From positions 3,360,001 to 3,424,000 of the forward strand of contig OZ240241.1 in assembly GCA_965198115.1 (NCBI GenBank): a stretch of 64,000 nucleotides of DNA, in the 5' to 3' direction. A program made the translations under genes and the position numbers. This DNA comes from Candidatus Latescibacterota bacterium (GTDB lineage: Bacteria > Latescibacterota > UBA2968). The notes beneath the pieces were generated by a model that worked only from the letters and a program-made list of their open reading frames with translations, had not been told where the DNA came from and did not search any database. Below, in pieces: positions 1 through 64,000 of the stretch. How positions within the stretch are numbered: position 1 is the first letter of the stretch; every line of letters starts with the position of its first letter.

Positions 1-83
1 CGGGAACATCTCCCAGCCTGGGACCCAGCCCAAACTCTGGAGAGTGACTTGCTTATCTCTGCGGTCTCTGCGTTGAAAGGATT

Positions 84-935
84 TCAGATCTTCCCGATGC
101 TGGCGCGTTTGGGCATTGCCGATTGAAAGTGCTCCACACTCTTCCACGGATCGACGATGGCGTGGCGGGAGTGGACGGGTTCGGGCTGACGATATCGGAC
201 GTGAACCGTGCGGCGAATGTTTTCCGTCCTCCGAATCGTGCCGCAGTGCCAGTTCGCGTTGTTGAACACGACGGCCGTACCCGCCTTCCCGAGCACATCC
301 ACCCCACCGATCCGGCGCGGATTCTCTCGCCCGAATGAATCCATCCACAGCGGCTTGTCCGGATCCACGTAGGACGTCTCGCGATCGTCGATCCGATACT
401 CCCCTTCCTTCGTCTTCGGGAACTGTCGCTTTGTCTCCACACTCTCCGGGATGAGCGTCGTGCAGTGCGTCGTCTCATCCACATCGTCCAGGTAGTAGAT
501 GATCTGGATCGCGGGCGTGAAGTAATCGTTCTTGTCCGCGCCCTCGACACAGCCTCGATCTTCGCGATGCCACTGACGTGACAGCACGGTGGGATCGCCA
601 CCGTCCAGGTCGTCTGGCGGATCGGCCAGACACGGCTCGCGCCGCAGGAAGGACATTCCGGAAACCTGCACACCATCACCAATGATCGCGCGCACCAGCG
701 GCACGGCGTTCGGATGATGGATCACGCAGTCCAGTGCTTCGGTTCGATGCAACAATTCCGGCGCCACGTTTCCTACCGCATCGTGGCCCGGACGTGGTTT
801 CATCACCCACTTGTCGGGATGCGCCCTTGCATCGGCGTCGATCCCGTCGTTGATCTTGGCGATCTCTTCCGGAGATAGGGCGCCGTGGAGGACGGTGTAA
901 CCGTTTTCAGCGAAATGTTTCAGGTGTTCGTCCAT
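84..935 (-). CDS. Phytanoyl-CoA dioxygenase (PhyH)-family Fe(II)/2-oxoglutarate enzyme, 283 aa
   Basis: N-terminal F.ENGY.VL..ALS motif, QWHRED, distal NWHCG and RRTVHVRY. Start placed at ATG 935 by comparison with the 283-aa paralog at 5038..5889. Confidence 0.85.
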   Translation of the reverse strand: MDEHLKHFAENGYTVLHGALSPEEIAKINDGIDADARAHPDKWVMKPRPGHDAVGNVAPELLHRTEALDCVIHHPNAVPLVRAIIGDGVQVSGMSFLRREPCLADPPDDLDGGDPTVLSRQWHREDRGCVEGADKNDYFTPAIQIIYYLDDVDETTHCTTLIPESVETKRQFPKTKEGEYRIDDRETSYVDPDKPLWMDSFGRENPRRIGGVDVLGKAGTAVVFNNANWHCGTIRRTENIRRTVHVRYRQPEPVHSRHAIVDPWKSVEHFQSAMPKRASIGKI

Positions 936-979
936 ACGATCGTCTGGTTGTCGTATCGGTTCACGCCAAATAAAAGGTT

Positions 980-1005
980 TAGGGACGGTTCGCGAACCGT
1001 CCCTA
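980..1005. repeat. REP-like perfect palindrome TAGGGACGGTTCGCGAACCGTCCCTA
   Basis: 26-bp perfect inverted repeat resembling GTAG-type REP sequences, immediately followed by the CTAG target of the IS cluster. Confidence 0.75.
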
Positions 1006-1202
1006 CTAGCCTGAATCATGCATGAATTTGAGTTTAGGTTGTTTTGGAGTGATGTGATCACGCACAGGATTTGTTCTCGGCTTCTTCGGATGTCCAAGGT
1101 CCCGTAAGCGGTCTCTACGAGTCGCAAGAGTCACGATTTTCGTCCGGAACAGGTGTTGTTTTGCGACGTGTACATAGCTGTCCCCGGTATAGATCGGCGT
1201 TG

Positions 1203-2000
1203 TTACTGCGTGTTCGTTTCGAGCCTGGTGATGATTGACACCAAGACGTTTTTGAGTGGATACGATGTTGGAAAATGGAATCGGATTCTTCGTGCGCTTT
1301 CAATGACTCTCGCGCCGATTTTGAGGAAACGGTTCTGTATCGTGTTGACCTGAGGTTTGGTCCACGCGGTGCCCTTGAGTCCCTGTGATCGGAGTGCGTG
1401 AAGCAAGGCGTATGCAGCACTGTGTAGAAAGAGTCGGAACTGGTTGGCTTCAAACTTGTGGCACGATGTTCGATCGGAGTGAAGGAATGTTTTGTGGTCC
1501 TTGATGAAGCCTTCCGTGCGTCCCCTTGCGCAGTAGATACGATCATAGATAAAGCCGTCTCGATTACTCTGTAAATTGGTCACGAGGTATCTTGGATTTG
1601 CTTCGCCGAGATCAGGACCGGAAAGAGGAAGCCGATCGCAGGCAGCCTTGACGCCCGGATCGTGGCGCAAATCATCACAATCGACGGCATCTTCATAGCC
1701 GCAAGCGATCTGAAAAACACGCTGCTTCACAAGATCCAAAAGCGTGTGATCGATATAGCTTGGGTGACGACGATCTCGCAAAGCATCTACCATTCTGGCG
1801 ATCAATCCCATCTGAGACTCAAGGGCGCGAAGCAACAGAACTCCACCGTCACTCCTGACGGCGCCACTGGCAAAATCAGCCTCAACTACCTTGCCCGAAA
1901 TGCTTGCGAATGGTAACCGGATCTGACTAGGTTCTATCACGGTAGTTCCTTCCAAGTGTTGTTTTGATGTGTCAGCCCTAATGTAGGGAAAAACAAACAC
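1203..2000 (-). pseudogene. IS1380-family transposase with a large internal deletion
   Basis: N-terminal SDGG.LLL and QIACGYED..D.D.LRHDP motifs joined directly to the C-terminal Y..RG..E..IK..K and F.ANQFRL motifs. Only 265 aa; the central DDE core is missing. Confidence 0.8.
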
Positions 2001-2026
2001 TTGTACAAGGGGACTACCTTTTTTAT

Positions 2027-3446
2027 GGCTATATCCGGATCTCTCAACGAGCTGAAGTGGGTGAAGGTGCCGTGGTTCCTGGCATGGGGGCGCGGTTAGA
2101 GTGTGCGGAACCTCTTCGGAATCTGCTCAGGGATGTTTATGTCTCCGACGGTAAGGAAGATCATATCGTTGAATGCGTCGAGTGTGCGGAATCCGCTGGC
2201 TCGGTTCTTGACGATTTGGACGATTCGGTTGAGGCCTTCGGCGATGGCGTTGGTAAGACGCGTGTTCACGAATGCGAGGACGCCGAAGAAGTGCTGTCGC
2301 AGGGTCCTGACGAACTTTCGCAGGGGTTCACGTCGACTTCTGAGTGCGGACGTCGTCCAGCATTTCAGGAAGCGTTCGGCAGCCCAGGGCGCTTTGTATT
2401 CCCAGAACTGCTCGAACTCGTCCTTGAGTCTCCAGGCTCTATAGATTCGGTAGTTCGCCTTCTCCAGTGCTTTGAGTGTCCGAGTATCCCCTCTGGAGCG
2501 TGTCGCTGAGTGCCGGTAGAGGAGCCATCGGAGGCCCTTCATGGCTTTGCGCTCATCCGGGGCAGCTTCACGCCACTGGTCCTTACGGACCTCGTCAACG
2601 GCGGCATTGAGAGCCTTGACGATGTGAAAGCGATCGAGGACCAGCTTGGCATTCGGACAGTGTTCCTGGATGGCTCCGATGTAAGCTTCGCTCATGTCGC
2701 AGCAGGCCCACTCGATCTTGGATCTCCGGTAGGGACTGAGAGCCTCTGTGAAGAACCGATCGATCGTTTTACGCGCCCTGCCGCGGCCAACCCACACCAC
2801 GCAGGAGCGGTCCAGATCGTAAACGAGCGTGGCGTACCTGTGACGCTTGGCGTAGGAGATCTCGTCGATCCCGATGGTTTTGAGCCCTCGGATACGATGA
2901 CCTTCACGAAGCCGCGTGATGGATCGGTGAAGGAGATCCGACAGCGTCGAGGCAGAGATGCGCAGTAACTCGGACGCCGCCTTCTGCGTCAAGGTCTGGC
3001 AGTAGCGCAGCATGGCATACTCGAAGCGATACGTCACCCGAGAGAACCGCTCCGCCCACGGAATCTCCTCGACCACACGACCGTGGGTAGGACACCGAAT
3101 CTCCCGAGGATGGTAGAGAAGCCAGACCCTCCACCCGCACACCGGAATGTCACGCCACCGACGCGGATGGGGCATTGTGCGGACGATTTTACCTCGACGG
3201 CCGCACTCCGGACAACAACAACCATTCTTATGGGGCTTTACGGCGATGACGAAGCAGCTTCTCCCCTCAAACCACCAGCTGACAACACGGAACCCCTTGA
3301 ATCTCAGCAGTTTCGATAGTAATCTGCTCCCGGTCATAGGTCGCACCCCCTTCGCTTTGATTGTCCTACACACACAACCAAGCGTAGGGAACGATCTATG
3401 ACCTTGTCATTCTATAGTTTCACCGTTGAGAAACCCGGATAGAGCC
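2027..3446 (-). mobile_element. ISL3-family IS, copy 1 (1420 bp)
   Basis: Ends GGCTATATCCGGATCTCTCAACG and CCGTTGAGAAACCCGGATAGAGCC; 8-bp target duplication TTTTTTAT (2019-2026, 3447-3454). Confidence 0.93.
2096..3373 (-). CDS. ISL3-family transposase
   Basis: Zn-finger CPECG, IGIDE, CCDMS, LDRFH and TNAIAEGLN motifs. Confidence 0.93.
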   Translation of the reverse strand: MCRTIKAKGVRPMTGSRLLSKLLRFKGFRVVSWWFEGRSCFVIAVKPHKNGCCCPECGRRGKIVRTMPHPRRWRDIPVCGWRVWLLYHPREIRCPTHGRVVEEIPWAERFSRVTYRFEYAMLRYCQTLTQKAASELLRISASTLSDLLHRSITRLREGHRIRGLKTIGIDEISYAKRHRYATLVYDLDRSCVVWVGRGRARKTIDRFFTEALSPYRRSKIEWACCDMSEAYIGAIQEHCPNAKLVLDRFHIVKALNAAVDEVRKDQWREAAPDERKAMKGLRWLLYRHSATRSRGDTRTLKALEKANYRIYRAWRLKDEFEQFWEYKAPWAAERFLKCWTTSALRSRREPLRKFVRTLRQHFFGVLAFVNTRLTNAIAEGLNRIVQIVKNRASGFRTLDAFNDMIFLTVGDINIPEQIPKRFRTL

Positions 3447-3470
3447 TTTTTTATGCATAATTCAGGCTAG

Positions 3471-5024
3471 GAGCCTGTCGGGTTACACCCGGAAGCTCGT
3501 TGAGATTAAGTCCAGCTGAGTCTGTCAGCGACCGGTTACCTTCGTTTTTTCCTTGAGCCGAGTTCCTCTTCGGGATCAGGTAGCCAATGAGAGTCGATAG
3601 AGTTTCAGAAGGTTGTGTGTGAGACAGATCAGGTTCCATTCTCTGATGACTTTGTGGATTCGGCGGAATGAGAATCGGGTGAAGTTCCGAACGGATTTGA
3701 TCTGTCCAAACACGGGTTCGATGATCTGTTTTCTTTTCCAGTAGGTGCAGCGACCTTTCTGTGTGAGAAGCTTTCTCGCCATTTTGTCTTTCGTCGTTGC
3801 GCCCTTGGGGATCCGTCCCCTGGGGCAGGTCGCGATGGGCGTTCCATGTTTCTGTTTTGTCGTCGCCACATAGAGGTCGACGCCATCTGATTGAACCTGA
3901 TCGACCTGACTTTGGTTGAAGTATCCGGTGTCGGCAGTGAGGTGCTTGGGTGTCGTGCCGCCCATATTCGCTCTGATCTGGTTGACCATAGGTGTCATCT
4001 GGTTCTTGTCATCAGCTTCTTGGGTGACGTCGGCAGCAACGACAATCTGGGCCTTGTCATCCACAGCAGCTTGGCAGTTGTAGGCTTGAAGGAATTGGCC
4101 CCCTGAGACCATGATCCGTGAGTCGGGATCGGTGAAGTTCAGTTGTTCCTTTCAGTCGGGCTCTTTCGATGGAGGCTTGGGCTTACGTCCACGACCGCCG
4201 CGGCGCTCCCGGGCCTTTACCTTCTCTTCATACGCTGCCTGCTTCTCAGGAAACTCAGCCTCCGCTTCGGCTTCGATCTCGGCTATTGCGTCGCGGATTA
4301 CTTTGAGTCGAGTCTCCCGGTGCTGCAACTCCTCGGGCAACTCGTCGCCGCGGTTGTCCTTTCCGTAGAGTTCGTCTTCGGCCGCGTCAGTGGCTTCGGC
4401 CTCGGTCAAGAGTCTGCGCACTTCGGCCTCGATCTCGGCTTCTTTCTTCTTCATCCGGCCGTAGCTCATCGCTTTGTGTTTTGAGGCATTTGCTTTGACT
4501 TTCGTGCCATCCAACGCCACGTGTCCCAGCTTCACCAGACCTGCCTTCACGCAGAGACACAGCACTTGCCTGAACAGACCTGAGAGGGCATCCAGATGCC
4601 GTTGACGAAAGGTCGATATCGTGTCGTGATCAGGATGCTGATCCAGGCTGAGCACACGGAAAGCAACCGAGTCATAGGTCGCACGCTCGATCTTGCGGGA
4701 ACTCCTGATGCCTTCACAGTAACCATACAGCAGTAGGCTCACCATCATCCGGGGATCATACGGTGGCTGGCCACCTTGAGACCCATCGTAGGTCTCGTAG
4801 ATCGCGGACAAATCAAGTTGTCCGACGATATCCAGAATGAAGTAGGTCGGATGACCCTTGGGAAGCCAACTCCGGAGATCCGGAGGCAGCAACATCAACT
4901 GAGCCGGATTGTAGACACGAAACCGAGTAGAAGTGCTCAACGGAAACCTCCAATTCAGAGTCGGAACCTTGATCGCACTTCTACAATACGAAATCTTCCT
5001 CCGGCTGGGTACTCCGACAGGCTC
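3471..5024 (-). mobile_element. IS1182-family element
   Basis: Ends GAGCCTGTCGG and CCGACAGGCTC; CTAG on both sides (3467-3470, 5025-5028). Confidence 0.88.
3576..4940 (-). pseudogene. IS1182-family transposase interrupted by one in-frame TGA at 4152-4154
   Basis: LPPDL..WLP, PYDPRMM, SSRKIE, DGTKVKANAS, NFTDPDSRIM, ADTGY and R...IEPVFGQIK motifs. ORFs 4152..4940 and 3576..4112 are in the same frame. Confidence 0.85.
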
Positions 5025-5037
5025 CTAGCATCGACAT

Positions 5038-5889
5038 TTAAATTCTCTCGATACTTGCGCGTTTCGGAAGTGCGGCCTGGAACTCCGCCACACTCTTGAA
5101 CGGGTCCTTCAACGCGTGCGTGGAGTGAACGGGCTCCGCCTGACGATATCGGACGTGAACCGCCCGCCGGATCCGCTCCGTCTTCCGGATCGTCGCGCAG
5201 TGCCAGCTTGCGTTGTTGAACAGAAGACCGGATCCCGCTTTCGCGTGTACGTCGACCCGACCGATCCGGCGCGGGAACTCGCGACCGAACGCGTCCGGCC
5301 ACAGCGGCTTGTCAGGATCCACATAGCTCGTGCGCGCATCGTCGATTCGCAGAACCCCTTCGGTCGTTTTGGGCAGCGTTCGTTTCGTCTCGGCGCTCTC
5401 CGGAATCACGCTCGTGCAGTGCGTCGTCTCGTCCACGTCATCCAGATAGTAGATAATCTGAATCGACGGCGCGAAGTACAAGTTCCTGTCGGCGCCCTCT
5501 ACGGTGCCGCTGTCCTCCCGATGCCACTGTCGCGACAGGGCGAGCGGATCGCCCCCGTCAATATCCTCCGGCGGGTCGGCCAGACACGGTTCACGACGCA
5601 TAAAGGTCAACCCGGAGCACAGACAGCCCTCGCCCAGGATCGCCTTTACAAGCGGGATCGCCGACGGATGATGGATCACACCATCCAACGCTTGAGTCCG
5701 ATGCATCAGCCCGGGGGCGTCGTTACTCACCGCATCGAAGCCCGGACGAGGCCTCATCACCCACTCCTCCGGATGTGTGGCCCTGTCCGAGTCGATCCCG
5801 TCGTTCACCCGTGCGATTTCCTCGGGCGACAACGCCTCGTGCAGGACGACATAGCCGTTTTCCTTGAAATGATCGAGATATTCGTCCAT
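5038..5889 (-). CDS. PhyH-family Fe(II)/2-oxoglutarate enzyme, paralog of 84..935
   Basis: Same length and motifs (QWHRED, SWHCA) and colinear with the first copy. Confidence 0.85.
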   Translation of the reverse strand: MDEYLDHFKENGYVVLHEALSPEEIARVNDGIDSDRATHPEEWVMRPRPGFDAVSNDAPGLMHRTQALDGVIHHPSAIPLVKAILGEGCLCSGLTFMRREPCLADPPEDIDGGDPLALSRQWHREDSGTVEGADRNLYFAPSIQIIYYLDDVDETTHCTSVIPESAETKRTLPKTTEGVLRIDDARTSYVDPDKPLWPDAFGREFPRRIGRVDVHAKAGSGLLFNNASWHCATIRKTERIRRAVHVRYRQAEPVHSTHALKDPFKSVAEFQAALPKRASIERI

Positions 5890-6051
5890 CCTACCGCTCC
5901 TTGGCGTGCCTGAATATGCGGGAAGCTAACCACCAAGACTCTAAGACACCAAGATTTTCGGGGTGTGCCACTTCCCCAATTGAAGATTTTCGGGTGCCAC
6001 GCGTCCAGGTTTTTTCGTGTTTTTCGTGTATTTCGTGGTTAGGCTTTTCCT

Positions 6052-7032
6052 ATGAACCGTTACGAAACCCTCCGCCGACGCATCGCCGGTCCGATGGTCC
6101 CCCTCCCCATCCTCTACTGCGACAACCTCTCTGTCGACCACGCGGGCATCGCACGCTACGTCACCTGGCTGCTCGACGCGGGAATGACCAATACCTGCCT
6201 CACTTACGCCTACAGCCAGATCGGCTACGTCAGCGAAGAAGAGCCGATCGACATCACGCGAACGATCGCAGACGTCATCGGCGATCGGGCGGTTTTCATC
6301 GCCTGCTCGCACATCGACACGACCGAGAACACAGCTGCCCTCATCCAACAGATCAAGGAACTGGGTGCCCACGCCGTCTTCGCGATGCCCGAGCAGGATG
6401 GATGGCCAGCCGAGCAATACGGACCCCACCTCTCCACGATCGCCGAAACAGCTGACTTTCCGCTCCTGCTTGTGAACAACATCTCCCCAACCGATGCCGC
6501 GTCACCCATCTTCTCGATCGATGCGTACGAAGGCTTGCTCGAGCACGACGCCATCGTCGGTCTGAAGGAAGACTTCAACAACGTCCCCTATCGCCTGGAC
6601 CTCATCCGCGAATACGGCGAACGTCTCTGCATCATCGGCGGCGGTGTCCAGCGCAACTACCTCTTCTTCCACCACCATCCGCAGCAGGGCGAGTTGTTCG
6701 GCCAGTTCAGCCCGGCCACGGCGCACCGGTTCGTCGCGATGCTCGACGAAGAGCGGATGCGGGAGGCCATCGACTTCATAGCCCGTCGAGATCTTGCGTT
6801 GCGCGAAAGTCTTCTCGACCTCAACTGGCTCGCGCGGAATCAGGTCTATATGTATCAGATGGGATTCGCGGAGAGTTGGAAGCTTCGCCCCCCGCTCGAG
6901 TCTGCAACCGAGGCGCAAGTCTCGGAGGTCATTGCGGTGATGAAGGGGTATCCGGATGTGTTTACGGAGTTATGCGACTCACGTAGACACCATCCGGAGC
7001 GAGACGGAATCCGGTTCCCCGACGGCACGTAG
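6052..7032 (+). CDS. Dihydrodipicolinate synthase (DapA)-like class I aldolase family protein
   Basis: GPMVPLP...D..SVD..G start and VGLKED with the Schiff-base lysine. Confidence 0.75.
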   Translation: MNRYETLRRRIAGPMVPLPILYCDNLSVDHAGIARYVTWLLDAGMTNTCLTYAYSQIGYVSEEEPIDITRTIADVIGDRAVFIACSHIDTTENTAALIQQIKELGAHAVFAMPEQDGWPAEQYGPHLSTIAETADFPLLLVNNISPTDAASPIFSIDAYEGLLEHDAIVGLKEDFNNVPYRLDLIREYGERLCIIGGGVQRNYLFFHHHPQQGELFGQFSPATAHRFVAMLDEERMREAIDFIARRDLALRESLLDLNWLARNQVYMYQMGFAESWKLRPPLESATEAQVSEVIAVMKGYPDVFTELCDSRRHHPERDGIRFPDGT

Positions 7033-7297
7033 GGCTGAAGCCCGACGCTGGAAACACAAAGCCGGCTAAAGCCGGCTATTCCAACCCCGGAAATCGGGAG
7101 AGCTCGAACCCTGTCCGCACCAGCGATTCGCTCGTCTACCTACGTGGCTACGACTACTACAACATCAACTTCTGGCAGAAGCTCAGACGATTCCAATTCG
7201 GAATCGTCGACGACCCCTTCTGAGTACAGCAAGCGTTTCCTTCCACGGATTTATTTTTACCAGGGATTCGTCCCACTCGAACATTGCGTAGCGGCCC

Positions 7298-7336
7298 AAA
7301 ATAGACCCGGCCAAGAAGCGAACCGGGGTGACAATC
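7298..7336. repeat. Dispersed hairpin repeat, second copy at 15886..15925
   Basis: AAAATAGACCC(C)GGCCA.GAAGCG.ACCGGGGTGACAATC is present at both sites. Confidence 0.75.
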
Positions 7337-7481
7337 GTTGTTCGTTGGTGATGCGCGAAGCGAGAACTCCCAGTAAATCGACCTGCAGATCCTCCTCCTC
7401 CCTTAGCCGCTATCCTCGATCCCGATTCACCCACCGAACCCAACCTCCGTGTTCTCAGTCGTATGTTTTTCGTCTTTTTTT

Positions 7482-7563
7482 TGAACCGCGCTCCATCGGC
7501 CGGTGTCCTGACAGGTGAACGCCCAGAAAACGCGCGTGTAACCACCTCTCAGGAAGGAGCGTC
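7482..7563 (+). promoter_or_regulatory. Two tandem ECF-type promoter candidates
   Basis: TGAACC-N16-TGTC (7482-7507) and TGTAACC-N16-CGTC (7537-7563), upstream of the ECF sigma gene. Both match the general AAC/CGT ECF promoter pattern. Confidence 0.5.
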
Positions 7564-7643
7564 CAATGTAACCCACGACGCCGGTATCAAGTAGCGATGG
7601 GGTTTTTTGGTGACGTGACAAAAACGTGTAGGCTTCTTGAGTA

Positions 7644-7697
7644 CGTCGCACTTCGACGGAGTTCATCCTGAGCGCAGTCGAAGGGCTCAGTGTGACG
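7644..7697. repeat. Palindromic repeat of the CTTCGAC..GCTCAG..TGAC type; related copies at 8347..8369 and 8523..8557
   Basis: Shared CTTCGAC.N.GCTCAG core, with self-complementary arms in the 7644 and 8523 copies. Confidence 0.65.
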
Positions 7698-7757
7698 TAT
7701 CCATCCTCGGTGTAATCTGTGTGTTCTGTGGTTCCACCCCGTCTTTCAAGGACATCG

Positions 7758-8342
7758 ATGACCGACGAAGACCTCCTCACCGCCATCGCAAAGCAAGATG
7801 CTGATGCCTTCGGGGAGTTCTTCAACCGCTTCGAGCCTCAAGTGATCCGTCACCTGACGCGTATCGTCAGAGATCCGGCAACCGCCGACGATCTGACTCA
7901 AGACGTCTTTTTCCGGGTCTGGGCGCGCGCTGGGCAGTGGTCGGGGCGAGGCAGCGCGCGGAGTTGGCTGCTCACGATCGCCACAAATCTGGCCCTCAAC
8001 CACTTACGCACCGTTAAACGCCGCCGCGAGCAGCCTCTCGACCCTGGACCCGATCCTTACGCCGAAGGCGACGGGACCCACGCCCCCAGCTGGATGATCG
8101 ACGAAGCCGCCGTCGGCGCGGATGAGCAATACGAACAGACCGAGCGACGGCAGTTGCTCAACGGCCTCGTCGACGAGCTGCCCGAAGACAAGCGCGAGGT
8201 CTTACGCCTCGTCTACGACGCCGAAATGGATGTAAGGGATGTCGCCGACCACCTCGGCATCCCAGAAGGCACCGTAAAATCCCGAATGCACCACGCGCGA
8301 CGACGACTGGCCGATCGATGGCGCAACATCGAAAAACCCTGA
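7758..8342 (+). CDS. ECF (group 4 sigma-70) RNA polymerase sigma factor
   Basis: Region 2 motifs D.DAF.EFF.RF, ADDLTQDVFFRVW and SWLLTIATN; region 4 motif LP...R....L......DVA..LGIPEGTVKSRMHHAR. Confidence 0.93.
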   Translation: MTDEDLLTAIAKQDADAFGEFFNRFEPQVIRHLTRIVRDPATADDLTQDVFFRVWARAGQWSGRGSARSWLLTIATNLALNHLRTVKRRREQPLDPGPDPYAEGDGTHAPSWMIDEAAVGADEQYEQTERRQLLNGLVDELPEDKREVLRLVYDAEMDVRDVADHLGIPEGTVKSRMHHARRRLADRWRNIEKP

Positions 8343-8459
8343 ACCACCCTTCGACTACGCTCAGGACAAGCTCCGACACCAAGACACGAAGAAAACCGGA
8401 AGGAAAGGCATGAGCCCCCACTCAGCTTGCGGACATAACCCCCACCTTCTGGGTGAATC

Positions 8460-8510
8460 AGCCCACTTCAGTGGGCTTCGCTAAAGTTGCGTGGGACTTC
8501 AGTCCCACGC
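8460..8510. repeat. Pair of REP-like hairpins with TTCA loops; related hairpins at 7032..7077
   Basis: AGCCCAC-TTCA-GTGGGCT and GCGTGGGAC-TTCA-GTCCCACGC. Confidence 0.7.
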
Positions 8511-8575
8511 GGCTTGGCCGATTACCGACACTTCGACTCGCGCTCAGTGTGACGGTATGTCGGCCTTCCTGAACT

Positions 8576-11500
8576 ATGAACACTCTCAATGAGGTGCGAA
8601 TGACAATCACTCCTGCAACACCCTGGCACAACACCTCCTACCAGACCTTCATCTCGAGCACGCTGCCCGACCTGTTGGCCGATCGTGTCCCGCTCGATGG
8701 CTACAGCGTCAACCGGGTCGACGACTACAACGTCAACGTCGAACTGTCGCTCAGGACGAAGGGCGGCTCGATCGATCTGTCGTTCGCTGACGTGCCGGCC
8801 CCGGATGAACACGGCCTGTTCTTTGTGGACGGACAACAGGAGAAAAATGGCGGCTACCGCGTTGTCGTTCCGTATCCCGACGGGTTCGACCTCACAAAGG
8901 CGAACATCCTGTGCGTCGGCGAACAGTTGGCCGAATTCGTGGAGGCACGACTGGGGGATGCGCCGAACGATCTCGACTGGGATCAGAAGCTGGCGGAAGC
9001 CTGGCTGCCGGTCACCGGCTGGCTGGACACGTTCCTTCGGACCCAGCCCACGTCCCAATTTATCCAGAGCACGAACTGGCTGGACCGCACAACGCATCTT
9101 CGTCGCATCACGCTCGTCCCGATCGCCTTCGCCGAGGGTCCGTCGGAGAAGACGCACATCATACCCTCACTCCCCACGAGATCGCACTACCTGATGTCGC
9201 CCGAAGACGCGGCGGCGGGCTCGAAGCGTGGGTTGACCTGTCCCATCATCCAGCCCGAAGGCCCGAATATGGGTTGGATCTTCGAAGTCGCCCGGGGCGC
9301 GGAGATCAGGGACGGACGGCTCGTCCGCATCGAAGGGGCAGATCCCGCGGACGCGTCCCTCAACGTCGGCTGGAGCGGCTCGATGATTCCCTTCATCGAG
9401 CACACCGACTCCGCCCGCTTGCTAATGGGCGCGAATATGATGCGTCAGTGGATTGCTCCGAGGAACACGGCTGGTCTCCCGTCCGTCCAAACTGCGCAGA
9501 CCTATCCCGAAGATCTCGTCGACGCGCTCTCGAATCCACCCGGCCCGACACCCGAACCTGCGCTCGTCCAGACGGGAACGGAGCCGGATGACGCCGACTA
9601 CTGGGCGGGCTATAACCTGCTGACTGCCTTCACGATGTGGGACGGTGACACGTTCGAGGACGGCGTCGTCTTGTCCGAGTCCGCGGCGGCAAGGATGGCC
9701 TTCCCAGCCGACGTCGATCTCGGTGATAAGTTGAGCACGCGTCACGGCTTCAAGGGCGTCGTGTCCCGTATTCTACCCGACTCTGAAATGCCCGCGCTTC
9801 CCGACGGTACCGCGGTCGACACCATCATTTCGCCGACCAGTCTGATCTCGCGAGTCAACTTTGGTCAGCTGCGAGAAGCTGTGATGGGCCGCATCGCTCA
9901 CGCCGAAGGCCAGCCTGCGGTCGTGCCCGCCTACGAGGCACTGTCAATCGAAGACTTGAAGAGCCGGTTGAAAGGGGTGGGGCTGCCCGAGGATGGAATG
10001 GACCAACTGACACTCGGCGGAGAGGCGCTCCCGCACAGATCGACGGTGGGCTACGTCTACTGGGGGCGCCTCACGCATCTGTCACGGCACAAGCTGCGCG
10101 GTACGGACCACCTACTGGGGCCCGTGCTCTTCGGTGAGCGGCAATACTCAACGCTGAAAGGTCTCAAAGCCTACGCCACGATCGGCGATCTGCTACGACG
10201 CGCAACGGAAGCAGGCAACACCGTCCCGACACTGGACAACGTCACGGCCAAACTCAACGAGGCCGGCATTGTCCTCGAGCGGAATGGAGAGGAAGTCACG
10301 TTCTCGACAAACGGCACGAAAGGCTATACCCTCGCCTCGCCGGTCCCTCACCCCTGGCATCCCGAGGTCGAACTGAGGGCCGTCAGCGAAGGCGAAGGCG
10401 ATCTCTACGACGACGTCGTCGCGGCGGACGAGCGGGTGCGTCGCCTCGACGACAACGCGCCCGCCCCGCTGAAGTCGGCGGCGATCGAGCGTCTTGCCGC
10501 GGCCGTCGGCGACTATCTGGACGCATCCCTCACACCGAGCGATCTAGAAATCGACGCGCGTGTGCCCGATAGCGGCCGTGCCGTCATCGTCCCCGGTGCC
10601 GAGCTCGCACTCGATCAGATCGGTGTCCCTCGCGAAATGGCGTGGACCCTGTTCGGTGAAGACGTCGCGTCGGAGCTAGGCGAGGACGCCGTCGAGAAGC
10701 GAACGAAGGCTGCTACGTCACGTCTGGAGGAAATCGCCAACTCCGCCCATCTCCTGATCCACAAGGGCGTCCACATCACAGCCACGTCTGTGCTCGCTGC
10801 GCGGCCCGTCCTCATCGACGATCCCGTTATCCGCATCCATCCGATGCACTGCGCGCTTCTGGATGCCGACTTCGACGGCGATCAGGTCGCCGTCACGCGG
10901 CTCAAGTCAGAAGACGCCGTTCGCGAATGTGTGGAACGACTTTCCATCGCCGGCCACCTGCGTCACACACCCGACGCGCTTCGAATCCTCATCGGACGGC
11001 CGCACGGAATCAACTGGGGCTTGACCCGGCTTGCCAGAACGGCTGACGGTCGGAAGAAGATGACAGACATAGCCGGCGAAGCGATCGGTGAGGATTACGG
11101 TGGTCGCCGGTCTTATCTCGCCCTGCTCGAGCGCATCTTCGAGCGGGAAGGCGACAACGACGAGGGCTTGGCTAGAACGTTCGCCATCTACGACGGCCTG
11201 ATGCGACTCGGGCTCCAGGCGTGCAAGGAATCGGGCGTCTCCATCAACCCGTTCCTCGGTGCCTCTCTCGATCTGCCCGCGCCACCGCAATCCGACGATC
11301 TCGAATTGATGCATATATACAAGGAAGAACTCATCGCCGCGCTCAATCAGCATTCGGATCCCGATGACGGCGATGTCGGCACCTTCAACAGCTTCCGGCT
11401 CACAGGAACACGCGGCAGCGATGGGCAATACGTCCTCTACTTCGGCGCCATCGGCCACGTCGAGGGCGTCAACGTTCGTCACGGCTACATCAAAGGCCTC

Positions 11501-11740
11501 GACGTCGACGAAACCGCCGCCCTCAGCGCGAGAACAAGAGCCGCCATCGCCAGCGCCAACCGACAGATGGCCTCCTTCGACGATCGCCCGACCCTTCCCG
11601 GCCGCTCCTACGGCGTCATCGCAAGAGCGCGCAGAAGCGATCGCCCTGGCGTCGTCTTCGCACGGGCAGCCGCCAGAGGTGAAGTCGATCCCTTGGAGGA
11701 TGTTGATGCGCGGATCTTGTGTGGCTTGCCGGTGACATAG
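8576..11740 (+). CDS. Miniaturised single-chain RNA polymerase: fused RpoB-like and RpoC-like core (1054 aa)
   Basis: Beta motifs in order: SQF...TNWL..TTHLRRI, CPIIQPEGPNMG, IPFIEH.D..RLLMGANMMRQ, FEDGVVLSE, GDKLSTRHGFKGVV, MP.LPDGT.VD, SRVNFGQ, TVGYVY...L.HL. Then beta-prime motifs: LASPVPH.W, clamp helices, RV..SGRAVIVPG, HP..C...DADFDGDQ.AV, G.RGS..Q, GY.KGL and A.RGEVDPL. Confidence 0.9.
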   Translation: MNTLNEVRMTITPATPWHNTSYQTFISSTLPDLLADRVPLDGYSVNRVDDYNVNVELSLRTKGGSIDLSFADVPAPDEHGLFFVDGQQEKNGGYRVVVPYPDGFDLTKANILCVGEQLAEFVEARLGDAPNDLDWDQKLAEAWLPVTGWLDTFLRTQPTSQFIQSTNWLDRTTHLRRITLVPIAFAEGPSEKTHIIPSLPTRSHYLMSPEDAAAGSKRGLTCPIIQPEGPNMGWIFEVARGAEIRDGRLVRIEGADPADASLNVGWSGSMIPFIEHTDSARLLMGANMMRQWIAPRNTAGLPSVQTAQTYPEDLVDALSNPPGPTPEPALVQTGTEPDDADYWAGYNLLTAFTMWDGDTFEDGVVLSESAAARMAFPADVDLGDKLSTRHGFKGVVSRILPDSEMPALPDGTAVDTIISPTSLISRVNFGQLREAVMGRIAHAEGQPAVVPAYEALSIEDLKSRLKGVGLPEDGMDQLTLGGEALPHRSTVGYVYWGRLTHLSRHKLRGTDHLLGPVLFGERQYSTLKGLKAYATIGDLLRRATEAGNTVPTLDNVTAKLNEAGIVLERNGEEVTFSTNGTKGYTLASPVPHPWHPEVELRAVSEGEGDLYDDVVAADERVRRLDDNAPAPLKSAAIERLAAAVGDYLDASLTPSDLEIDARVPDSGRAVIVPGAELALDQIGVPREMAWTLFGEDVASELGEDAVEKRTKAATSRLEEIANSAHLLIHKGVHITATSVLAARPVLIDDPVIRIHPMHCALLDADFDGDQVAVTRLKSEDAVRECVERLSIAGHLRHTPDALRILIGRPHGINWGLTRLARTADGRKKMTDIAGEAIGEDYGGRRSYLALLERIFEREGDNDEGLARTFAIYDGLMRLGLQACKESGVSINPFLGASLDLPAPPQSDDLELMHIYKEELIAALNQHSDPDDGDVGTFNSFRLTGTRGSDGQYVLYFGAIGHVEGVNVRHGYIKGLDVDETAALSARTRAAIASANRQMASFDDRPTLPGRSYGVIARARRSDRPGVVFARAAARGEVDPLEDVDARILCGLPVT

Positions 11741-11825
11741 TCATCTGACCGACATACACGTCAAAGCCGCGGGTTGGTCGAGAGGACCGATCCGCGGCTT
11801 TTATTATCAGAAAGAAGTCGCCTGC

Positions 11826-11999
11826 TTGTCATTTCGACACGGTGTCACCCGCGACCAGGAAACACACCATCGCGATCTGCGGCGACCCGTGGAGAAATTC
11901 CTGCGCCTGGATGCAAGAGAGCCTGTCACGTTGTCCCTTCCCGCAGGGATCTCTCACCCGTGGCGAGGGCCGAGGCTCAAATCGGGTTCGAGATGACAA
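11826..11999. repeat. Long nested imperfect hairpin element
   Basis: Outer arms TTGTCATTTCGA and TCGAGATGACAA; inner arms GAGAAATTCCTGCG and CGCAGGGATCTCTC. Confidence 0.65.
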
Positions 12000-12518
12000 A
12001 CTAGATGCGCGATCTGGATCCCACACGTCGGTTCACCAAGCTGCTGGGGAAGACTACCCACTCGACGCCTCTTCGCCCGGTGCCCTCGGTGGTAGGTTTT
12101 CAGTGTATTCTGTGTGCTCTGTGGTTCCCTCTCTCACTGGGCAGGCTCACCCAAATCCCGCGGAGTCCTAGGCCAATGGAACTTCTCCTCCCCCGTCAGC
12201 AGCGCCCGATGCTCTTCGGATATGGTCTTCACGAAGTCGGGATCGGGATCGTACCGGTTCCACGCCTGGAACATCGTGGGCATATACCCACCCAGAATGA
12301 GAAGGCGTTCCCTGTTCGACCGGATGATGCCCGCCGAATGCATCAGGGATTCGTAGAAGAGTAGCGTCGAGCCCGCCGGAGCTTCGACCTGATGGATCAT
12401 AGAAGGATCTTCCATTGCCGCATCCACGATCGCATCACGTGAAACGTCGGTCCCCACCTTGTGCGTCCCTGCGATGACCGTCGTCCCGCCGTCATCCGGC
12501 CCTAGATCCGTCAGATTA

Positions 12519-13812
12519 GGGTTTGCCACGAAATAAGTGCTGCACTTTTCAAGGTAATGATCTTACGCTCGGAGTGTGGACGTCGAAACTCTCCGAACGA
12601 AGTATGAAGCCTTGGCTCCGGTGCTGACGGAACGCACGCGTCGTCTGTGGGCCGCCACGGAAGCCGAAGCGTTGGGTCACGGTGGGATCGCGATTGTGGC
12701 TCTGGCGACAGGAATGTCCAGAGAGCGGATCTTTCGTGGCATTCAGGAGTTGAGGTCGGACGAACCTTTGGACCCGGCTCGCATCCGGCGTCCAGGCGGC
12801 GGTCGTAAGCGGAAGGCCGACACGGACCCGACGCTGTGGCAGGACCTGAATGATCTGGTCGAGCCAACGACTGCGGGGTCGCCTGACGACAATCCTCTGA
12901 GATGGACATCGAAGAGCACTCGCAAACTGGCCGCCGAGTTGCAAGCGATGGGGCATTCGGTGAGCCCCAGGATCGTTGCCAATCTCCTGCACGAACACGA
13001 TTACACGCTGCAGGCGAATCGGAAGACAAGGGAGGGATCTGCACACCCGGATCGGGACGCTCAGTTCGTTTACCTCGATGATCGGATTAGCCAGCAGCAG
13101 CAGCAGGGCCTTCCCGTTATCTCGGTGGACACCAAGAAGAAAGAGTTGATCGGCGACTTCAAGAATCCTGGCCGAGAATGGCGACCCAAGGGAGACCCGG
13201 AGCGTGTGAAGGTACACGATTTCATAGTGCCTGCTCAGGGCAAGGCGATCCCTTATGGAGTGTATGATCTGAGCCGTGATGAAGGCTGGGTAAGTGTCGG
13301 TATCGATCACGACACGGCCAGCTTCGCCGTGAATGCGATCCGAAGTTGGTGGAAGAACATGGGACGGCCCGCCTACGGCACTTCGACGCATCTGCTAATC
13401 ACGGCGGACGCAGGCGGCAGCAACGGCGCCAAGACGCGGCTGTGGAAGTGGGAGCTGCAGCGCTTTGCGAATCGCACTGGCCTGACGATCACCGTATGCC
13501 ACTACCCTCCTGGCACTAGTAAGTGGAACAAGATCGAACATCGCCTGTTCTCCTTCATCGCTATGAACTGGCGAGGCAAGCCCCTGGTCAGCCTGGCTGC
13601 AACCGTGAATCTCATTGCCGGAACGACCACTCAAGCCGGTCTCCGAGTACGCTCCGAGATCGACAAGCGACCCTACCCTAACGGGGTCAAGGTGACCGAT
13701 GAACAGATGACCCAAATCGATCTCACTCCGCACGATTTCCACGGCGACTGGAACTACACGATCCGGCCAATGGCTCAACATTGAGATCGACCGTTTATTT
13801 ATTCGCGAACCC
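12519..13812 (+). mobile_element. ISAzo13-family IS
   Basis: Imperfect ends GGGTTTGC..AAATAA and TTATTTATTCGCGAACCC; 3-bp duplication TTA (12516-12518, 13813-13815). Confidence 0.88.
12576..13784 (+). CDS. ISAzo13-family transposase
   Basis: ISVDTKKKELIG, ADAGGSNG, PPGTSKWNKIEHRLFS and FHGDWNYTI motifs. Confidence 0.95.
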   Translation: MDVETLRTKYEALAPVLTERTRRLWAATEAEALGHGGIAIVALATGMSRERIFRGIQELRSDEPLDPARIRRPGGGRKRKADTDPTLWQDLNDLVEPTTAGSPDDNPLRWTSKSTRKLAAELQAMGHSVSPRIVANLLHEHDYTLQANRKTREGSAHPDRDAQFVYLDDRISQQQQQGLPVISVDTKKKELIGDFKNPGREWRPKGDPERVKVHDFIVPAQGKAIPYGVYDLSRDEGWVSVGIDHDTASFAVNAIRSWWKNMGRPAYGTSTHLLITADAGGSNGAKTRLWKWELQRFANRTGLTITVCHYPPGTSKWNKIEHRLFSFIAMNWRGKPLVSLAATVNLIAGTTTQAGLRVRSEIDKRPYPNGVKVTDEQMTQIDLTPHDFHGDWNYTIRPMAQH

Positions 13813-14462
13813 TTAGTCAGCGCCTTGACAAACGAGAAGTGGTAGAGACCCCGTTCCATATGACTGTATGCCGGGTTGATTCCACGATGGAAGCCAAACC
13901 GCTCCCCACCATCGGCCACTGGCCGGCGTATGTGGGCATCCGATTGCTGGAGCCGGGCCGGGCCACCGATGATTTCCTCTGCCATCCCGACAATGAACGG
14001 GCTCGTCAGGTAATCGAAAAAACACTGTGCCAGGTGCGGCAGGTTATCGATCCGGAAGAACTCCTCCGTCGTACTCGTGTTGAAGCAGTTCGGCCCGGGC
14101 ATTTCTCCGTTCCGGCGAAACTGATCCTCTATCTCATACAGCGTCTCCTTCAGCACATCGATCTCGTCCTGCGACAACACCTGTTCGACAATGACGTACC
14201 CGTAGATCTCGATGTGCAATCGCTGAGCGGGCGTCAGCGCGGGAAACGACTTTGCTTTCGGTTCTGCGGTCATTGATTCCGATCCCTTGGTTCCGTGGAC
14301 GTCACAGTGATGCCCATATGATAGGCCGGGCAGCGGCCAAGCCATCGCTCCTCTCACTGCAGTTCCGTAGGAATTCACACTACGATGGTGGTGCGAATGC
14401 GTCGGCCACCGAGACGAGGGACTCAAGCCCACCGCTTGGCCGCAAAAGTCGGGTCGAAAAAT

Positions 14463-15882
14463 GGCTCTATCCGGGTTTCTCAACGGTGAAACTATAGAAT
14501 GACAAGGTCATAGATCGTTCCCTACGCTTGGTTGTGTGTGTAGGACAATCAAAGCGAAGGGGGTGCGACCTATGACCGGGAGCAGATTACTATCGAAACT
14601 GCTGAGATTCAAGGGGTTCCGTGTTGTCAGCTGGTGGTTTGAGGGGAGAAGCTGTTTCGTCATCGCCGTAAAGCCACATAAGAATGGTTGTTGTTGTCCG
14701 GAGTGCGGCCGTCGAGGTAAAATCGTCCGCACAATGCCCCATCCGCGTCGGTGGCGTGACATTCCGGTGTGCGGGTGGAGGGTCTGGCTTCTCTACCATC
14801 CTCGGGAGATTCGGTGTCCTACCCACGGTCGTGTGGTCGAGGAGATTCCGTGGGCGGAGCGGTTCTCTCGGGTGACGTATCGCTTCGAGTATGCCATGCT
14901 GCGCTACTGCCAGACCATGACGCAGAAGGCGGCGTCCGAGTTACTGCGCATCTCTGCCTCGACGCTGTCGGATCTCCGTCACCGATCCATCACGCGGCTT
15001 CGTGAAGGTCATCGTATCCGAGGGCTCAAAACCATCGGGATCGACGAGATCTCCTACGCCAAGCGTCACAGGTACGCCACGCTCGTTTACGATCTGGACC
15101 GCTCCTGCGTGGTGTGGGTTGGCCGCGGCAGGGCGCGTAAAACGATCGATCGGTTCTTCACAGAGGCTCTCAGTCCCTACCGGAGATCCAAGATCGAGTG
15201 GGCCTGCTGCGACATGAGCGAAGCTTACATCGGAGCCATCCAGGAACACTGTCCGAATGCCAAGCTGGTCCTCGATCGCTTTCACATCGTCAAGGCTCTC
15301 AATGCCGCCGTTGACGAGGTCCGTAAGGACCAGTGGCGTAAAGCTGCCCCGGATGAGCGCAAAGCCATGAAGGGCCTCCGATGGCTCCTCTACCGGCACT
15401 CAGCGACACGCTCCAGAGGGGATACTCGGACACTCAAAGCACTGGAGAAGGCGAACTACCGAATCTATAGAGCCTGGAGACTCAAGGACGAGTTCGAGCA
15501 GTTCTGGGAATACAAAGCGCCCTGGGCTGCCGAACGCTTCCTGAAATGCTGGACGACGTCCGCACTCAGAAGTCGACGTGAACCCCTGCGAAAGTTCGTC
15601 AGGACCCTGCGACAGCACTTCTTCGGCGTCCTCGCATTCGTGAACACGCGTCTTACCAACGCCATCGCCGAAGGCCTCAACCGAATCGTCCAAATCGTCA
15701 AGAACCGAGCCAGCGGATTCCGCACACTCGACGCATTCAACGATATGATCTTCCTTACCGTCGGAGACATAAACATCCCTGAGCAGATTCCGAAGAGGTT
15801 CCGCACACGCTAACCGCGCCCCCATGCCAGGAACCACGGCACCTTCACCCACTTCATCTCGTTGAGAGATCCGGATATAGCC
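14463..15882 (+). mobile_element. ISL3-family IS, copy 2 (1420 bp)
   Basis: Near-identical inverted copy of 2027..3446; 8-bp duplication CGAAAAAT (14455-14462, 15883-15890). Confidence 0.93.
14536..15813 (+). CDS. ISL3-family transposase
   Basis: Differs from copy 1 at about 4 amino acids. Confidence 0.93.
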   Translation: MCRTIKAKGVRPMTGSRLLSKLLRFKGFRVVSWWFEGRSCFVIAVKPHKNGCCCPECGRRGKIVRTMPHPRRWRDIPVCGWRVWLLYHPREIRCPTHGRVVEEIPWAERFSRVTYRFEYAMLRYCQTMTQKAASELLRISASTLSDLRHRSITRLREGHRIRGLKTIGIDEISYAKRHRYATLVYDLDRSCVVWVGRGRARKTIDRFFTEALSPYRRSKIEWACCDMSEAYIGAIQEHCPNAKLVLDRFHIVKALNAAVDEVRKDQWRKAAPDERKAMKGLRWLLYRHSATRSRGDTRTLKALEKANYRIYRAWRLKDEFEQFWEYKAPWAAERFLKCWTTSALRSRREPLRKFVRTLRQHFFGVLAFVNTRLTNAIAEGLNRIVQIVKNRASGFRTLDAFNDMIFLTVGDINIPEQIPKRFRTR

Positions 15883-16070
15883 CGAAAAATAGACCCCGGC
15901 CAGGAAGCGTACCGGGGTGACAATCACCTTCGTTCATCCCCCAATGTTCTCAGTGTCCTCAGTGGCGCCTTATGGAGCCGGCCCCACACGAACGTAGAGG
16001 TGGTCCGTTCGTGTCTTTCGTGCCTGCCCGCCGTAGCTCCGCGAAGGCGGGTATTTCGTGGTATGCCTTT

Positions 16071-18518
16071 TCACTCGTGCTGGATCGCCTCGATCGGATC
16101 CGTTGCCGCCGCTCTAAGCGACTCGTAGGCCACGGTGGCCAACGCGACGGCCGATGCCAGCAGCGCAGAGAAGAGAAACGGCTGCACGTCGAGGTCGATG
16201 CGATACGCAAAGTCAGCCAGCCAATCGCGCGAGATCCAAAAGCCAATCGGAGCGGCAACGGCCGCGGCGAGGATGACCAGGGCCATAAACTCTCTCGACA
16301 GCTTACCCAGGATCTCCTGACTCGACGCGCCCAAAACCTTGCGGATTCCGATTTCCTTCCGCCGTTGTTCCGAGGCGTAGGACGCAAAGCTCCACAGCCC
16401 TGCACACGAAATGGCAACCGCGACCAGCGTGAAGGTCAGGAACAGCTGCTGAGCCCGTGTTTCGCTCCGGTATACATTGTCGAGCTGGTCGTCCAGAAAG
16501 GAAAACTGGAAGGGCTTGCCCGGTAGCAGTCGGCCCCAAACCGCCTCGATGCCGGCGATGGTCTCCGGGAGATTTTCGCTCGCGACCTTCAGATAGAGAT
16601 ACCGAAACGAGGGCACCCAACGGTAGAAATAACCGGGTATGATCTTTTCATAGAGAGAGTGCGCGTGGAAATCGCGCAACACGCCGACGATCGTCGGTCG
16701 GTAGTCCCCGAATCTGAGAACCACCGTTTTCCCGATAGGATCCGATAGCCTGAGTCGCCGGGCCGCGGTCTCGGTCAGGAGAACCTCTACCGGAGCGGGA
16801 CCCGTCGTGCCTCCCGCACCACGCACGATCCTGCTCGCGTCGGTTGCCCCCGTCGGGGACAGATCGCGTCCGGCGACGAATTCCATCCCCATCAGCCCGA
16901 TGAAGTCCCGGTCGATCGAGCTTCGAGCCATCACGACATCCGATTCCGAATCCCCCTCCAACCCCACGGGCCCGTAGCCCACGTACTGGCCCATCCGGAG
17001 TTGAGCGGCCGATGCCCCGACGACCCCCGGCACATCCATAAACGCCTGCTTCACCGTCTCGTACTTCGGAATCAGATCGTAGTCTTGACGGAACAGATGC
17101 GTCACAACCACGTGTTCCCTGTCAAACCCCAGATTCTTCTCGCTCATATACTTCATCTGACTGTAGACCACCCACGTCACCGCGAGCAGGACAATCGTGA
17201 CTCCGAACTGGAATACCACCAGCCCCTTTCGAAGCAGACTGCGCCCGGAGCCCAATCCGTGGAAATTACGAAGCACGGATCCCGGATGGAATGCGGACAG
17301 CACAATCGCCGGATAACCCCCGGCCAGAAGACCGACCAGTGGCACGCACAGCGCGGTCAGACCTGCGATCAGGACGTTCTTCGGCGCAGCCAGCGTATAG
17401 GGTCGACCCACGACGTCCGCGAATGTCGGAAGCAGGAGCGTCACCAGCCCGAGCGCGAGCAGAAACGCGCAAGCAGCCACGACGAGACTCTCCGACAGAA
17501 ACTGAATCGCCAGCTGACGCCGGAAGGCCCCGAAGACTTTGCGCAACCCGACTTCACGAGCACGCCGTACCGCACGGGCGGTGTTGAGATTCGCGTAATT
17601 GACGCAGGCCAGAACCAGAATCGACAAGGCAACGGTCACGAACAGGCGCACGTGGGCAATGTTGCCCCCGGACGAGAATCCGTAGTCCTCGAACGAGTAG
17701 AGATGAATGCGCTCGATCGGTTGCAGGTGGTAGGACGCCACGTCGCGTATGTCGGGCGGGAGCCGCTCTGCCATCAGGGTCGCAATTTTCTCTTCTACAG
17801 CCCGTGGGTCCGTCCCTTGGCGCAGCAGGACGAAGGTGTCCGTGCGACCATCCCGCGTCCTCAACGGTCGCCCCTCGAGAAACCCCGAGCTCCACCCTGT
17901 TGCTCGCATCGTCGTCACAAAATCGAATTCGATGTGGGACGTCCCGGGCAAGTCTTTCATCACCCCCGTCACGCGATACTCGCCCCCGACCTTCCGATCG
18001 TCGATCGTAATCAGCTGGCCCATCGGATCGGAATTCGGAAAGAACTTCGCCGCCATCGACTCCGTCAGCAGCACGCCTCCCGACTCGGTCAGACAGGTCT
18101 TGGGGTCGCCCGCTACGAGTGGCAGGCTGAACACGTCGAGCAGTGTCGTGTCCGTCACGCAGAACGACTGCTTGAACGTCCGACCCCCGGCCTTCAACCA
18201 GGGTCCTCCGTCTTCGCGGAAGTAGGTGCGAACGACGTGTTCGACCTCAGGGAACGCAGCCTGCCACTGTGGACCGACCGAGCCACCGATCGCGGGAATA
18301 TGGGTCGTCGGCGATCCCTTGGTGGTGAATCCTCGAACCGCCCGGTAGATGCGCTGGCTCCTGGCGTGCGACGTGTCGTGACCGACCTCGCCCTGCACGT
18401 AGAGACCGACGAGCAGGCAGCTCGCGAGTCCTACCCCGAGGCCGATCGTGTTGAGGGCGGAATGGATCGGATTTCGCCGGAGATTACGAATCGCGATCTT
18501 GAGATAGTTGGAGAGCAT
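16071..18518 (-). CDS. Duplicated MacB/FtsX-type ABC transporter permease
   Basis: MLSNYLKIAIRNL start, LACVNYANL..A...R.REVGLRKV and EQRRKEIGIRKVLGAS motifs; two permease halves. Confidence 0.9.
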   Translation of the reverse strand: MLSNYLKIAIRNLRRNPIHSALNTIGLGVGLASCLLVGLYVQGEVGHDTSHARSQRIYRAVRGFTTKGSPTTHIPAIGGSVGPQWQAAFPEVEHVVRTYFREDGGPWLKAGGRTFKQSFCVTDTTLLDVFSLPLVAGDPKTCLTESGGVLLTESMAAKFFPNSDPMGQLITIDDRKVGGEYRVTGVMKDLPGTSHIEFDFVTTMRATGWSSGFLEGRPLRTRDGRTDTFVLLRQGTDPRAVEEKIATLMAERLPPDIRDVASYHLQPIERIHLYSFEDYGFSSGGNIAHVRLFVTVALSILVLACVNYANLNTARAVRRAREVGLRKVFGAFRRQLAIQFLSESLVVAACAFLLALGLVTLLLPTFADVVGRPYTLAAPKNVLIAGLTALCVPLVGLLAGGYPAIVLSAFHPGSVLRNFHGLGSGRSLLRKGLVVFQFGVTIVLLAVTWVVYSQMKYMSEKNLGFDREHVVVTHLFRQDYDLIPKYETVKQAFMDVPGVVGASAAQLRMGQYVGYGPVGLEGDSESDVVMARSSIDRDFIGLMGMEFVAGRDLSPTGATDASRIVRGAGGTTGPAPVEVLLTETAARRLRLSDPIGKTVVLRFGDYRPTIVGVLRDFHAHSLYEKIIPGYFYRWVPSFRYLYLKVASENLPETIAGIEAVWGRLLPGKPFQFSFLDDQLDNVYRSETRAQQLFLTFTLVAVAISCAGLWSFASYASEQRRKEIGIRKVLGASSQEILGKLSREFMALVILAAAVAAPIGFWISRDWLADFAYRIDLDVQPFLFSALLASAVALATVAYESLRAAATDPIEAIQHE

Positions 18519-18627
18519 AGGAACCCATCCGAGTGGAAGACGAAGACACTGCCTGCACAATATACGACCTGCCCGATCCCTCGGGGTTTCGCCCTGGCCG
18601 CTTCATTACCTTCGATCCACTGCTTTC

Positions 18628-20001
18628 GAGCTATAATCAAAAGGTGTGGAAAAAGAGAAAGGGCGACCCTACCCTTCCCGTGAGATAGTTGATTCACACA
18701 AAACCGGGTGAGAGGCCCGGTTGGGAAGGAGGATCGCCGTGAAGGAACATACGCATAGAGCCCCATTGAAGTCCATGCCGACGTGGGAGACGGTTGACGA
18801 TTGGATCCGTGAAGAGATCCAGGGCCGGTTCCAGTCCATTCTGGAGGAGGAGGCGACCGCGTTCTTGGGCCGGTCGTGGTATGAGCGCCGAGCCGAGGTC
18901 GATAGCTCCAGGGGCTACAGGAACGGCTACGGCAAGCCCCGGCGTCTCTCGACGAGCTGCGGAACGATCAAGGTCCGGCGTCCCCGGGTTCGTGGTCTGG
19001 AAGAGCGGTTTGAAAGCCGCATCCTCCCCCTGTTCGCCCGGAGAACCAGGGCCATTGGAGATCTGCTTCCCGACCTTTATCTCCACGGTCTCTCCCAGGG
19101 CGACTTCGAGTTGTCTTTGCGTGCGCTGCTCGGTGATGGCGCGCCGCTTTCGCCGACCTCGATCGCTCGTCTTCGAGGGAAGTGGGAGGTCGACTTCCAG
19201 GACTGGAAAGAAAGGCGTCTGGATAATCGCGAACTGGTCTACGCCTGGGCTGATGGCATCTACGTCAAAGCCGGGCTCGAGCGCGAGAAGGCGTGTCTGC
19301 TGGTCGTGATCGGCGCGATGAGCGACGGCAGCAAGGAGATCCTGGCGATAGAACCCGGTTATCGAGAGTCTACAGAATCCTGGCTCACGGTGCTCCGGGA
19401 TCTCCGGGATCGCGGGCTCGAACATCCTGTCCTGATCGCCGCGGACGGGAATATGGGCATCTGGGCGGCCGTTGATCAGGTCTGGCCAGAGAGCCGGCAA
19501 CAACGGTGCTGGAACCACAAGATCCTCAACGTGCTCGACAAGGTCGCCAAGCGTGCACAGGCTGAAGCCCGCGCACTGCTCGTCCAGATCCCCTATGCCG
19601 GCACGAAAAAGGAGGCCGAGAAGCTCCGGAAACGCTTTGCCGCACGGTATCGCTCACAGTTCCCTGCCGCCGTGGAGACGCTCGAAAGAGACTGGGATCG
19701 GATGGTCACGTTCTACGACTTCCCGAAGGAACACTGGAAACACCTGAGAACCACGAACGTCGTCGAGAGCCCCTTTGCTTCCGTTCGGCTTCGCACAAAC
19801 GCCGCCAGGCGATTCAAGAAAGTCAGGAACGCCACGGCTCTCATCTGGCGTACGCTCAAGGTCGCAGAGAGCCGATTCAGGAAACTCACCGCGCCACACT
19901 TGCTACAACAAGTCTACGATCAGAAACACTCAACCGGACCGCAGGTCGAAGCCGGGAAGATGGCCGCCTGATTTCTTTTACACACCTATTGACCTGAGCT
20001 C
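18628..20001 (+). mobile_element. IS256-family IS, copy 1 (1374 bp)
   Basis: Ends GAGCTATAATCAAAAGGTGTG and CACACCTATTGACCTGAGCTC; flanks ACTGCTTTC and GCTGCTTTC (9-bp duplication with one mismatch). Confidence 0.9.
18739..19971 (+). CDS. IS256-family transposase
   Basis: YRNGY, WADGIY, IAADG, QRCWNHK and LRTTNVVES motifs; GTG start after AGGAGG. Confidence 0.93.
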   Translation: MKEHTHRAPLKSMPTWETVDDWIREEIQGRFQSILEEEATAFLGRSWYERRAEVDSSRGYRNGYGKPRRLSTSCGTIKVRRPRVRGLEERFESRILPLFARRTRAIGDLLPDLYLHGLSQGDFELSLRALLGDGAPLSPTSIARLRGKWEVDFQDWKERRLDNRELVYAWADGIYVKAGLEREKACLLVVIGAMSDGSKEILAIEPGYRESTESWLTVLRDLRDRGLEHPVLIAADGNMGIWAAVDQVWPESRQQRCWNHKILNVLDKVAKRAQAEARALLVQIPYAGTKKEAEKLRKRFAARYRSQFPAAVETLERDWDRMVTFYDFPKEHWKHLRTTNVVESPFASVRLRTNAARRFKKVRNATALIWRTLKVAESRFRKLTAPHLLQQVYDQKHSTGPQVEAGKMAA

Positions 20002-20078
20002 GCTGCTTTCTATTCGTCCCGTTTCGTGGTTAAATACCCCATCTCTCGTTCACTTCACTCGCCAGCGAGGCATCAATC

Positions 20079-20897
20079 GTGAAATTCGCCATCTGTAACG
20101 AGATTATCAAAGATCGTTCGGTGGCCGAAACCTTTGAAGCGATCGCGGCGATCGGCTACGATGGGGTCGAAATCGCTCCCTGGACGCTGGGCGCCCCGAT
20201 CGACGAGCTCGACGACGCCACGCTCGAGTCGGGACGTGATGCTGCTGAAGCCGCTGGACTCCAGATCGCCGGCATCCATTGGATCTTCGGCACGGACTCC
20301 CCGTATCACATCCTGCAACCGGAGGCCCGTGACGGCACGCTCGATGTCCTCGTGCGTGCCGTCGAGATCTGCGGCGGGCTCGGCAGAGATGTGATCACCT
20401 TCGGATCGCCGTGGCAGCGAAACCGACCCGACGGAATGTCCGAATCGGAGGCAATGGATCGAGCCGTCAACCTGCTCGGCCACGACCGAATGCTCACGGC
20501 CCTGTCGGACGCGAACACCGTCTTTTGTTTCGAGCCCCTGTCCGAAAACCAGACGAACTTCATCAATCGCGCATCGGTCGCGCTCGACCTCGTCGACAGG
20601 ATCGATCATCCCAACTTCGGCACGATGCTCGACGGCTACAGTCTCACGTGGGAAGAAGACGACGTCGATACGCTCATCCGCGCCTGCGGCAGCCGACTGC
20701 GCCACTTCCACGCCGATGACGAAACCAAACAGGGGCCGGGCCAGGGAGAAGTCGACTTTCAACAGATCGCGCGGAGCCTCGACGCAATCTCATATGACGG
20801 TTGGATAAGCATCGAGGCTCACGACCATAGCGTGGACCTGGAAGCCCTGGCTGGTGGGTGGCTGGCCTACTTGCGGAGGTGTTGGATCCTAGATTGA
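20079..20897 (+). CDS. Sugar phosphate isomerase/epimerase (xylose isomerase-like TIM barrel)
   Basis: GYDGVEIAP, FEPL, LD..., HFHA.D, PGQGEVDF and YDGWISIE motifs. Confidence 0.85.
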   Translation: MKFAICNEIIKDRSVAETFEAIAAIGYDGVEIAPWTLGAPIDELDDATLESGRDAAEAAGLQIAGIHWIFGTDSPYHILQPEARDGTLDVLVRAVEICGGLGRDVITFGSPWQRNRPDGMSESEAMDRAVNLLGHDRMLTALSDANTVFCFEPLSENQTNFINRASVALDLVDRIDHPNFGTMLDGYSLTWEEDDVDTLIRACGSRLRHFHADDETKQGPGQGEVDFQQIARSLDAISYDGWISIEAHDHSVDLEALAGGWLAYLRRCWILD

Positions 20898-20965
20898 CCA
20901 TTGACAGGTGACCAGTGACAATTGACAAAAGAGACTTTGGTCACGGGTCACTTGTCACCGGTCAA
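20894..20965. repeat. Two inverted arrays of degenerate 7-bp repeats
   Basis: Five (T/G)TGAC(A/C)N units, a short spacer, then four reverse-complement units. Confidence 0.75.
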
Positions 20966-20981
20966 TCAATGTCCCGGTGCT

Positions 20982-21490
20982 ATGCACGAGATCTCACTCA
21001 CCGAAGCCATCGAAACAGTCCCGGTCGTAACGAGCGATTGACGTTGGTCCTGCAATCGCGAGGACAAGGGACCCGGGGTCTACTTCGCGACGTTCCCCGA
21101 GTGCAGAGAGGATCCTCTGCGCAAGGATTTCGGCCAGGTGACGGACCTGCCCTCAGCCTCGGCCAGAGGAGGCGGGCTCTTTCCGGTCCTTCTCCTTCTC
21201 GACGACGGCCGCCTGTGCTGCTCGACCAGAACCGGGTCTGCACATAGCACGGATGCCAGCTCCGAGATCAGCCTGTCATTCTCGGACGACCGTGGCAGGA
21301 CGTGGTCCGACTATCGTGTGGTCGTGAAGAGCCGACCCGAAGACAACCTCGACTGCCGAAATCAAAGCCTTGGCCAGGCGAGCGACGGCCACCTCGTTCT
21401 CACGTATGGCACGATCGGAGGCGCGGACGAGACCGACAGTGCCGGATCGCATCGTGAGATGGAGTCGATCCGGTCGGCCGACGGAGGTCT
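20982..21490 (+). pseudogene. Truncated BNR/sialidase-like gene remnant
   Basis: Asp-box motifs SDDRGRTWS and SADGGLT; in-frame TGA at 21039-21041; the coding signal ends after the second Asp-box. Confidence 0.6.
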
Positions 21491-21585
21491 CACGCGGATT
21501 GACCCTCACCGCCCGTTACTTCATATTCCGCATCAGCATTCGAACCCCATTCAAGTTCCTCGCAAACAACGAGGCCTGACTGCAG

Positions 21586-22777
21586 ATGGCAGAAGCCACC
21601 ATCCTCATCGTTGACGACCAACCAGCAAACCTCGAATTGCTCGAGCAGGAGCTGGAGGAGGACTACGACGTCATTCTGGCAGAAAACGGTCCCACGGCGA
21701 TCGAGGTCACTGAGTCGGAGTTGCCCGATCTGATTATGATGGACGTGATGATGCCGGAGATGGACGGCTTCGAAGCCTGCCGGCTGATCAAAGCCAACGA
21801 AAAAACCGCGGGCATCCCCGTCATCTTCATCACCGCGCTCGATTCAACGGAAGATACTCTGTCCGGGTTCGACGCAGGTGGCGTGGATTTCATCACCAAA
21901 CCGTTCCAGGGGGCTGGAGGTGCTGGCGCGCGTTCGAACGCACCTTCGGATCGACGAACTAGAACGACGCGTCGAACTGCGCACGCGCGAGCTCGAGGAA
22001 ACACACGCAAAGCTGGAAGCCGCTCAGGCCGACCTGATTCGAGAGCTCGAGAGCGAACTCGAGAAGGCGAGTCGGCTTCAAATGGGCCTGATGCCGACCG
22101 AAGCCCCGAAAGCCGCGCCGCTCGAAATATGTGGGTTGTGTATTCCCGCGAATCACGTTGGAGGAGATTTCTACCAGTATTACAGCTCCGAAGGGCATTT
22201 AAGCGTCTGCCTGGCGGACGTGAGTGGGAAGGCGATGGACGCTGCGATTCCGGTCGTGATGTTCAGCGGAATTCTGAACAGCCAGATGGAGGACGACCGA
22301 CCTATCAACGAGCGGTTCGAGCGGCTTAACCGTTCCCTGCACCGGTCGCTCGACACCCGGACCTTCATCTGTTTCGAAATGGCGAAGTTCGACGCCGTCG
22401 GACGAACCGTTCACTACGCCAACGCAGGATGCCCCTACCCCTACTGGTATCGCGCTGACGAGGATTCGATTCACGAAATCGTCTCGGATAGCTATCCGCT
22501 CGGTGTTCGCGCGGACCAGACGTATGAAACGATCGAACTCGATCTGAGCACAGGAGATACGGTCGTCTTCTGTTCCGACGGCATCGTCGAGGAGACCAAC
22601 GCTCAGGGCGAGCAATTCGGATACGACCGGACTGAGCAGATCGTACTCGATGCTTGCCGAGAGGGCCTGTCTGCAGACCGGGTGGCCGACCGGATCCTGT
22701 CCACGGTCGAATCTTTCAGAAACGGCCAGAATCAGATGGACGATATGACGTGCATTGTCTTGCGCCTTGCCGGTTGA
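21586..22777 (+). CDS. Response regulator receiver fused to a PP2C/SpoIIE (RsbU-like) phosphatase; +1 frameshift in the G run at 21909-21913
   Basis: Receiver motifs ILIVDD, DLIMMDVMMP and KPF; then VGGDFY, ADVSGK, SDGIVE and DDMT in the next frame. Confidence 0.85.
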
Positions 22778-22869
22778 ACCCGCAACAGTCTCCCCCTCCA
22801 CCGAGGACCATCAGCCTGCAGCAAAGATCTCACGCAATCCCTCAAAGGCCGCGCCGCGCATCGATCCAT

Positions 22870-23226
22870 CTTGTCGCCTCCCGTGCGCTCGCATTGTCGA
22901 TCACGCTCCTTGCCTGTGAATCTGAATCCCGGGCAGCGACCGTCATCCTGGCTGACATCCCCGCCGACTGCCACACCATCGCCATTCGCTTCAGCCGTCG
23001 CGCTCCCTACCACGGCAACCTCGCACTGTGGAAACCGGTGGTGGACGGACGCATCGAGGTCCACCTCGGACCCGAGTTCGCGCCTCACCGTTATGGTGTC
23101 GACGCCGTGCACATCGAGTGTCGTGACGTAGAAGGCGCCATCGTCCGAATGATGGACAACACGGAGACCATCACCATCAGCGGCGGGGAGCACGTGATAG
23201 ATCGGGATCAATTCAAGGAACGCTGA
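22870..23226 (+). CDS. Small hypothetical protein, possibly a lipoprotein; start uncertain
   Basis: Open frame (ORF 22654..23226) with a hydrophobic stretch ending in LLAC; no clear start codon. Confidence 0.35.
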   Translation, partial: LVASRALALSITLLACESESRAATVILADIPADCHTIAIRFSRRAPYHGNLALWKPVVDGRIEVHLGPEFAPHRYGVDAVHIECRDVEGAIVRMMDNTETITISGGEHVIDRDQFKER

Positions 23227-23293
23227 TCGGGATCCGGGAAATGGCGACCGAGTTCAGAGCCTCAACATCTCCATCATCTTTAAGGAGCCGATA

Positions 23294-24817
23294 GTGCCAA
23301 CCATCGCGGTCGGTTCGTTCCTCATCGAGTGCAATCAATTCGGCGGGGCGCTCGCCGACCTGGAGACATTCAGGCGATACGACTACCTCTCTGGGGACGA
23401 GATGCTCTCGATCGCGGACGGCGCCGTGGGCGGAATGTTGTCTCTTCTGGACGAGCACGATCACGCTGTGGCGCCGCTGATCGTCGCGTCGGCGTGCCCG
23501 AGTTCGGTCGTCACCGATGCCGCCTACGATCACCTCAAGAACGAACTGCTCGATCGACTTCGTGTTGCGCTCGACGTCGACGGCGTACTCCTGGCACTGC
23601 ACGGCGCGGCCGCATCCGAATCGATCGGCGACCTGGAGGGCGATCTGCTGGAGGCGGTGCGAAATGTCGTCGGACGGGATATCCCGATCGTTGCGACGCT
23701 CGATCTCCACGCGCACGTCTCGCAGCAGATGATCGATCACTGCGACGCCCTCTTCGCGTGGGAGACCTACCCCCACCGCGACGCATTCACGACCGGCCAG
23801 CGAGGTGCAAGGGCCATCGTCGACATTCTGGCGGGTGCGCTGAAACCCACGATGGTATCCGCCAATGTCCCGGTGCTCGTCAGCGCCACGCTCGGGCACA
23901 CCGAGGGTCCCGGGCCCTTCGCCGATGTGATGCGCAAGGCCAAGCAACTCGAACGCGAAGACGATCGCATCTACAGCGTCAGCGCCTTCCTCGTTTATCC
24001 CTACCTGAACGTTCCCGATATGGGTGGCGGAGCCGTCGTCATCACGCACGATGACGAGCCACTCGCCGAAGACGTCGCAACCGACCTGGCCAGTGACTAC
24101 GGCGACCGCCGGCTCGATCTGGAGCCCGACCTCTTCACACCGGCTGACGCGATCGCGCAGGCGTCATCGCTGGGCCAGGGGCCCGTCATCCTCGCCGAGA
24201 CAGCCGACTGCTGCGGTGGTGGCGCCGCGGGCGACGGAGCACACGTCTTGAGAGCCCTCCTCGATCGCGCACCCGACCTACGCGCCTACGTACCCATCGT
24301 CGATCCGGAAGCGACTCGAGCCTGTCACGAATCGAGGGTCGGCGAGTCCATCACACTCTCGCTGGGACATCGTCTGGACCCGAAATGGGGGGACCCGGTC
24401 GAAGTCACGGGCAGAATCGAGCGACTGACGGACGGCGTCTTCACTTATCGAGGCGGTATCTGGGACGGGCGTGTTGCCGAGATGGGTCCGTCGGTGTTGC
24501 TCGGTGTCGACGGCATTCTCATCGGCGTCAGCTCGCACCCCACCTATGAATGGGCGGGCGAACAGCTCGAGCACTTCGGTGTGAGTTATCGTGACCTGCG
24601 TTTTGTCGTCGCGAAGAATCCGATGAACTATCATATGGCCTTCGCCGACAACATTGCTTCCTTCGTCCTGGATACGCCGGGACCGACACCCCCGACTTGC
24701 CGTCATCTGGACTACACGAAAATGGCGAGACCCTACCACCCCGCTGACGAGGACATCGATAGGATTGTGGTCTTCAAGAGAGGTAAAAGGGTGATCCGGA
24801 ATCGGGGAGCCGCGTAA
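23294..24817 (+). CDS. M81-family metallopeptidase (MlrC-like)
   Basis: E.N.F, LALHGA, EGDLL, TLDLHAH, YPH.D and D..GGGA.GD motifs. Confidence 0.88.
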   Translation: MPTIAVGSFLIECNQFGGALADLETFRRYDYLSGDEMLSIADGAVGGMLSLLDEHDHAVAPLIVASACPSSVVTDAAYDHLKNELLDRLRVALDVDGVLLALHGAAASESIGDLEGDLLEAVRNVVGRDIPIVATLDLHAHVSQQMIDHCDALFAWETYPHRDAFTTGQRGARAIVDILAGALKPTMVSANVPVLVSATLGHTEGPGPFADVMRKAKQLEREDDRIYSVSAFLVYPYLNVPDMGGGAVVITHDDEPLAEDVATDLASDYGDRRLDLEPDLFTPADAIAQASSLGQGPVILAETADCCGGGAAGDGAHVLRALLDRAPDLRAYVPIVDPEATRACHESRVGESITLSLGHRLDPKWGDPVEVTGRIERLTDGVFTYRGGIWDGRVAEMGPSVLLGVDGILIGVSSHPTYEWAGEQLEHFGVSYRDLRFVVAKNPMNYHMAFADNIASFVLDTPGPTPPTCRHLDYTKMARPYHPADEDIDRIVVFKRGKRVIRNRGAA

Positions 24818-24849
24818 CCGGTCAACTCTGGTCGCGCTGAAAGGACGGG

Positions 24850-25956
24850 ATGTCTAGCACCGACGAAACAAATTTCCAATTCACGAAGCAGGGTCCGTTG
24901 ATCTCTCCCCACCCCTCGATGCCAGAGCCCGGACCCTACTACACCTGTCTGGTTCCGATGTCGGACGTAGAAGGGTTTCCGTTCGACTATGCCCTCTACT
25001 TTTCAACCGATCACGACAAGGAAGAGGGCGGTATCTGGTTGTATCTCTGCGACGGTTGCCCTACCAGCCCCGGATGGGTCTCCTACGAGGCAGCGGTTGC
25101 GGGTGGGCGATTCGATCACATCGAGGAGAAACCCTCGGGCAACCCGATCTTCCGCGACGACGTTCAGGGCGACGGCCACACCGAAACGCCGCACGCCAAC
25201 GTCATCAACGGTGTCGTCCATCTCACCTACCACAAAACCTGTGGTCACAGTCAGTCGACCCTCCTCGCCAAGTCGCGCGACGGCGTCAACTTTTCTCGCC
25301 TGAACGGAAATGAAGACTCCATCATCCTCGACTACGAACCGAGTGAACGTCACGGCGACGGTCACACGGGCTACTTCCGCTGGAGCCGCAATCCGTTCGC
25401 CGGTATCCCTCATCGTTACGTCGGCTATTCTCTCCACGGTGGCGGGGACGACTTTCACTCCGCCATCTGGGTATCCGACGACGCCGTCCGATGGGATCGC
25501 CTGGACATACTGGATCCCATCCTGGGTTTCGCCGTTCCATCAGACGATACGGAGCTTATCTGGCACGAATTCGATCCGGCGTCGATCACGAAACTCGGCG
25601 ACGAGGAATATGTCGCCATCTGCGGCGTCGGCACCCGCGCATCCGGCGGTGTCGGCCGTCTAACCGAGCTCTATGAAATCTTCCTCGGACCCGATGGACG
25701 GACGCTCAAGCGGGAGTGTCGGAAGTCTCTGAGTGTGCAAACCGATGCCGACGATTCCGAAGAACTCGCTTCACCCACGTCCGTCGTCATCGGCGACACG
25801 CACCATCTCATCTACGTCGGTGCCACTGCGGAGGGGACCGTCAACACCGTGATGGGGGCTCGCGGGGCATTCGACAATGATGCAAAAAGGCCGGCAGCGC
25901 TCAGCACGTCGGAACAACGGCGGCATATACAAGAGCCTGTGGACGGTAACCGGTAG
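24850..25956 (+). CDS. Hypothetical protein, probable beta-propeller glycoside hydrolase-like fold
   Basis: YALYFSTDH, TETP, S.DGVNF and SDDAVRW propeller-like repeats. Confidence 0.55.
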   Translation: MSSTDETNFQFTKQGPLISPHPSMPEPGPYYTCLVPMSDVEGFPFDYALYFSTDHDKEEGGIWLYLCDGCPTSPGWVSYEAAVAGGRFDHIEEKPSGNPIFRDDVQGDGHTETPHANVINGVVHLTYHKTCGHSQSTLLAKSRDGVNFSRLNGNEDSIILDYEPSERHGDGHTGYFRWSRNPFAGIPHRYVGYSLHGGGDDFHSAIWVSDDAVRWDRLDILDPILGFAVPSDDTELIWHEFDPASITKLGDEEYVAICGVGTRASGGVGRLTELYEIFLGPDGRTLKRECRKSLSVQTDADDSEELASPTSVVIGDTHHLIYVGATAEGTVNTVMGARGAFDNDAKRPAALSTSEQRRHIQEPVDGNR

Positions 25957-26081
25957 GTTCTCCTTCACCTACAGCGCCTTAACGGACACGCCGTCGTCAA
26001 CCGTCATTTATACTCCGTCTTCTGCCTTTCTCCGAGTGCTCCGTGTTCTCTGTGGTTCGTTCTGTATTACACGAGGTGCCA

Positions 26082-27749
26082 ATGCCCCGCCCGAACATCC
26101 TTGTCCTGATGACCGATCAGCAACGCCACGATGCGCTGCGCTGCTCCGGGAACGACGAAATCCGGACGCCCAATCTCGACGCACTCGCGTCATCTGGCGT
26201 TCGCTTCACGCAGGCCGTCACACCGACACCGGTCTGTGTTGCCGCACGGATGAGTTTCATCACCGGTCATCGAGTAAGTCAAACACACTGGGTCGCCAAC
26301 AACGCGCTTCCAGGCCCCTGCCCCGAACTGCCGACGATGATGGGCACTTTGCTGCGAGCCGGCTATTGGACACAGGGGATCGGCAAGATGCACTTCCGCG
26401 GTCGTCACTACGGTCTTCAGGATCTGCTGACGATGGAAGAGTGCGTCGACCACTACGTCGACGACGACTACATCCGATACCTGCGCGCGAACGGCGTCCC
26501 TACGCGGTTTCCCAAGGGCTTCCGCGACCTGCTGATGATGCAGCCGCAGACCTGCGCGATTCCGGTCGAACATCATATGAACACGTGGGTCGCGGATCGA
26601 TCCGTCGAGTTCCTGCGTGAACACACGCACCACCGCACCGATCAGCCCTTCTTCCTGTGGTCGTCGTGGATCTCCCCACATCCGCCCTTCGCGCCGTGCG
26701 AACCTTACGACTCGATGTATGACCCGTCGAAGATGGCCCTCCCCCATTACCCCGACCGTCCGATCGAGGATCTGCCACCAGGCCTGATCCGACAGCGGGG
26801 TCGATTGGACGGAAGCCACCGCGACCCAGACCGCATTCGTCGAGTGCGCGCACTCTACAACGGGCTCGTCTCTCACGTCGACGATAGTGTCGGCCGCATC
26901 CTTTCGGAGCTCGATGACCTCGGAATCGCAGAGAACACGGTCGTCCTCTTCGTGTCCGACCACGGCGAGATGCTCGGCGATCACGGCATCGGGCAAAAGT
27001 TCTGCCCCTACGAACATTCCGTCCGAATCCCATTCCTCCTCCGTTGGCCCGGACGTACGGAGGCCGGACGCGTCAGCGACGACCTCGTCAGCTTGCTCGA
27101 CGTCTATCCAACGATCCTCGCCGAACTCGACCTCGCCTACCCCGATACCCAGCCCTCTTTGACTGGTTCCAGCCTCCTCGGTAAGTCGGGCGGCGGACTC
27201 GGAGTCGCTCGAGATGCGATGCCGATCGATTTTGGAGCAGGAAAATCGCGCTGGATGGCGCTCAGAAGTTGGGACAGGATGCATACGTTCTTCGCCAACG
27301 GAGGAGTCGAAGAATGCTACGATCTCACGGCAGATCCGTGGGAAACTCGCAACCTGATCGACGATCCACCGGGTTGGGCAGCCGACTGGCGAGCGCGACT
27401 CGTCGGCTGGGAGCGCGAAAACGGATTTTCAGATTCGTTCGAGGGCGACTGTCTCCGCACCTTCGAGGCGCCGTCACCGCCGCGGGAAGAGGACTGCCGT
27501 AACATCACACTCAACGATGGCGCGTGGCCCAAACGGATGCCCGTTGAAGAAAGTGACGACATCGAAACTTTCGCCGAAGCGTTCGACCGAATGATCAGCA
27601 AGGAAACCACGCTTACCCCCGACAAGCTGAGCATCGCCGACTACCGGAAGCAGATCGAAGCGGCCGAACCGAACGCGGAAGGTGGAGAAAGTCTGGTAGG
27701 AACGAAGTGGGAAGCTGCCTGGCGCGAGGCGGGATCGAGTTCCGAGTAG
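26082..27749 (+). CDS. Sulfatase-family hydrolase
   Basis: PNILVLMTDQQR, formylglycine motif CVAAR (C-x-A-x-R), GKMH, PHPPF and SDHGEMLGDHG. Confidence 0.92.
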   Translation: MPRPNILVLMTDQQRHDALRCSGNDEIRTPNLDALASSGVRFTQAVTPTPVCVAARMSFITGHRVSQTHWVANNALPGPCPELPTMMGTLLRAGYWTQGIGKMHFRGRHYGLQDLLTMEECVDHYVDDDYIRYLRANGVPTRFPKGFRDLLMMQPQTCAIPVEHHMNTWVADRSVEFLREHTHHRTDQPFFLWSSWISPHPPFAPCEPYDSMYDPSKMALPHYPDRPIEDLPPGLIRQRGRLDGSHRDPDRIRRVRALYNGLVSHVDDSVGRILSELDDLGIAENTVVLFVSDHGEMLGDHGIGQKFCPYEHSVRIPFLLRWPGRTEAGRVSDDLVSLLDVYPTILAELDLAYPDTQPSLTGSSLLGKSGGGLGVARDAMPIDFGAGKSRWMALRSWDRMHTFFANGGVEECYDLTADPWETRNLIDDPPGWAADWRARLVGWERENGFSDSFEGDCLRTFEAPSPPREEDCRNITLNDGAWPKRMPVEESDDIETFAEAFDRMISKETTLTPDKLSIADYRKQIEAAEPNAEGGESLVGTKWEAAWREAGSSSE

Positions 27750-27995
27750 CGAGTGAAAGGTCGGTGTTGCCTTCTGAACTCGGAACTCTTCATTAATTCA
27801 ATTTTTTATAACCTCCAGTATTTACTGATTCTTAGGTTACTTACCAACAAAAGTGGCCCCGGGGCCACTTTTAAGAACTCGGGCCAGACCGCCTTCCTTC
27901 GTTTCCTCGGTGACCCTCAGCAGTGTATCTTCCAGTTCTCACGCACCGGGAATGTCTCCCTTTCGTGTGTTTCGTGTATTTCGTGGTAGTTTCCT

Positions 27996-28784
27996 ATGAC
28001 TGACATCCGCGCACACAACCGTGACGCCTGGAATCGCCAGGTCGAAGGCGGCAACGAGTGGACGATCCCCGTCACCTCCGAGGAAGTCGCGGCCGCCCGA
28101 GCAGGCGAGTGGTCCATCTATCTCACGCCCAAAAAGCCCGTTCCGAGGGAGTGGTTTCCCGATCCGCTGGCCGGCTGTGAGGTCCTGTGCCTTGCCTCCG
28201 GCGGAGGCCAGCAGGGTCCGATTCTGGCTGCCGTCGGCGCGAATGTGACCGTCTACGACAACGCACCCGCCCAACTCGCGCGTGAAGCGGAAGTCGCCAG
28301 CCGAGACGGACTGACCATTCGCACGATCGAGGGAGATATGCGCGACCTTTCCGCGCTGGGAGACGGTGTCTTCGACCTCATCATCCACCCCGTGTCCAAC
28401 GTATTCATCCCCGATGTGCACCCGGTCTGGCAGGAGGCTGCCCGTGTCCTCCGCGGCGGTGGAGCCCTCCTTTCGGGCTTCACGAATCCCACCATCTACC
28501 TGTTCGACGGACAGCGTATCCTACGCGACGGCACGATGACGGTCGCCCATCGCCTCCCCTACTCCGATGCCGAGAGTCTGTCGACCAAAGAGATCGAACA
28601 GCGCGCCCGGGAGGGGGAACCGCTGGAGTTCAGTCACACCTTTCAGGACCTCATCGGCGGCCAGACCGACGCCGGCCTGGTCATTGCCGGATTCTACGGA
28701 GATCGGTATCGAAAAGAATCCGGAGACGTTACCTCGAAGGTGATGGACGTTTTCTTCACCACACGCGCCCTCAAGCCCGCGTAG
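27996..28784 (+). CDS. Class I SAM-dependent methyltransferase
   Basis: VLCLASGGGQQG, GDM, FDLIIHPVSN and RVLR.GG motifs. Confidence 0.9.
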   Translation: MTDIRAHNRDAWNRQVEGGNEWTIPVTSEEVAAARAGEWSIYLTPKKPVPREWFPDPLAGCEVLCLASGGGQQGPILAAVGANVTVYDNAPAQLAREAEVASRDGLTIRTIEGDMRDLSALGDGVFDLIIHPVSNVFIPDVHPVWQEAARVLRGGGALLSGFTNPTIYLFDGQRILRDGTMTVAHRLPYSDAESLSTKEIEQRAREGEPLEFSHTFQDLIGGQTDAGLVIAGFYGDRYRKESGDVTSKVMDVFFTTRALKPA

Positions 28785-28869
28785 CTTGGAGCGTATCGCC
28801 GTGTTCGTTCTCGTCGTGCGTATTTCACATCCCATCTCTACCGTGAACGCAACCCATCGCCTGTCAATC

Positions 28870-28995
28870 CATCTCATCGCCCTCTGCGAAACATTCGGCT
28901 CGAACAGCACTCCATTTGACTTCGATGAGAGTGGGATCGTCGACTTCGACGACTCCCTCCGCTTCGCCTCCGTCTTTGGCGAGACTGCCGGCTGA
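28870..28995 (+). pseudogene. Fragment of an EF-hand/dockerin-like C-terminal domain
   Basis: DFDESGIVDFDD.L.FA.VFG followed by a stop codon; no parent gene upstream. Confidence 0.5.
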
Positions 28996-29163
28996 ACAAA
29001 CGAAGACGCGAGGTCGAAGATGGAGCCGCGGGAAGCAGTCATCCTGCTTGCGATCTCACTCCGATCGACCGATCCTAACGTCCTCACCAAACGTTCACAC
29101 CTCTAGTGACCACGAGTTCGCTATGAAGATCACCGACCTCAAGTGCACCGTCATCGGCCAGAA

Positions 29164-30537
29164 GAGTTCAGGTCAATAGGTGTGTAAAAGAAATCAGGCG
29201 GCCATCTTCCCGGCTTCGACCTGCGGTCCGGTTGAGTGTTTCTGATCGTAGACTTGTTGTAGCAAGTGTGGCGCGGTGAGTTTCCTGAATCGGCTCTCTG
29301 CGACCTTGAGCGTACGCCAGATGAGAGTCGTGGCGTTCCTGACTTTCTTGAATCGCCTGGCGGCGTTTGTGCGAAGCCGAACGGAAGCAAAGGGGCTCTC
29401 GACGACGTTCGTGGTTCTCAGGTGTTTCCAGTGTTCCTTCGGGAAGTCGTAGAACGTGACCATCCGATCCCAGTCTCTTTCGAGCGTCTCCACGGCGGCA
29501 GGGAACTGTGAGCGATACCGTGCGGCAAAGCGTTTCCGGAGCTTCTCGGCCTCCTTTTTCGTGCCGGCATAGGGGATCTGGACGAGCAGTGCGCGGGCTT
29601 CAGCCTGTGCACGCTTGGCGACCTTGTCGAGCACGTTGAGGATCTTGTGGTTCCAGCACCGTTGTTGCCGGCTCTCTGGCCAGACCTGATCAACGGCCGC
29701 CCAGATGCCCATATTCCCGTCCGCGGCGATCAGGACAGGATGTTCGAGCCCGCGATCCCGGAGATCCCGGAGCACCGTGAGCCAGGATTCTGTAGACTCT
29801 CGATAACCGGGTTCTATCGCCAGGATCTCCTTGCTGCCGTCGCTCATCGCGCCGATCACGACCAGCAGACACGCCTTCTCGCGCTCGAGCCCGGCTTTGA
29901 CGTAGATGCCATCAGCCCAGGCGTAGACCAGTTCGCGATTATCCAGACGCCTTTCTTTCCAGTCCTGGAAGTCGACCTCCCACTTCCCTCGAAGACGAGC
30001 GATCGAGGTCGGCGAAAGCGGCGCGCCATCACCGAGCAGCGCACGCAAAGACAACTCGAAGTCGCCCTGGGAGAGACCGCGGAGATAAAGGTCGGGAAGC
30101 AGATCTCCAATGGCCCTGGTTCTCCGGGCGAACAGGGGGAGGATGCGGCTTTCAAACCGCTCTTCCAGACCACGAACCCGGGGACGCCGGACCTTGATCG
30201 TTCCGCAGCTCGTCGAGAGACGCCGGGGCTTGCCGTAGTCGTTCCTGTAGCCCGTGGAGCTATCGACCTCGGCTCGGCGCTCATACCACGACCGGCCCAA
30301 GAACGCGGTCGCCTCCTCCTCCAGAATGGACTGGAACCGGCCCTGGATCTCTTCACGGATCCAATCGTCAACCGTCTCCCACGTCGGCATGGACTTCAAT
30401 GGGACTCTATGCGTATGTTCCTTCACGGCGATCCTCCTTCCCAACCGGGCCTCTCACCCGGTTTTGTGTGAATCAACTATCTCACGGGAAGTGTAGGGTC
30501 GCCCTTTCTCTTTTTCCACACCTTTTGATTATAGCTC
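29164..30537 (-). mobile_element. IS256-family IS, copy 2 (1374 bp)
   Basis: Inverted near-identical copy of 18628..20001; perfect 9-bp duplication CGGCCAGAA (29155-29163, 30538-30546). Confidence 0.95.
29194..30426 (-). CDS. IS256-family transposase
   Basis: About 5 amino-acid differences from copy 1. Confidence 0.93.
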   Translation of the reverse strand: MKEHTHRVPLKSMPTWETVDDWIREEIQGRFQSILEEEATAFLGRSWYERRAEVDSSTGYRNDYGKPRRLSTSCGTIKVRRPRVRGLEERFESRILPLFARRTRAIGDLLPDLYLRGLSQGDFELSLRALLGDGAPLSPTSIARLRGKWEVDFQDWKERRLDNRELVYAWADGIYVKAGLEREKACLLVVIGAMSDGSKEILAIEPGYRESTESWLTVLRDLRDRGLEHPVLIAADGNMGIWAAVDQVWPESRQQRCWNHKILNVLDKVAKRAQAEARALLVQIPYAGTKKEAEKLRKRFAARYRSQFPAAVETLERDWDRMVTFYDFPKEHWKHLRTTNVVESPFASVRLRTNAARRFKKVRNATTLIWRTLKVAESRFRKLTAPHLLQQVYDQKHSTGPQVEAGKMAA

Positions 30538-31730
30538 CGGCCAGAACCCCGTGCTCCGCATCGTCACCGACGAGGGGATTGACGGGTTCAGCCAGGTCGA
30601 GCCCAGTAAACACTACCTGAAGCCGCACGTCCTCTTCTATCGAGACCACATTCTCGGCGAGGATCCAACCAGCGTGGAACGCGTCGTTCGAAAAATTCGA
30701 CGGCTCGGCGCCTTCAAGCCGTGGGGAAGCTCGGTCAGCGCGATCGAGATGGCGCTCTGGGATATCGCGGGCAAAGCGGCTGGACTGCCCGTCCATCGGC
30801 TGCTGGGCGGCAAGGTTCGCGACACCGTTCGGGTCTACAACGGCGCCGTTCGCTTTCCCCTCGAAGGCTACGAACCCGATGACTACGCCGCCAATATGGC
30901 GAAGATGAAGGCTTCCCCCGAAAACTTCAGCCTGATCAAACAGGGCGTGGCGTTCCACGGTCCGATGGCCGACTCGGTACCCGGTTTCTACTACGGCGAC
31001 GCCAACAGTGGAAACTATCGTTTCAGTCGCGGGGCACTGACCGAAAAGGGCCTCAAGCACCTGATCGCTTGTACCGAGGCAATGAAGGAGGTGTGTGGCG
31101 AAGAGGTGGGACTCGCGCTCGACTGCGGTCCGGGTATGCTCCCCCACGATGTCATCCGGTTTGCGCGGGCCGTCGAGCACCTCAACCTCGCCTGGATCGA
31201 GGACACCGTCACCGGCGACTACGTCCCCTGGGTACACGCCGACCAGTATCTCGAGATCACACGCAGCACGTCGACTCCCATCCACACGGGCGAACAGATC
31301 TATCTACGTCACAATTTCAAAGACCTCATCGAAGCGAAGGCCGTGAATGTGATTGGTCCTGACCCCTGCGACGTCGGCGGCATATCGGAGTTGAAATGGA
31401 TCGCCGAATACGCCGATCTACACGGGATCCTGATGGCGCCGCACGGAACGGGCGACGGCCTCTTCGGTGTTGCGGCCCTCGTTCAGGTCTGTGCGACCTT
31501 GCCCGACAACTTCATCGCCTTCGAGTATCCAACGGGGAAACCGGAATGGTGGTACGACATCGTCGACGGTCTTCCCGATCCCATCGTGACGAACAGTTGC
31601 ATCGAGGTCTGGGACACGCCGGGTATCGGTGTCACGTTCAACGAGAAAGCTCGCGACCGCCTGCCGGAAGGCGACGAGGACTTCTTCGATTGAGTCTTAT
31701 TGGCCAATTGCGCGTGAGGAGAGGTAGCCT

Positions 31731-32030
31731 ATGATTCAGCACATCGTTCTGCTCAAACTGAAACCTGGCACGACCCCCGAGCAGAAGCAGGCATTGCACG
31801 ACGGACTCGTCGGCCTAAAAGACATCATTCCCGGCATCGAATCGGTCACCGATGGGGATGACTGCAGTCCGGAAGGGAAACAGCACGGCTTCGACTGGGG
31901 GTTCGTGATGGCGTTCGCGGACGAGGCGGCCCGAGACGGGTATCTACCCCACCCCGATCACAAGGCGTTGGGGCAGACCTTCATCCGACCCATCGCGGAC
32001 GACGTGCTCGTCTTCGACTATGTGATGTAG
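31731..32030 (+). CDS. Dabb-family stress-responsive alpha/beta barrel protein
   Basis: MIQHIVLLKLK, IPGI and Y..HPDH...FDY motifs. Confidence 0.88.
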   Translation: MIQHIVLLKLKPGTTPEQKQALHDGLVGLKDIIPGIESVTDGDDCSPEGKQHGFDWGFVMAFADEAARDGYLPHPDHKALGQTFIRPIADDVLVFDYVM

Positions 32031-32152
32031 CGGAACTTTCTGCGCCGCGAAGGGTCTGCAGCAATGAAGGCGTCAAATTTTCGTCATACATCGCGCGAGC
32101 CGGGCGAGATGGTCCACGGGACTGTCTCGCCCTTCCTGTTTCGAGGACAGAC

Positions 32153-33283
32153 GTGACACGCAAACCATTCAGACTTTGGGCGTTGCCCTTCGTCATCGCG
32201 GTGGCCGTCGGGTCAGCCTGCGCCGAGTCGCCCCCTCGGGGAGCTGCATACGAGTTCGACACCGACTTCGATCACCACAGCATTCCCTACGACGAAATCC
32301 TTTCGGGCGGTCCACCCAAGGACGGGATTCCGGCGATCGACGACCCGGCGTTTGTATCGGTCGAAGGTGCGGATGGATGGCTGGGTGAGAAGGAAGGTGT
32401 CGTCGTTTACAAGGTGGGCGACGACGTTCGCGCCTACCCGTTGCAGATCCTGATGTGGCACGAGCTCGTCAACGACCAGTTCGGGAATCGGCCCGTCACG
32501 ATCAGCTACTGCCCGCTCTGCAACACGGCGATCGCGTATGACGGCCGCGTCGGCGACCACGAGCTCACCTTCGGCACGACCGGGCGTCTCCGCTACAGCA
32601 ATATGGTGATGTACGATCGGGAGACCGAATCCTGGTGGCAGCAGGCCGACGGTAAAGCCATCGTCGGCGAATTGCTCGGCCAGAAGCTCTCGATGCTGCC
32701 CGCTCCGATCTTGTCCTGGACACGATTCAAGACGCGTTATCCTCTCGGCAGGGTCCTGTCGAAAGACACCGGGCACCGTCGGGATTACGGCCGGAATCCC
32801 TACCGACGCTACGACGCCGTCGGGGCAGAGCCCTTCCTCTACCAGGGCCCGGAAACTGACAGGACCCTCCGATCGATGACCCGCATCGTCGCGGTCGAAC
32901 AGGGCACCGAGGCCACAGCCTACACCTACGATGACCTGGCCGAACAGAGCGTCATCAATGACACCGTCGACGGGTTGCCCGTCGCCCTGTTTTGGCGCGA
33001 AGGTGCGGCCTCCGCGCTCGACAAGGGACGCGTGGCCGAAGGACGAGATATCGGGATGGTCACGACCTACGTCCGCCGACTCGGCGAGCGAATCCTCGTC
33101 TTCGAGCGATCGGACGACGGTTTCGAAGACGGTGAAACGGAAACCACCTGGAACATTCACGGCGAAGCCGTCGCCGGCCCGCTGAAGGGCCAGCGTCTTG
33201 CACCCGTCGTCCACATCAACCACTTCTGGTTCAGCTATTTTGCGTTCCGACCCGACGTACGGGTTTACGGAAAGACCGAATAG
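32153..33283 (+). CDS. DUF3179-domain exported protein
   Basis: Signal peptide; SGGPPKDGIPAID, HELVND, YCPLCN, SNMVMYDRETES.WQQ and FWF motifs. Confidence 0.85.
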   Translation: MTRKPFRLWALPFVIAVAVGSACAESPPRGAAYEFDTDFDHHSIPYDEILSGGPPKDGIPAIDDPAFVSVEGADGWLGEKEGVVVYKVGDDVRAYPLQILMWHELVNDQFGNRPVTISYCPLCNTAIAYDGRVGDHELTFGTTGRLRYSNMVMYDRETESWWQQADGKAIVGELLGQKLSMLPAPILSWTRFKTRYPLGRVLSKDTGHRRDYGRNPYRRYDAVGAEPFLYQGPETDRTLRSMTRIVAVEQGTEATAYTYDDLAEQSVINDTVDGLPVALFWREGAASALDKGRVAEGRDIGMVTTYVRRLGERILVFERSDDGFEDGETETTWNIHGEAVAGPLKGQRLAPVVHINHFWFSYFAFRPDVRVYGKTE

Positions 33284-33312
33284 AAAAGGGCCGACCCGCC
33301 CGGATCGGCCCT
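33284..33312. terminator. Intrinsic terminator-like hairpin between convergent genes
   Basis: AAAAGGGCCGA-loop-TCGGCCCT. Confidence 0.6.
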
Positions 33313-33340
33313 CGAACGCACATCCTGGATCTACCGTTGC

Positions 33341-34060
33341 TCAGCCAGCCAGTTCCACCCTGTCACGACCGTGGTCCTTCGCCTCATACAGTGCCACGTC
33401 CGCCCGATCGATCAGATCATCCAACACTTTCGTCTCCAAGTCCGCCACAGCCACCCCCATACTCAGCGTGATCGACAGATCGCTGAACTTCATCTGCTTG
33501 ACTTCCCACCGGATGCGCTCGGCCAGCCTCGTTGCGTCTTCGACACCGGCGTGGGGCATGAACACGATGAACTCCTCGCCACCATAACGTCCGAACACGT
33601 CGGTTGTGCGGATCATACGCCGAATCGCGGCCGCCAGCTCGACGAGGACGGCATCGCCCCGTGCGTGGCCGTACGTGTCGTTCACGTCTTTGAAGTGATC
33701 CAGGTCCATCATAATGAGGGAAACTGGAAAATCGTGACGCCGACTCAGGCTCAGAATGGTCGATGCCTGCTCCACCATAAAACGCCGGTTGTAGATCCCG
33801 GTCAGGTAATCGTGTGTGCTGATGTCCTCAAGATTGTTCCGCGCCTCTTCCAGTTCTTGGATCAGGCGAAACGTCCGGTAAGTCCAGGCCGGGGCGATCG
33901 CCAATGAAACGATGGCCGCCGCCAGCACGCCCACACCCACGATATCGCTCCGACCGACGAGCGCGAGAATGACCGCCGTCAACACGATGGCCTCGACGGC
34001 GATGATTGCCGTACGCCCGAGGGACCGTACAAGCACCTGTCTGCGAGTATCCTTATCCAT
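33341..34060 (-). CDS. Membrane-anchored diguanylate cyclase
   Basis: Two N-terminal hydrophobic helices; D.LTG.YNRR, DLDHFKDVNDTYGH and RYGGEEF motifs. Confidence 0.92.
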   Translation of the reverse strand: MDKDTRRQVLVRSLGRTAIIAVEAIVLTAVILALVGRSDIVGVGVLAAAIVSLAIAPAWTYRTFRLIQELEEARNNLEDISTHDYLTGIYNRRFMVEQASTILSLSRRHDFPVSLIMMDLDHFKDVNDTYGHARGDAVLVELAAAIRRMIRTTDVFGRYGGEEFIVFMPHAGVEDATRLAERIRWEVKQMKFSDLSITLSMGVAVADLETKVLDDLIDRADVALYEAKDHGRDRVELAG

Positions 34061-34095
34061 CGTCCTTTAAATCATACCTCAGAGCCAGCTCGCGA

Positions 34096-34716
34096 TCACT
34101 CGCTTTCGTCAGCCTCGTCCACCGACCGGGGGAGGAATTCCGTCTTACCCTGGTGGCACGATGCGCAGTTCACGGCAGAATCGTTTATTCGTTGAAATTG
34201 AGTGAAGTTCTCGAACATAAACCTCGCTATCGTTCGATGAGACGTAGGAATGGTCGGGTCCATACGTCCCTTGTCATTTTTTTCGTGGCAGAACTGACAC
34301 TTCACGTCGAGGGCCTTCGTAAAGCCCTTCATCACCCGCATGATGTCCTTGCGCTCCACCCCTTCCATCAGCCGGCTCGCCGGCTTCTCGGTCCCGCGGG
34401 GGAGAAACCGAGCCGTTCCCGCGTGGCACGTCGCACACTCGACGGCCTCGCCACCGCTCGTGCGGAGGCTGTCCACAAAGTGAATCTTCATATGGATCGC
34501 GGTGTCCTTGAACACGGAGGGCGCTTCGAAGTGCGGCTTTCCGTCGGGCGTCTTCTCGATGTGGCAGTGAGTACACTCGACACCAAGCGACTTCGCGATG
34601 GCCTTCATACTCTCTTCACTCGTGTCCAGCACGTGGTGGTGATCCTCATCCGCCCCGATCGACCACGGCAGCGTGCATACGAGGGCGATGCTCAAACCTG
34701 TTCGGAACACCCGCAT
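34096..34716 (-). CDS. Periplasmic tetraheme c-type cytochrome (PufC-like repeat)
   Basis: Signal peptide and four CxxCH motifs (CTHCH, CATCH, CQFCH, CASCH); M......L.V.C..CH occurs twice. Confidence 0.8.
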   Translation of the reverse strand: MRVFRTGLSIALVCTLPWSIGADEDHHHVLDTSEESMKAIAKSLGVECTHCHIEKTPDGKPHFEAPSVFKDTAIHMKIHFVDSLRTSGGEAVECATCHAGTARFLPRGTEKPASRLMEGVERKDIMRVMKGFTKALDVKCQFCHEKNDKGRMDPTIPTSHRTIARFMFENFTQFQRINDSAVNCASCHQGKTEFLPRSVDEADESE

Positions 34717-34783
34717 AGGTCGGTTCTCCTCTCCCCAATTCACGAAACAGCTGCCAGTAAGACAACGATGGAATACCACTACT

Positions 34784-35878
34784 CTATAAAGAACGGTCGA
34801 TGACCTCCACAATCCGTTCGGAGGCCTTACCATCCCACAGTTCGGGAATGCCGCCCTGCTTGTATCGACCTTCGAGCACCTCAACCGTCTTCTCTTCGAC
34901 CAGATCGGCGTCCAGGTTCACGATCGTGCTCGTTCCCACCTCCACCGTGACGGGTCGCTCGGTGTTCGGACGCATCGTCAGGCAGGGAACATCGAAGACG
35001 GTTGTCTCTTCCTGCAGGCCAGCGGAATCGGTCACGGCAAGCACAGAATCACGCTGAAGTCTGAGCGAGTCCAGATACCCCACGGGCTCGACGACACGCA
35101 CGTTGGACATCGCAGAGAGCGTCTTTTCCATTCCGAAGGTCTGAATTCGTGAGCGCGTGCGTGGGTGCAGCGGCAACACAACGGGCAGATGACGTTGCAC
35201 CCGATCGAGACACGCCAGCACTCGCCCCAGCGGTTCAGGTTCATCCACGTTGGCGGGCCGATGCGATGTCGCGATCGCATACCGATTTGGCTCCAACCCA
35301 AGATCCCCGACGATTCCAGACGAGTCGATCGACGGTTCTGCCCTTCGCAACGAGTCGACCATCACGTTGCCCACGAAGTGGATCCGTGAATCGGGGATCC
35401 CTTCGGCCTTCAAATTGTCATCGGCATCCCGCGACGGTGTGAACAGAAAGTCCGACACGACGTCCGCCACGATTCGGTTGATTTCTTCCGGCATCTTGCG
35501 GTCGCGACTCCGCAGCCCCGCTTCGACGTGCCCCACGGGAATGTGTTGCTTGACAGCGTCTACGGCGCACGACAGGGTCGGGTTGACGTCTCCAAACACC
35601 GCGACGAAATCAGGTTTCTCTTCGATCAGCACGGGGTCGAACGCCATCATCGCTTTTCCCGTCATCTCCCCCTGCGTCCCCGATCCGACACCGAGGTTGT
35701 ACTTCGGTTGGGGTAGTTTCAGATCCGCGAAGAAAACATCGGACATCCGCTCGTCATAGTGCTGTCCGGTATGCACGAGGACTGGCTCGTAGCGGTCGGG
35801 TTGCCGCATAAGCACGTGCAGCAAGGGCGCCGCTTTCATGAAATTCGGCCGTGTGCTGACAACGAGCAAAATTTTCAC
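34784..35878 (-). CDS. wecB: UDP-N-acetylglucosamine 2-epimerase (non-hydrolysing)
   Basis: RPNFMK, HTGQHY, HVEAGLRS, MPEEINR, TDSAGLQEE and R.NTERP motifs. Confidence 0.93.
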   Translation of the reverse strand: MKILLVVSTRPNFMKAAPLLHVLMRQPDRYEPVLVHTGQHYDERMSDVFFADLKLPQPKYNLGVGSGTQGEMTGKAMMAFDPVLIEEKPDFVAVFGDVNPTLSCAVDAVKQHIPVGHVEAGLRSRDRKMPEEINRIVADVVSDFLFTPSRDADDNLKAEGIPDSRIHFVGNVMVDSLRRAEPSIDSSGIVGDLGLEPNRYAIATSHRPANVDEPEPLGRVLACLDRVQRHLPVVLPLHPRTRSRIQTFGMEKTLSAMSNVRVVEPVGYLDSLRLQRDSVLAVTDSAGLQEETTVFDVPCLTMRPNTERPVTVEVGTSTIVNLDADLVEEKTVEVLEGRYKQGGIPELWDGKASERIVEVIDRSL

Positions 35879-35947
35879 AGGACGCTCACAAGATCCTCAG
35901 GCTAAGTAACCGCGATCCTGCCTGGAGATTGGCCATTAACGGAAATC

Positions 35948-37297
35948 TCACGCGGCAACCGACCGACCGTCTATGCCTTCTGGCACATCCATCCCCAGCA
36001 GACTGAACAGTGTGGGGAGAACATCGACCACCTGCATCGATTTCTCGGATAGTTCGGACCCGCGCGTGTAGAACATCGCATCATCGTAGGTGTGCGTGCC
36101 GCACACGGGGCTGGGTTCGAACAACACTTCTTTGTCGAATCCACCCTTCAGGTCGTAGCCCCGCGCCGGTCGCGCGATCAGGTCGGGAGACATTTCGAAC
36201 GCACCGCCCGAAAACAGCTCTTCGCGCCGGTAGACCTGCTCGATCACCGGCGCTCCGGTCTCGTCATCCCGGAGCGAGGCGAGCCCCTCGGCAATCTCAT
36301 CCCGCAGCCGTTCGTACTCGGCACCGGGCGCCACCGACCCCTCATACTCCCGCCCCCGCACCTTGAGGTAGATGCGACCCGGCAGCAGTGAGTAGCAACG
36401 CGTCGACGACGCCAAGTCACGCAACCCCTTCGGGTCGGATGACGCCAGTTGCAGGTAGCCGGCCTGTCGGAGCCAGTGGTTCAGGTGAACTTCCTTCTCG
36501 AGCGAGCAGAATCCGTGGTCGGACAGGATAAGCAGCGCGACCTCATCCGTCAGTGCGTCGACCAGACGACCGATCATTTCGTCGACGCGTTCATAAAATC
36601 GCAGGAACCAGGGTGCATAGCGTTCGCTCCCCGCTTCATAGTCCGCCCACAGGAAGTGGTGCAAGCGGTCCGTATCCATAATGTGGGCGACGAACAGATC
36701 CCACGGCTCCTGACCCAAAAACCGGAAAAGTGTCTGGCACCGTCGGTCGAACGCGTTGAAAAGCTCGTCGAGGAAAGCGTCCCGATCCTCGCGTGCCTGC
36801 CAGGCATCGATATCGATCACATAGCCCGCCGCCTCCAGCTCTCGCGCCAAATGAAGCGGATGCGTGGCGTTTTTCAAACTCGGCGCGAGGAATCCGGGAA
36901 TGAGCACCCCGTTGATCGGCTTGGGCGGATACGTTGCAGGCACGCCCATCGAGAACACCCGTTTTCCGGCTCGGTCGAAATGGTCGACCCACGTGGGCGC
37001 CAATATATGACGCGAGGTCGGGATGAACATTTCGTGCGTCAGTGGAACCCGGTCGATGAACCCGAAGATGTTGTGCTTCCCGGGGTTGCACCCGGTCGTT
37101 ATCGACGTCCACGCAACCGACGAGACGGTCGGCAGCACGGATCGCATCGGAACCAGCGTGCCGACATCCAGCAGGGCCGCAAAGTTGGGCATATGGCCGG
37201 CCTCGACCAGCTGGTTCATCAGGCTGAAGGGCGTGCCGTCCAGACCGAGGACCACCGTGCGGGTGAGGGCGCGGGGTGTTCGAGAGAAGAGGCGCAT
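35948..37297 (-). CDS. Alkaline phosphatase superfamily / nucleotide pyrophosphatase-phosphodiesterase
   Basis: VLGLDG, S.VAWTSI.TG.NPGKH, D...H and LSDHGF motifs. Confidence 0.85.
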   Translation of the reverse strand: MRLFSRTPRALTRTVVLGLDGTPFSLMNQLVEAGHMPNFAALLDVGTLVPMRSVLPTVSSVAWTSITTGCNPGKHNIFGFIDRVPLTHEMFIPTSRHILAPTWVDHFDRAGKRVFSMGVPATYPPKPINGVLIPGFLAPSLKNATHPLHLARELEAAGYVIDIDAWQAREDRDAFLDELFNAFDRRCQTLFRFLGQEPWDLFVAHIMDTDRLHHFLWADYEAGSERYAPWFLRFYERVDEMIGRLVDALTDEVALLILSDHGFCSLEKEVHLNHWLRQAGYLQLASSDPKGLRDLASSTRCYSLLPGRIYLKVRGREYEGSVAPGAEYERLRDEIAEGLASLRDDETGAPVIEQVYRREELFSGGAFEMSPDLIARPARGYDLKGGFDKEVLFEPSPVCGTHTYDDAMFYTRGSELSEKSMQVVDVLPTLFSLLGMDVPEGIDGRSVAA

Positions 37298-37371
37298 CTG
37301 CGCGGAAGGCAATAAAGAACCCTCGACCCGGGTATCCCGACTCGAGCCAAGGGTAGGATTCCTATAAAGAG

Positions 37372-37449
37372 TGGGGTGAGTGAGGGGATTTGAACCCCCG
37401 ACCTCCTGGGCCACAACCAGGCGCTCTAACCAACTGAGCTACACCCACC
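37372..37449 (-). tRNA. tRNA-His (GTG)
   Basis: Cloverleaf with anticodon GTG, G-1 pairing with discriminator C73, and encoded CCA. Confidence 0.96.
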
Positions 37450-37473
37450 ACAACGTTTCCGACAACGGAGACG

Positions 37474-37547
37474 CACTCCCGGCAGGACTCGAACCTGCGA
37501 CCTACTGCTTAGAAGGCAGTTGCTCTATCCACCTGAGCTACGGGAGC
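37474..37547 (-). tRNA. tRNA-Arg (TCT)
   Basis: Acceptor stem GCTCCCG/CGGGAGT, anticodon loop CTTCTAA, T-loop TTCGAGT; CCA not encoded. Confidence 0.95.
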
Positions 37548-37595
37548 TTACAGGGCCGCGAAAGAAGAAAAATGCGGCACTTCAAACAGTGGCTA

Positions 37596-37624
37596 ACAAT
37601 AGAAGTCTCAGTGACTTCTGTCAA
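37596..37624 (-). promoter_or_regulatory. Sigma-70 promoter of the tRNA-Arg/tRNA-His pair
   Basis: TTGACA-N17-TATTGT on the minus strand. Confidence 0.7.
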
Positions 37625-37649
37625 GTGAAAAGCCCTTGAACGGACGTGC

Positions 37650-38375
37650 TCAGGCAGCCTGTATAAGCCCTTTCCGGTAAGCGCAGACACGGCGCAATGG
37701 GCACGCTTCACAACCCGGGTTGCGTGCCGTACAGACGTTCTTTCCGAAGTCGATCAGATTCATGTGTAACACCCGTGCCTTCCCCGCGGGAATCAGCGGA
37801 CGGAGCACCTCGTGGGCTTTCTCTCTCCCGCACGTCGGATCGATCAGCGCCAGACGTCGCAGAATCCGGTGCACGTGGGTATCGACCGCACACAAATCCT
37901 TGCCGCAGGCGAATGCGAGGACGATGTAAGCGGTCTTCAACCCGATCCCTTTATGCTGAACGAGGAGAGCGATCCCCTCATCCGTGTCGAGGTCGGCGAG
38001 GAAAGCGAGATCGAGACGACCCCGTTCGGCCTTCAACCACCTGAGAAAGTCGCGAATCGCCGGTGCCTTGGTTTGAACAAGACCGGCCACGCGAATCAGC
38101 CGCTTGAGCGTCCGCAGATCGGATTCGAGCACGGCCTCCCACGACGGTAGGGTTTCGCGCAGGGCGGTGAAGGCTCGGTCTCGGTTTTCGTCAGTCGTAT
38201 TCTGCGACAGGATCGTGCGGACCACGTCGTCCAACGGATTAGGAGGTCGCCGCATCGCATCCCACGCAGAGCCCCCATATTGCCCGTCCAGCACATCGTA
38301 GACGCGACGGATAAGCCGACGCTTCTGCGAGGCTGTCTTAGAACCGGTTGCTTTAGTCGGTTTGGGTGCGGGCAC
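37650..38375 (-). CDS. nth: Endonuclease III-family DNA glycosylase (HhH-GPD with 4Fe-4S cluster)
   Basis: TILSQNTTD, GIGLKTA, VDTHVHRI and C-x6-C-x2-C-x5-C motifs; start approximate. Confidence 0.85.
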   Translation of the reverse strand: MPAPKPTKATGSKTASQKRRLIRRVYDVLDGQYGGSAWDAMRRPPNPLDDVVRTILSQNTTDENRDRAFTALRETLPSWEAVLESDLRTLKRLIRVAGLVQTKAPAIRDFLRWLKAERGRLDLAFLADLDTDEGIALLVQHKGIGLKTAYIVLAFACGKDLCAVDTHVHRILRRLALIDPTCGREKAHEVLRPLIPAGKARVLHMNLIDFGKNVCTARNPGCEACPLRRVCAYRKGLIQAA

Positions 38376-38419
38376 GGAAAAGTTGCGCGGGCGATCGCCC
38401 GCTGTGGGGCGACGGGGTT

Positions 38420-38770
38420 CTACGGGTGGGACGTCAGGAAGGTGTCCAGCCGATCCTCGGCGTCGTCTTCGAACCGGGCCAGCATCCAACCGGTAGACAG
38501 CTGCCCGTCGTCGGTACGCACAGCCCAGATGGGCTCGCCAAAGACTTTGACCGGCTCTTCCTCGGGTAGCTCGATGATCAGCGGTACTTCGCGGTCTCCA
38601 TCCGTCAGCGCGGCCAGCGAAAGCTGGCGCCCGATCTTCATCCGGATTCCAACGGTGGAGATGTCCTCGGTCCAGTAGTGCTCATCGTGTGTGCTGATCG
38701 TCACACGCAATCTCGCATCGACACGAGGATGACGACGTCGTCGACTGAATATTTTGGAAAGAAAGCTCAT
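38420..38770 (-). CDS. PilZ-domain protein
   Basis: RRRHPR (RxxxR) and DISTVG (DxSxxG) c-di-GMP-binding motifs. Confidence 0.75.
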   Translation of the reverse strand: MSFLSKIFSRRRRHPRVDARLRVTISTHDEHYWTEDISTVGIRMKIGRQLSLAALTDGDREVPLIIELPEEEPVKVFGEPIWAVRTDDGQLSTGWMLARFEDDAEDRLDTFLTSHP

Positions 38771-38780
38771 CGTCAGTCAT

Positions 38781-39407
38781 GACCTCCGGCAAAGCCGGAG
38801 GCTTGAAAACTTGTGAACCGCTCAAAGCGGTTGGAAACCAAGCGCCACCTAAAGGTGGCGATTACCTGAAAATGTTGAGCTGGTCGAGACTCAGGTCCTC
38901 CCGCTCCTGGTTCTGGATATACTCCCGAACCGTCTGTTCATCCTTGCCAACGGTGGAGACCCAGTAGCCTCTTGCCCAGAAATGCTGCCCGGTGAAGTTC
39001 GACCTAACCTACGTCCCAGATAGTTCCGAGCAATGTGAATCGCACTCTTTCCTTTGATGAACCCTACCGTCTGAGCTACTGAGTGCTTCGGCGGGATCGA
39101 AATCAACGTGTGCACATGGTCGGATTGCAGGTGACCCTCTTCCACACGGCATTCCTTCTGTGCGGCCAGATCCCGAATCACCTCGCCCAGATAGCGACGA
39201 ATTTCACCATACAACACTTTTCTACGATACTTCCGAACCCAAACAACGTCATACTTGCACTCCCATACCGTGTGACGTAGACTCCTTACGTTGTTCATTA
39301 GAGAGCCTTCCTTCCGTGTGCTTTGAGCGGTCCACGGCAAGGGAGGCCTCTTACATATTTCTGGAACTGTCAAACTCTGGGAGTCTCCCCGGCAGAGCCG
39401 GGGGCTT
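38781..39407 (-). mobile_element. IS200/IS605-family element (tnpA only)
   Basis: Subterminal hairpins CCTCCGGC-AAA-GCCGGAGG and CCCCGGC-AGA-GCCGGGG flanking a Y1 transposase gene; exact ends not determined. Confidence 0.8.
38862..39298 (-). pseudogene. tnpA: IS200 Y1 HUH transposase, frameshifted
   Basis: DHVH, GFIKGKSA, then FWARGY.VSTVG...REYIQNQ in another frame. A 5-bp tandem duplication at 39002-39011 causes the shift. Confidence 0.88.
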
Positions 39408-39546
39408 ACCAAGGTTTAGTTAAAGGTCGGACAAACCACCCGGGGGCTCGTCCCAACGGAAGATACTACACCCGTCCAGTCGCTAAATCCAGCGAAAAAT
39501 CGTCGCAAGCTCCTATGCTACCGGAGATTATAACGGTGACGGTTTC

Positions 39547-39575
39547 TTGACACGCGTGGGCGGGATCGCCATATT
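39547..39575 (+). promoter_or_regulatory. Sigma-70 promoter candidate for the TetR operon
   Basis: TTGACA-N17-CATATT. Confidence 0.55.
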
Positions 39576-39615
39576 TGGGAAGTTAACTTCATCCCCCCTT
39601 TCGACGAGAGCCACG

Positions 39616-40260
39616 ATGGGCCAAAAGCGGATGTCACACGAGGAGCGACGGCTACAGATCATCTCTGTGGCGACAGAGCTCTTCGCCAGCAAGGGTTTCC
39701 GTGGCGCAACGACTCGTGCCATCGCAGAAACCGCGGGAGTCTCCGAGGCCATCATTTTTCGTCATTTTGCCACAAAAGAGGATCTCTACGACGCCATCAT
39801 CACGTCGTCTCTCGAAAAAAGGCGTGAGCACTGGGACCGCGATGCCCTCATCGCCGACGCCAAAGACGACGATCTCGAAGGAATCCTCGTCAGGTTTGCC
39901 CATTCCGTCATCGTACGGAACAGGAGCGACCCGACCTTCATCCGGCTGATGATGTACAGTTCGCTCGAGGACCATAAATTCCGTCAGCGGTTTTTCGAAT
40001 CCTACCGTTCGCCGTTTTTCAAGCTCATCCGCCAGCGCATTACCGAAGGAATCGAGGCTGGTACGTTCGCTGACGTCGATCCCGCGATGACCACACGGTC
40101 GTTCTTCCGTACCCTCCTCCAGTACTGCATCGCCAGCTTCGTTGCCTCGCAGACACCGCCGGATTCGGCCGACGACGATGTCTTCATCAAAAACCTCGTC
40201 AAGGTTTATACCGGCGGCATCCACGCACGGCAAACAGATCCTGCGACGCTCCCCGCCTGA
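39616..40260 (+). CDS. TetR/AcrR-family transcriptional regulator
   Basis: HTH motif A.ELFA.KGF..ATTRAIA..AGVSEA.IFRHF.TKEDL. Confidence 0.93.
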   Translation: MGQKRMSHEERRLQIISVATELFASKGFRGATTRAIAETAGVSEAIIFRHFATKEDLYDAIITSSLEKRREHWDRDALIADAKDDDLEGILVRFAHSVIVRNRSDPTFIRLMMYSSLEDHKFRQRFFESYRSPFFKLIRQRITEGIEAGTFADVDPAMTTRSFFRTLLQYCIASFVASQTPPDSADDDVFIKNLVKVYTGGIHARQTDPATLPA

Positions 40261-40281
40261 GCGGTTTCGACCACGTTGCCC

Positions 40282-40779
40282 ATGAAGCTCGACGAAAACA
40301 CCAAGCGCTTCATCGGCATACTCGGCAAGATCCCTATGTTCCAGCGTCTGCTGCCGGTCCAGTCGCTCGAAATCCTCAAAATCTGCCGTCCAAGAACCAT
40401 CGACAACCTCGAGGTTCTGACCGAACACGGGAGCAAGAGCACGGAGATGTATATCCTTCTTTCCGGCCAGCTTTCTGTCCGGGGCCCCGCAGGCACGACG
40501 ATCGCCACCCTGACGCCGCTCACGTCGGTCGGAGAAATGGGCATCATTACGGGTCAGCCGAGGACGGCCACCGTCGTGTCCCTCGGCAAGAGCAACGTTT
40601 TCGAGATCAGCAAAATCAAGTTCGAGGTGATGCTTAAAAAATTTCCAGACATCGGCTTCGTGATTTTCCGCAACATCATCCTCACCCTGTCGAACCGGCT
40701 CGACAGCACGAATCAGCAGCTCACGGAAAAAAGCCGAGAAATCGAGCGACTGACCCCAGAGGGACAGGCCATCGCCTGA
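40282..40779 (+). CDS. Stand-alone cyclic nucleotide-binding domain protein
   Basis: MYILLSG and VGEMGII...PRTATV motifs; no HTH. Confidence 0.85.
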   Translation: MKLDENTKRFIGILGKIPMFQRLLPVQSLEILKICRPRTIDNLEVLTEHGSKSTEMYILLSGQLSVRGPAGTTIATLTPLTSVGEMGIITGQPRTATVVSLGKSNVFEISKIKFEVMLKKFPDIGFVIFRNIILTLSNRLDSTNQQLTEKSREIERLTPEGQAIA

Positions 40780-40785
40780 TCATCG

Positions 40786-42141
40786 ATGGCCATCGATCTT
40801 TCGTTCCTCGATTCGGGCAAGGCGATCCGCGATCCCATCTGGGGTTACATCCACGTCCCCTGGGACCTGATCGACCTCGTCGATTCCGAAGACTTCCAAC
40901 GTCTCCGCGACATCTCACAGCTCGGCCACGTTCTCCTCGTCTACCCCGGCGCGCGTCATTCGCGATTCGAACACTCCCTCGGCGTCTATCACCTGACCGG
41001 TCAGTTCGTCCGGCAGTTGCTTCGATCCGACCCCGGCCTCGACCTCTCCCTCGACGACGTCCGTGTGCTGCTGGCCGCAAGCCTGCTCCACGACCTCGGT
41101 CACTATCCGTTTTCGCATCTCCTCGAAGAGATGCAGGCGTTCTTCATCGACCACGAAACACGCGGGCGCCAGGTCATCCAGGACTCCGCGACCGAAGTGC
41201 ATACCGCCCTCCGACACGCCGGAATCGACCCAGGACGCGTCGCCAACGTGATCGACTACCGCAACGAGACCGTCGACATACCCCGCGAGGACTTGCGTCT
41301 GGCCCACATCCTGAGCGGCACCCTCGACCCCGACAAAGTCGACTACCTCCTGCGGGATGCCAGGTATTGCGGCGTACCCTTTGGAGAAAGCGTCAACCGC
41401 GATCGTCTGATCGGGTCGATCACCTACGACGCCCAGGCCGACCGTCCTGCAATCAACTACAAGGGGGTGTCGGCCGTCGAGGCTCTGATTTTCACGAGCT
41501 ACCTGATGTATCGAAACGTCTACTGGCACCACGCGGTGCGGTCGGCCAATGCGATGTTCAAGCGGGGCGTGCAGGATCTTCTCGCACACCCCAACTGCGG
41601 GCTGTCGGAGGCCGACTTTGTCCGATCGACCGAGGCCGATCTCGTCCATCGGCTAGAACAGGAGTTGCTGCGTCTGAGGCTCGACGTCCGTGACAGCATG
41701 GTGGGGCGTCTCAAACGACGAAAATTGCACAAGGTGAGCCGTGTGTTCGTTCCTTATGGCCGTCACGAGCCCCTGTTCGACTATTTTGCCAGACTCTACG
41801 AATACCCCGACGAGCGTCGGGCGCTGGAACAAGATCTTTGTCGTCACTTCGCCAAGTTGTCGGGACGTGAGCTGAGAGGAGACGAGATCCTGGTCGACAT
41901 CCCCCGTTTCACCAAAAGCCCCGAAATCGACCTCAAAGTGTTTTTCGGATCGCACGTTCCGGTCGGGAAATCCGACCCCCTATCGTTCGAAGACCCGGAG
42001 GTCTCGCTCCTCAAGGAATATCTGATCGGCAACTTCGAGACGCAGGCCAAGATCGTTCGGGTGTTCGCCGTCGACGATCCAGCGCTCCACGCGGCCCTGC
42101 GCGACGAAATCGGTGCCCGAATTCAGGCCGCAGCTGCCTAA
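40786..42141 (+). CDS. HD-domain phosphohydrolase (SAMHD1/dNTPase-like)
   Basis: IRDPIWG, FQRLRDISQLG, HSRFEHSLG, LLHDLGHYPFSH, D.DKVDYLLRD and MYRNVYWH motifs. Confidence 0.9.
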   Translation: MAIDLSFLDSGKAIRDPIWGYIHVPWDLIDLVDSEDFQRLRDISQLGHVLLVYPGARHSRFEHSLGVYHLTGQFVRQLLRSDPGLDLSLDDVRVLLAASLLHDLGHYPFSHLLEEMQAFFIDHETRGRQVIQDSATEVHTALRHAGIDPGRVANVIDYRNETVDIPREDLRLAHILSGTLDPDKVDYLLRDARYCGVPFGESVNRDRLIGSITYDAQADRPAINYKGVSAVEALIFTSYLMYRNVYWHHAVRSANAMFKRGVQDLLAHPNCGLSEADFVRSTEADLVHRLEQELLRLRLDVRDSMVGRLKRRKLHKVSRVFVPYGRHEPLFDYFARLYEYPDERRALEQDLCRHFAKLSGRELRGDEILVDIPRFTKSPEIDLKVFFGSHVPVGKSDPLSFEDPEVSLLKEYLIGNFETQAKIVRVFAVDDPALHAALRDEIGARIQAAAA

Positions 42142-42178
42142 GACAGGCCACAACCCCTTGTTTTCTTGTGCCTTAAAC

Positions 42179-42207
42179 TTGACACAACCCGGGAGTGGTC
42201 GTAAATT
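42179..42207 (+). promoter_or_regulatory. Sigma-70 promoter candidate
   Basis: TTGACA-N17-TAAATT upstream of the M23 peptidase gene. Confidence 0.6.
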
Positions 42208-42260
42208 CGGCTGACTGAATACGTTGTCTTGCAGTAGGCATCCTGATTGTCCGAGGACGT

Positions 42261-43199
42261 ATGGCTCGCAAGTTCATCACCTTTATGGTCATTCCGCACA
42301 ACGAAGACCACGTGCGGGAAGTCAACTGTTCCCGCCCCCTGCTCTACGGGGCTGCTGTGGCAATCGCGCTCTTTCTGGTCTCCTTCAGTCTACTGGCCTA
42401 CGGGTTCCTTACCGGGCTCGGTGCCGAAACCGCCCATCGGGCGCTCGCCATCGAAAACGCCGAGCTCGAGACACACCTCTCGCGGCTGCACGGAGGTCTC
42501 ACCCAACTTCGTGGACAAATCGACGACCTGTCGCAATCGGACCGTCAGATGCGGGCCTACACCAGCCTCACCGAACCGGGCTCCGAAGTGCGACAGATGG
42601 GCGTGGGCGGCGTCGAGGCACCCGAGGCGCCGTGGGACGACAAGGTCTCGTTCGAGAACGCCCTTCGGTTGGAAGAAAACTACACCGACCTCGACCAACT
42701 CGTGCGCGAAGCGCGATTCCTCGAATCCAGCTTCGATTCGATTCTCGCCACACTCGAGCGCGATCAGATGATTCGTCTTCACACACCATCGATCTTTCCA
42801 GTCAAGGGTGAAGGCTGGCCCTCGTCGTCGTTCGGTTACCGGCAGGATCCTTTCACCGGCCAGCGGTCGTTCCACAACGGAATGGACATCGCCGGCCGAA
42901 CGGGTACATCCATCGTCGCCACTGCCGACGGCATCGTCGATCAGGCACGCTACGACCGACGGCTCGGACACTACGTCAGCATCGCACACGCGGGCGGGGT
43001 TCGCACCGTCTACGGCCACCTGATCGGACACAAGGACGTCAAAAAAGGCCAACAGATCGCACGGGGTGACGCCATCGGAAGGATGGGCAAGTCCGGCAGA
43101 ACGACGGCCACGCACGTGCATTATGGCATCAGCATCAACGGACGCGCCGTCGATCCCTCCCGCTACATCCTCGACACACGTCGGTCCCGGTCCTTCTAA
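42261..43199 (+). CDS. M23-family peptidoglycan endopeptidase
   Basis: Transmembrane helix, coiled coil, then HNGMD, YGHL and HVHY motifs. Confidence 0.92.
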   Translation: MARKFITFMVIPHNEDHVREVNCSRPLLYGAAVAIALFLVSFSLLAYGFLTGLGAETAHRALAIENAELETHLSRLHGGLTQLRGQIDDLSQSDRQMRAYTSLTEPGSEVRQMGVGGVEAPEAPWDDKVSFENALRLEENYTDLDQLVREARFLESSFDSILATLERDQMIRLHTPSIFPVKGEGWPSSSFGYRQDPFTGQRSFHNGMDIAGRTGTSIVATADGIVDQARYDRRLGHYVSIAHAGGVRTVYGHLIGHKDVKKGQQIARGDAIGRMGKSGRTTATHVHYGISINGRAVDPSRYILDTRRSRSF

Positions 43200-43274
43200 C
43201 AGCCAACCGCGCGTACACGCATAGGGGGCCGTGTCGCTTTGACACCGCCCCCTATTTCTTTCCGATTCCGGCTC

Positions 43275-44339
43275 TCAGGTATGGGCTCGTCTGAGGAGGA
43301 CAATTCCAACCACCAGAAACACGAGGTCGGGTGCCCACGCCGCTACCAAGGGCCCGACGATCCCGTTCCACCCCATCGCGCGGCTTGCCTGCAGACTCCC
43401 GTAAAACAAAAAGCTCGTGAGCAAACAGATACCGATCTGGAGCGGCCGGCCCGTTCGACCCGTGTAGGAAGACATCGGCAACCCCAGCAGGACCATCACG
43501 AACGCAGCACACGCGAAGGCCGATCGCAGCTCCAGGTCCACGCTTTCGCGCAGTGCCTCCCCCCCGTTTCTCAGCCGACGCTCGATCAGCTGCTTCAAGG
43601 CTTTCGTGCCCAGTTGCTCGACTGGCCGCGCTTCGCGTGAAAGATCGGCGGGCAACAACGTAAGCGCGAGAACACGAAGTGAATCGAACGGCACCACACG
43701 TTCTCGATCGTGTTCGAAAATCCGCGTCTCTCCCCGAACGAAAACCCACGACGAACCCACCCACGCCAACTCCTCCGCCCGAATTTTCTTTCTCAGCACG
43801 CGCCCGACATACTGATCCAGCGTCACGCGACGACCCTTGCGCTGATCGGATCGATACTCCGCGAGCGAAACAACCTGGCCGTCCACATCGCGAACGACGA
43901 CCTGCGCGCGTCTTCCCGGCGCCCTTCGCTGCGCACCCTCATCGAACGCAGCACGACGACGGTTCGCTGTCGGAATCCATTCCTGCGACAGACCGAACGC
44001 AACGCCGCTCACGACCGCCGAAAACACGAGAACCGGCATCACGATGCGGAAGAGCGGAATCCCGGCGGCCTTCATCGCGGCTAGTTCGTTCTGCCGAGCG
44101 AGCCCACCGAGACAAAACAGGCTGGCAAGCAGACTCGCCATCGGTAGAGTCACAAAAGCGAAGTAAGGGACCGACCAGGCGTAGTAGAAAGCGATCGACG
44201 ATGCGGCCACGTCACGGTCGAGAAAAGAGCTGATACGGTTGGCCAGATCCACGACGACAAAGATGGCGACGAAACCACCCGAGCTGAACACGAGCGGTTG
44301 AACGAACCGCCACAGCACGTATCGACTCAAGATCCTCAA
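43275..44339 (-). CDS. lptG: LPS export ABC permease LptG
   Basis: ILSRYV start, NELAAMKAAGI and AAW.P motifs; TTG start overlaps the lptF stop codon. Confidence 0.85.
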   Translation of the reverse strand: MRILSRYVLWRFVQPLVFSSGGFVAIFVVVDLANRISSFLDRDVAASSIAFYYAWSVPYFAFVTLPMASLLASLFCLGGLARQNELAAMKAAGIPLFRIVMPVLVFSAVVSGVAFGLSQEWIPTANRRRAAFDEGAQRRAPGRRAQVVVRDVDGQVVSLAEYRSDQRKGRRVTLDQYVGRVLRKKIRAEELAWVGSSWVFVRGETRIFEHDRERVVPFDSLRVLALTLLPADLSREARPVEQLGTKALKQLIERRLRNGGEALRESVDLELRSAFACAAFVMVLLGLPMSSYTGRTGRPLQIGICLLTSFLFYGSLQASRAMGWNGIVGPLVAAWAPDLVFLVVGIVLLRRAHT

Positions 44340-45628
44340 CCCGGCCTCCGGGCAAGACGCACGAGCATCAGGACACCCACGGCCCCGAGCAGTAGATTGG
44401 GGCTCCACATCGAAAACCAGGGCGCGATAAATCCCCTGTCCGCCAGTTTTTCCCCGCCGATGAGGAACAGCCAGTAGACCAGAAAGAAGGCGATGCTGAT
44501 AGCCGCGGCGACCGTCGGACCCCCTCGTCGCACTCTGAATCCCACGGGCGCCCCGATCAGGACGAACACCAGACACGCCGCAGGGATCGAGAACTTCTTG
44601 TGAACTTCCACGCGGAGACGATCCGCCTGACGACGCTTGTGGGCGGCCAGGGTGGCGTCGGCCTGCGCGCGCGAGGTTACGAACCTGAAGTCCGTGACCC
44701 CACCCGGTGCGCGGGGGCCGCGTGTCGTCACCTCCTCGAACTCCGTTCCCAACAGCGCTCGCCGGACGAACTTCCGCCATCGCCCCAAACCTTCGGTCTC
44801 CAGAGCCGAGGCCTCCTGCTCGTATTCGGCGACACGCGCCCACATCGTACCCACACCCATCTCCCGATCGTTACGATAGCTCGAAACGGTTCGCGACAAC
44901 CGGCGACCTGCCTCTCCCAAACGAAGGGTCAGTGTGCCGAACGAACCCGACACATACAGGTCGGGCGAGGCTTCGTCCACACGATCGATCGATCCAGTGT
45001 GGAGGGTCAGAACGGCCTCGTCCCGGTCCGTGGCGAAAGTCAGGTGACCACGGCTCGCACGAATCGTCGTCGGGTAGCCCCCCGCATCGTACTTGTAGAT
45101 CAGCACATCGCGCAGCGTCGACGTGGCCCCTTCGATCTCGCCGATCAGAATGTGGTAGTTCGAAAAGTCCTGGATGAAAACACCGGCCCGTCCCTTGAGC
45201 GAGACGGTCGGACGTTTTCGATGGATGTCCATGACCAGCAGGCGCGCCTGGTGGTTGAAATCGGGCAGGATGCGGTCGTTGAACCACACGAGGACCACGG
45301 CCACGACGGCGCCGACTCCCAGGGCCGGCCAGACGAGCTGGTGAAACCCCACTCCGAGCGCCCGCATCGCCGTGATTTCGTTGTCGCCGCTCAGACGCCC
45401 GAACGCCATCAGACTTCCGACCAGAATCGACATCGGGGCGGCGAGGGCCACCTGCCAGGCCGTGTGCAGGAAGAACAGCTCCCCTGCCACACCGAGCGAA
45501 ACCCCACGCCCGAGCATCAGATCGGCTGCCTGCAAGATCGTGTCCAGCACCAGCAGGAACATAATGACCGAAAAGGCGAACAGAACCGGAACCAGGTGCT
45601 CCCTCACCACATACCTGGCAAGTACCAT
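44336..45628 (-). CDS. lptF: LPS export ABC permease LptF
   Basis: FGRLSGDNEITAMRALG, EVHKKFSIPAAC and MWSPN motifs. Confidence 0.87.
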   Translation of the reverse strand: MVLARYVVREHLVPVLFAFSVIMFLLVLDTILQAADLMLGRGVSLGVAGELFFLHTAWQVALAAPMSILVGSLMAFGRLSGDNEITAMRALGVGFHQLVWPALGVGAVVAVVLVWFNDRILPDFNHQARLLVMDIHRKRPTVSLKGRAGVFIQDFSNYHILIGEIEGATSTLRDVLIYKYDAGGYPTTIRASRGHLTFATDRDEAVLTLHTGSIDRVDEASPDLYVSGSFGTLTLRLGEAGRRLSRTVSSYRNDREMGVGTMWARVAEYEQEASALETEGLGRWRKFVRRALLGTEFEEVTTRGPRAPGGVTDFRFVTSRAQADATLAAHKRRQADRLRVEVHKKFSIPAACLVFVLIGAPVGFRVRRGGPTVAAAISIAFFLVYWLFLIGGEKLADRGFIAPWFSMWSPNLLLGAVGVLMLVRLARRPG

Positions 45629-45845
45629 CAGTGGCCCAACCTGTTGAAATTGATTCAGTTAGAGTAAAGCAACCTAAAATGAATATAGGCTAACCGCCCG
45701 CCTGGGGGGAAGTCGTCGTCACCTGCTTTTCGCTTGCCGGAGCGCCGGGGTTGGGCTATTTTTTTGCCATCCCCGCAGACGCAAGTCCATTTCCTCGCTT
45801 AACTTCCGTCATTCCGGTGGAGACGTCGCCTCAAAGGTCCTGCAC

Positions 45846-48800
45846 TTGAGCTTTAAGCGATTCTGTTGGCGCGCCAACCAGCCGGGAATCCTCCTCGTAG
45901 CCCTCTTTACCCTGTGGGGAAGCCGTACGAGCGCCGAAATCGGCCTCGCAGCTCCCGATCCGCTCCGGATGGATCGGTTCGCGGCCAAACCCCCTCGCAA
46001 CCTCGCTCCCAAGAAGACCTGGCCCCCCCAGCACGACGTCACCCCCTCCCGTTTTCTCGACGTCGGGGCCCGTCTCCTCGAACAGGAATCGATGCGGATC
46101 ATGGTCTTCGAGGAGATGGGGGGCGTACCGCACGGGCTGCCCCTCGTCATGCAGCTGGCCGAATGGAACCGCCTCCGTCACCACCACGACGCCACGCGCT
46201 TCCTCACTGCCCAGCTTGGGCGCGAAATACGTCGTCGAGCGGGCGACCGGGGCGGTCTCGTCGACATTAAGATCCCATTCCGCGTACCCAAGGGGCTGAG
46301 CGCCCTCACCGGCGAGGGTGAAACTCGTCTGAACATTACCGCACGCCAGCGGATGGATCTTTCAGGCATCAGCCAGTTCACGGACGGCGAGGCCCAATCG
46401 GCGGCCACTCGGAATTCCAAGTTTCCGACGATCGCCTTCGAGCAGGAATCGCAAGTGAACGTCAACGGCGAGATCGGCGACAAAATCACCGTCAACCTCG
46501 AGCAGAATAGCAACCGGCAGCTCGACCTGAGCGAATCCCTCCGTCTACGCTACACCGGCGACGAAGACGCCATCATCCACACCGTTGAAGCGGGCAACAC
46601 GAACCTCAACCTCCCCGGCACCCGGCTCATCGGCTTCAACGCCGGCCGCGGCGGCCTATTCGGCATCAAGGGCGAAGGGACACTCGGCGGGTTCGACCTC
46701 ACCGTCGTCACCACGCAGGACAAAGGCTCGAGCAACCGCAAGACCTTCCAGGGCCAGGCCGAAGAGTTCTCCGACGAGATTCGCGATTTCGCCTATATGG
46801 AGAACGTCTACTTCTTCTTCGACCGGGTCCACCGTCGTGCCTTTCCCTACGAACCACCTGCCAGAGACCTGATCGACATCAACAGCGTCGACGTCTACGT
46901 CAACGACTTCAACGACCTGAACGACATCGAGGACCGTGCCTTTCCGGGTCTGGCCCTCAGCGTCTGGTCGAGCAACGGAACACCCGACGAAACGACGTCT
47001 CGCGAACGCCCCGGCGGCATCGAAGAGGGCGCGTTCCACCAGCTCGAACGGACAACCTACCAGATCGACCCGCGTGGGTATCTCGTTCTCACCAACACCC
47101 GCGTGTCGGGTGGCGCGGCCCTCGCGGTCGCCTACCGCACGACCGACGGCCGCAATTTCGGCGACGTCGGCTACATCCAGGGTGCGAACACGCCCCGCGT
47201 TCAGCTCAAGCTCCTCAAGTCGAAGAACCAGACGAGCAGCTCGGAGACGTGGGACCTCGCGTGGAAGAATGTCTACAGCCTGAGTGGTCGCAACATCGAG
47301 CCCGAAGGGTTCGACCTCCGCATCCTCAAGGAGATCCCCGGCCAGGAGGACCTCGACAGCGAGGGGGGCAAACCCTACATCCAGCTCTTCCAACTCGACA
47401 CCCACACGAACAACTCGTCGGCTTCCTCCCCCCCCGACAACCGGGTCGACACAGACAACGGCAACAACATTCCGGGCCTGAACCTGGCTCTCGGCCACCT
47501 CGTCTTCCCGTTCCTCGAACCCTTCGGCGACGCCGGATCGGACAGCGCCCCGATCGCCGAGCCAGTCCCCGAACTCTACACCGAGAACAACCGCACGACA
47601 CGGGCGGAAAAGAGCAAATACTTCATGCGCTTCACCTCTCGCAGCAGGGCCACGCGGTTCAACCTCGCGGCAGGCGTGATCGAGGGGAGCGAAGTCGTCC
47701 GCCTCAACAATCGCCAGCTCGTGCGCGGGACCGACTACACGATCGACTACAATTTTGGGTCCATCTCCTTCATCGGCGCCGCAGCCGACCAGGTGTCGGA
47801 CCCGACCGCCAACCTCAAGATCGACTTCGACTCGAAGGATCCTTTTGGCGGATTCGGTCAGCAGAAGAGTCTGCTCGGCGTACGCCTCGAGCACGCCCTC
47901 GACGACCAGTTCTCCTTCCTCGGCATGACGATGCTCTACAGCAGCCAGTCTACACCCGGGCAGCGCGTGCGGGTGGGGCAAGAGCCCGCTCGCACGTTCA
48001 TCTGGGACGCCAACGCGCGACTGCGCTACCGGCCCGAGATCCTGACCGACATCGTCAACTGGATTCCGTTCGTCAACTCATCACAGCAGTCTCAGATGGA
48101 CATCGATCTCGAGGTCGCCCAGAGCATTCCAAACCCCAACACCAAGGGAATCGCCTACGTCGATGATTTCGAGGGAACTCAGGAGGAGCTGCGATTCCCG
48201 ATCTTCAAAAACTCGTGGACGCAAGCGAGCACACCGGTCAGAAACGGCCGGGCTCTCGATTCCGACATCATCCGGAAGGGTCGTCTCACGTGGTACACGC
48301 CGATCACGCGCGATCGCATATCACAGCTCGAGATCCAGCCCAACCGCACCGACCTGACGACCGAGCAGGCCATCATCGACATCCTCCAACTCCGGTTCGA
48401 AGCCGCACGGACCCTCGGAGACGGCCTCCCCGGATTCCCCGATCGGATTCGGGACAACACACGGGGTCGTCCGGAAAACTCGTGGGCGGGGATTATGTCA
48501 AACCTGGGCGGCTGGGACCTCTCGCGATCCAAATTCCTCGAAGTCTGGATCAGAGGGTCCGGGGGCAAACTGCACATCGACCTGGGAGAAGTGTCGGAGC
48601 GGATCGACCTGCCACTGGGTGGCCTGAGCGACCAGTTCAGAACCGAGGATGAGCCGATCGGCGGGCTCCTCACGGGCGACGGCATCGCGACGGCAGCCGA
48701 GGACCTCGGACTCGACGGGCTCGCCGATCAAGAGGAGGCCGTTCTGTTCTCACAAAAATGGCCGGGCGTGCCCGTCCCCGACGACCCCGCGGGCGACAAC

Positions 48801-51800
48801 TTCGACGACGTGAACACCGACAGGGGTCGGAACGATCCCGACCGCTATCCATCGGGCCTCAACGGCACGCAAGGCAACAGCCCGGAGCGCAACTCCCTGC
48901 CCGACACGGAAGACCTGAACAAAAACGGCTTTCTCGACCAAGAGAATAACTTCGTCCGCTACAGCGTCGACCTCGCCACGGACCGAGGGTTCAACGCCGA
49001 ATCGGGCTCCTACACGGATGGCGTGTCCGTGCTCGTCGAGGGCACGCGATCGGACAGCTCCAACACACCGTGGCGTCTGATCCGCATCCCTCTTCGCGGC
49101 CAGCGGTCTCCCCGAACGATCGAGGGAACACCCGACACGACCTTCTCCTCGCTCATCGACTTCGCCAGGGTCTGGATCGAACACAACGCATCGCGAGAGG
49201 AGATTTCGATCTGGGAATTCAAGGCGGTCGGCAACGACTGGCAGGAGGACGATCAGCCTCCCACGAACATTTCCGGAGATTTCGAAGTCTCCAGCATCGG
49301 AACCGACAACCCGATCTACGTCCCGCCACCCAACCTCGAACTCGAACAGGACCCGACGACCGGCCTGATCCTCACGGAACGGTCGCTGGCCGTCAATTTC
49401 GAAGACCTGGCCGTCGGCGAGACGATCACGGCCTCCCGAACCTTCGTGCAGGGCGAGGACTACACGCGCTACAGCAAGATGCGTCTCTTCGTCCACGGCG
49501 GCGACAACCCCGACACCTTCCCCGCCCCACAGGACAGCGCCGGAGCGGGCCTCACACCGCTCGAGCTGATCCTCAAGTTCAGCCCGAGCAAGGGCGATAC
49601 ACTGAACGTCTACGAATTCCACCGGAGCGTCTACGAGGGCTGGGAGTCCAACACCCTCGAGATCGACCTCGAGCTGATGACCCAGCTCAAGGGTCAGCTG
49701 CTCGATTTTCGTACGGCCCGACTCGAGTCGGATTCGACGACCCTTTCGCTCTCAGCCGGCGAGATCCTCGTCGCCTACAGCAAGGAGCGAAACCAGATTC
49801 GGACACTCGGGCCCGAACCGACCTACATCGTGCGCGGAAACCCCTCGCTCAACCGCATCAAGTCCTTCACGCTCGGCCTCCACAACCGTTCGGACAGCGT
49901 GACGGTCGGGGGCGTCGCCCTCGTCGGTCGGCCGCTTTCGGGTGAGCTCTGGGTCGACGAGCTCACGGTCGACGGCATCCGTAAGAACAAGGCCATTTCG
50001 GCGCTCGCGAGCGTCAGGACCGTCCTGGCCGATCTCGGAAACCTCAACCTCGAACTCGAGCGTCGGAGCGGTGACTTCCAGGACTTGCAGGGGGCCGCCT
50101 CCGGGAACACGACGTCACGCATCGTCCTCAACACCGACATGAATCTGGACAAACTCTTGCCTCAACAGTGGCAGACGTCGATTCCCATACGCTACAGCTA
50201 CAATCGAACCAGTTCCGTACCTCGTATTCGCCGAGGGTCGGACATCGTGCTGACTTCAGATCAGCAAGCGAATGAGAGCGACGTCAACAGCCAAAGCCGG
50301 CTCAACCTGACGTTTCGAAAGCGGGCTGCACGTGAAGATCCGCGGCTCCTCTCCCTCGTGCTCTTCGATCGGGTCGATGCGTCGGTCAATCTCGTGAGCT
50401 CGAGCACCACGAACGGCGCCATCACCCGTCGCAGGGCGAACAAGAACGACCAGCTCACGGGCACGTTTAACTATAACCTGAACCTGCCACAGAAGAAATC
50501 GATCAAACTGTTCAAGTGGGTCCCGGTTTTCAAGTCCGTCAAGGAATCGGAATTCTTCTATCTTCCGTCGACCGTCCGCTACGGCATTCGGTTCAATCGA
50601 AACATTCGCGATCAGCGGGACTTTTCCGCCGTGCCAGGGGACACGCTCAACGCGCCGATTGAGACCCACACTGAGAACTTCAACCTGAACGAGAGCTACG
50701 ACATCAAGCTCCTCCCGTTCCGCAGCCTCACCGCCAACTACAAGCTCGGTATCGACCGCGACCTGCGTGGGGCGCTCAAGGTTTCGGGTCTGCAGTTCGG
50801 CCACGAAACCGGGCGCACACAGACCTTCACGGTCGGCTTCACACCCAAGATCTTTCGGTGGTTGACGACCAACGCGCAATACAACGCCAACTATCGCGAT
50901 AACCTCGAAACCGGCGGTCAGCGAATCGCCATCGGCAACCTTCGTCGCGGTCTGACGGTCAACAACCAGAATCAGGGCAGTCTGCGGCTCGGGTTTAACT
51001 TTGCCACGTTCTTCCGCGGTCTGGCCCGCCCCAAGCGCAATGTCTTCCTCCGCCTCATCGGCCGCGCCGGCGCAACCGTGAACAACGTGAACACCTCCGT
51101 CGCCCGGACAAAACGGCTGGGCCTGTTCGGCTTGAGGAAGAGGCCCTCGGCCGCGTATCAGTTCGGATTTGCGGACACGACGCAGGTGGCCACGTTCGAG
51201 ACGGGGGGCCTGACCCGCACCAACTCCAAGTCGGTTCAGGACCGCGCCGACGTCGGTGCCTCCATTCGCCTTCCTGCCGGGTTCAGCGTTCAGTCGAACG
51301 CCAACTACAACCACAACAGGACGTTCAACAACGCGAGCACCGAAGAGAAGCTGACGACCCTGCCCGACCTGAACTTTAGCTGGAGAGGCGTCGAGCGACT
51401 ACCGATTCTGCGCTGGCTCTGGACGAGTGGCAACGTGAACTCAAGTTTCCAGCAGTCCAAAACGAAACGTGGCGAGCCGGCCGTCCTCGACGGTGTTTTC
51501 CACGCTCTGGACACCCTCACGATCACCAACGATATTCGAGCCACACAGCTCAGCCCGATGGTTTCCCTTTCTACCCGCTGGAAGAACGGCATGTCGACGA
51601 CGGTTCAGACCACACGCACGAAGACGACGGACCTTCGTTTCCAGCGCAACATCCAAAAAAACGACGAGGGTCGCTTCCCCACCCAGGCAGAGCGCACGAT
51701 CGGAACGACGATCACCAGGGCGACGAACCTGCGTGCGCAGATGCGTTATTCCATCAAGCCCAGCATTTTTGGCACGTTGGAGAGCAACATCGATCTCGAC

Positions 51801-52094
51801 CTCACCTTCGACAGGACCGGGAACACGACGCTCGAAATTCCACGACAGATCGACGCCGTCCCCCCACCCGACCCCGATCCCAACACCGACCCGGACCCGA
51901 CAATTGATGAATCGGGCGGCCAGTTCCGGCGGAACGAAGCCAGCTGGCGAGCCCAGATCGGGGCACAGTATCGCTTCAGCAGCCACTTCACGGGAGGGAT
52001 GTCTTTCGGCCACCAGCGAAGACGCGACAAGCTGCGTGAGTTAACGAACCTCTCTTACGAGTTCCGGCTGTTCGGCGAGATCGAATTCAACTGA
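45846..52094 (+). CDS. sprA: SprA/Sov-like type IX secretion outer-membrane translocon; start uncertain
   Basis: About 2080 aa with L.Y.G.ED.II..VEAGN..L.LPG, GLFGIK, AYVDDFEG, PDTEDLN.NG and LWVDEL motifs, a beta-strand-rich C-terminus and a terminal aromatic residue. Confidence 0.85.
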   Translation: MSFKRFCWRANQPGILLVALFTLWGSRTSAEIGLAAPDPLRMDRFAAKPPRNLAPKKTWPPQHDVTPSRFLDVGARLLEQESMRIMVFEEMGGVPHGLPLVMQLAEWNRLRHHHDATRFLTAQLGREIRRRAGDRGGLVDIKIPFRVPKGLSALTGEGETRLNITARQRMDLSGISQFTDGEAQSAATRNSKFPTIAFEQESQVNVNGEIGDKITVNLEQNSNRQLDLSESLRLRYTGDEDAIIHTVEAGNTNLNLPGTRLIGFNAGRGGLFGIKGEGTLGGFDLTVVTTQDKGSSNRKTFQGQAEEFSDEIRDFAYMENVYFFFDRVHRRAFPYEPPARDLIDINSVDVYVNDFNDLNDIEDRAFPGLALSVWSSNGTPDETTSRERPGGIEEGAFHQLERTTYQIDPRGYLVLTNTRVSGGAALAVAYRTTDGRNFGDVGYIQGANTPRVQLKLLKSKNQTSSSETWDLAWKNVYSLSGRNIEPEGFDLRILKEIPGQEDLDSEGGKPYIQLFQLDTHTNNSSASSPPDNRVDTDNGNNIPGLNLALGHLVFPFLEPFGDAGSDSAPIAEPVPELYTENNRTTRAEKSKYFMRFTSRSRATRFNLAAGVIEGSEVVRLNNRQLVRGTDYTIDYNFGSISFIGAAADQVSDPTANLKIDFDSKDPFGGFGQQKSLLGVRLEHALDDQFSFLGMTMLYSSQSTPGQRVRVGQEPARTFIWDANARLRYRPEILTDIVNWIPFVNSSQQSQMDIDLEVAQSIPNPNTKGIAYVDDFEGTQEELRFPIFKNSWTQASTPVRNGRALDSDIIRKGRLTWYTPITRDRISQLEIQPNRTDLTTEQAIIDILQLRFEAARTLGDGLPGFPDRIRDNTRGRPENSWAGIMSNLGGWDLSRSKFLEVWIRGSGGKLHIDLGEVSERIDLPLGGLSDQFRTEDEPIGGLLTGDGIATAAEDLGLDGLADQEEAVLFSQKWPGVPVPDDPAGDNFDDVNTDRGRNDPDRYPSGLNGTQGNSPERNSLPDTEDLNKNGFLDQENNFVRYSVDLATDRGFNAESGSYTDGVSVLVEGTRSDSSNTPWRLIRIPLRGQRSPRTIEGTPDTTFSSLIDFARVWIEHNASREEISIWEFKAVGNDWQEDDQPPTNISGDFEVSSIGTDNPIYVPPPNLELEQDPTTGLILTERSLAVNFEDLAVGETITASRTFVQGEDYTRYSKMRLFVHGGDNPDTFPAPQDSAGAGLTPLELILKFSPSKGDTLNVYEFHRSVYEGWESNTLEIDLELMTQLKGQLLDFRTARLESDSTTLSLSAGEILVAYSKERNQIRTLGPEPTYIVRGNPSLNRIKSFTLGLHNRSDSVTVGGVALVGRPLSGELWVDELTVDGIRKNKAISALASVRTVLADLGNLNLELERRSGDFQDLQGAASGNTTSRIVLNTDMNLDKLLPQQWQTSIPIRYSYNRTSSVPRIRRGSDIVLTSDQQANESDVNSQSRLNLTFRKRAAREDPRLLSLVLFDRVDASVNLVSSSTTNGAITRRRANKNDQLTGTFNYNLNLPQKKSIKLFKWVPVFKSVKESEFFYLPSTVRYGIRFNRNIRDQRDFSAVPGDTLNAPIETHTENFNLNESYDIKLLPFRSLTANYKLGIDRDLRGALKVSGLQFGHETGRTQTFTVGFTPKIFRWLTTNAQYNANYRDNLETGGQRIAIGNLRRGLTVNNQNQGSLRLGFNFATFFRGLARPKRNVFLRLIGRAGATVNNVNTSVARTKRLGLFGLRKRPSAAYQFGFADTTQVATFETGGLTRTNSKSVQDRADVGASIRLPAGFSVQSNANYNHNRTFNNASTEEKLTTLPDLNFSWRGVERLPILRWLWTSGNVNSSFQQSKTKRGEPAVLDGVFHALDTLTITNDIRATQLSPMVSLSTRWKNGMSTTVQTTRTKTTDLRFQRNIQKNDEGRFPTQAERTIGTTITRATNLRAQMRYSIKPSIFGTLESNIDLDLTFDRTGNTTLEIPRQIDAVPPPDPDPNTDPDPTIDESGGQFRRNEASWRAQIGAQYRFSSHFTGGMSFGHQRRRDKLRELTNLSYEFRLFGEIEFN

Positions 52095-52106
52095 TCTGGA
52101 GCGCCC

Positions 52107-52505
52107 GTGACCTTCAACCGAAACGAGCAGATGGCCCTGATCGTTCTCTGTGGAGCCCTGCTCCTCGGCTCGGCCATCAGCTTGTACGACTACCTCTGGC
52201 CCGACGACATCGAAGACTTCCACGTCCACAAGGCCGCGATCCCGGTTCCCGCAGCCGCCGAGCCCACACTCGACGACACGGACCCGGCAGGTCGCGCCCA
52301 CGCCATCCTCATCGACATCAATACCGCCTCGCTCACGGACCTCCAGACCTTGCCCCGCATCGGGCCCCGGACTGCCGAGCGCATCGTCGACCACCGTACG
52401 GCCAACGGTCCCTTTCTCGCCATCGACGATCTCACAGCCGTCCGTGGGATCGGACCCAAGCGCCTGGCCGAACTCAAACCTCTCATCACCGCCTCTCCCC
52501 CCTGA
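52107..52505 (+). CDS. comEA: ComEA-family helix-hairpin-helix DNA-binding protein
   Basis: IDINTAS...LQTLP.IGP..A.RI and V.GIGPK motifs; N-terminal transmembrane helix. Confidence 0.85.
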   Translation: MTFNRNEQMALIVLCGALLLGSAISLYDYLWPDDIEDFHVHKAAIPVPAAAEPTLDDTDPAGRAHAILIDINTASLTDLQTLPRIGPRTAERIVDHRTANGPFLAIDDLTAVRGIGPKRLAELKPLITASPP

Positions 52506-53341
52506 TGTCCGACTTGGGCCTCCACCTTGGCGAGAGGGACATCGTCTCCGCCACACTCGACGACGACCATATCGACACCCACGACCGCGCCGAATGGCAC
52601 GGACCCGGGCAGGATATGAGGGCATTCGTCGACCGCATCGTGGAAGCCGTCGGCAACCTGGATTCAGGCCACCTCGATGGGGTCTGGATCGTTCTACCAC
52701 CTGGCTACATCCATCTGAGGAGAGTACCGCTCGAAATCGCCGGCGATCGAGACCGTCAGCGGCATCTGGCTTGGGAAGCGGCCCAGACCCTGAGCCATCC
52801 CACCGATGATCTCGTCCTGCGCCACTGGGCGAGCGGTAGTTCGGCAATATGGGAAGCTGTCAGAGCCGACCTCGTCGATCGTCTTGCCCAGCAACTCGAG
52901 GATGCAGGACACCGACTAGGAGGGGTCTGTGCCGAGCCCGTTGCCCTGTATCACGCCCTTCTCGATGGATCGGACACCTGGCGGGCAGGAGTGGCCCTCT
53001 CCAAAGACTGGATATCCGTGGCGGCCGGGACGGACAACGCCCTGGTGTTGGCCGAGTCGATCAGGATCGACGCGCCGAGCAGGCAAAGCCTGGAGGATCT
53101 GGCCGACCTCGTGGCCAGCCGTATCCGGGGGCGTGCCGAACGCTACGCGTCCTTCGCCGTGGCCGGTCAGGACGAGACCCAGCTCGAACCCTTTGCACAG
53201 CACCTCGGAACTGCGGCCGGCATGAAAACCCCTCTGCTCGGGGCAGCCGCCCCGTCCGATTCGGTCGGTGGTGAACCGGTCACGCGGATCGCTCTGGCTG
53301 CTGGGGCAACCCGCTCTTCCCGAACAGGAATCCCATCATGA
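52505..53341 (+). CDS. Hypothetical protein, possibly PilM-like
   Basis: Translationally coupled between comEA and coaD; weak actin-fold-like pattern. Confidence 0.5.
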   Translation: MSDLGLHLGERDIVSATLDDDHIDTHDRAEWHGPGQDMRAFVDRIVEAVGNLDSGHLDGVWIVLPPGYIHLRRVPLEIAGDRDRQRHLAWEAAQTLSHPTDDLVLRHWASGSSAIWEAVRADLVDRLAQQLEDAGHRLGGVCAEPVALYHALLDGSDTWRAGVALSKDWISVAAGTDNALVLAESIRIDAPSRQSLEDLADLVASRIRGRAERYASFAVAGQDETQLEPFAQHLGTAAGMKTPLLGAAAPSDSVGGEPVTRIALAAGATRSSRTGIPS

Positions 53342-53817
53342 TCACAGCGCTGTATCCTGGTTCGTTCGATCCAGTCACCTATGGCCACGTCGACCTCATC
53401 ACCCGGGCCCTCACCATCTTCGACAGGATCGTCGTCGCCGTGGGTGAGAACCCCGCAAAACGTCCGCTCTTTAAGGCAGCAGAACGGGTCGACCTGATCC
53501 GCCTCGCCACCCGGGAGGACTGCATCGAAGTCGACCACTACACCGGCCTGACGGTTCACTATGCGAGGGAGCGGCAGATCCATACCATCATCCGCTGTCT
53601 CCGAACGACAGGCGAATACGAAACCGAGCTCGGGTGGGCTTCGGCCAACCGACGACTGCTGCCCGAGCTCGAGGCCGTCTACTTTCTTCCCAGCCCCGAA
53701 TACGCTCACCTGAGTTCCACCGTCGTACGCGAAATCGCACAGTTCGGAGGCGATCTGTCCCCGTTCGTGCCGTCGCACGTCGAATCGGCCCTGAAAGCGA
53801 AGTTCCCCTCCGCCTGA
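53338..53817 (+). CDS. coaD: Phosphopantetheine adenylyltransferase
   Basis: YPGSFDPVTYGH and LSSTVVREIA motifs. Confidence 0.96.
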   Translation: MITALYPGSFDPVTYGHVDLITRALTIFDRIVVAVGENPAKRPLFKAAERVDLIRLATREDCIEVDHYTGLTVHYARERQIHTIIRCLRTTGEYETELGWASANRRLLPELEAVYFLPSPEYAHLSSTVVREIAQFGGDLSPFVPSHVESALKAKFPSA

Positions 53818-53886
53818 TTTCCGCCTCTTTCGTCCCCTTGGCAGGTCGGAACCGGACTGGCTATACTTGAGTCTGGGAGATCACTC

Positions 53887-54882
53887 GTGTTCGTCGACGA
53901 AACCACAATTCACGCACGCTCGGGGTCGGGCGGGAACGGATGCAGCAGCTTCCGCCGGGAAAAGTTTGTGCCCAGGGGTGGGCCCGACGGCGGCGACGGC
54001 GGCGGCGGCGGCGATGTTGTCTGTCAGGTCGACACCCACCTGTCGACGCTTCTCGACCAGCGCTACCAGCAGCACGCCAGGGCCGAGCGAGGCGGTCACG
54101 GAATGGGCAAGAACCGAACCGGCACCCGTGGCGACGACTACATCATCCGAGTGCCCCCCGGCACCGTCGTCCGCGACGCCGAATCCGGGCAGATTCTCGC
54201 CGACCTGACCGATCCCGACGAGCAGGAGATCATCCTCCAGGGTGGCCGGGGCGGTCGCGGCAACGCCCGATTCGCGAGTCCCACGAACCGGGCTCCCGAG
54301 CGGTCCGACGACGGATCGCCCGGCGAGGAAAGGGTGATCGAACTCGAGCTCAAGCTGATCGCCGACGTCGGACTCGTTGGGCACCCCAACGCGGGCAAGT
54401 CTACTCTCCTGTCGCGTCTGTCGGCCGCCCACCCAAAAATCGCAGACTACCCGTTCACGACCCTTCAGCCCAACCTGGGCATCGTTGCGTGTGGCCACTA
54501 CGACAGCTTCGTACTGGCCGACATCCCCGGGTTGATCGAAGGGGCTCACCAGGGCAAGGGACTCGGATTTCAGTTCCTCCGTCACATCGAGCGCACTCGC
54601 GTGCTTCTCTACGTCGTCGACATTTCCGCAGCCGACCCGCTCCGAGACCTCACCATCCTTCGTAAGGAACTCGAGCACTTCAGCCCGGCCCTGCTGCGAA
54701 AGCGGGCGTTGCTCGCGGCCACGAAGGTCGACACGTGTCCCCCCGACGAACGACAGGGCGTCCTGATCGGCAACGAGCCGGCCCTGCCGATCTCTTCGGT
54801 CACGGGCAAAGGACTGCCCGACCTTCTGGTTGACCTTGGCAATCTCGTGCGTCAATCCCGGCTCGACGAGCAGAACACGTGA
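53887..54882 (+). CDS. obgE: GTPase ObgE/CgtA
   Basis: FRREKFVPRGGPDGGDGG, GHPNAGKST, YPFTTL and DIPGLIEGA motifs. Confidence 0.97.
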   Translation: MFVDETTIHARSGSGGNGCSSFRREKFVPRGGPDGGDGGGGGDVVCQVDTHLSTLLDQRYQQHARAERGGHGMGKNRTGTRGDDYIIRVPPGTVVRDAESGQILADLTDPDEQEIILQGGRGGRGNARFASPTNRAPERSDDGSPGEERVIELELKLIADVGLVGHPNAGKSTLLSRLSAAHPKIADYPFTTLQPNLGIVACGHYDSFVLADIPGLIEGAHQGKGLGFQFLRHIERTRVLLYVVDISAADPLRDLTILRKELEHFSPALLRKRALLAATKVDTCPPDERQGVLIGNEPALPISSVTGKGLPDLLVDLGNLVRQSRLDEQNT

Positions 54883-55967
54883 GCACGGTCGACGACGATC
54901 GCCTGAGCGCCCTCGCGCTGCTCTCGGCGCCCGGTCTCGGGCCAACGGGTTACCGTGCCCTCCTTTCTCACTTCGGCAGCGCCGGACTGGCGCTGTGTGC
55001 ATCCTTCGACGACCTGTGCCGTGTCGGTGGCATCGGACTCGAGGTAGCCCGAGCCATTCGCGAAACCGATCGTGGGCAACCGAGCAGTTGGCAGCGTGCA
55101 ACGACCGCGGCGCCAGCATCCTCTGTTTGAACGACCCCGATTATCCCGACCTTCTCCGTCAAACCTACGCTCCACCCCCCATCCTGTTCCTGCTCGGAAA
55201 TCAGAAGCTGCTGACCTGCCCGGCTGTCGCCGTCGTCGGCTCGAGGACGAACTCGCCCTACGGAAAGGACGCGGCACGACAGCTCGCCGCCTCTCTCGTG
55301 CGCGCCGGCGTCGTCGTCGTTAGTGGCATGGCGCTGGGCATCGACGGCCACGCACATCGGGGGGCTCTCGATGCCGAAGGCGGAACGATCGCCGTTCTGG
55401 ACAGTGGCCTCGATCGACCCACACCGCCGAGTCACCTCCCACTTTTCAAAACGATCTCCAAGCGGGGTGCCGTCGTTTCGGAATTTCCCATCGGGACGCC
55501 CGCCGACCCGGGTCACTTCCCGCGTCGGAATCGCATCATCAGTGGCTTGAGTCTCGGAGTCGTCGTCGTCGAGGCCGGGCGCAAAAGTGGGTCCCTCATT
55601 ACCGCGCGTCTTGCCGTGGAGCAGGACCGCGACGTGTTCGCCGTACCGGGCCCTCTGGGCGCCAGCCAAAGTGAGGGGCCCCACGCGCTCATTCGCGATG
55701 GTGCGACGCTGATTCGTCACGCCGGGGACGTCCTCGAGCAACTCGGACTACAGACGTCGAAGGGACGCGTTCCAAAGACGGAGGGTCGGCCCCTGCAGCC
55801 GGACGAAGTGAAAATCATCGACAACCTGTACCGCCCCCATCCACGTCGACGACCTTGCGAACCAGGCAGGTTTGGCACTCCCGCACCTCTCTGCCCTTTT
55901 GCTCGGCCTCGAACTCGAAAACCAAGTCGCCCAACACCCCGGCCAGCGCTACACTCTCGTCGCATAA
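54879..55967 (+). CDS. dprA: DNA processing protein DprA with two frameshifts (about 55070 and 55830)
   Basis: The SAM domain, the Rossmann core (VVGSR, VSGMALGIDG, FPRRNRIISG) and the winged-helix tail (IHVDDL...LL.LEL) fall across three successive frame segments. Confidence 0.88.
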
Positions 55968-55997
55968 AAAAACCGGCGGTCGTTTGACCGCCGGTTC
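55968..55997. terminator. Terminator-like hairpin between convergent genes
   Basis: AACCGGCGGTC-GTTT-GACCGCCGGTT preceded by an A run. Confidence 0.75.
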
Positions 55998-56018
55998 AGG
56001 CAGACGCTGTCGATCTCT

Positions 56019-57007
56019 TCAAGCCGTCGGGGGTGTTTCGGTCTCGACTTCGGTCGTCTCCGGCTTTTCCAGCGCGGAATCGATGGCCGCCCGAACATCC
56101 GACAGCCTGAACGGCTTTTCGAGAATCCGGGTCGCTCTGGGATGGTTCAGTGCCGCTGCGAATTCGGGTCGGTCGAGATAGGCCGAGATGACGATCGCGG
56201 GCAGTCCTTCCGGCAGTCGATCCAGGAAAGCAATGCCGTCGATGTGCGGCATGTTGAGGTCCGTCATCACGACGTCGTAGTGTCTTTCCTCTTTCATCAG
56301 CTTGTGCAGAGCATCGAGGCCGTCGGGCGAACCCTCCAGCGCGTAAACTTCGTCCAGCGCTTCCGTCAAAAGTGTGCGTAGCTCGCCATTGTCGTCTACG
56401 ATCAGAACACGCGGTCTCGCGTCATCTTCCGCTCCGGTCTCCTCCACGGTCCCTCCGGCCGGAGCCGACGTAACGGTGCCCGTCGCTGCGGGAGCTCCCG
56501 CTGGCTGGGCAGCCGACACTTCGCCATCGCTGTCGTCGGATTCCGCCGACCCGGCGTCCTCATCTGCCTCCCCAGCCGACTCACCGTCATCCTGATCCAG
56601 ATCCGCTCCAGCCTCCGTGTCCGCTTCCATCGTGCTTCCGTTCTCAGCCTCGGCTTCGGCCGGCGCTGAGGAGGCAAAACCGCCCCCGTCGCCGAACCTG
56701 TGTGCTTTCGGTAGCCGAACACCTCCTCGTCCGTGGGTTCGTCCACGGGCGTGGCCCCGAACTTTTGAACGGCCACGAGCAACCGATCTTTCTCCTCCTC
56801 GATCTGTCGGAGCTGTTCCTCCGCGTCCTTCTTTTCACGCGCGAGCTGTCGCTCCGTCGCCCCGAGGGCCGATAACTTGGAACTCAACTCCCGATCATCG
56901 GTCTTCGCACGCTTCAGGTCCGTCTCCTCCTTGTTCAGGGCCATCGCCGTGAAGGCTTTGACGGCGATGACGATGCCCATGGCCCCGAGGAGAATGGCGT
57001 ATTCCAT
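56019..57007 (-). CDS. Membrane-anchored coiled-coil protein with an acidic linker and C-terminal receiver domain; frameshift near 56710
   Basis: ORF 56402..57007 gives the TM helix and coiled coil; ORF 56019..56630 gives the receiver (VLIVDD, TDLNMP, KPF). Confidence 0.7.
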
Positions 57008-57341
57008 CAGGCTTCTTCCCCCGAGCGTACGGCTTCGATGTGCTGTTCCACCTCACCTTGGGGCTTGCTCGACAGTGACTGCAGACGCTCGTACTGAGCC
57101 TTGAGCCGGTCGATCCATCGTTGTGTTCTGATCGTCTTGCGTTCGATCACGGGACGGGCGTCTTTCAGGGCTTCGACATCGAGCTCCAGATCCTCCAGCC
57201 GTTGCTTCTTCTGGTCGATCGTTTCGGTCAGGGAGGCGACACGGCCCTCAACGGTGAAACACGCTCGTAGTAACCCACGACGCAGTAGACGGAGAACAAC
57301 AAACTTCCCAGGATCACGACACCGAGCAGCGCGAACGTCAA
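57008..57341 (-). CDS. Small TM plus coiled-coil protein, frameshifted
   Basis: AGGAGG then TTG start with a hydrophobic helix; continues in another frame as VEGRVASLTETIDQKKQRLEDLE. Confidence 0.5.
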
Positions 57342-57507
57342 GAAGACCTCCTAAAACGAACGACCTGAATCTGGCTAAACATCGCGTAAGTATGGAATAA
57401 TTTTACAGATAGATCCCGGATTCGTCAATCGATCGTCGCCGAACAACGAAAAGGCCACGCTCCGACAGTGCCGGGCGTGGCCTCGATTCAACTCTCCTGA
57501 AAGGTCG

Positions 57508-58143
57508 TTAGAATCGACGCATGAGACTAACGACTTTGCCAGCGATGCGGAACGCCTGGAACTGGGGGTCAACAACGATCGGCTCGAAAGCCTCGTTTTC
57601 TGCTTCTAGACGTAGCGTGTCGCCATCTACGAAGTAGCGTTTGACGGTGGCTTCGTCGTCCACCACGGCTACGATAATCTCGCCCTGGTTGGCCGTGGAT
57701 TGGTGGCGCGCGAGAACGTAGTCGCCGTCGAGGATTCCCACATTCTTCATGCTATCGCCGTGGACCTGAAGGGCGAATACGTCCCCAGACGGCACGAAGC
57801 TCGGGTCGATTGCGAGTGTCTCCTCGACGTGCTCGATGGCCAGAATGGGCTCGCCCGCAGCCACGCGGCCGATCAGCGGCACCTCTCGAGCGTTCACGCT
57901 TGGCTGCACAACCGATTGGGGTGCAATCGGTTCTGTAAGCTCGATGCCCCGGGAAAGCATGGGCCGGCGGCGGATATAGCCCTTTTTTTCTAACGCCGCG
58001 AGCGTTGTTCGGACACCATTCGTGGACGCGATCCCGAACGCCTCCATCATTTCTCGAATCGTGGGCGGATACCCGTTTTGCTGAATGCCCCGTACGATGA
58101 ATTCGTAGATTTCGCGCTGTCGGTCGGTCAGTTCGCGCTTCAT
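57508..58143 (-). CDS. lexA: SOS repressor LexA
   Basis: LTDRQ.EI, GYPPTIRE, VAAGEP cleavage site, GDSM catalytic Ser and ATVKR catalytic Lys. Confidence 0.96.
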   Translation of the reverse strand: MKRELTDRQREIYEFIVRGIQQNGYPPTIREMMEAFGIASTNGVRTTLAALEKKGYIRRRPMLSRGIELTEPIAPQSVVQPSVNAREVPLIGRVAAGEPILAIEHVEETLAIDPSFVPSGDVFALQVHGDSMKNVGILDGDYVLARHQSTANQGEIIVAVVDDEATVKRYFVDGDTLRLEAENEAFEPIVVDPQFQAFRIAGKVVSLMRRF

Positions 58144-58165
58144 GCGTGCCCCTTTGGCGCGGGTT

Positions 58166-58220
58166 TGAACACCTGAATACCTGCACATCCGAATATAGTG
58201 CACATTAGTTCACACGTCAA
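58166..58220 (-). promoter_or_regulatory. lexA promoter overlapped by three candidate LexA boxes
   Basis: TTGACG-N17-TATATT on the minus strand; tandem TG(A/C)AC-N4-G(A/T)(A/T)(T/C)A sites at 58166, 58182 and 58199. Confidence 0.65.
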
Positions 58221-58237
58221 CGGGGAAGTCGGTCTTC

Positions 58238-58266
58238 TTGACAGGAAATGGGCCCGCCGGTATCTT
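58238..58266 (+). promoter_or_regulatory. Divergent sigma-70 promoter candidate
   Basis: TTGACA-N17-TATCTT. Confidence 0.6.
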
Positions 58267-58302
58267 CCCAAAACCTTGAAATTCAGTCACTAACGTCCAT
58301 TC

Positions 58303-59268
58303 ATGAAGCGATTGCGCTACAACACGTGGCAGGACCTGGCCTGGTATGGGATCACGCTGAGCGTCCCCGACGAATGGAACCCGGGCCAGCTGGTGGGCGA
58401 TCCCCGGTCGGGGAACGTCCGGCTCGACGACGCCCAGATCGTACGTGTCGAGGTCGAATGGAAAGAGGCCGGAGGAAACCCCGAAGTGGCCAGAATCGTC
58501 GACCGATACGTCGAGGGCCTGGCCAAGAACGCCCAGAAGCAGAAGCAGGCCCTCAGCGTCGAGCGCCGCGTCCCGATCGATGGGCTTGGCCACTCGGCGC
58601 TCTCCGGTGCGGAATGCTTCCGATGGAAGGGCACATTCGAAGTCACCACGCTCGCGGGCTACAGCGAAATCACCGACCGGCTGCTTTTCATCCGCGTGAT
58701 GAACCGCCCCGACGAAGACGCCAACGAGCTCCTCGCCGACCTGTTCAATTCTGTGGGCGACACCGGGCCAGACGACTGGCAGCCCTGGGGGCTTTACGGC
58801 CTGACGTGTCGAACACCACCGGATTACCCCCTCGAGGAATACGATCTCAAGTCGGGTCACATCCGGCTGCTGTTCAAGAAGGACAAAGCACTCCTCCGGA
58901 TCGACCGGCTGAGCCTCGCGCGAACGCTCCTGTCGGGCAGCACCCTCGCTGACTGGTATCGGGACTTCTTCGCCAAGGACCTCCGCTTCATCGACACGGA
59001 CATCCACGATCAGAACGATGGAACGATCACGATCGACGGAGCTCCGAAAGGGCGTGTCCAGAGTCTGCTCCAGCCCCTCCCCTTCTGGAACACACGCCCG
59101 AGGCTCTTCCTCGACGGCCGTGCGTGGGTCTCCGACGAGGAAAACAAGATCTTCGCCCTCCAATCCTTCTACGCCCGCGAGGAAGATGCCCCGAACCTCG
59201 ACCGGATCCAGGCCACGATGTCCGAACCAACCGCGGCCGAGCCCCTAGGATCGAACGAGCGTGCTTAA
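58303..59268 (+). CDS. Hypothetical protein
   Basis: Long ORF with host-like codon usage and an internal repeat pattern (WYGITL.VP..W / W.LYGL....P). Confidence 0.75.
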   Translation: MKRLRYNTWQDLAWYGITLSVPDEWNPGQLVGDPRSGNVRLDDAQIVRVEVEWKEAGGNPEVARIVDRYVEGLAKNAQKQKQALSVERRVPIDGLGHSALSGAECFRWKGTFEVTTLAGYSEITDRLLFIRVMNRPDEDANELLADLFNSVGDTGPDDWQPWGLYGLTCRTPPDYPLEEYDLKSGHIRLLFKKDKALLRIDRLSLARTLLSGSTLADWYRDFFAKDLRFIDTDIHDQNDGTITIDGAPKGRVQSLLQPLPFWNTRPRLFLDGRAWVSDEENKIFALQSFYAREEDAPNLDRIQATMSEPTAAEPLGSNERA

Positions 59269-59391
59269 CACAACTCAGTATACGGCTCCGTGGTTTTGTC
59301 CGACTCACCGGACGTTCCCTTCGGCCCAGGTTCGTTCCGGACACACAGATTCGGCGCCCGCACCCACCCGAGACATCGCGGAAATGACGTC

Positions 59392-59820
59392 GTGAATTTT
59401 CGCCGAACACCGAAAATCGGACGGGACGCCATGCTCAAATCGCGTCCGGCTCGGAACGACGCACTCGATTGGGAACGAACGGACTCCGAAGAGGTGACGA
59501 TCACCCTGACCCGGGGCACCGACTGGAAGGCGCGTATTCTGTCGAAAATCTTCTGGATCCCGGAAAGCCGGACCCTCCTTCTCGATCAGATCGGCGCGCA
59601 GGTGTGGGAAATGTGCGATGGAAAGACGTCGGTCGACGCGATGATCCGGAAGCTGAGCGAAGACCACAAACTGAACCTCAAAGAGGCCGAGGTTTCGCTC
59701 CTGAGCTACCTCCAAAGCTTGGGCAAGAAGCGACTCGTCGGCTTTCTCGTCGATAAAAAGGACCTGCCGAAGACCAAGAAAAAGGGGCCCAACGCGAGTG
59801 GGAAGGCCTGGGGCGCCTGA
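59392..59820 (+). CDS. PqqD-family (RiPP recognition element-like) protein
   Basis: LD.IG..VWEMCDG..SV..MI..L...........SL..YL..L.KKRLV pattern. Confidence 0.75.
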   Translation: MNFRRTPKIGRDAMLKSRPARNDALDWERTDSEEVTITLTRGTDWKARILSKIFWIPESRTLLLDQIGAQVWEMCDGKTSVDAMIRKLSEDHKLNLKEAEVSLLSYLQSLGKKRLVGFLVDKKDLPKTKKKGPNASGKAWGA

Positions 59821-59840
59821 CCCTATTGAAATCACTAAGC

Positions 59841-59878
59841 AAAAAAGGCTCTGCCGGTCGTCGGCAGAGCCTGATTTC
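59841..59878. terminator. Bidirectional terminator hairpin
   Basis: AAAAAAGGCTCTGCCG-loop-CGGCAGAGCCT followed by a T-rich tract. Confidence 0.75.
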
Positions 59879-59901
59879 TTTTGGGACATGGCGTGTGGAC
59901 G

Positions 59902-61425
59902 CTATCGCAACATCGCCTGGACGGCCTCTTGTGCCGGAGCGTATAGCGTCGTCGATTGCGCGGTCAGGTCCGACAAGGGCCCGAAATAGACGCCGAACAC
60001 GACGGTGCCCGCGAACAGCACGGCCAGGGTCACCGTCGCGAACGCCGGAATGCCCAGAGGCTCTCGAGTGACCGGATCTTCCAGATACATCGTGCGAGCG
60101 ATACGCCAGTAGTAGTAGAGCGATACGGCACTGTTCAACACACCGACTACCGCCAGCCACCAGAGTCCGCCCTTCACGACCGCGCTGAACAGATACACCT
60201 TGCCCGCGAATCCCGCCGTTGGCGGTAGCCCGGTTAACGACGCCAGGAAAAACGTCATGACCGCCGCCACGAAAGGCGATCGCCAGCCCAGGCCGGAAAA
60301 GTCTTTGATATCTTCGCTGCCCGTCTTATCGGCCACGAGCAACACGACGAAGAATGCGCCGAGATTCATAAAGAGGTAAACGCCGGCGTAGAACATCACG
60401 CCCTGGAGTCCAGCCGAGGACAGCATCACCACGCCCATCATCATGTAGCCGGCGTGCGCGATACTCGAGTAGGCGAGGAGCCGCTTGAGGTTGTTCTGCC
60501 AGATCGCCGTCAGATTGCCCAGTGTCATCGTGCAAGCGGAGATGATCGCCAGTAGTTCTGGCCAATTTCCGGCGAGGGATGTCCACTCCGTGCCGTCGTA
60601 GGACGACAGCCCAAGGTAGAAGAACCGCGCCAGCATCGCGAAACCGACGGCCTTGGGTGCCACGGACAGAAACGCAGTGACCGGTGTGGGGGCGCCCTCG
60701 TAGACGTCAGGACACCAGAAGTGGAACGGCACCGACGCCACCTTATATCCGAACCCGGCCATCGCCATCGTCGCGGCGAGGAACAATGTGAGGTCCAGAC
60801 CCCCCTGCGCGGCGATCCGGGCGGACACCTCGAAAACGTCGAGCGATCCCGTCAGGCCGTAGATCAGGCTGAAACCATACAACATCACGCCCGACGACAC
60901 GCCCCCGTAGACCACATACTTGAGAGCCGCTTCGTTCGATCGCTGCACGTGCCGCTGGTAGCCAGCCAGGATGAACGACGGAAGACTCACCAGCTCGAGC
61001 GACAGATACATCATGAGCAGGTTCGTCGAGGATGCCATGAAGAAACCGCCCAGGACGATCGTCAGCAGGACGGCGTAGAACTCCGCCATCTTTTCATCGA
61101 TGTCTTTCGATTGGACGCCGAACAGGACGACGACGATGGTCGTCAGGACCATCAGCAGTTTGAAGAACAAGCCGAAGTCGTCGAGCGCCATCATGCCGGC
61201 AAACAGTGAACGGGGTTCCGATCCGTATAGACCGACGATCGATGAGAGGGCCCAGACCAGACCCGCCAGCGTGAGCGACGTCATCAGCCACCACTTCTCG
61301 CCGTCGTAGATCAGATCGACCGTCACGATCACCAGAATCGAAATCGTGAGGGCGATCTCGGGCCCGGCGAAGTGGAGACTCTCCGTGTTGGAGGCGATCG
61401 CCGTTCGAAGGAATTCCGTCAACAA
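59902..61425 (-). CDS. nuoN: NADH-quinone oxidoreductase subunit N
   Basis: EAALKY, GYKVASVPFHFWCPDVYEGAPTP and KRLLAYSSIAHAGY motifs. Confidence 0.95.
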   Translation of the reverse strand: MLTEFLRTAIASNTESLHFAGPEIALTISILVIVTVDLIYDGEKWWLMTSLTLAGLVWALSSIVGLYGSEPRSLFAGMMALDDFGLFFKLLMVLTTIVVVLFGVQSKDIDEKMAEFYAVLLTIVLGGFFMASSTNLLMMYLSLELVSLPSFILAGYQRHVQRSNEAALKYVVYGGVSSGVMLYGFSLIYGLTGSLDVFEVSARIAAQGGLDLTLFLAATMAMAGFGYKVASVPFHFWCPDVYEGAPTPVTAFLSVAPKAVGFAMLARFFYLGLSSYDGTEWTSLAGNWPELLAIISACTMTLGNLTAIWQNNLKRLLAYSSIAHAGYMMMGVVMLSSAGLQGVMFYAGVYLFMNLGAFFVVLLVADKTGSEDIKDFSGLGWRSPFVAAVMTFFLASLTGLPPTAGFAGKVYLFSAVVKGGLWWLAVVGVLNSAVSLYYYWRIARTMYLEDPVTREPLGIPAFATVTLAVLFAGTVVFGVYFGPLSDLTAQSTTLYAPAQEAVQAMLR

Positions 61426-61432
61426 ACGCTCC

Positions 61433-63013
61433 TTAGAAGCCGCTCATCGCCATCCCCGAATGGGCGGACAGCGTGTGGGAAAGATCGCTCAGCGAAGCCG
61501 AGATCAGATCCAGCACGGGCATCGGGTAGACACCCAGGATGATGACGACGACAGCCAACGGCACGAGTGTCGCGATCTCGCGCGTGTTGATCTCGGGCAA
61601 GTCCTTGTTGCGTTCGCTGAAGGACCCCATGAACAACCGTTGAAACGCCCAGAGCATGTAAGCGGCACCGAGTAGCACGCCCAGCGTTCCAACGATCGTC
61701 AGCGTACGATGAACCGGGAACGCACCCAGGAAGCAAAGCGCCTCGCTGATGAAACCCGACAGACCGGGAAGACCGAGCGCGGCGAAGTAGGCGACCATCG
61801 TCAGGCTGCCATAAATCGGCATGTGTGACCAGAGTCCGCCAAACCCGAGTTGGCCGCGCAACTCCGGCTCGTGGTAATCGTTCGGAAACACGATGTATCG
61901 ATGGTGGGCGCGGTCGTAAATCACGCCCACGAGGAGGAAGAGCATCGCCGTGATCGTCCCGTGATTGAACATTTGGAACACGGCCCCGTTGATGCCGTGC
62001 ACCGTGAAAGCGGACATCCCCAGCATCACGTAGCCCATGTGGCTGATACTCGAGTAGGCGACCAGTCGTTTGAGGTCGCTTTGCGCCATGGCGCAGAACG
62101 CTCCGTAGATGATGTTGATGACACCGATCACTGCAAGGAACGTGCTGAAATACTGGGACGCATCGGGCAGCATGGGGTAGTTGAAACGCAGGATGCCGTA
62201 GGTCCCCATCTTCAGCAGCACGCCGGCCAGGATCACGCTGATCGCGGTGGGTGCTTCGACGTGAGCGTCGGGCAACCAGGTGTGGAACGGAAACAGCGGC
62301 ACCTTGATCGCGAACCCGATGAACATGGCCATCCACAGCATCAGCGGAGCAGAGCGTCCAAAGATAGTACCGGCCTTGAGCCACTCACTGTGGTTCGCCT
62401 GATCCATCATCACGAGCATGTTAAAAGTGTTTTCGCCCGTCGCTGGATCGGTCGTGTGGAAATACATCGCCAGCATCGCGAGCAGGAGCAGCACGCTCCC
62501 CGCAAGCGTAAACAGGAAGAACTTGATCGCCGCATACTCCTTGCGCGGCCCTCCCCAGATGCCGATCAGGAAATACATCGGCAGGAGCATGATCTCCCAA
62601 AACACGTAGAACAGAAAGAAGTCGAGGGAGACGAAAACACCCTGCATACCCGTCTGGAGCAACAGAAGCAGCGCGAAGTAGCCCTTCACGCCTTTGTCGA
62701 TCAACCAGGAGGCGGGGACGCAGAGGATCGTGATCAGGGCGGTCAACAACACCATCGACACGCTCAGGCCATCGATCCCGACGTGGTATTCGATGTTGAA
62801 CGACGGAATCCACGCCATCTGCACGACGAACTGCATCGCCGGATCGGCCCGATCGTAGGCATTGAACAACCAGATCGCGAGCAGCATGCAGATGCCGGTG
62901 GTCAGCAGCGCAAGCCACCGGATGGTATTCTTCTGCTCGCCCGGGATGCACAAAATCACCACAGCGCCGATCACCGGGACAAAAGTGAGAAGTGTCAGAA
63001 TCCACTGATCCAT
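61433..63013 (-). CDS. nuoM: NADH-quinone oxidoreductase subunit M
   Basis: FYVFWE, AIKVPLFPFHTWLPDAHVEAPT and LLKMGTYG motifs. Confidence 0.96.
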   Translation of the reverse strand: MDQWILTLLTFVPVIGAVVILCIPGEQKNTIRWLALLTTGICMLLAIWLFNAYDRADPAMQFVVQMAWIPSFNIEYHVGIDGLSVSMVLLTALITILCVPASWLIDKGVKGYFALLLLLQTGMQGVFVSLDFFLFYVFWEIMLLPMYFLIGIWGGPRKEYAAIKFFLFTLAGSVLLLLAMLAMYFHTTDPATGENTFNMLVMMDQANHSEWLKAGTIFGRSAPLMLWMAMFIGFAIKVPLFPFHTWLPDAHVEAPTAISVILAGVLLKMGTYGILRFNYPMLPDASQYFSTFLAVIGVINIIYGAFCAMAQSDLKRLVAYSSISHMGYVMLGMSAFTVHGINGAVFQMFNHGTITAMLFLLVGVIYDRAHHRYIVFPNDYHEPELRGQLGFGGLWSHMPIYGSLTMVAYFAALGLPGLSGFISEALCFLGAFPVHRTLTIVGTLGVLLGAAYMLWAFQRLFMGSFSERNKDLPEINTREIATLVPLAVVVIILGVYPMPVLDLISASLSDLSHTLSAHSGMAMSGF

Positions 63014-63035
63014 CCGTCGAACTCCTCCCGCTCTA

Positions 63036-64000
63036 TTAGACGACCATCCTGGCGACCATCAACACGATGATGCCAGCCAGGAGCAAGATTACATAGGTCT
63101 GAATCCGGCCGGTCTGAACGCGTCGCAGCTGCCCCCCGGCTTCGATAATCGTGTCCGCCAACAGGTTGACGAGCCCGTCGACGACCTTCTCGTCGATCAA
63201 CCCCTTCAACCACGCAATGGCGCGCGTAAAGTAGGCCGTCATGTTCACGAGTCCGTCGATGATCCACGTGTCGAACCACGATAGAACACTGCGAATGACC
63301 AACGTTCCCCGGATGAAACTCGCCCCATACATTTCGTCGAAGTACCACTTGTTGTGGAGCGCGCGGAACAGCCACGAGGTCTCTATCAGCTTGGCCTCGT
63401 GTTCCATCATCGCCTTCTGGTTCCCGTAGTAGCGCCTGTAAGCCAGGAAGATGCCGCTCGACGCCAGCACGATCGACAGGGCCATCGCGGGGTAGTGAGC
63501 CCGGTGCGCCGGGTCGTCGTGACTCCCGGCCGCCATCGCCACGCCATCCGTCCTCGGCACCTCATCGGGCGACGATGCGTGATGCCCATCCATCTGCGCG
63601 ACTTGGGTGGGCTCGTGTACCAGAGCGTGGAACCACCCCTCCCCGATCGGGTTCAGGCTGTAGAAGAACCAGAGACTGAGCGTCGACAGAACCACGAGCG
63701 GAATCGTCATCACGCGGGGCGACTCGTGAGCGTGGGACACGCGCTCATCGGCTGGCTCGCCATAGAACGTGACGAACACCAGACGGAACATGTAGTAGGC
63801 CGTCAAGAAGGCTGCACCGAAACCCATCAACGGCAGCAGGAAGTGCTGTGGATACGCAAACCCACCGAAACCCAACGCTCCTGCGAGGATCGCGTCCTTG
63901 CTCAGAAACCCGGACGTCAGCGGCACACCCGCCAGGGCGACCGTTGCCAACAGGAAAGTCGCGAACGTGATCGGCATCTGCTTCCTCAGGCCACCCATGT
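63036..64000 (-). CDS. nuoL: NADH-quinone oxidoreductase subunit L (C-terminal part; runs off the window)
   Basis: MGGLRK.MP.T, SGFLSKD.IL, HESP..M and QTG.IQ.Y motifs. Confidence 0.93.
   Translation of the reverse strand, partial: MGGLRKQMPITFATFLLATVALAGVPLTSGFLSKDAILAGALGFGGFAYPQHFLLPLMGFGAAFLTAYYMFRLVFVTFYGEPADERVSHAHESPRVMTIPLVVLSTLSLWFFYSLNPIGEGWFHALVHEPTQVAQMDGHHASSPDEVPRTDGVAMAAGSHDDPAHRAHYPAMALSIVLASSGIFLAYRRYYGNQKAMMEHEAKLIETSWLFRALHNKWYFDEMYGASFIRGTLVIRSVLSWFDTWIIDGLVNMTAYFTRAIAWLKGLIDEKVVDGLVNLLADTIIEAGGQLRRVQTGRIQTYVILLLAGIIVLMVARMVV

Follow-up and report, generated by a model that had tools for sequence, protein, structure and literature searches.

A conserved operon pairing an ECF-type sigma factor with a pruned, single-chain beta/beta-prime polymerase homologue in Latescibacterota and other bacterial phyla

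The operon and its distribution

The 64-kb window analyzed here, a stretch of the genome of Candidatus Latescibacterota bacterium (GCA_965198115.1, OZ240241.1, forward-strand positions 3,360,001-3,424,000; coordinates below count from its first nucleotide), contains a conserved two-gene operon in which the gene for an ECF-type sigma factor is followed by that for a pruned fusion of the beta and beta-prime subunits of RNA polymerase into a single chain, referred to below as the mini polymerase. Our best reading of this module, for which we regard the case as evenly balanced, is that the two products form an autoregulated private holoenzyme. With slightly greater reserve, we suggest that the module may constitute a second, orthogonal sigma-dependent machine in at least seven phyla, in which a 115-kDa beta::beta-prime chain lacking lobes, flap, rudder, and trigger loop would present a re-surfaced coiled coil usable by its own ECF-type sigma alone; the whole would be a self-amplifying circuit and the smallest sigma-using RNA polymerase of cellular type. 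Even under the rival readings discussed below, the mini-polymerase family is undescribed, widespread, and polymerase-derived, with a dedicated regulator. No published description of a sigma/mini-polymerase module was found in the literature.

Normal rpoB and rpoC genes are also present in the host genome, and the mini polymerase is an accessory gene located outside the rpoBC locus. Among 168 genomes of the window's phylum, the polymerase was detected in 65, the sigma factor in 62, and both in 61, the exceptions to co-occurrence being copies that have decayed or lie at contig ends; an intact polymerase with no sigma orthologue is carried by one complete genome (G170, locus L021). Related loci come from at least seven phyla, including Latescibacterota, Poribacteria, Chloroflexota, and Planctomycetota, and many of the carriers are sponge symbionts. 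The mini-polymerase family is absent from IMG/VR and from phage and plasmid collections and is chromosomal. When compared with the PADLOC anti-phage defense models, the mini polymerase matched 0 families and the sigma factor gave only weak matches of HTH type (E ∼0.003).

The adjacency of the two genes, noted in the first-pass annotation, which proposed a candidate private holoenzyme, extends across the homologues: an orthologous sigma gene lies just upstream on the same strand at 76 of the 78 related loci with upstream sequence. Within the refined set (n = 69), 30 pairs share 4 or 1 nt between the sigma stop and the polymerase start codon and 9 have genes 0-30 nt apart; no gene clusters other than those of the sigma factor and the polymerase are common to all lineages among the loci. 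Congruence of the two trees, the other comparison that had been put forward, was also observed, with a patristic correlation of r = 0.93 versus a maximum of 0.09 in 999 permutations.

The sigma gene (7758-8342, +; 194 aa) occupies an ORF (7719-8342, +) that is open from GTG 7719, with ATG 7758 as the likely start. Its product matches Sigma70_r2 (PF04542, 64 bits), Sigma70_r4_2 (PF08281, 51 bits), and the NCBIfam sigma70-ECF model TIGR02937 (105.9 bits, cutoff 42.9); with regions 2 and 4 only and a score above the family cutoff, it belongs to the ECF (group 4) sigma factors. These matches bear out the initial assignment of an ECF sigma gene upstream on the same strand, the ORF that begins at 8576 lying 233 bp past the sigma stop codon. 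Orthologues of this sigma factor in the related loci scored 190-246 bits, whereas no other ECF sigma in these loci exceeded 46 bits, and profile scoring separated the two groups similarly (275-293 bits versus ≤114). Region 2.2 is canonical (consensus DLVQEVFLRVW), and residues P110 and W112 of the linker are invariant across the family. An adjacent cognate anti-sigma gene is common, though not universal, for ECF sigmas. The first-pass annotation saw none after this gene, and no anti-sigma domain was found among the ORFs neighboring sigma in the window, which correspond to PhyH, a DHDPS-like gene, and transposases.

Fold, pruning, and active site of the mini polymerase

The mini polymerase (8600-11740, +; 1046 aa) likely starts at ATG 8600, which follows GAGGTG and fits the N terminus of the family, so that 257 nt separate it from the sigma gene; its residues are numbered here according to the 1054-aa ORF from 8576 (8576-11740, +). 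Residues ∼1-555 derive from beta and residues ∼556-1054 from beta-prime. On the one chain, Pfam identified both RNA_pol_Rpb2_6 (PF00562, 122 bits, cutoff 23.4) and RNA_pol_Rpb1_2 (PF00623, 49.5 bits, cutoff 25.3), a PDB profile search matched beta (E 6e-71) and beta-prime (E 1e-44), and hhalign comparison with the host's own beta and beta-prime gave Prob values of 99.85-100%. The AlphaFold2 model (pLDDT 89.5, pTM 0.89) includes a bridge helix and a coiled coil, and its top Foldseek matches are bacterial RNA polymerase beta and beta-prime chains. The protein falls far short of the rpoB and rpoC equivalog cutoffs in NCBIfam (136 versus 801 bits for TIGR02013 and 59 versus 963 for TIGR02386).

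Approximately 60% of beta plus beta-prime has been lost through pruning, leaving a chain without lobes, flap, rudder, trigger loop, or Zn-binding cysteines; the hhalign comparison with the host subunits reveals deletion of the N-terminal 360 residues of beta, the flap, and the rudder. At the flap-deletion site (9653-9757, +), FED (residues 360-362) is followed after 20 residues by GDKLSTRHGFKG (beta K1065 and K1073), the GDK being residues 383-385, whereas ∼240 residues (roughly 797-1036, the flap) separate the equivalent motifs in host beta. The earlier statement that the beta flap is gone was thus correct. The bridge helix was located to residues 977-1002 (11504-11581, +) by hhalign and in the AlphaFold2 model, and the trigger loop is considered absent because only ∼50 residues, which align to the beta-prime C-terminal region, follow this helix; no part of the chain aligned to the trigger loop.

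The catalytic DFDGD motif (E. coli beta-prime D460, D462, and D464; residues 765-769; 10868-10882, +) is intact in the window. Over 118 sequences, Asp is retained at D460 in 109, at D462 in 116, and at D464 in 114; of the Mg-II ligands in FED (E. coli beta E813 and D814), the first is kept in 112 and the second in 117. The position of beta K1065 is occupied by Lys (95 sequences) or Arg (23), K1073 is kept in 113 sequences, and R1106 is kept in all 118. The chain contains the two halves of a two-barrel RNA polymerase, i.e., a beta-prime-type barrel with the Asp triad and a beta-type barrel with the basic residues and Mg-II ligands. As judged from the alignment, the catalytic residues are conserved in 95-100% of these 118 sequences, which come from several phyla and have ∼40% overall identity. 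This conservation, together with the confidently modeled fold, predicts that the mini polymerase is an enzyme and not a relic. YonO, a single-chain relative that lacks a trigger loop, is described in its report as an active RNA polymerase (PMC5467207), and by analogy the mini enzyme would be catalytically active.

Asn or Tyr takes the place of the first catalytic Asp in 5 of 76 full-length homologues, a Poribacteria subclade among them, and these five proteins are still full length and sigma-linked. They would suit an alternative in which the mini polymerase is a core look-alike in the slot of an anti-sigma gene, where it captures sigma on its coiled coil and buffers or gates the feedback, with catalysis being secondary or lost. 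The position of the gene, its translational coupling to sigma, the preservation of the sigma-docking element, and the lack of any other anti-sigma in the autoregulated ECF operon are all compatible with this proposal, but 95-100% of the 118 sequences conserve the Asp triad, the Lys/Arg residues of beta, the Mg-II ligands, and the bridge helix, a protein of 1046 residues would be a costly sigma holder, it has no known anti-sigma domain, and the three residues needed for docking of E. coli sigma-70 are replaced. We consider such sequestration improbable. A polymerase-mimic anti-sigma factor had been among the initial suggestions; the homologues without the first Asp speak for that part, and conservation of the catalytic residues disfavors it.

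Sigma docking and the autoregulatory promoter

The clamp coiled coil is the main docking site for sigma region 2, and the flap tip binds sigma region 4. The coiled coil is retained in the mini polymerase (residues 607-652; 10394-10531, +) with a changed surface, and both points had been recognized in the first-pass annotation. The segment aligns to residues 261-306 of host beta-prime (profile-profile, Prob 99.85%, E 1e-30), and the AlphaFold2 model places a helical hairpin at residues 609-623 and 630-651. The basic clamp residues are replaced: at the positions of E. coli R270, R271, N274, and R275, the window protein has D, D, A, and A, respectively. Across the 118 sequences, the R275 position is Ala in 78, Val in 37, and Thr in 3, the E295 position is Ala in 80 and Thr in 35, and the A302 position is Arg in 102, the window protein keeping Ala; coiled-coil residues N276, R278, R281, and E289 are kept. 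Host beta-prime retains R275, E295, and A302. In cellular polymerases the coiled coil also serves other purposes, NusG binding for example, and its retention is therefore not specific to sigma. Changes of R275, E295, and A302 in E. coli beta-prime are reported to result in deficient holoenzyme formation (PMC8321222), and replacement of these residues throughout the family is consistent with an altered sigma specificity. The coiled coil has a conservation score of 0.545, slightly below the protein mean of 0.634. No covariation was detected between sigma residue 49 and coiled-coil position 302, no clear covariation was found across the interface, and a search for natural sigma-polymerase fusions yielded none.

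Upstream of the sigma gene is an ECF-type promoter, TGAACCGCGCTCCATCGGCCGGTGTC (7482-7507, +), composed of a -35 TGAAC, 15 nt, and a -10 GGTGTC; a T-run lies ahead of the promoter. The motif, TGAAC-N15(14)-GGTGTC or GGCGTC with at most one mismatch, precedes sigma in 75 of 75 cases. Its exact form, TGAAC-N15-GGTGTC, occurs once in the 64-kb window, and no site in the 8.4-Mb genome has a higher PWM score than the window promoter (25.2 bits versus a control maximum of 20.2). Among exact matches in the 1.1 Mb of sequence that the loci comprise, 72 of 74 are located at the module; at locus L067, the motif precedes a second polymerase copy that lacks sigma. ECF autoregulatory promoters are described as having a -35 AAC, a group-specific -10, and a spacer of 14-17 bp (PMC5758882), a pattern that the module promoter fits at the sequence level (-35 AAC, -10 GTC, spacer of 14-15 nt). 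A search of the window's genome and five further genomes revealed no target promoters outside of the operon.

On the basis of these features, sigma likely turns on the operon from its own TGAAC-N15-GGTGTC promoter. The first round of expression would be carried out by the host core polymerase with the module sigma, since the promoter has the geometry of a canonical ECF promoter. Region 2 of sigma may then dock on the re-surfaced coiled coil of the mini enzyme and position the -10 element at the cleft; the product would be a private holoenzyme, not used by host sigmas. We favor this private holoenzyme for the genetic linkage, phyletic pattern, co-phylogeny, promoter, and catalytic conservation, as well as for the retained but altered coiled coil, the invariant residues of the sigma linker, and the precedent of YonO. 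Against it stand the loss of the flap that anchors sigma region 4, the lack of outside target promoters, the below-average conservation of the coiled coil, the missing fusions and 49/302 covariation, the 5 of 76 homologues without the first catalytic Asp, and the G170 polymerase without a sigma orthologue.

The host core can account for the promoter, since region 2.2 of sigma and the promoter are canonical for ECF factors and the spacer is in the known range (PMC5758882). Sigma might thus act with the host core only, as a self-amplifying activator of the operon, while the mini polymerase serves as a sigma-independent effector, as YonO may do. This arrangement, which we hold to be rather unlikely, would explain why the recognizable regulon is the operon alone, why the same promoter drives a polymerase without sigma at L067, and why G170 has only the polymerase; it also agrees with the absence of the flap that holds region 4 and with the replacement of coiled-coil residues required for sigma-70 binding. 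By contrast, strict co-occurrence, overlapping genes in 30 of 69 pairs, and tight co-phylogeny are what physical partners typically show; a regulator and its sole target, however, would also co-occur. Furthermore, the coiled coil has survived ∼60% pruning and the sigma linker has a family-invariant motif.

Relation to known systems and state of the window copy

The module shares with the canonical RpoB/RpoC-ECF holoenzyme its catalytic residues, bridge helix, switch-2 SGR motif, and clamp coiled coil, and its partner gene encodes a genuine ECF sigma whose promoter is of the AAC/GTC type. It differs in being one 1046-aa chain versus 1281 plus 1364 aa for the host subunits, and in lacking the sigma-docking R275/E295/A302 set of RpoC even though the hairpin is present. 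Natural full-length beta::beta-prime fusions (NF007172/PRK09603), carried for example by Helicobacter, likewise join beta and then beta-prime in one polypeptide, but these have ∼2,890 positions (profile length), are complete, and are the only polymerase of the cell, whereas the mini polymerase scores 126 bits against NF007172 (cutoff 5372), is ∼40% as long, and occurs alongside normal rpoB/rpoC. ECF sigma/anti-sigma operons resemble the module in that the promoter is autoregulated, sigma comes first with a second gene tightly coupled to it, and the two genes strictly co-occur and co-evolve; here, however, the second gene encodes a polymerase homologue in which the catalytic residues are conserved and no known anti-sigma domain is present. 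Phage non-virion multisubunit RNA polymerases (AR9 and phiKZ), as their published accounts present them, also combine a bacterial-type polymerase homologue with a promoter-specificity factor of its own and work next to the host enzyme, but they are viral and have several subunits, unlike the single chain and standard ECF sigma found here in a cellular genome. By sequence, the AR9 and phiKZ specificity subunits are not known to be members of the ECF sigma family. YonO of the Bacillus subtilis prophage SPbeta is reported to be a single-chain two-barrel RNA polymerase of ∼100 kDa that functions without a trigger loop beside the host polymerase (PMC5467207), and is described as lacking a flap-type (SBHM) insert (PMC7824862). 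Its homology to multisubunit RNA polymerases is termed "very distant" and its promoter factor not known in PMC5467207, whereas the mini-polymerase family, set apart from YonO by description, aligns readily to bacterial beta/beta-prime (E 6e-71 to beta), is chromosomal, and goes together with a sigma gene.

If a one-chain enzyme of ∼115 kDa without flap or trigger loop initiates with sigma, it would define the minimal parts for sigma-directed promoter recognition; to our knowledge, all known cases of sigma-dependent transcription involve a ∼400-kDa five-subunit core. The pair would also provide a natural orthogonal polymerase/sigma combination for synthetic biology and add a second transcription system to the cell biology of poorly known bacterial phyla.

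The window copy is atypical in its noncoding segments. A 250-nt leader (7508-7757, +) containing a short dispersed REP-like repeat extends from the promoter to the sigma start, as compared with 23-30 nt in most homologues; part of it (∼7650-7700) matches 18 other places in the genome, and no Rfam match was obtained for the leader. The intergenic spacer (8343-8599, +) includes REP-like palindromic repeats, pieces of which match 42 other genome places, and the Shine-Dalgarno GAGGTG before ATG 8600; the corresponding distance in homologues is mostly -4 to 30 nt. These insertions, an end branch of 0.98 versus a median of 0.049, transposases on both sides, a split adjoining PhyH gene, and a second, compact copy in the same genome (G000:C1:1427408-1431231) might indicate that the window module is decaying or silenced and that its paralogue is the working one. 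We view this as very improbable, given that both ORFs are intact with every family-invariant and catalytic residue present, the promoter is exact and the best site of the genome, a Shine-Dalgarno sequence precedes ATG 8600, and close relatives (66-83% identity) occur elsewhere at full length. The two-gene unit is closed by a terminator-like hairpin (11763-11809, +) with a 17-bp stem followed by UUUUAUUAU; the folding energy of the 90-nt stretch (-38.1 kcal/mol, z -5.1) was equaled by 0 of 200 shuffled sequences.

The two module genes and the anatomy of the mini polymerase

Both genes of the module lie on the same strand and have insertion sequences on either side. The first, whose open reading frame spans 7719-8342 (+) and whose start is likely the ATG at position 7758, encodes an ECF sigma factor that matches Pfam Sigma70_r2 and Sigma70_r4_2 and scores 105.9 bits against NCBIfam TIGR02937 (cut-off 42.9). 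The second, at 8576-11740 (+, 1054 aa), matches RNA_pol_Rpb2_6 of beta (122 bits) and RNA_pol_Rpb1_2 of beta-prime (49.5 bits); its likely start, ATG 8600 with GAGGTG ahead, gives 1046 aa and agrees with the N-terminus of the family. The same genome encodes ordinary rpoB and rpoC (G000:C1:1962731-1970713; 1281 and 1364 aa) and a mini-polymerase paralogue with 42% identity and its own sigma (C1:1427408-1431231). A terminator-like hairpin (17 bp, followed by a U-run) at 11763-11809 closes the two-gene unit; no Rfam family was detected in 6500-12600, and no conserved motif was found 3' of the polymerase gene.

To define what the mini polymerase retains, a family profile of 118 members was aligned to the host's own beta and beta-prime. 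The profile is co-linear with these subunits, residues 41-551 falling on beta 361-1278 (Prob 100%, E 2e-46) and residues 607-1001 on beta-prime 261-772 (Prob 99.85%, E 1e-30). The beta lobes (the first ~360 residues of beta), the flap (FED and GDK stand 20 residues apart, versus ~240 in the host), the rudder segment following the coiled coil, and the Zn-site cysteines are lost, and a trigger-loop candidate is absent, the ~50 residues past the bridge helix matching the beta-prime C-terminal region. The Asp triad is kept (D in 109, 116, and 114 of 118 members), as are the beta residues K1073 (113), R1106 (118), E813 (112), D814 (117), and R678 (114), the SGR switch-2 motif, the SGARG/bridge-helix region, and the clamp coiled coil; the beta K1065 position is K in 95 members and R in the other 23. 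The AlphaFold2 model is confident (pLDDT 89.5, pTM 0.89) and has a helical hairpin at 609-623 and 630-651 as well as a helix of 26 residues at 977-1002, and the top PDB matches in Foldseek were bacterial RNAP beta and beta-prime chains. Domain matches, host-subunit alignment, AlphaFold2, and Foldseek thus confirmed every element of what the first-pass annotation had observed, namely an ECF sigma and a pruned beta/beta-prime fusion that has lost the flap and retained the clamp coiled coil.

The first catalytic Asp is altered in 5 of 76 homologues, all otherwise full-length and sigma-linked: NFDGDQ (Asn) occurs in the loci L060, L064, L070 (Poribacteria), and L071 (Chloroflexota), and YFDGDQ (Tyr) in L019. 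These lineages may be catalytically impaired, and the substitutions speak for the mini polymerase being a polymerase-like sigma sink that occupies the slot of an anti-sigma factor, a reading that we regard as quite improbable.

Linkage of sigma and polymerase across genomes

When genomes were scanned at one per species, 152 relatives emerged; 80 loci were retained. The adjacency on which the proposal of a private holoenzyme had been built holds across these homologues: a same-strand sigma gene scoring above 100 bits against the window sigma lies upstream in 76 of the 78 loci with upstream sequence, the other ECF sigmas in those loci reaching at most 46 bits. The sigma neighbourhood is not due to chance. 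The sigma gene overlaps the polymerase gene or lies within 290 nt of it in 66 loci, and once the starts had been refined an overlap of 4 or 1 nt was seen in 30 of 69 pairs. One extra gene intervenes in 10 loci of a single Latescibacterota clade (L045, L047, L050, L051, L053, L057, L058, L062, L063, and L079, at ~4100-6000 in each), encoding an ABC exporter in eight and an unknown 396-aa protein in two. In the same clade, a DksA/TraR zinc-finger protein of 345 aa is encoded two genes upstream, and genes for a BlaI-type repressor and a BlaR1-TonB_C protein lie downstream on the same strand. Besides sigma and polymerase, no further gene cluster was common to all lineages.

The two exceptions are instructive. 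L067 is a second polymerase copy beside an IS200-like transposase, without an adjacent sigma; the sigma of that genome lies on another contig, where a further polymerase gene begins after it. In L021, from the complete genome G170, the polymerase is intact with DFDGD and there is no promoter motif; no sigma orthologue was found in this genome, the best match scoring 86 bits versus 275-293 for orthologues. The sigma gene of L018 is read in two ORFs, probably as the result of a frameshift. Among 168 genomes of the window's phylum, 65 have the polymerase, 62 a sigma orthologue, and 61 both; the five mismatches comprise one frameshifted sigma, the sigma-less genome of L021, one N-terminally truncated polymerase, and two contig ends. 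The sigma and polymerase trees proved congruent (r = 0.93; permutation maximum 0.09, n = 999), a value that shared descent alone would also give.

The sigma promoter and the proposed private holoenzyme

The motif TGAAC-N15-GGTGTC (N14 in two cases) precedes sigma in all 75 upstream regions with at most one mismatch, usually ending 23-30 nt from the sigma start, and its spacer sequence varies by clade. Related loci totalling 1.1 Mb contain 74 exact matches, 72 of them at the module, including a site at 5146-5171 immediately ahead of the sigma-less polymerase gene of L067 (L067:4107-5171). As described in passages of PMC5758882, ECF promoters pair a -35 AAC, across a spacer of 14-17 bp, with a -10 specific to the group, and ECF specificity is routinely inferred from autoregulatory sites; the module motif conforms to the form given there. 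In the window the motif stands at 7482-7507 with a T-run ahead; nothing else in the 64 kb matches it, and by PWM it scores highest of all sites in the 8.4-Mb genome, at 25.2 bits versus 20.2 for the best control. The window copy is unlike most homologues in its 250-nt leader and 257-nt sigma-polymerase gap, and decay of this copy is a very improbable reading. REP-like short palindromic dispersed repeats of ~35-65 nt are present at 7650-7700 and 8343-8560, those of the leader recurring at 18 and those of the gap at 42 other places in the genome; such repeats have widened the operon leader and intergenic spacer here.

Neither scanning the window's genome with the exact motif and the PWM nor counting the motif in five further genomes revealed a regulon beyond the sigma operons. 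The window's genome holds 18 motif matches versus ~12 expected, the five others have 4-11 versus 4-12 for the reversed control, and the second-best PWM site of the window's genome is overlapped by the only long ORFs there. On this evidence, the operon itself is the only recognisable regulon.

We consider it about an even chance that the module is an autoregulated private sigma/mini-polymerase holoenzyme. The promoter would likely first be fired by host core carrying this sigma, after which sigma and mini polymerase would be co-produced; the re-surfaced coiled coil is the predicted docking site of sigma region 2, whose binding there would bring the -10 element to the cleft of a predicted active enzyme that lacks a trigger loop. 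Passages of PMC5467207 describe YonO, the single-chain RNAP of Bacillus subtilis prophage SPbeta, as a trigger-loop-less enzyme that works.

The putative binding of sigma to the mini polymerase is the crux, and several features of the sequences bear on it. Linkage, translational coupling, and strict co-occurrence argue in favour, as do the survival of the coiled coil through the pruning of ~60% of the parent subunits and the consistent alteration of its surface. According to passages of PMC8321222, substitution of E. coli R275, E295, or A302 leads to deficient holoenzyme formation; in the 118 members R275 is replaced by A/V/T, E295 by A/T, and A302 mostly by R, with N276, R278, R281, and E289 of the coiled coil retained; the E. 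coli residues are unchanged in the host beta-prime. The family-invariant P110 and W112 in the sigma linker would also favour binding. Against it count the canonical sigma region 2.2, the loss of the flap as anchor of region 4, a promoter geometry that is what a normal holoenzyme reads, and the conservation of the coiled coil, which is slightly lower than the protein average (0.545 versus 0.634). That sigma works only via host core and the mini polymerase acts on its own is a rival reading that we hold to be rather unlikely. Two further results count against binding. Longer proteins matching at E <= 1e-30 included no natural sigma-polymerase fusion, a weak argument, and two long open frames considered as such fusions proved to be frame overlaps. 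Nor was any pattern of covariation seen between sigma E49D and coiled-coil position 302, which is non-Arg in one of three D49 cases.

Relation to known polymerases and the flanks of the window module

The known elements are a two-barrel RNAP and an ECF sigma; that the pair would be a new kind of holoenzyme is a bold claim. YonO, as described, is much farther from bacterial beta/beta-prime than the mini-polymerase family is, and against full-length beta::beta-prime fusions the mini polymerase scores only 126 bits versus a cut-off of 5372. There was no match in PADLOC and no relative in IMG/VR, plasmid and phage collections gave ordinary rpoB/rpoC matches only, and the source databases name family members 'hypothetical protein'. 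Literature searches, which did not extend to bioRxiv preprint supplements, turned up no account of a fused mini polymerase linked to a sigma gene, and the ECF reclassification paper (main text and one supplementary file) makes no mention of Rpb2, Latescibacteria, or Poribacteria.

PhyH genes flank the window module and, separately, the module in one Latescibacterota clade; tblastn of those genes gave no similarity at E <= 1e-5, and synteny is therefore not claimed. The PhyH-family dioxygenase gene of the window (12134-14483, minus strand) is interrupted by an ISAZ013-type insertion sequence with its transposase at 12576-13784 (+), leaving a C-terminal piece at 12134-12529 (minus; profile positions 133-211) and an N-terminal piece within 13395-14483 (minus; positions 4-112). 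An ISL3-family transposase gene follows at 14536-15813 (+), and a DUF772/DDE_Tnp_1 transposase is read as two ORFs at 3576-4112 and 4152-4940 (minus). In the ESM Atlas, other single-protein clusters of 1200-1800 aa carry both Rpb2_6 and Rpb1_2, one of them bearing an inorganic-pyrophosphatase-like name; because of such clusters, fused beta/beta-prime proteins may exceed the mini-polymerase family in variety.

Follow-up and report, generated by a model that had tools for sequence, protein, structure and literature searches.

Organization of the locus

The window, i.e. the whole stretch of 64,000 nucleotides that was analysed, carries a gene for an ECF-type sigma factor, preceded by a promoter-like site and followed on the same strand by a gene for a miniaturised, single-chain RNA polymerase (Table 1). 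The earlier note had claimed one uninterrupted reading frame of 1054 aa, and it was recovered as such at 8576..11740 (+) in the ORF listing of the window. The motifs quoted for it fall where translation arithmetic places them: FED at residues 360-362, from 9653; GDKLSTRHGFKG at residues 383-394, from 9722; and DADFDGD at residues 763-769, i.e. 10862-10882. Translation probably begins at M9 (8600), because the database copy is 1046 aa long, the alignment of homologs begins at residue 8-9, and residues 1-10 have a pLDDT below 50 in the AF2 model. The gene is not a misassembly: one contig, from a short-read run that may itself be the source sample, spans 8527-11800 with 0 differences to the window, and a second sample contains identical pieces. 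The observation of a beta::beta-prime fusion is confirmed.

Table 1. Features of the sigma/mini polymerase cassette in window coordinates, with residue numbers counted from the first codon of the 1054-aa frame
Feature	Residues	Window position	Strand	Remarks
ECF-type promoter-like site		7479..7510	+	TGAACC 7482-7487; CGGTGTC 7501-7507; family's fixed spacing
Long promoter-to-sigma leader		7511..7757	+	short interspersed repeat ~7649-7697
ECF-type sigma factor gene		7758..8342	+	194 aa from ATG 7758; longest ORF from GTG 7719, 207 aa
Sigma-polymerase gap, 257 nt		8343..8599	+	three short interspersed repeats ~8343-8406, 8457-8511, 8518-8584
Single-chain mini RNA polymerase ORF		8576..11740	+	start likely 8600 (1046 aa); stop 11738-11740
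Reduced beta N-terminal/protrusion-like domain with beta 'region B' motif	9-100	8600..8875	+	
Beta fork/D-region and region E	101-295	8876..9460	+	hhalign to RpoB
Beta double-psi barrel, halves without flap insert	326-445	9551..9910	+	FED 360-362; GDK..RHGxKG 383-394; R426
Beta C-terminal region to beta end (beta ~1195-1342)	446-575	9911..10300	+	
Beta-prime N-terminal 'region A'-like motif PVPHPW, zinc-binding cysteines absent	584-598	10325..10369	+	
Clamp helices (beta-prime coiled-coil, E. coli 267-310)	609-651	10400..10528	+	hhalign, model
Shortened switch-2 region and beta-prime double-psi barrel with DFDGD	652-800	10529..10975	+	
Reduced funnel region, SGARG-like/F-loop segment, bridge helix	801-1001	10976..11578	+	
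Short C-terminal end resembling beta-prime region H	1002-1054	11579..11737	+	local hhalign

Parts of beta and beta-prime kept and lost

The order of motifs, RpoB and then RpoC, was borne out by Pfam, in which RNA_pol_Rpb2_6 (4.3e-35, residues 380-507) precedes RNA_pol_Rpb1_2 (7.5e-13, residues 736-786). By hhalign, the mini polymerase matches E. coli RpoB with Prob 100 and E 9.2e-39, and its residues 598-986 match beta-prime 267-787 of E. coli RpoC with E 3.5e-29. A predicted structure was superposed on RNA polymerase chains, as the earlier note had proposed: the AF2 model (pLDDT 90.1, pTM 0.89) aligns with beta/Rpb2 chains in VIA at Z 28-31, with an rmsd of 2.5-3.2 A over 454-507 residues, as in the example of model residues 2-548 with chain 6x26_I 2-1301. 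The mini polymerase is a single-chain fusion of pruned bacterial beta and beta-prime cores. It keeps the beta fork, both double-psi barrels, the clamp helices, the bridge helix, a switch-2 remnant and the F-loop. Of beta, the lobes and the flap are gone; of beta-prime, the zipper and zinc domain, much of the dock/funnel, the trigger loop and the jaw. The earlier note had described peripheral domains as cleanly removed, but the losses go further and include both flap and trigger loop.

In the beta N-terminal part, the VIA alignment pairs the model from residue 2-8 onwards with beta from residue 2-45 onwards, and a local hhalign match of residues 67-98 with beta 121-146 is weak (E 0.0025); W17, H18, L30, P31, Y43, P76, G80, F82 and P99 are invariant in the family. 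The fork/D-region corresponds to beta 443-578, with PEGPN at 227-231, and region E (FIEHxD..GANMMRQ) to beta 655-690; N167, R176, P227, G229, H276, D278 and G285 are carried by 70/70 members. The two halves of the beta barrel, which E. coli beta splits by residues ~830-1050 (flap and SI2), are linked by ~20 residues in the hhalign alignment, which gives no counterpart of beta ~830-1050, i.e. of the flap (SBHM) insert, in the mini polymerase. The flap is the sigma/TFIIB-binding element of the beta barrel (PMC7824862). Towards the end of beta, residues 501-573 match beta 1237-1342 in a local hhalign alignment (Prob 94.5, E 7.4e-8).

On the beta-prime side, the 'region A'-like motif has a weak local match to beta-prime 76-125 (E 0.008), with H592, P593 and W594 present in 70/70 members. 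The clamp helices appear in the AF2 model as a helical hairpin (H609-623/H630-651), in which P629 and L632 are invariant and N618 and R620 occur in at least 90% of members. These helices are the canonical dock of sigma region 2, and docking of sigma-2 (and of NusG) is their best-known role. The bridge helix is the long helix 977-1001 of the model, aligned by hhalign to beta-prime 750-787; G974 is found in 70/70 and E979 in 68/70 members of the family. Nothing in the mini polymerase matches beta-prime 788-1330 by hhalign, and the ~25 residues that lead from the bridge helix to the region-H-like end are too short for a trigger loop or a jaw. That end matches weakly (residues 1027-1050 with beta-prime 1331-1354, local hhalign E 0.05), and has R1017, A1018, P1024, G1025, R1030, A1031, L1040 and G1050 as invariant residues.

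Conservation of the catalytic residues

Equivalents of a set of E. coli catalytic residues had been reported for the window's copy, and all but one are conserved among 70 members of the family. The beta ED pair (E813/D814) is kept as E361 in 65/70 and D362 in 69/70; K385 (K1065) is K in 54 and R in 16, i.e. K/R in 70/70; K393 (K1073) is K in 62/70; and R426 (R1106) is found in 70/70. The beta-prime aspartates D460/462/464 correspond to D765/D767/D769, present in 63, 67 and 64 of the 70. The exception is the claimed equivalent of H1237, which is H in 3/70.

DFDGD (residues 765-769, 10868-10882) is intact in 36/37 copies whose genomic context was examined. The complete triad is present in 58/70 members, so that a loss of the aspartates across homologs, raised as a concern beforehand, is mostly not seen; however, the triad is altered in 12/70 and entirely gone in two (GFSAQ), and therefore some lineages have not kept catalysis. 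At the position of the Asn in NADFDGD (E. coli N458), 36 of the 70 members have E, 18 have N and 15 have D, and the stretch equivalent to R425 is unconserved among them. Substrate handling may differ; N458 and R425 of the canonical enzyme both contact the substrate sugar.

Distribution, selection and genomic context

Homologs with the same deletions occur elsewhere in their hundreds: the family comprises 235 cluster representatives at E<=1e-30, mostly of 980-1100 aa, in at least six phyla. The best 120 matches have 38-100% identity and 98-99% coverage, bar one fragment of 673 aa, and the mini polymerase is found in 15/15 genomes of a related genus. With dN/dS of 0.14-0.22 for the polymerase and 0.09-0.22 for the sigma (8 pairs), the family is under purifying selection, as had been proposed. 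Damaged copies exist elsewhere, with an in-frame TAG (G009), a split sigma (L025) or a split polymerase (L037).

Full-length rpoB (1827 bits) and rpoC (1770 bits) are adjacent to each other in the host genome, 1.4 Mb from the mini polymerase, which is therefore a second polymerase beside a canonical one; the host also bears a second copy of the cassette, 39% identical. Identity of the mini polymerase to the host's own subunits is 23-37%, over the cores only. Its origin from cellular RpoB/RpoC is borne out by bacterial models outscoring archaeal ones (rpoB 8.6e-40 vs 1.5e-25; rpoC 2e-16 vs 2e-4) and by the structural alignment, in which identity is 29-30% to bacterial beta and 20-25% to Rpb2. 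The earlier reading of a streamlined second polymerase is supported.

The neighbours of the gene are metabolic, and no phage genes lie nearby, as stated before; yet seven transposase ORFs lie within 20 kb of the cassette. Among 50,697 phage records searched, none of the 33 that matched covered >=80% of the mini polymerase, nor did any of 68 plasmid records, and a phage or plasmid gene is ruled out by these counts. No alpha- or omega-like gene is linked to the mini polymerase in 37 contexts, and the host alpha may be used.

The sigma factor and its promoter-like site

The protein encoded upstream matches Pfam Sigma70_r2 (8.7e-18) and Sigma70_r4_2 (9.1e-14), with no other regions, and reaches 105.9 bits against TIGR02937 (sigma70-ECF; cut-off 42.9), while no named subfamily or equivalog in NCBIfam is matched at its cut-off. 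By these domain matches it is an ECF (group 4) sigma factor. In 31/35 polymerase loci its ortholog is the gene immediately upstream, in the same orientation (two of the four loci lacking it have no upstream DNA), and it is the sole neighbour of the mini polymerase common to different phyla; no third gene conserved across phyla, as a cognate anti-sigma gene might be, was found beside the pair. In 41 related genomes, the sigma subfamily is present in 20/20 with the polymerase and 0/21 without it; these genomes gave 21 sigma matches at 266-294 bits, the next best being 124. Sigma and polymerase trees are congruent (patristic r 0.97), and across phyla the sigma is more conserved than the polymerase (47-63% vs 38-57%). 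Its linker motif is unusually conserved and its region 2 and region 4 motifs are ordinary; such a sigma could equally serve the host core, a point against a dedicated holoenzyme. In some genomes of one genus, an ORF of 381-396 aa and of no family lies between sigma and polymerase; PADLOC returned no anti-phage defence family for the polymerase, the sigma or this inserted ORF.

The sequence TGAACyT-N16-CGGTGTC precedes the sigma in 30/33 upstream regions, as found by a regular expression with the inner spacer fixed at 11/12 nt, and is a putative promoter. With a 12-nt matrix built without the host's own sites, the site in the window scores 20.2 bits, the second best in the 8.4-Mb genome. The matrix is not enriched in the host genome (2 observed vs ~5.6 expected above 20 bits), and therefore no regulon is visible beyond the cassette. 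Neither the conserved sigma partner nor the promoter-like site had been picked up in the earlier note.

The window's cassette is unusually spread out. Its leader is unusually long, as most other loci have ~20-40 nt from promoter to sigma start; measured to the reference point, the distance of the motif is 236 nt, compared with 2-41 nt in most other loci and 73 nt in L041, and its sigma-polymerase gap compares with ~10-30 nt in most loci. The leader repeat has 19 BLAST matches in the genome and the three gap repeats have 9, 5 and 31; short-read word depth spikes at 7547-7693 and reaches 144.8 at 8429-8575, where short-read contigs break. The repeats that separate promoter, sigma and polymerase in the window may weaken expression of the operon.

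Discussion

Here, we argue that the mini polymerase and its own ECF-type sigma likely, though far from certainly, form a self-contained mini holoenzyme, which is predicted to transcribe from the cassette promoter. The mini polymerase would be an active DNA-dependent RNA polymerase that needs neither alpha nor omega, because the fusion would replace the scaffold. Domain 2 of sigma would dock on the clamp helices that have been kept. Since the flap tip, the canonical dock of sigma-4, is deleted, a sigma-dependent mini polymerase needs a new contact; domain 4 could use another surface, for which the conserved remnant of the beta N-terminus and the unusually conserved sigma linker are candidates. 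TGAACyT-N16-CGGTGTC would be the target sequence of the holoenzyme, with feedback on its own operon. Lacking flap, lid, zipper and trigger loop, the enzyme would transcribe fast but with many errors and would respond little to pauses and hairpins, as has been reported for YonO. Its outputs may be read-through into neighbouring genes, transcription of a small number of distant targets, or a reserve for times at which the main enzyme is blocked. More tentatively, and with a chance we put a little short of even, the ~115-kDa core and its 22-kDa ECF sigma could be the smallest known sigma-dependent transcription machine, an orthogonal and independent second system with a private promoter in many phyla. 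Having lost the lobes, the jaw, the trigger loop and most of the surfaces to which antibiotics and factors are known to bind, such an enzyme could stay active under a block of the main polymerase.

Could the sigma instead serve the host core only and switch the operon on, so that the mini polymerase is a regulated product acting without sigma, as YonO may? We consider this unlikely, but of appreciable weight. Regions 2 and 4 are those of a standard ECF sigma, ECF sigmas often control their own operons by way of the host core, and the flap tip on which region 4 docks is absent from the mini polymerase. In addition, the description of YonO leaves open whether it needs factors (PMC5467207). However, the clamp helices are kept and conserved here, whereas the sigma-less yeast killer-plasmid enzyme has lost them (PMC6211774). 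A private sigma subfamily (20/20 vs 0/21) is not obviously explained by a role as regulator only, and the higher conservation of sigma (47-63% vs 38-57%) and its linker motif are left unexplained.

A two-barrel polymerase with another template or product, i.e. one for RNA-dependent RNA, primer or DNA synthesis, is improbable. The same superfamily offers precedents in QDE-1-type enzymes and archaeal PolD, the variable Asn of NADFDGD and the unconserved R425 stretch fit such a change, and the losses of zipper, flap and trigger loop remove elements for RNA-DNA separation and substrate checking. Yet the sequence resembles DNA-dependent bacterial beta/beta-prime rather than RdRP-like or PolD proteins, it retains elements typical of a transcribing enzyme, namely the fork, the switch-2 remnant, the bridge helix and the F-loop, and the promoter-recognition factor and promoter-like motif point to DNA-templated initiation. 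Marginally less probable still is a mainly non-catalytic scaffold, such as a sigma sink, a decoy or a DNA-binding regulator derived from a dead polymerase. It would account for the 12/70 full-length members with a changed metal-binding aspartate, two of which have none, and for locus L027, which has NFDGD, retains sigma and has a dN/dS of 0.22 against L028; but 58/70 members keep all three aspartates, R426 (70/70) and K/R at K385 (70/70) are retained, the window's copy is intact, and conservation spans the whole active-site cleft and not the sigma dock alone. The seven transposase ORFs and the repeats in leader and gap could hint at an artefact or decaying remnant, be it a misassembly, a pseudogene or insertion-sequence cargo. 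We regard this as very improbable in view of the intact ORF, the identical short-read contig over 8527-11800 and the identical pieces in a second sample, the hundreds of homologs of the same length, the 15/15 genomes of the related genus, and dN/dS well below 1.

In the textbook view, bacteria possess a single RNA polymerase core on which sigma factors are exchanged. If the mini holoenzyme exists, a second chromosomal core that is conserved, under selection and equipped with a sigma and a promoter of its own would revise this one-core picture for several large, mostly uncultured phyla. It would also define the minimum of beta/beta-prime needed for promoter-specific transcription, show how a sigma factor can function without the flap, and provide a compact two-gene orthogonal expression system. 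Catalytic necessities of the multisubunit enzyme could then be told apart from regulatory additions, as two proteins and a 30-nt promoter would suffice for such tests.

Comparison with known systems

No description of a unit of sigma and mini polymerase was found in the literature searched. The mini polymerase shares with canonical RpoB and RpoC, served by an ECF sigma, both barrels with their catalytic residues, the fork, region E, the C-terminal clamp part of beta, the clamp helices, the switch-2 remnant, the F-loop and the bridge helix, and the promoter-like motif has the GAAC -35 and GTC-containing -10 of ECF promoters. The canonical core, however, has ~2700 aa in two chains compared with ~1046 aa in one, and the mini polymerase stays below the cut-offs for RpoB (TIGR02013, 136.3 bits vs 801.15) and RpoC (TIGR02386, 59 bits vs 963.5). 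The natural rpoBC fusions of Helicobacter and Wolbachia likewise have beta before beta-prime in one polypeptide, but are complete housekeeping enzymes of ~2840-2890 aa, whereas the mini polymerase coexists with separate rpoB and rpoC. Membership among these full-length fusions is rejected by scores of 125.9 bits vs 5372 (NF007172) and 111.1 bits vs 4632 (NF011417) and by the length of 1046-1054 aa.

YonO of the B. subtilis prophage SPbeta is also a single two-barrel chain of ~100 kDa without a trigger loop, and its activity as a DNA-dependent RNA polymerase shows that such a minimal enzyme can work (PMC5467207). YonO is prophage-encoded, has no known sigma and has no detectable sequence homology to the cellular active centre beyond a few residues. 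The mini polymerase differs in its Pfam beta/beta-prime matches, its chromosomal, non-phage location and its link to a sigma; its strong beta/beta-prime homology and the lack of a full-length match in 50,697 phage records set it apart from a YonO-like class as YonO is described. The RNA polymerases of the jumbo phages phiKZ and AR9 are diverged bacterial-type beta/beta-prime enzymes without alpha. They are phage-borne and consist of four or five separate polypeptides, and they keep the flap insert (PMC7824862).

Orf6 of the cytoplasmic killer plasmids (virus-like elements) of yeast, a beta::beta-prime fusion of comparable size (PMC2919709), had not been listed among the precedents in the earlier note. 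K2ORF6p (~975-982 aa), which acts with K2ORF7p, has a beta-like part and part of beta-prime with shortened spacing between conserved regions, and the enzyme is without an alpha-like subunit and has a private promoter element (PMC2919709, PMC6211774). It belongs to a eukaryotic plasmid and has a poxvirus-like origin. It keeps all beta regions, is without the clamp coiled-coil, and has the beta-prime C-terminus as a separate small subunit (PMC6211774). The flap insert is among the parts it keeps, lid and rudder are missing as well, and it has no sigma factor; this pattern of flap, clamp and subunits sets the K2ORF6p type apart. The mini polymerase reverses the killer-plasmid pattern: it has dispensed with the flap but retains the clamp helices, carries the end of beta-prime within its chain, and comes with a sigma.

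Identity and integrity of the mini polymerase gene

The mini polymerase, a one-chain fusion of beta and beta-prime core regions, is encoded by a single ORF in the ORF listing, as the earlier note had described, and the DADFDGD, FED and GDKLSTRHGFKG motifs lie where that note had placed them. Its Pfam domains come in the order RNA_pol_Rpb2_6 (4.3e-35, residues 380-507; numbered from the 1054-aa ORF), then RNA_pol_Rpb1_2 (7.5e-13, residues 736-786). The bacterial NCBIfam models match it well (rpoB 8.6e-40, rpoC 2e-16) and the archaeal models more weakly (1.5e-25 and 2e-4), and the top sequence matches among solved structures are a bacterial beta chain (8i23_C, 4.9e-36, residues 352-510) and a beta-prime chain (8i23_D, 2.7e-13, residues 660-801). 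As it falls below the curated NCBIfam cut-offs (136 bits vs 801 for rpoB, 59 vs 963 for rpoC), the protein is neither an RpoB/RpoC equivalog nor a full-length rpoBC fusion. Translation likely starts at M9 (position 8600), because the database copy is 1046 aa long, alignments with homologs begin at residue 8-9 and the structural model is disordered before residue 11.

The host genome is a single 8.43-Mb contig with the window at 3.36 Mb, and it also carries canonical full-length rpoB and rpoC (1827 and 1770 bits), adjacent at ~1.96 Mb. Identity between the mini polymerase and these host proteins is 23-37% and restricted to the barrel cores, which argues that the lineage is old and was not derived from them recently. 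The reads do not bear out the misassembly considered in the earlier note: one short-read contig, from a run that may be the source sample, covers 8527-11800 with zero differences, and pieces identical to the mini polymerase region come from another sample of that public study.

Kept and lost parts of the polymerase core

Profile alignments pair mini polymerase residues 95-558 with 443-1342 of E. coli beta (Prob 100, E 9.2e-39) and residues 598-986 with 267-787 of beta-prime (E 3.5e-29), while the end regions were placed by weaker local alignments. On the beta side, a remnant of the N-terminus/protrusion, the fork, region E, both barrel halves and the C-terminal part are kept, and the lobes, flap and SI2 are lost. 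The beta-prime side retains the region-A motif without its zinc cysteines, the clamp helices, a shortened switch 2, the DFDGD barrel, part of the funnel, the F-loop, the bridge helix and a short region-H-like end; the zipper, zinc domain, dock region, trigger loop and jaw are missing. PVPHPW was considered as the lid and rejected; its alignment, a weak one, is with region A at the beta-prime N-terminus.

The AF2 model is of high confidence (pLDDT 90.1, pTM 0.89) and has a clamp hairpin at residues 609-651 and a long bridge helix at 977-1001. Its top Foldseek matches in the PDB are bacterial and plastid beta chains (~5e-20). The matches listed by VIA-align are beta/Rpb2 chains (Z 28-31, rmsd 2.5-3.2 A over 454-507 residues), with an identity of 29-30% to bacterial and 20-25% to archaeal and eukaryotic chains; they pair model residues 2-548, that is the beta half only, with the full length of these chains.

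Conservation of the catalytic residues

Among 70 aligned family members, the aspartates of the catalytic triad are kept in 63 (D765), 67 (D767) and 64 (D769). F766 and R426 are present in all 70, D362 in 69, E361 in 65 and K393 in 62, and the K385 position holds K or R throughout (70/70). The position of the Asn in NADFDGD is E, N or D. The histidine that the earlier note equated with beta H1237 did not hold up as a conserved residue, being found in just 3 of the 70.

The earlier note had also regarded loss of the catalytic aspartates across homologs as an argument against its reading. Such loss is seen in part of the family and the window copy is intact: at least one aspartate is altered in 12 of the 70 members (P0012, P0028, P0047, P0050, P0059, P0084, P0085, P0087, P0093, P0099, P0112 and P0117 of alignment A1), where the motif reads NFDGD, DFDGN, YFDGD, SFDGD or DFAGD, or, in two of these members, is lost altogether (GFSAQ). 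These lineages are possibly inactive or repurposed. In copies with visible genomic context, DFDGD is present in 36 of 37; the exception, locus L027 (NFDGD), still has its sigma gene.

A linked sigma factor gene

Immediately upstream of the polymerase gene lies a partner that the earlier note had overlooked, an ECF-type sigma gene with regions 2 and 4 only. Its product scores over the cut-off of TIGR02937 (105.9 bits), and none of the named NCBIfam sigma subfamilies reaches its own cut-off. A same-strand sigma gene 35-56% identical to that of the window was found by tblastn directly upstream of the polymerase in 31 of 35 loci, usually ending 10-30 nt ahead of the polymerase start. The four misses comprise two contigs without upstream DNA (L038, L044), L030 with a 74-aa sigma remnant, and L023 with none. 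When neighbours were clustered, sigma was the sole gene common across phyla, the others (PhyH dioxygenases, oxidoreductases, a methyltransferase and similar) reflecting local synteny.

The linkage is equally strict between genomes. Over 41 relatives, a sigma profile gave 21 matches at 266-294 bits, with the next at <=124 bits, and these fall in the 20 polymerase-carrying genomes and in no others, the host having two. The sigma and polymerase trees (25 pairs) agree in their major groupings, with a patristic r of 0.97 over 300 non-independent pairs. Selection on sigma is purifying (dN/dS 0.09-0.22), and its sequence varies less between lineages than that of the polymerase (47-63% vs 38-57% identity). 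The linker between its domains 2 and 4 contains a conserved VPxWMIDAASLGPDA motif, unusual for ECF sigmas. A Rosetta-stone search (E<=1e-20), weak evidence by the tool's own rating, found no longer or fused sigma form. A complex prediction for polymerase residues 9-814 and sigma from their own alignments gave ipSAE values of 0.29 and 0.22 against a mark of 0.32; it was run with no controls and is counted neither way.

In the genus where the cassette is fixed, five genomes out of 15 (G015, G018, G019, G020, G024) have a gap of 1.3-2 kb between sigma and polymerase. In G015 and G018 it holds a same-strand ORF of 381-396 aa, 93% identical between both, with no known family and a weak TPR match; it could encode a lineage-specific regulator.

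A promoter-like motif ahead of the cassette

A motif of the form TGAACyT, ~16 nt, CGGTGTC precedes the sigma gene. Of the 33 upstream regions, 30 match a regular expression for it, the inner spacer being fixed (12 nt in 27 regions, 11 nt in 3); the other three carry near-variants as judged by eye. The distance to the start codon is 20-40 nt in most loci and ~250 nt in the window. Here, one short interspersed repeat sits in the cassette leader and three fill the 257-nt gap between sigma and polymerase, where short-read contigs break.

With a matrix built from 13 de-duplicated sites, the host's own left out, the window site (20.2 bits) ranks second genome-wide at the 12-nt spacer. Matches are not enriched in the host genome (42 observed vs 28 expected above 14 bits, 2 vs ~5.6 above 20 bits), so no regulon is visible. 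With the 11-nt-spacer matrix, for which there is no null, the site of the host's second cassette ranks fourth. The genome-best 11-nt site (24.9 bits) lies 108 nt upstream of a GNAT acetyltransferase ORF, a possible target and a single lead with no statistical support; the ORFs downstream of the other top sites mostly belong to no family. In the region of the cassette, no Rfam match (7000-12600, E<=1), no sigma-70-like promoter upstream and no terminator-like site on the + strand after it were found.

Coordinates of the features discussed (window positions unless a genome, G, or locus, L, is named; G000 is the host)
Feature	Position	Strand	Remarks
Promoter-like motif	7479-7510
Short interspersed repeats	7649-7697, 8343-8406, 8457-8511, 8518-8584		~45-65 nt; 19, 9, 5 and 31 genome BLAST matches
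ECF-type sigma gene	7719/7758..8342
Mini polymerase gene	8576..11740	+	1054 aa
FED motif	from 9653
GDKLSTRHGFKG motif	from 9722
DADFDGD motif	10862-10882		residues 763-769
Transposase ORFs	1203-4940, 12576-13784, 14536-15813, 18721-19971		seven ORFs
ISAzo13-type transposase gene	12576-13784	+	PF07592 3.5e-140
PhyH dioxygenases	84-1127, 5038-5889, 12134-14483
Split PhyH dioxygenase	12134-12529 and 13395-14483	-	two pieces of 12134-14483
Second cassette	G000:C1:1427408-1431234 (L046:8406-12187)	-	sigma + mini polymerase; ~1.43 Mb
Best 11-nt-spacer site	G000:C1:3187622
GNAT acetyltransferase	G000:C1:3186266-3187483	-	405 aa; Acetyltransf_9 5.9e-28
Inserted ORF, G015/G018	L048:3967-5112	-
Inserted ORF, G015/G018	L050:1160-2350	+
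Apparently damaged polymerase copy	G009:C156:41147-44257		in-frame TAG
Apparently damaged sigma gene	L025:5368-5992		split across two frames

The second cassette of the host and its surroundings

The host's second cassette encodes a polymerase of 1069 aa (39% identical to that of the window) and a sigma of 201 aa (53% identical), with a promoter-like site 17 nt ahead of sigma. As the two cassettes belong to different subclades, they do not represent a recent duplication. Of the lineages sampled, that of the window polymerase is the most diverged (38-42% identity to every other one); its closest relatives among the protein matches listed share 83%, 72% and 66% identity.

Both cassettes lie among insertion sequences. 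The second has IS1595, Mutator and ISL3 transposases on its flanks, and an IS-rich part of the window holds seven transposase ORFs of five kinds within 20 kb. Mutator-family transposases of 416 aa occur at both cassettes; two 425-aa ISL3 transposases are in this part of the window and a third is beside the paralogous cassette. At the window cassette, as at the Latescibacterota loci L011-L030, PhyH dioxygenases lie on both sides, the upstream one on the opposite strand and the downstream one convergent; in the window, one of them is split in two by the ISAzo13-type transposase.

Spread of the family and selection

A word-indexed protein search with the mini polymerase returned 635 proteins at E<=0.001, of which the best 120 share 38-100% identity over 98-99% of the query and have 991-1077 aa, except for one 673-aa fragment; where the source gives a name, it is 'hypothetical protein'. 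When 1.84 billion representatives were searched exhaustively, 7251, 2622 and 235 proteins passed E<=1e-3, 1e-10 and 1e-30; most of the best 150 have 980-1100 aa or are fragments of proteins of this size. The 35 loci confirmed in one-genome-per-species contigs come, by record title, from Latescibacterota, Gemmatimonadota, Chloroflexota, Kiritimatiellae, Spirochaetales and Armatimonadia, and names of protein homologs add Poribacteria and Hydrogenedentes. Around the host, 20 of 41 genomes carry the gene (E<=1e-50): 18 of 24 in the host's family (host left out) and 1 of 16 in the sister family. It is fixed in one genus (15/15 genomes) and absent from the one genome (0/1) of another species of the host's genus. 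Its dN/dS is 0.14-0.22 in 8 pairs.

A phage or plasmid origin was considered and rejected: none of the 33 phage and 68 plasmid records with a match reaches 80% coverage of the mini polymerase, and what they match is the barrel cores of ordinary rpoB/rpoC only. PADLOC has no family for it, and PHROGs give partial core matches only.

Some copies look damaged. Besides the two in the table, the polymerase of L037 is called as two ORFs (325 + 566 aa), and that of L030, with its sigma remnant, is shortened at the N-terminus. These copies suggest occasional decay, or MAG assembly errors.

Discussion

Here, we have described a polymerase gene that travels with its own sigma gene. The earlier note's inference of a second, streamlined polymerase derived from cellular RpoB/RpoC and kept under selection is supported and extended by our results, with activity predicted from sequence. 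Evidence that the two proteins act jointly comes from their private promoter, their co-diversification and a linkage that is strict both in phyletic distribution and on the DNA. The best-supported reading is that sigma would bind and direct the mini polymerase, and that both together could form a self-contained mini holoenzyme. Its strongest structural argument is the retention of the clamp helices; the accessible text of PMC6211774 describes a yeast killer-plasmid polymerase that has neither a sigma factor nor clamp helices.

Alternatively, sigma could serve the host core enzyme and merely switch the mini polymerase gene on. The main difficulty for a mini holoenzyme is that the flap tip, the usual holder of sigma region 4 (PMC7824862, accessible part), is absent, so a new contact for region 4 must be assumed. 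In the mini holoenzyme, this contact might be provided by the conserved N-terminal remnant of the polymerase or by the conserved sigma linker.

Our literature search found no account of the cassette, although subscription-journal papers and bioRxiv supplements could contain one, and the main text and one supplement of the ECF classification of Casas-Pastor 2021 (PMC7826278) hold no Rpb1, Rpb2 or RpoB term. The sigma-coupled family is widespread, under selection and apparently undescribed. The mini polymerase is not YonO-like, because it has strong beta/beta-prime homology and no phage context. YonO, also a single chain without a trigger loop, transcribes efficiently with lower fidelity and no proofreading according to the accessible part of PMC5467207, and by analogy such properties are expected of the mini polymerase. 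Killer-plasmid Orf6, as far as described in the accessible part of PMC2919709, shares its size and fusion order, but shows the opposite pattern of kept and lost parts, and the mini polymerase is of bacterial origin. We regard the mini polymerase as an architecturally new variant of the two-barrel RNA polymerase of cellular type, one that is coupled to its own sigma and promoter and is predicted to be active.

Follow-up and report, generated by a model that had tools for sequence, protein, structure and literature searches.

A single-chain mini RNA polymerase without a trigger loop beside an ECF sigma factor gene in a Latescibacterota genome

Gene locus and genome context

Cellular RNA polymerases are considered unable to do without the trigger loop, the base of which persists even in divergent phage enzymes. 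What, then, is the role of a bacterial polymerase homolog that carries the catalytic aspartates and ends 80 residues after the start of the bridge helix? The question was raised by one gene in a 64,000-nucleotide stretch of contig OZ240241.1 from a Candidatus Latescibacterota bacterium (the window), which is followed by a terminator-like structure:

8600..11740, plus strand: single-chain mini beta-beta' RNA polymerase homolog (mini-RNAP), 1046 aa (AlphaFold pLDDT 90.8, pTM 0.90)
11763..11802, plus strand: terminator-like hairpin and then a T run, found by eye, unlisted by the scan and also present in the ortholog L068

Read from the ATG at 8576, the open reading frame encodes 1054 aa, with the stop at 11738-11740; two orthologs use the ATG equivalent to 8600, which gives the 1046-aa form. 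An ECF sigma gene precedes it, and the same genome contains canonical rpoBC and a second mini-RNAP paralog, located at C1:1427405-1430614. Insertion sequences were found on the flanks of the region. A contig of public run X1, possibly the source sample itself, spans 8527-11900 with 0 differences. None of the public sequencing runs was listed as an RNA run for this locus.

Identity with bacterial RNAP subunits was about 25-30% over the aligned core, and the beta half aligned to RNAP beta/Rpb2 with Z of 28-31 and rmsd of 2.5-3.0 A. The protein contains two double-psi beta-barrels with the DxDGD and basic lysine motifs and belongs to the two-barrel superfamily, with NCBIfam scores far under the cut-offs (136 vs 801 and 59 vs 963 bits). 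None of the matching records in the phage (29) and plasmid (67) collections reached 80% query coverage. Among 65 mini-RNAP loci no third gene was conserved across phyla, common neighbours being found only among close relatives, and the neighbourhoods held no conserved replication genes and no effector gene. Our literature searches revealed no paper describing the family, which the survey of odd bacterial RNAPs by Iyer and Aravind (2012) could mention, and the supplement of the ECF reclassification gave no match for polymerase terms. The family counts below refer to representative sets that differ by feature: 132 for the spacer, 129 for the sugar selectors and catalytic triad, 117 for the rudder and 75 for the beta residues.

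Loss of the trigger loop

The end of the protein is composed of three parts:

11495..11581, plus strand: bridge helix starting with GLDVDE, corresponding to E. coli beta' 766 to ~795 and shorter by about 10 residues (profile match, AlphaFold model and structural alignment)
11582..11650, plus strand: short loop and 7-residue helix replacing beta' 796-1329, with trigger loop, shelf and jaw deleted (alignments, model)
11651..11725, plus strand: C-terminal block equal to beta' 1330-1354, the helix after switch 1 together with switch 5 (window ranking; hhalign E 0.043)

A preliminary description had noticed about 80 residues after the bridge-helix start, leading to a beta' C-terminal motif; exactly 80 were counted from the GLDVDE glycine at 11495. 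Residues 1026-1050 ranked first of 1383 windows against E. coli beta' 1330-1354 (z 5.8), and the host beta' also gave rank 1. The absence of the trigger loop, claimed in the same description, extends to the whole family. The spacer from bridge helix to C-terminus has 27-62 residues in 132/132 representatives versus 548 in E. coli, and the GEPGTQ and MRTFH motifs, with the trigger-loop residues Q929, M932, R933 and H936, were found in none of the 132. The loss is a family-wide trait and not lineage-specific.

In the AlphaFold model the region after the bridge consists of a single helix, a loop of 11 residues and three short helices, the last with pLDDT of 54-66; the model (pLDDT 90.8) appears to leave no space for a catalytic loop and shows no trigger-loop equivalent. 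None of 50 structural alignments of the truncated model stopped in the trigger-loop region (rmsd 11-13 A); 26 ended at 787-796, seven at 806-809 and 17 at position 1324 or beyond. Comparison with E. coli beta' 895-945 by hhalign gave no match. A profile of the C-terminal 44 residues detected no RNAP chain among PDB sequences up to E 10, and the 89-residue profile matched the bridge helix in nine RNAP chains (E 0.35-1.5). Pfam Rpb1_5 matched 1/38 family members (E 0.26). By sequence, residues 1014-1025 were more like trigger helix 2 at its end (z 4.1, rank 1/1396) and trigger helix 1 at its base (z 3.2, rank 6) than like switch 1 (z 0.8), and they may be a static trigger-helix remnant. For a trigger-loop subunit acting in trans, a genome-wide PF04998 search at E up to 1 returned a single match, the canonical rpoC, in a search that a very diverged subunit could escape. 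Two arginines peculiar to the family are almost invariant near the C-terminus, R1017 in 128/132 and R1046 in 126/132 representatives.

Other deleted and retained parts

9416..10078, plus strand: beta-side active-site residues kept, equivalents of R678, E813/D814, K1065, K1073, R1106 and H1237 (alignments)
10400..10528, plus strand: clamp helices retained (profile match to E. coli beta' 267-316)
10529..10579, plus strand: rudder missing together with the first half of switch 2 (38 residues reduced to 10 in 113/113 homologs and in 93/117 representatives)

The flap is deleted, 16 residues at 9674-9724 standing for about 244, and the beta2 lobe is missing. Lid and clamp head are absent upstream of the clamp helices, residue 585 aligning with beta' 106 and residue 606 with beta' 264. 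The funnel motif is retained (profile match), as are the clamp helices, on which sigma-2 docks in canonical RNAP. The catalytic aspartates are almost invariant among 129 representatives (D460 in 127, D462 in 127, D464 in 126), and the beta residues are kept in most of the 75 (R678 in 74, K1065 in 67, K1073 in 70, R1106 in 74, H1237 in 67). This copy lacks 8/60 conserved beta' positions (family median 4), and 3/103 conserved beta positions are changed. Rudder and switch 2 had both been described as deleted; this holds for the rudder, but switch 2 is only half lost, K334, R337 and R339 having gone with the rudder and R346 and R352 being kept. Substitutions of R339 give more abortive RNA and destabilised elongation complexes (PMC2943606, in its available section).

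Sugar-selecting residues

10760..10780, plus strand: selectivity loop reading HKGVHIT, with K for R425, V for P427 and H for T428 (alignment)
10862..10882, plus strand: catalytic motif reading DADFDGD, with D for N458 and the three Mg-binding aspartates preserved (alignment)

Both motifs are present as previously described, and K425, V427 and D458 are shared by two orthologs. Sequencing error was rejected as their source, because the residues recur in the orthologs and the X1 contig shows no difference. The loss of P427, which is V732 here, had been overlooked; this proline of the R-x-P loop is found in 120/129 representatives. The substitutions are not conserved among homologs in general: R425 was found in 115 of the 129, N458 in 84 and both in 78, and the second paralog in the same genome keeps the RxP and NADFDGD motifs. 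The gene sits in a four-member clade with R425, P427 and N458 jointly lost in 4/4; the changes are confined to this small branch and are not family-wide. On a 216-tip tree N458 changed 32 times and R425 11 times. Histidine at the T428 position (H733) occurs in 3/238 family sequences, each in this clade, the fourth member having arginine. The clade copies evolve under purifying selection, with dN/dS of 0.089-0.147 in three pairwise comparisons inside the clade and about 0.09 against L068 in every region tested; pseudogene status was rejected on this ground.

The change of R425 to lysine is conservative but tested. In E. coli, R425K lowered selectivity by a factor of 17 at the binding step and of 25 at incorporation, closure of the trigger loop was worth ~10^4-fold, and loss of R425 relaxed dNTP discrimination but did not reverse selectivity (PMC7862312, available part). 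Since most homologs keep R425 and N458, the earlier suggestion of dNTP use does not hold as the purpose of the whole family; judged from the residues, it may apply to the four-member clade alone.

ECF sigma factor and promoter

7482..7507, plus strand: conserved putative ECF promoter TGAAC-N15-GGTGTC (strict pattern in 29/41 loci)
7514..7517, plus strand: predicted transcript +1..+4, conserved purine-G-T-purine (start placed from the spacing)
7758..8342, plus strand: ECF sigma factor with long acidic linker (Pfam Sigma70_r2 and r4_2; alignment)

The sigma gene lies upstream of the polymerase in 48/49 loci with room for it, at most 1300 nt away in 38, and no anti-sigma gene was seen in the cassette. 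In a genome-wide ranking of 15,845 candidate sites, the cassette promoter was rank 1 and the site of the paralog rank 2. Only these two putative promoters, scoring 27.7 and 26.5, are clearly above the null (next site 19.6, null top 21.6), and 19 strict sites in the genome versus 20.7 expected gave no sign of a wider regulon. Among 14 distinct sites at least 36 nt before the sigma gene, several of which overlap the ribosome-binding site, T was found at +3 in 14/14 and G at +2 in 12/14; the conserved G can be an ordinary core-recognition element. A complex prediction of sigma with mini-RNAP, made without folded controls, scored 0.26 against a mark of 0.32. In the canonical holoenzyme the flap positions sigma-4 (PMC7824862, excerpted text). 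Although there is no flap here, the -35 element is conserved together with its spacing, and the promoter may therefore be used by the host core alone.

Proposed function and alternative explanations

We tentatively favour, at somewhat short of an even chance, a catalytically equipped single-chain RNAP without trigger loop that likely binds the co-encoded ECF sigma, is predicted to make only very short transcripts from the one putative promoter of that sigma, and in this clade likely has a relaxed choice between ribose and deoxyribose. The 4-kb operon would be transcribed by the host core with the ECF sigma; sigma-2 would then dock onto the clamp helices of the mini enzyme and the -10 element would be opened. 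With the active site permanently open, nucleotide addition would be slow and unproofread, and without grips on downstream DNA and hybrid, products of 2-6 nt starting purine-G-U would be released with no escape. By holding sigma and promoter, the mini enzyme could damp its own positive feedback loop. K425/V427/D458 would leave dNTP rejection only few-fold in the clade, with mostly ribo products at cellular pools and dNMPs possible. Slow, non-processive synthesis of short oligonucleotides had been suggested before, and it fits because trigger loop, rudder, lid, clamp head, flap and beta2 lobe are gone and the catalytic residues are conserved. YonO, without trigger-loop homology, counts against the short-RNA reading, being fast and highly processive (PMC5467207, available part).

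The same precedent speaks for an unlikely alternative, a processive private polymerase in which a rigid active site offsets the loss of the trigger loop and which transcribes its own operon or other genes at lower fidelity. The RNAP of yeast virus-like elements functions without lid and rudder, and the invariant R1017 and R1046 could serve as new DNA contacts. Yet in that yeast enzyme the trigger helices are supplied by another subunit (PMC6211774, available part), and no such subunit was found in this genome; all structures compared in the accessible portion of 10.1101/2022.12.01.518664 retain bridge helix and N-terminal trigger loop; and no regulon extends past the cassette promoter. We give equally little weight to a protein acting mainly as an anti-sigma decoy, which would sequester the ECF sigma on its clamp helices or occupy the promoter, the active site sensing nucleotides or holding nucleic acid instead of yielding a useful product. 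The cassette of a self-targeting sigma with no third gene conserved across phyla, the retained clamp helices and the drift at the sugar-selecting positions agree with it, but a decoy would need far less than ~1000 conserved residues and a whole two-metal site. Rather less likely still, a sigma-programmed oligonucleotide synthetase, pared down from a cellular-type polymerase, might have abortive initiation as its purpose, its product being a defined pppR-G-U oligomer that serves as a signal or a primer; the clade pocket K425/V427/H428/D458 would then be rebuilt for deoxynucleotides, an RNA-to-DNA step parallel to PolD.

We consider very unlikely a nucleotidyltransferase that copies RNA or needs no template, or a synthetase of signal nucleotides, working independently of the promoter. 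Such an enzyme would agree with the lost clamps on double-stranded DNA and with the lost switch 2 K334 (yeast K332), a residue common to DNA-dependent two-barrel enzymes and missing from RdRPs (PMC2919709, available part), but the funnel motif and R346/R352 are still present, the linkage to a DNA-promoter sigma factor is close, and the neighbourhood has no effector gene. RNA-template use, also proposed earlier, found no support in any result. It is highly improbable that the clade switched to deoxynucleotides, making short DNA or mixed primers with H733 as a PolD-like steric gate. The joint loss of R425, P427 and N458 in all four members and the histidine exclusive to the clade point that way, and in PolD the corresponding loop carries a steric-gate His within a PHT motif (PMC7708050, excerpted text); against it stand the arginine of the fourth member, R425 and N458 mostly kept across the family, the lack of conserved replication neighbours, and the relaxed but unreversed selectivity after R425 loss (PMC7862312, available part). 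Hardly credible is a decaying duplicate with the substitutions as neutral damage: the excess of lost beta' positions over the family median, the more typical second paralog and the insertion sequences on both sides would suit it, but dN/dS is low throughout, both orthologs retain the sigma gene and L069 the promoter, and the conserved beta positions are hardly changed.

A widespread and conserved bacterial derivative without trigger loop is a natural minimal enzyme, one chain of 1046 residues, which lets the two-barrel core be tested alone. Members of the family also vary naturally in their sugar-selecting residues (R/N, R/D, S/E, K/D), and this one genome contains two of the states, so RNA-versus-DNA selectivity is directly testable.

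Comparison with known systems

With bacterial RpoB/RpoC and ECF sigma, mini-RNAP shares homology, fold, catalytic triad, basic motif, bridge helix, funnel and clamp helices; it differs as one chain of ~40% of the joint length, without trigger loop, rudder, lid, clamp head, flap, beta2 lobe and jaw. YonO of prophage SPbeta is likewise a two-barrel single chain of ~100 kDa with no trigger-loop homology (PMC5467207, as far as its available part goes), but has few residues in common with cellular RNAP, whereas mini-RNAP is extensively homologous to beta and beta', is sigma-linked, and has no full-length match in the phage or plasmid collections. The Kluyveromyces virus-like-element pair K2ORF6p and K2ORF7p is also a pruned beta-beta' fusion without lid and rudder; there K2ORF7p brings the C-terminal beta' regions in trans (PMC6211774, available part), while mini-RNAP carries the extreme C-terminal block in cis, and the genome yielded no second subunit.

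QDE-1 and P23-45 gp64/gp96 have a static trigger-helix remnant, an N-terminal trigger helix packed against the bridge helix. Mini-RNAP may have a similar remnant: 0/50 alignments end in that region, at rmsd of 11-13 A, and there is weak sequence likeness to both trigger-helix ends. The E. coli beta' mutants R425K, N458S and R339 concern the same positions, R425K being the identical change; as described in the available text they are single changes in an enzyme having its trigger loop, and mini-RNAP combines K425, V427 and D458. Archaeal PolD also lacks the RxP arginine and has a His on the selectivity loop (PMC7708050, excerpted text), but mini-RNAP is RNAP-derived, shows none of the other PolD features, and reads VHI, with the His in only 3/4 of its clade.

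Cassette and conserved motifs

We found a cassette of an ECF sigma gene and a single-chain RNA polymerase homolog (mini polymerase) in the window:

7482-7507, putative ECF promoter TGAAC-N15-GGTGTC, strict pattern before the sigma gene
7758-8342, ECF sigma gene, upstream of the mini polymerase
8576-11740, mini polymerase open reading frame, with start ATG 8600 favoured by orthologs

The protein is a fused and pruned beta-beta' chain. Counting residues from 8576, the selectivity-loop motif HKGVHIT lies at 729-735, the catalytic motif DADFDGD at 763-769, and the bridge-helix start GLDVDE at 974 with 80 residues remaining after it, all as the preliminary description had read them. A public-run contig spanning 8527-11900 showed 0 differences to the window, and this run may be the source sample. 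K425, V427 and D458 (E. coli beta' numbering) were also present in two metagenome orthologs. RNAP elements are given their usual names and E. coli boundaries, and residue identities were checked against the E. coli sequence.

Host genome and family distribution

Canonical rpoB and rpoC genes were also present in the genome, and its rpoC encoded NRAPTLH, NADFDGD and the trigger loop. A second mini cassette (locus L067, G000:C1:1427405-1431231, minus strand) encoded a polymerase 38% identical to the query, which kept YRAP, NADFDGD and canonical R425, P427 and N458; its promoter spacer was 14 nt and its sigma 52% identical to that of the window.

The mini polymerase family is widespread. In the search 283 proteins passed. 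The listing comprised the best 120, and the alignment 113 full-length sequences (query included); 139 clusters were obtained at 50% identity with E below 1e-30. Named loci came from Latescibacterota, Chloroflexota, Planctomycetota, Armatimonadota, Kiritimatiellota and Spirochaetales records, and 30 of 60 relatives examined had a match. In 48 of the 49 loci with room, the sigma gene preceded the polymerase gene on the same strand, at 1300 nt or less in 38. Among close relatives (L034, L036, L038, L039, L041-L044 and L046), 1-2 kb of other DNA separated the two genes. The long, acidic sigma linker (8060-8110) carries a conserved P-x-W-M-I-D motif and could substitute for a deleted polymerase element. 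Around the cassette were several PhyH genes and transposases that included ISL3 and Mutator-type ones; one PhyH-family dioxygenase gene was split by an ISAzo13-family transposase (12134-14483). No description of the family was found in the available texts of the literature searched, which did not cover Iyer and Aravind 2012.

Trigger loop and other deleted parts

The supposed absence of the trigger loop was borne out. The spacer between L783 and V1331, 548 residues in E. coli, was 34-47 residues in all 113 aligned members and 27-62 in all 132 representatives covering both ends (150 listed). In the full AlphaFold model (pLDDT 90.8, pTM 0.90) the bridge helix is 26 residues long and is followed by an 11-residue loop and three short helices. 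Residues 1026-1050 corresponded to beta' 1330-1354, rank 1 in both E. coli and host beta', while 1014-1025 were ambiguous by sequence (trigger helix 2 end, z 4.1; trigger helix 1 base, z 3.2; switch 1, z 0.8). The beta' half, folded to G1025, was therefore aligned against solved structures as a test of the post-bridge helix. The last aligned position was 787-796 in 26 of 50 rows, 806-809 in 7 and at least 1324 in 17, and none ended inside the trigger-loop region. Because rmsd was 11-13 A and the last helix low-confidence, residues 1014-1025 may still be a static trigger-helix remnant. The catalytic part (Q929-H936) is without counterpart under any reading. Only rpoC matched PF04998 in the genome, so no K2ORF7p-like subunit was found.

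The rudder and switch 2 had also been described as apparently deleted. This held for the rudder and, in switch 2, for the first half (together 10 residues in place of 38), but R346 and R352 were kept. In the structural alignment of the folded model, residues 585 and 606 aligned to beta' 106 and 264, so the clamp head and lid have been lost. Of 64 full-length representatives, 58 had a flap of 16 residues; in place of the beta2-lobe region there were about 48. The clamp helices, funnel and bridge helix were retained, and the beta-side active-site residues conserved.

Sugar-selecting residues

Substitution of the ribose-selecting residues was true of the query, its small subclade and the orthologs but not of the family as a whole: among 129 representatives covering the site, R425 was kept in 115, P427 in 120 and N458 in 84 (D in 28, E in 8, Q in 4), with R425 and N458 together in 78. 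By parsimony on the 216-tip tree, the midpoint root had R at 425 and N at 458, and these positions changed 11 and 32 times, respectively. Of 56 sequences without R425, 51 had an acid at 458, a pairing that is not independent support because most belong to one 48-member clade. The query is nested there in a subclade of four members (support 1.0), each with K425/V427/D458, and the larger part of the clade carries S425/E458. In a 40-member group (P0021, P0019, P0010 and relatives), S425 (G in one member) was followed by an insertion and combined with E458, and beta K1065R was frequent; this is a larger remodelling of the sugar pocket, the second beside that of the K/V/D subclade. Five sequences of the P0068 group had NFDGD, a PolD-like loss of the first catalytic aspartate.

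Three pairs of the K/V/D subclade gave dN/dS of 0.089, 0.147 and 0.135, and the barrel region against ortholog L068 gave 0.086, values that are rough because dS is near 1.1-1.4.

According to the available text of PMC7862312, the preference of wild-type E. coli polymerase for GTP is about 60-fold in the binding step and 50-fold in the incorporation step; R425K lowers these 17-fold and 25-fold, respectively, and N458S under 5-fold. By arithmetic on these values about 7-fold selectivity remains, and NTP pools are >10-fold above dNTP pools. The choice of ribose over deoxyribose would thus be relaxed, not reversed. A switch to DNA synthesis is considered very unlikely. The R-x-P loop also positions the NTP in QDE-1 (PMC9508822, available text). 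His at the T428 position occurred in 3 of 238 family sequences, all of the K/V/D subclade. PolD has a steric-gate His on the equivalent loop (PMC7708050, available text), a parallel that is a lead only, since the fourth member has Arg.

Promoter

In 29 of 41 loci the strict pattern TGAAC-N15-GGTGTC stood ahead of the sigma gene. With a matrix of 31 sites, leaving out the genome's own two but including L069 from a close ortholog, the cassette sites ranked 1 and 2 among 15,845 genome candidates, and the next score was within the null. Six bases past the -10 element we found purine-G-T-purine, where we infer the transcription start site. Of the 33 distinct sites in total, 23 had its T; of the 14 that lie 36 nt or more from the sigma gene, all 14 had the T and 12 the G. 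Some of the 14 overlap a ribosome-binding site; the seven without overlap by eye (L017, L018, L024, L025, L069, L091 and the window) all had G-T-purine.

Directly behind this promoter lies another, weaker match of the same kind (TGAAC, 16 nt, CGTGTA; 7513-7541). The sigma leader is about 240 nt in the window, about 195 nt in L069 and about 25 nt in most loci. Short repeats, of which the contigs of the public run contain many copies, were found in this leader (7649-7698) and between the sigma and polymerase genes (8339-8560).

Possible mechanism

Considering the conserved chemistry, the lost processivity parts and the one target promoter, we tentatively predict a sigma-directed enzyme that initiates and then aborts. 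In the available texts, switch 2 R339 mutants show more abortion and less stable complexes (PMC2943606), and trigger-loop closure is worth about 10^4-fold (PMC7862312).

Against this reading, the mini enzyme lacks the flap, and its recognition of the -35 element is therefore doubtful. The putative promoter may be for the host core only and the mini polymerase may act as the missing anti-sigma, which we consider unlikely. RNA-templated or signal synthesis appears quite improbable. The initiate-and-abort reading must also be weighed against a processive private polymerase, about as unlikely as the anti-sigma role: YonO is processive though without trigger-loop homology (PMC5467207, available text), which counts against abortive synthesis.
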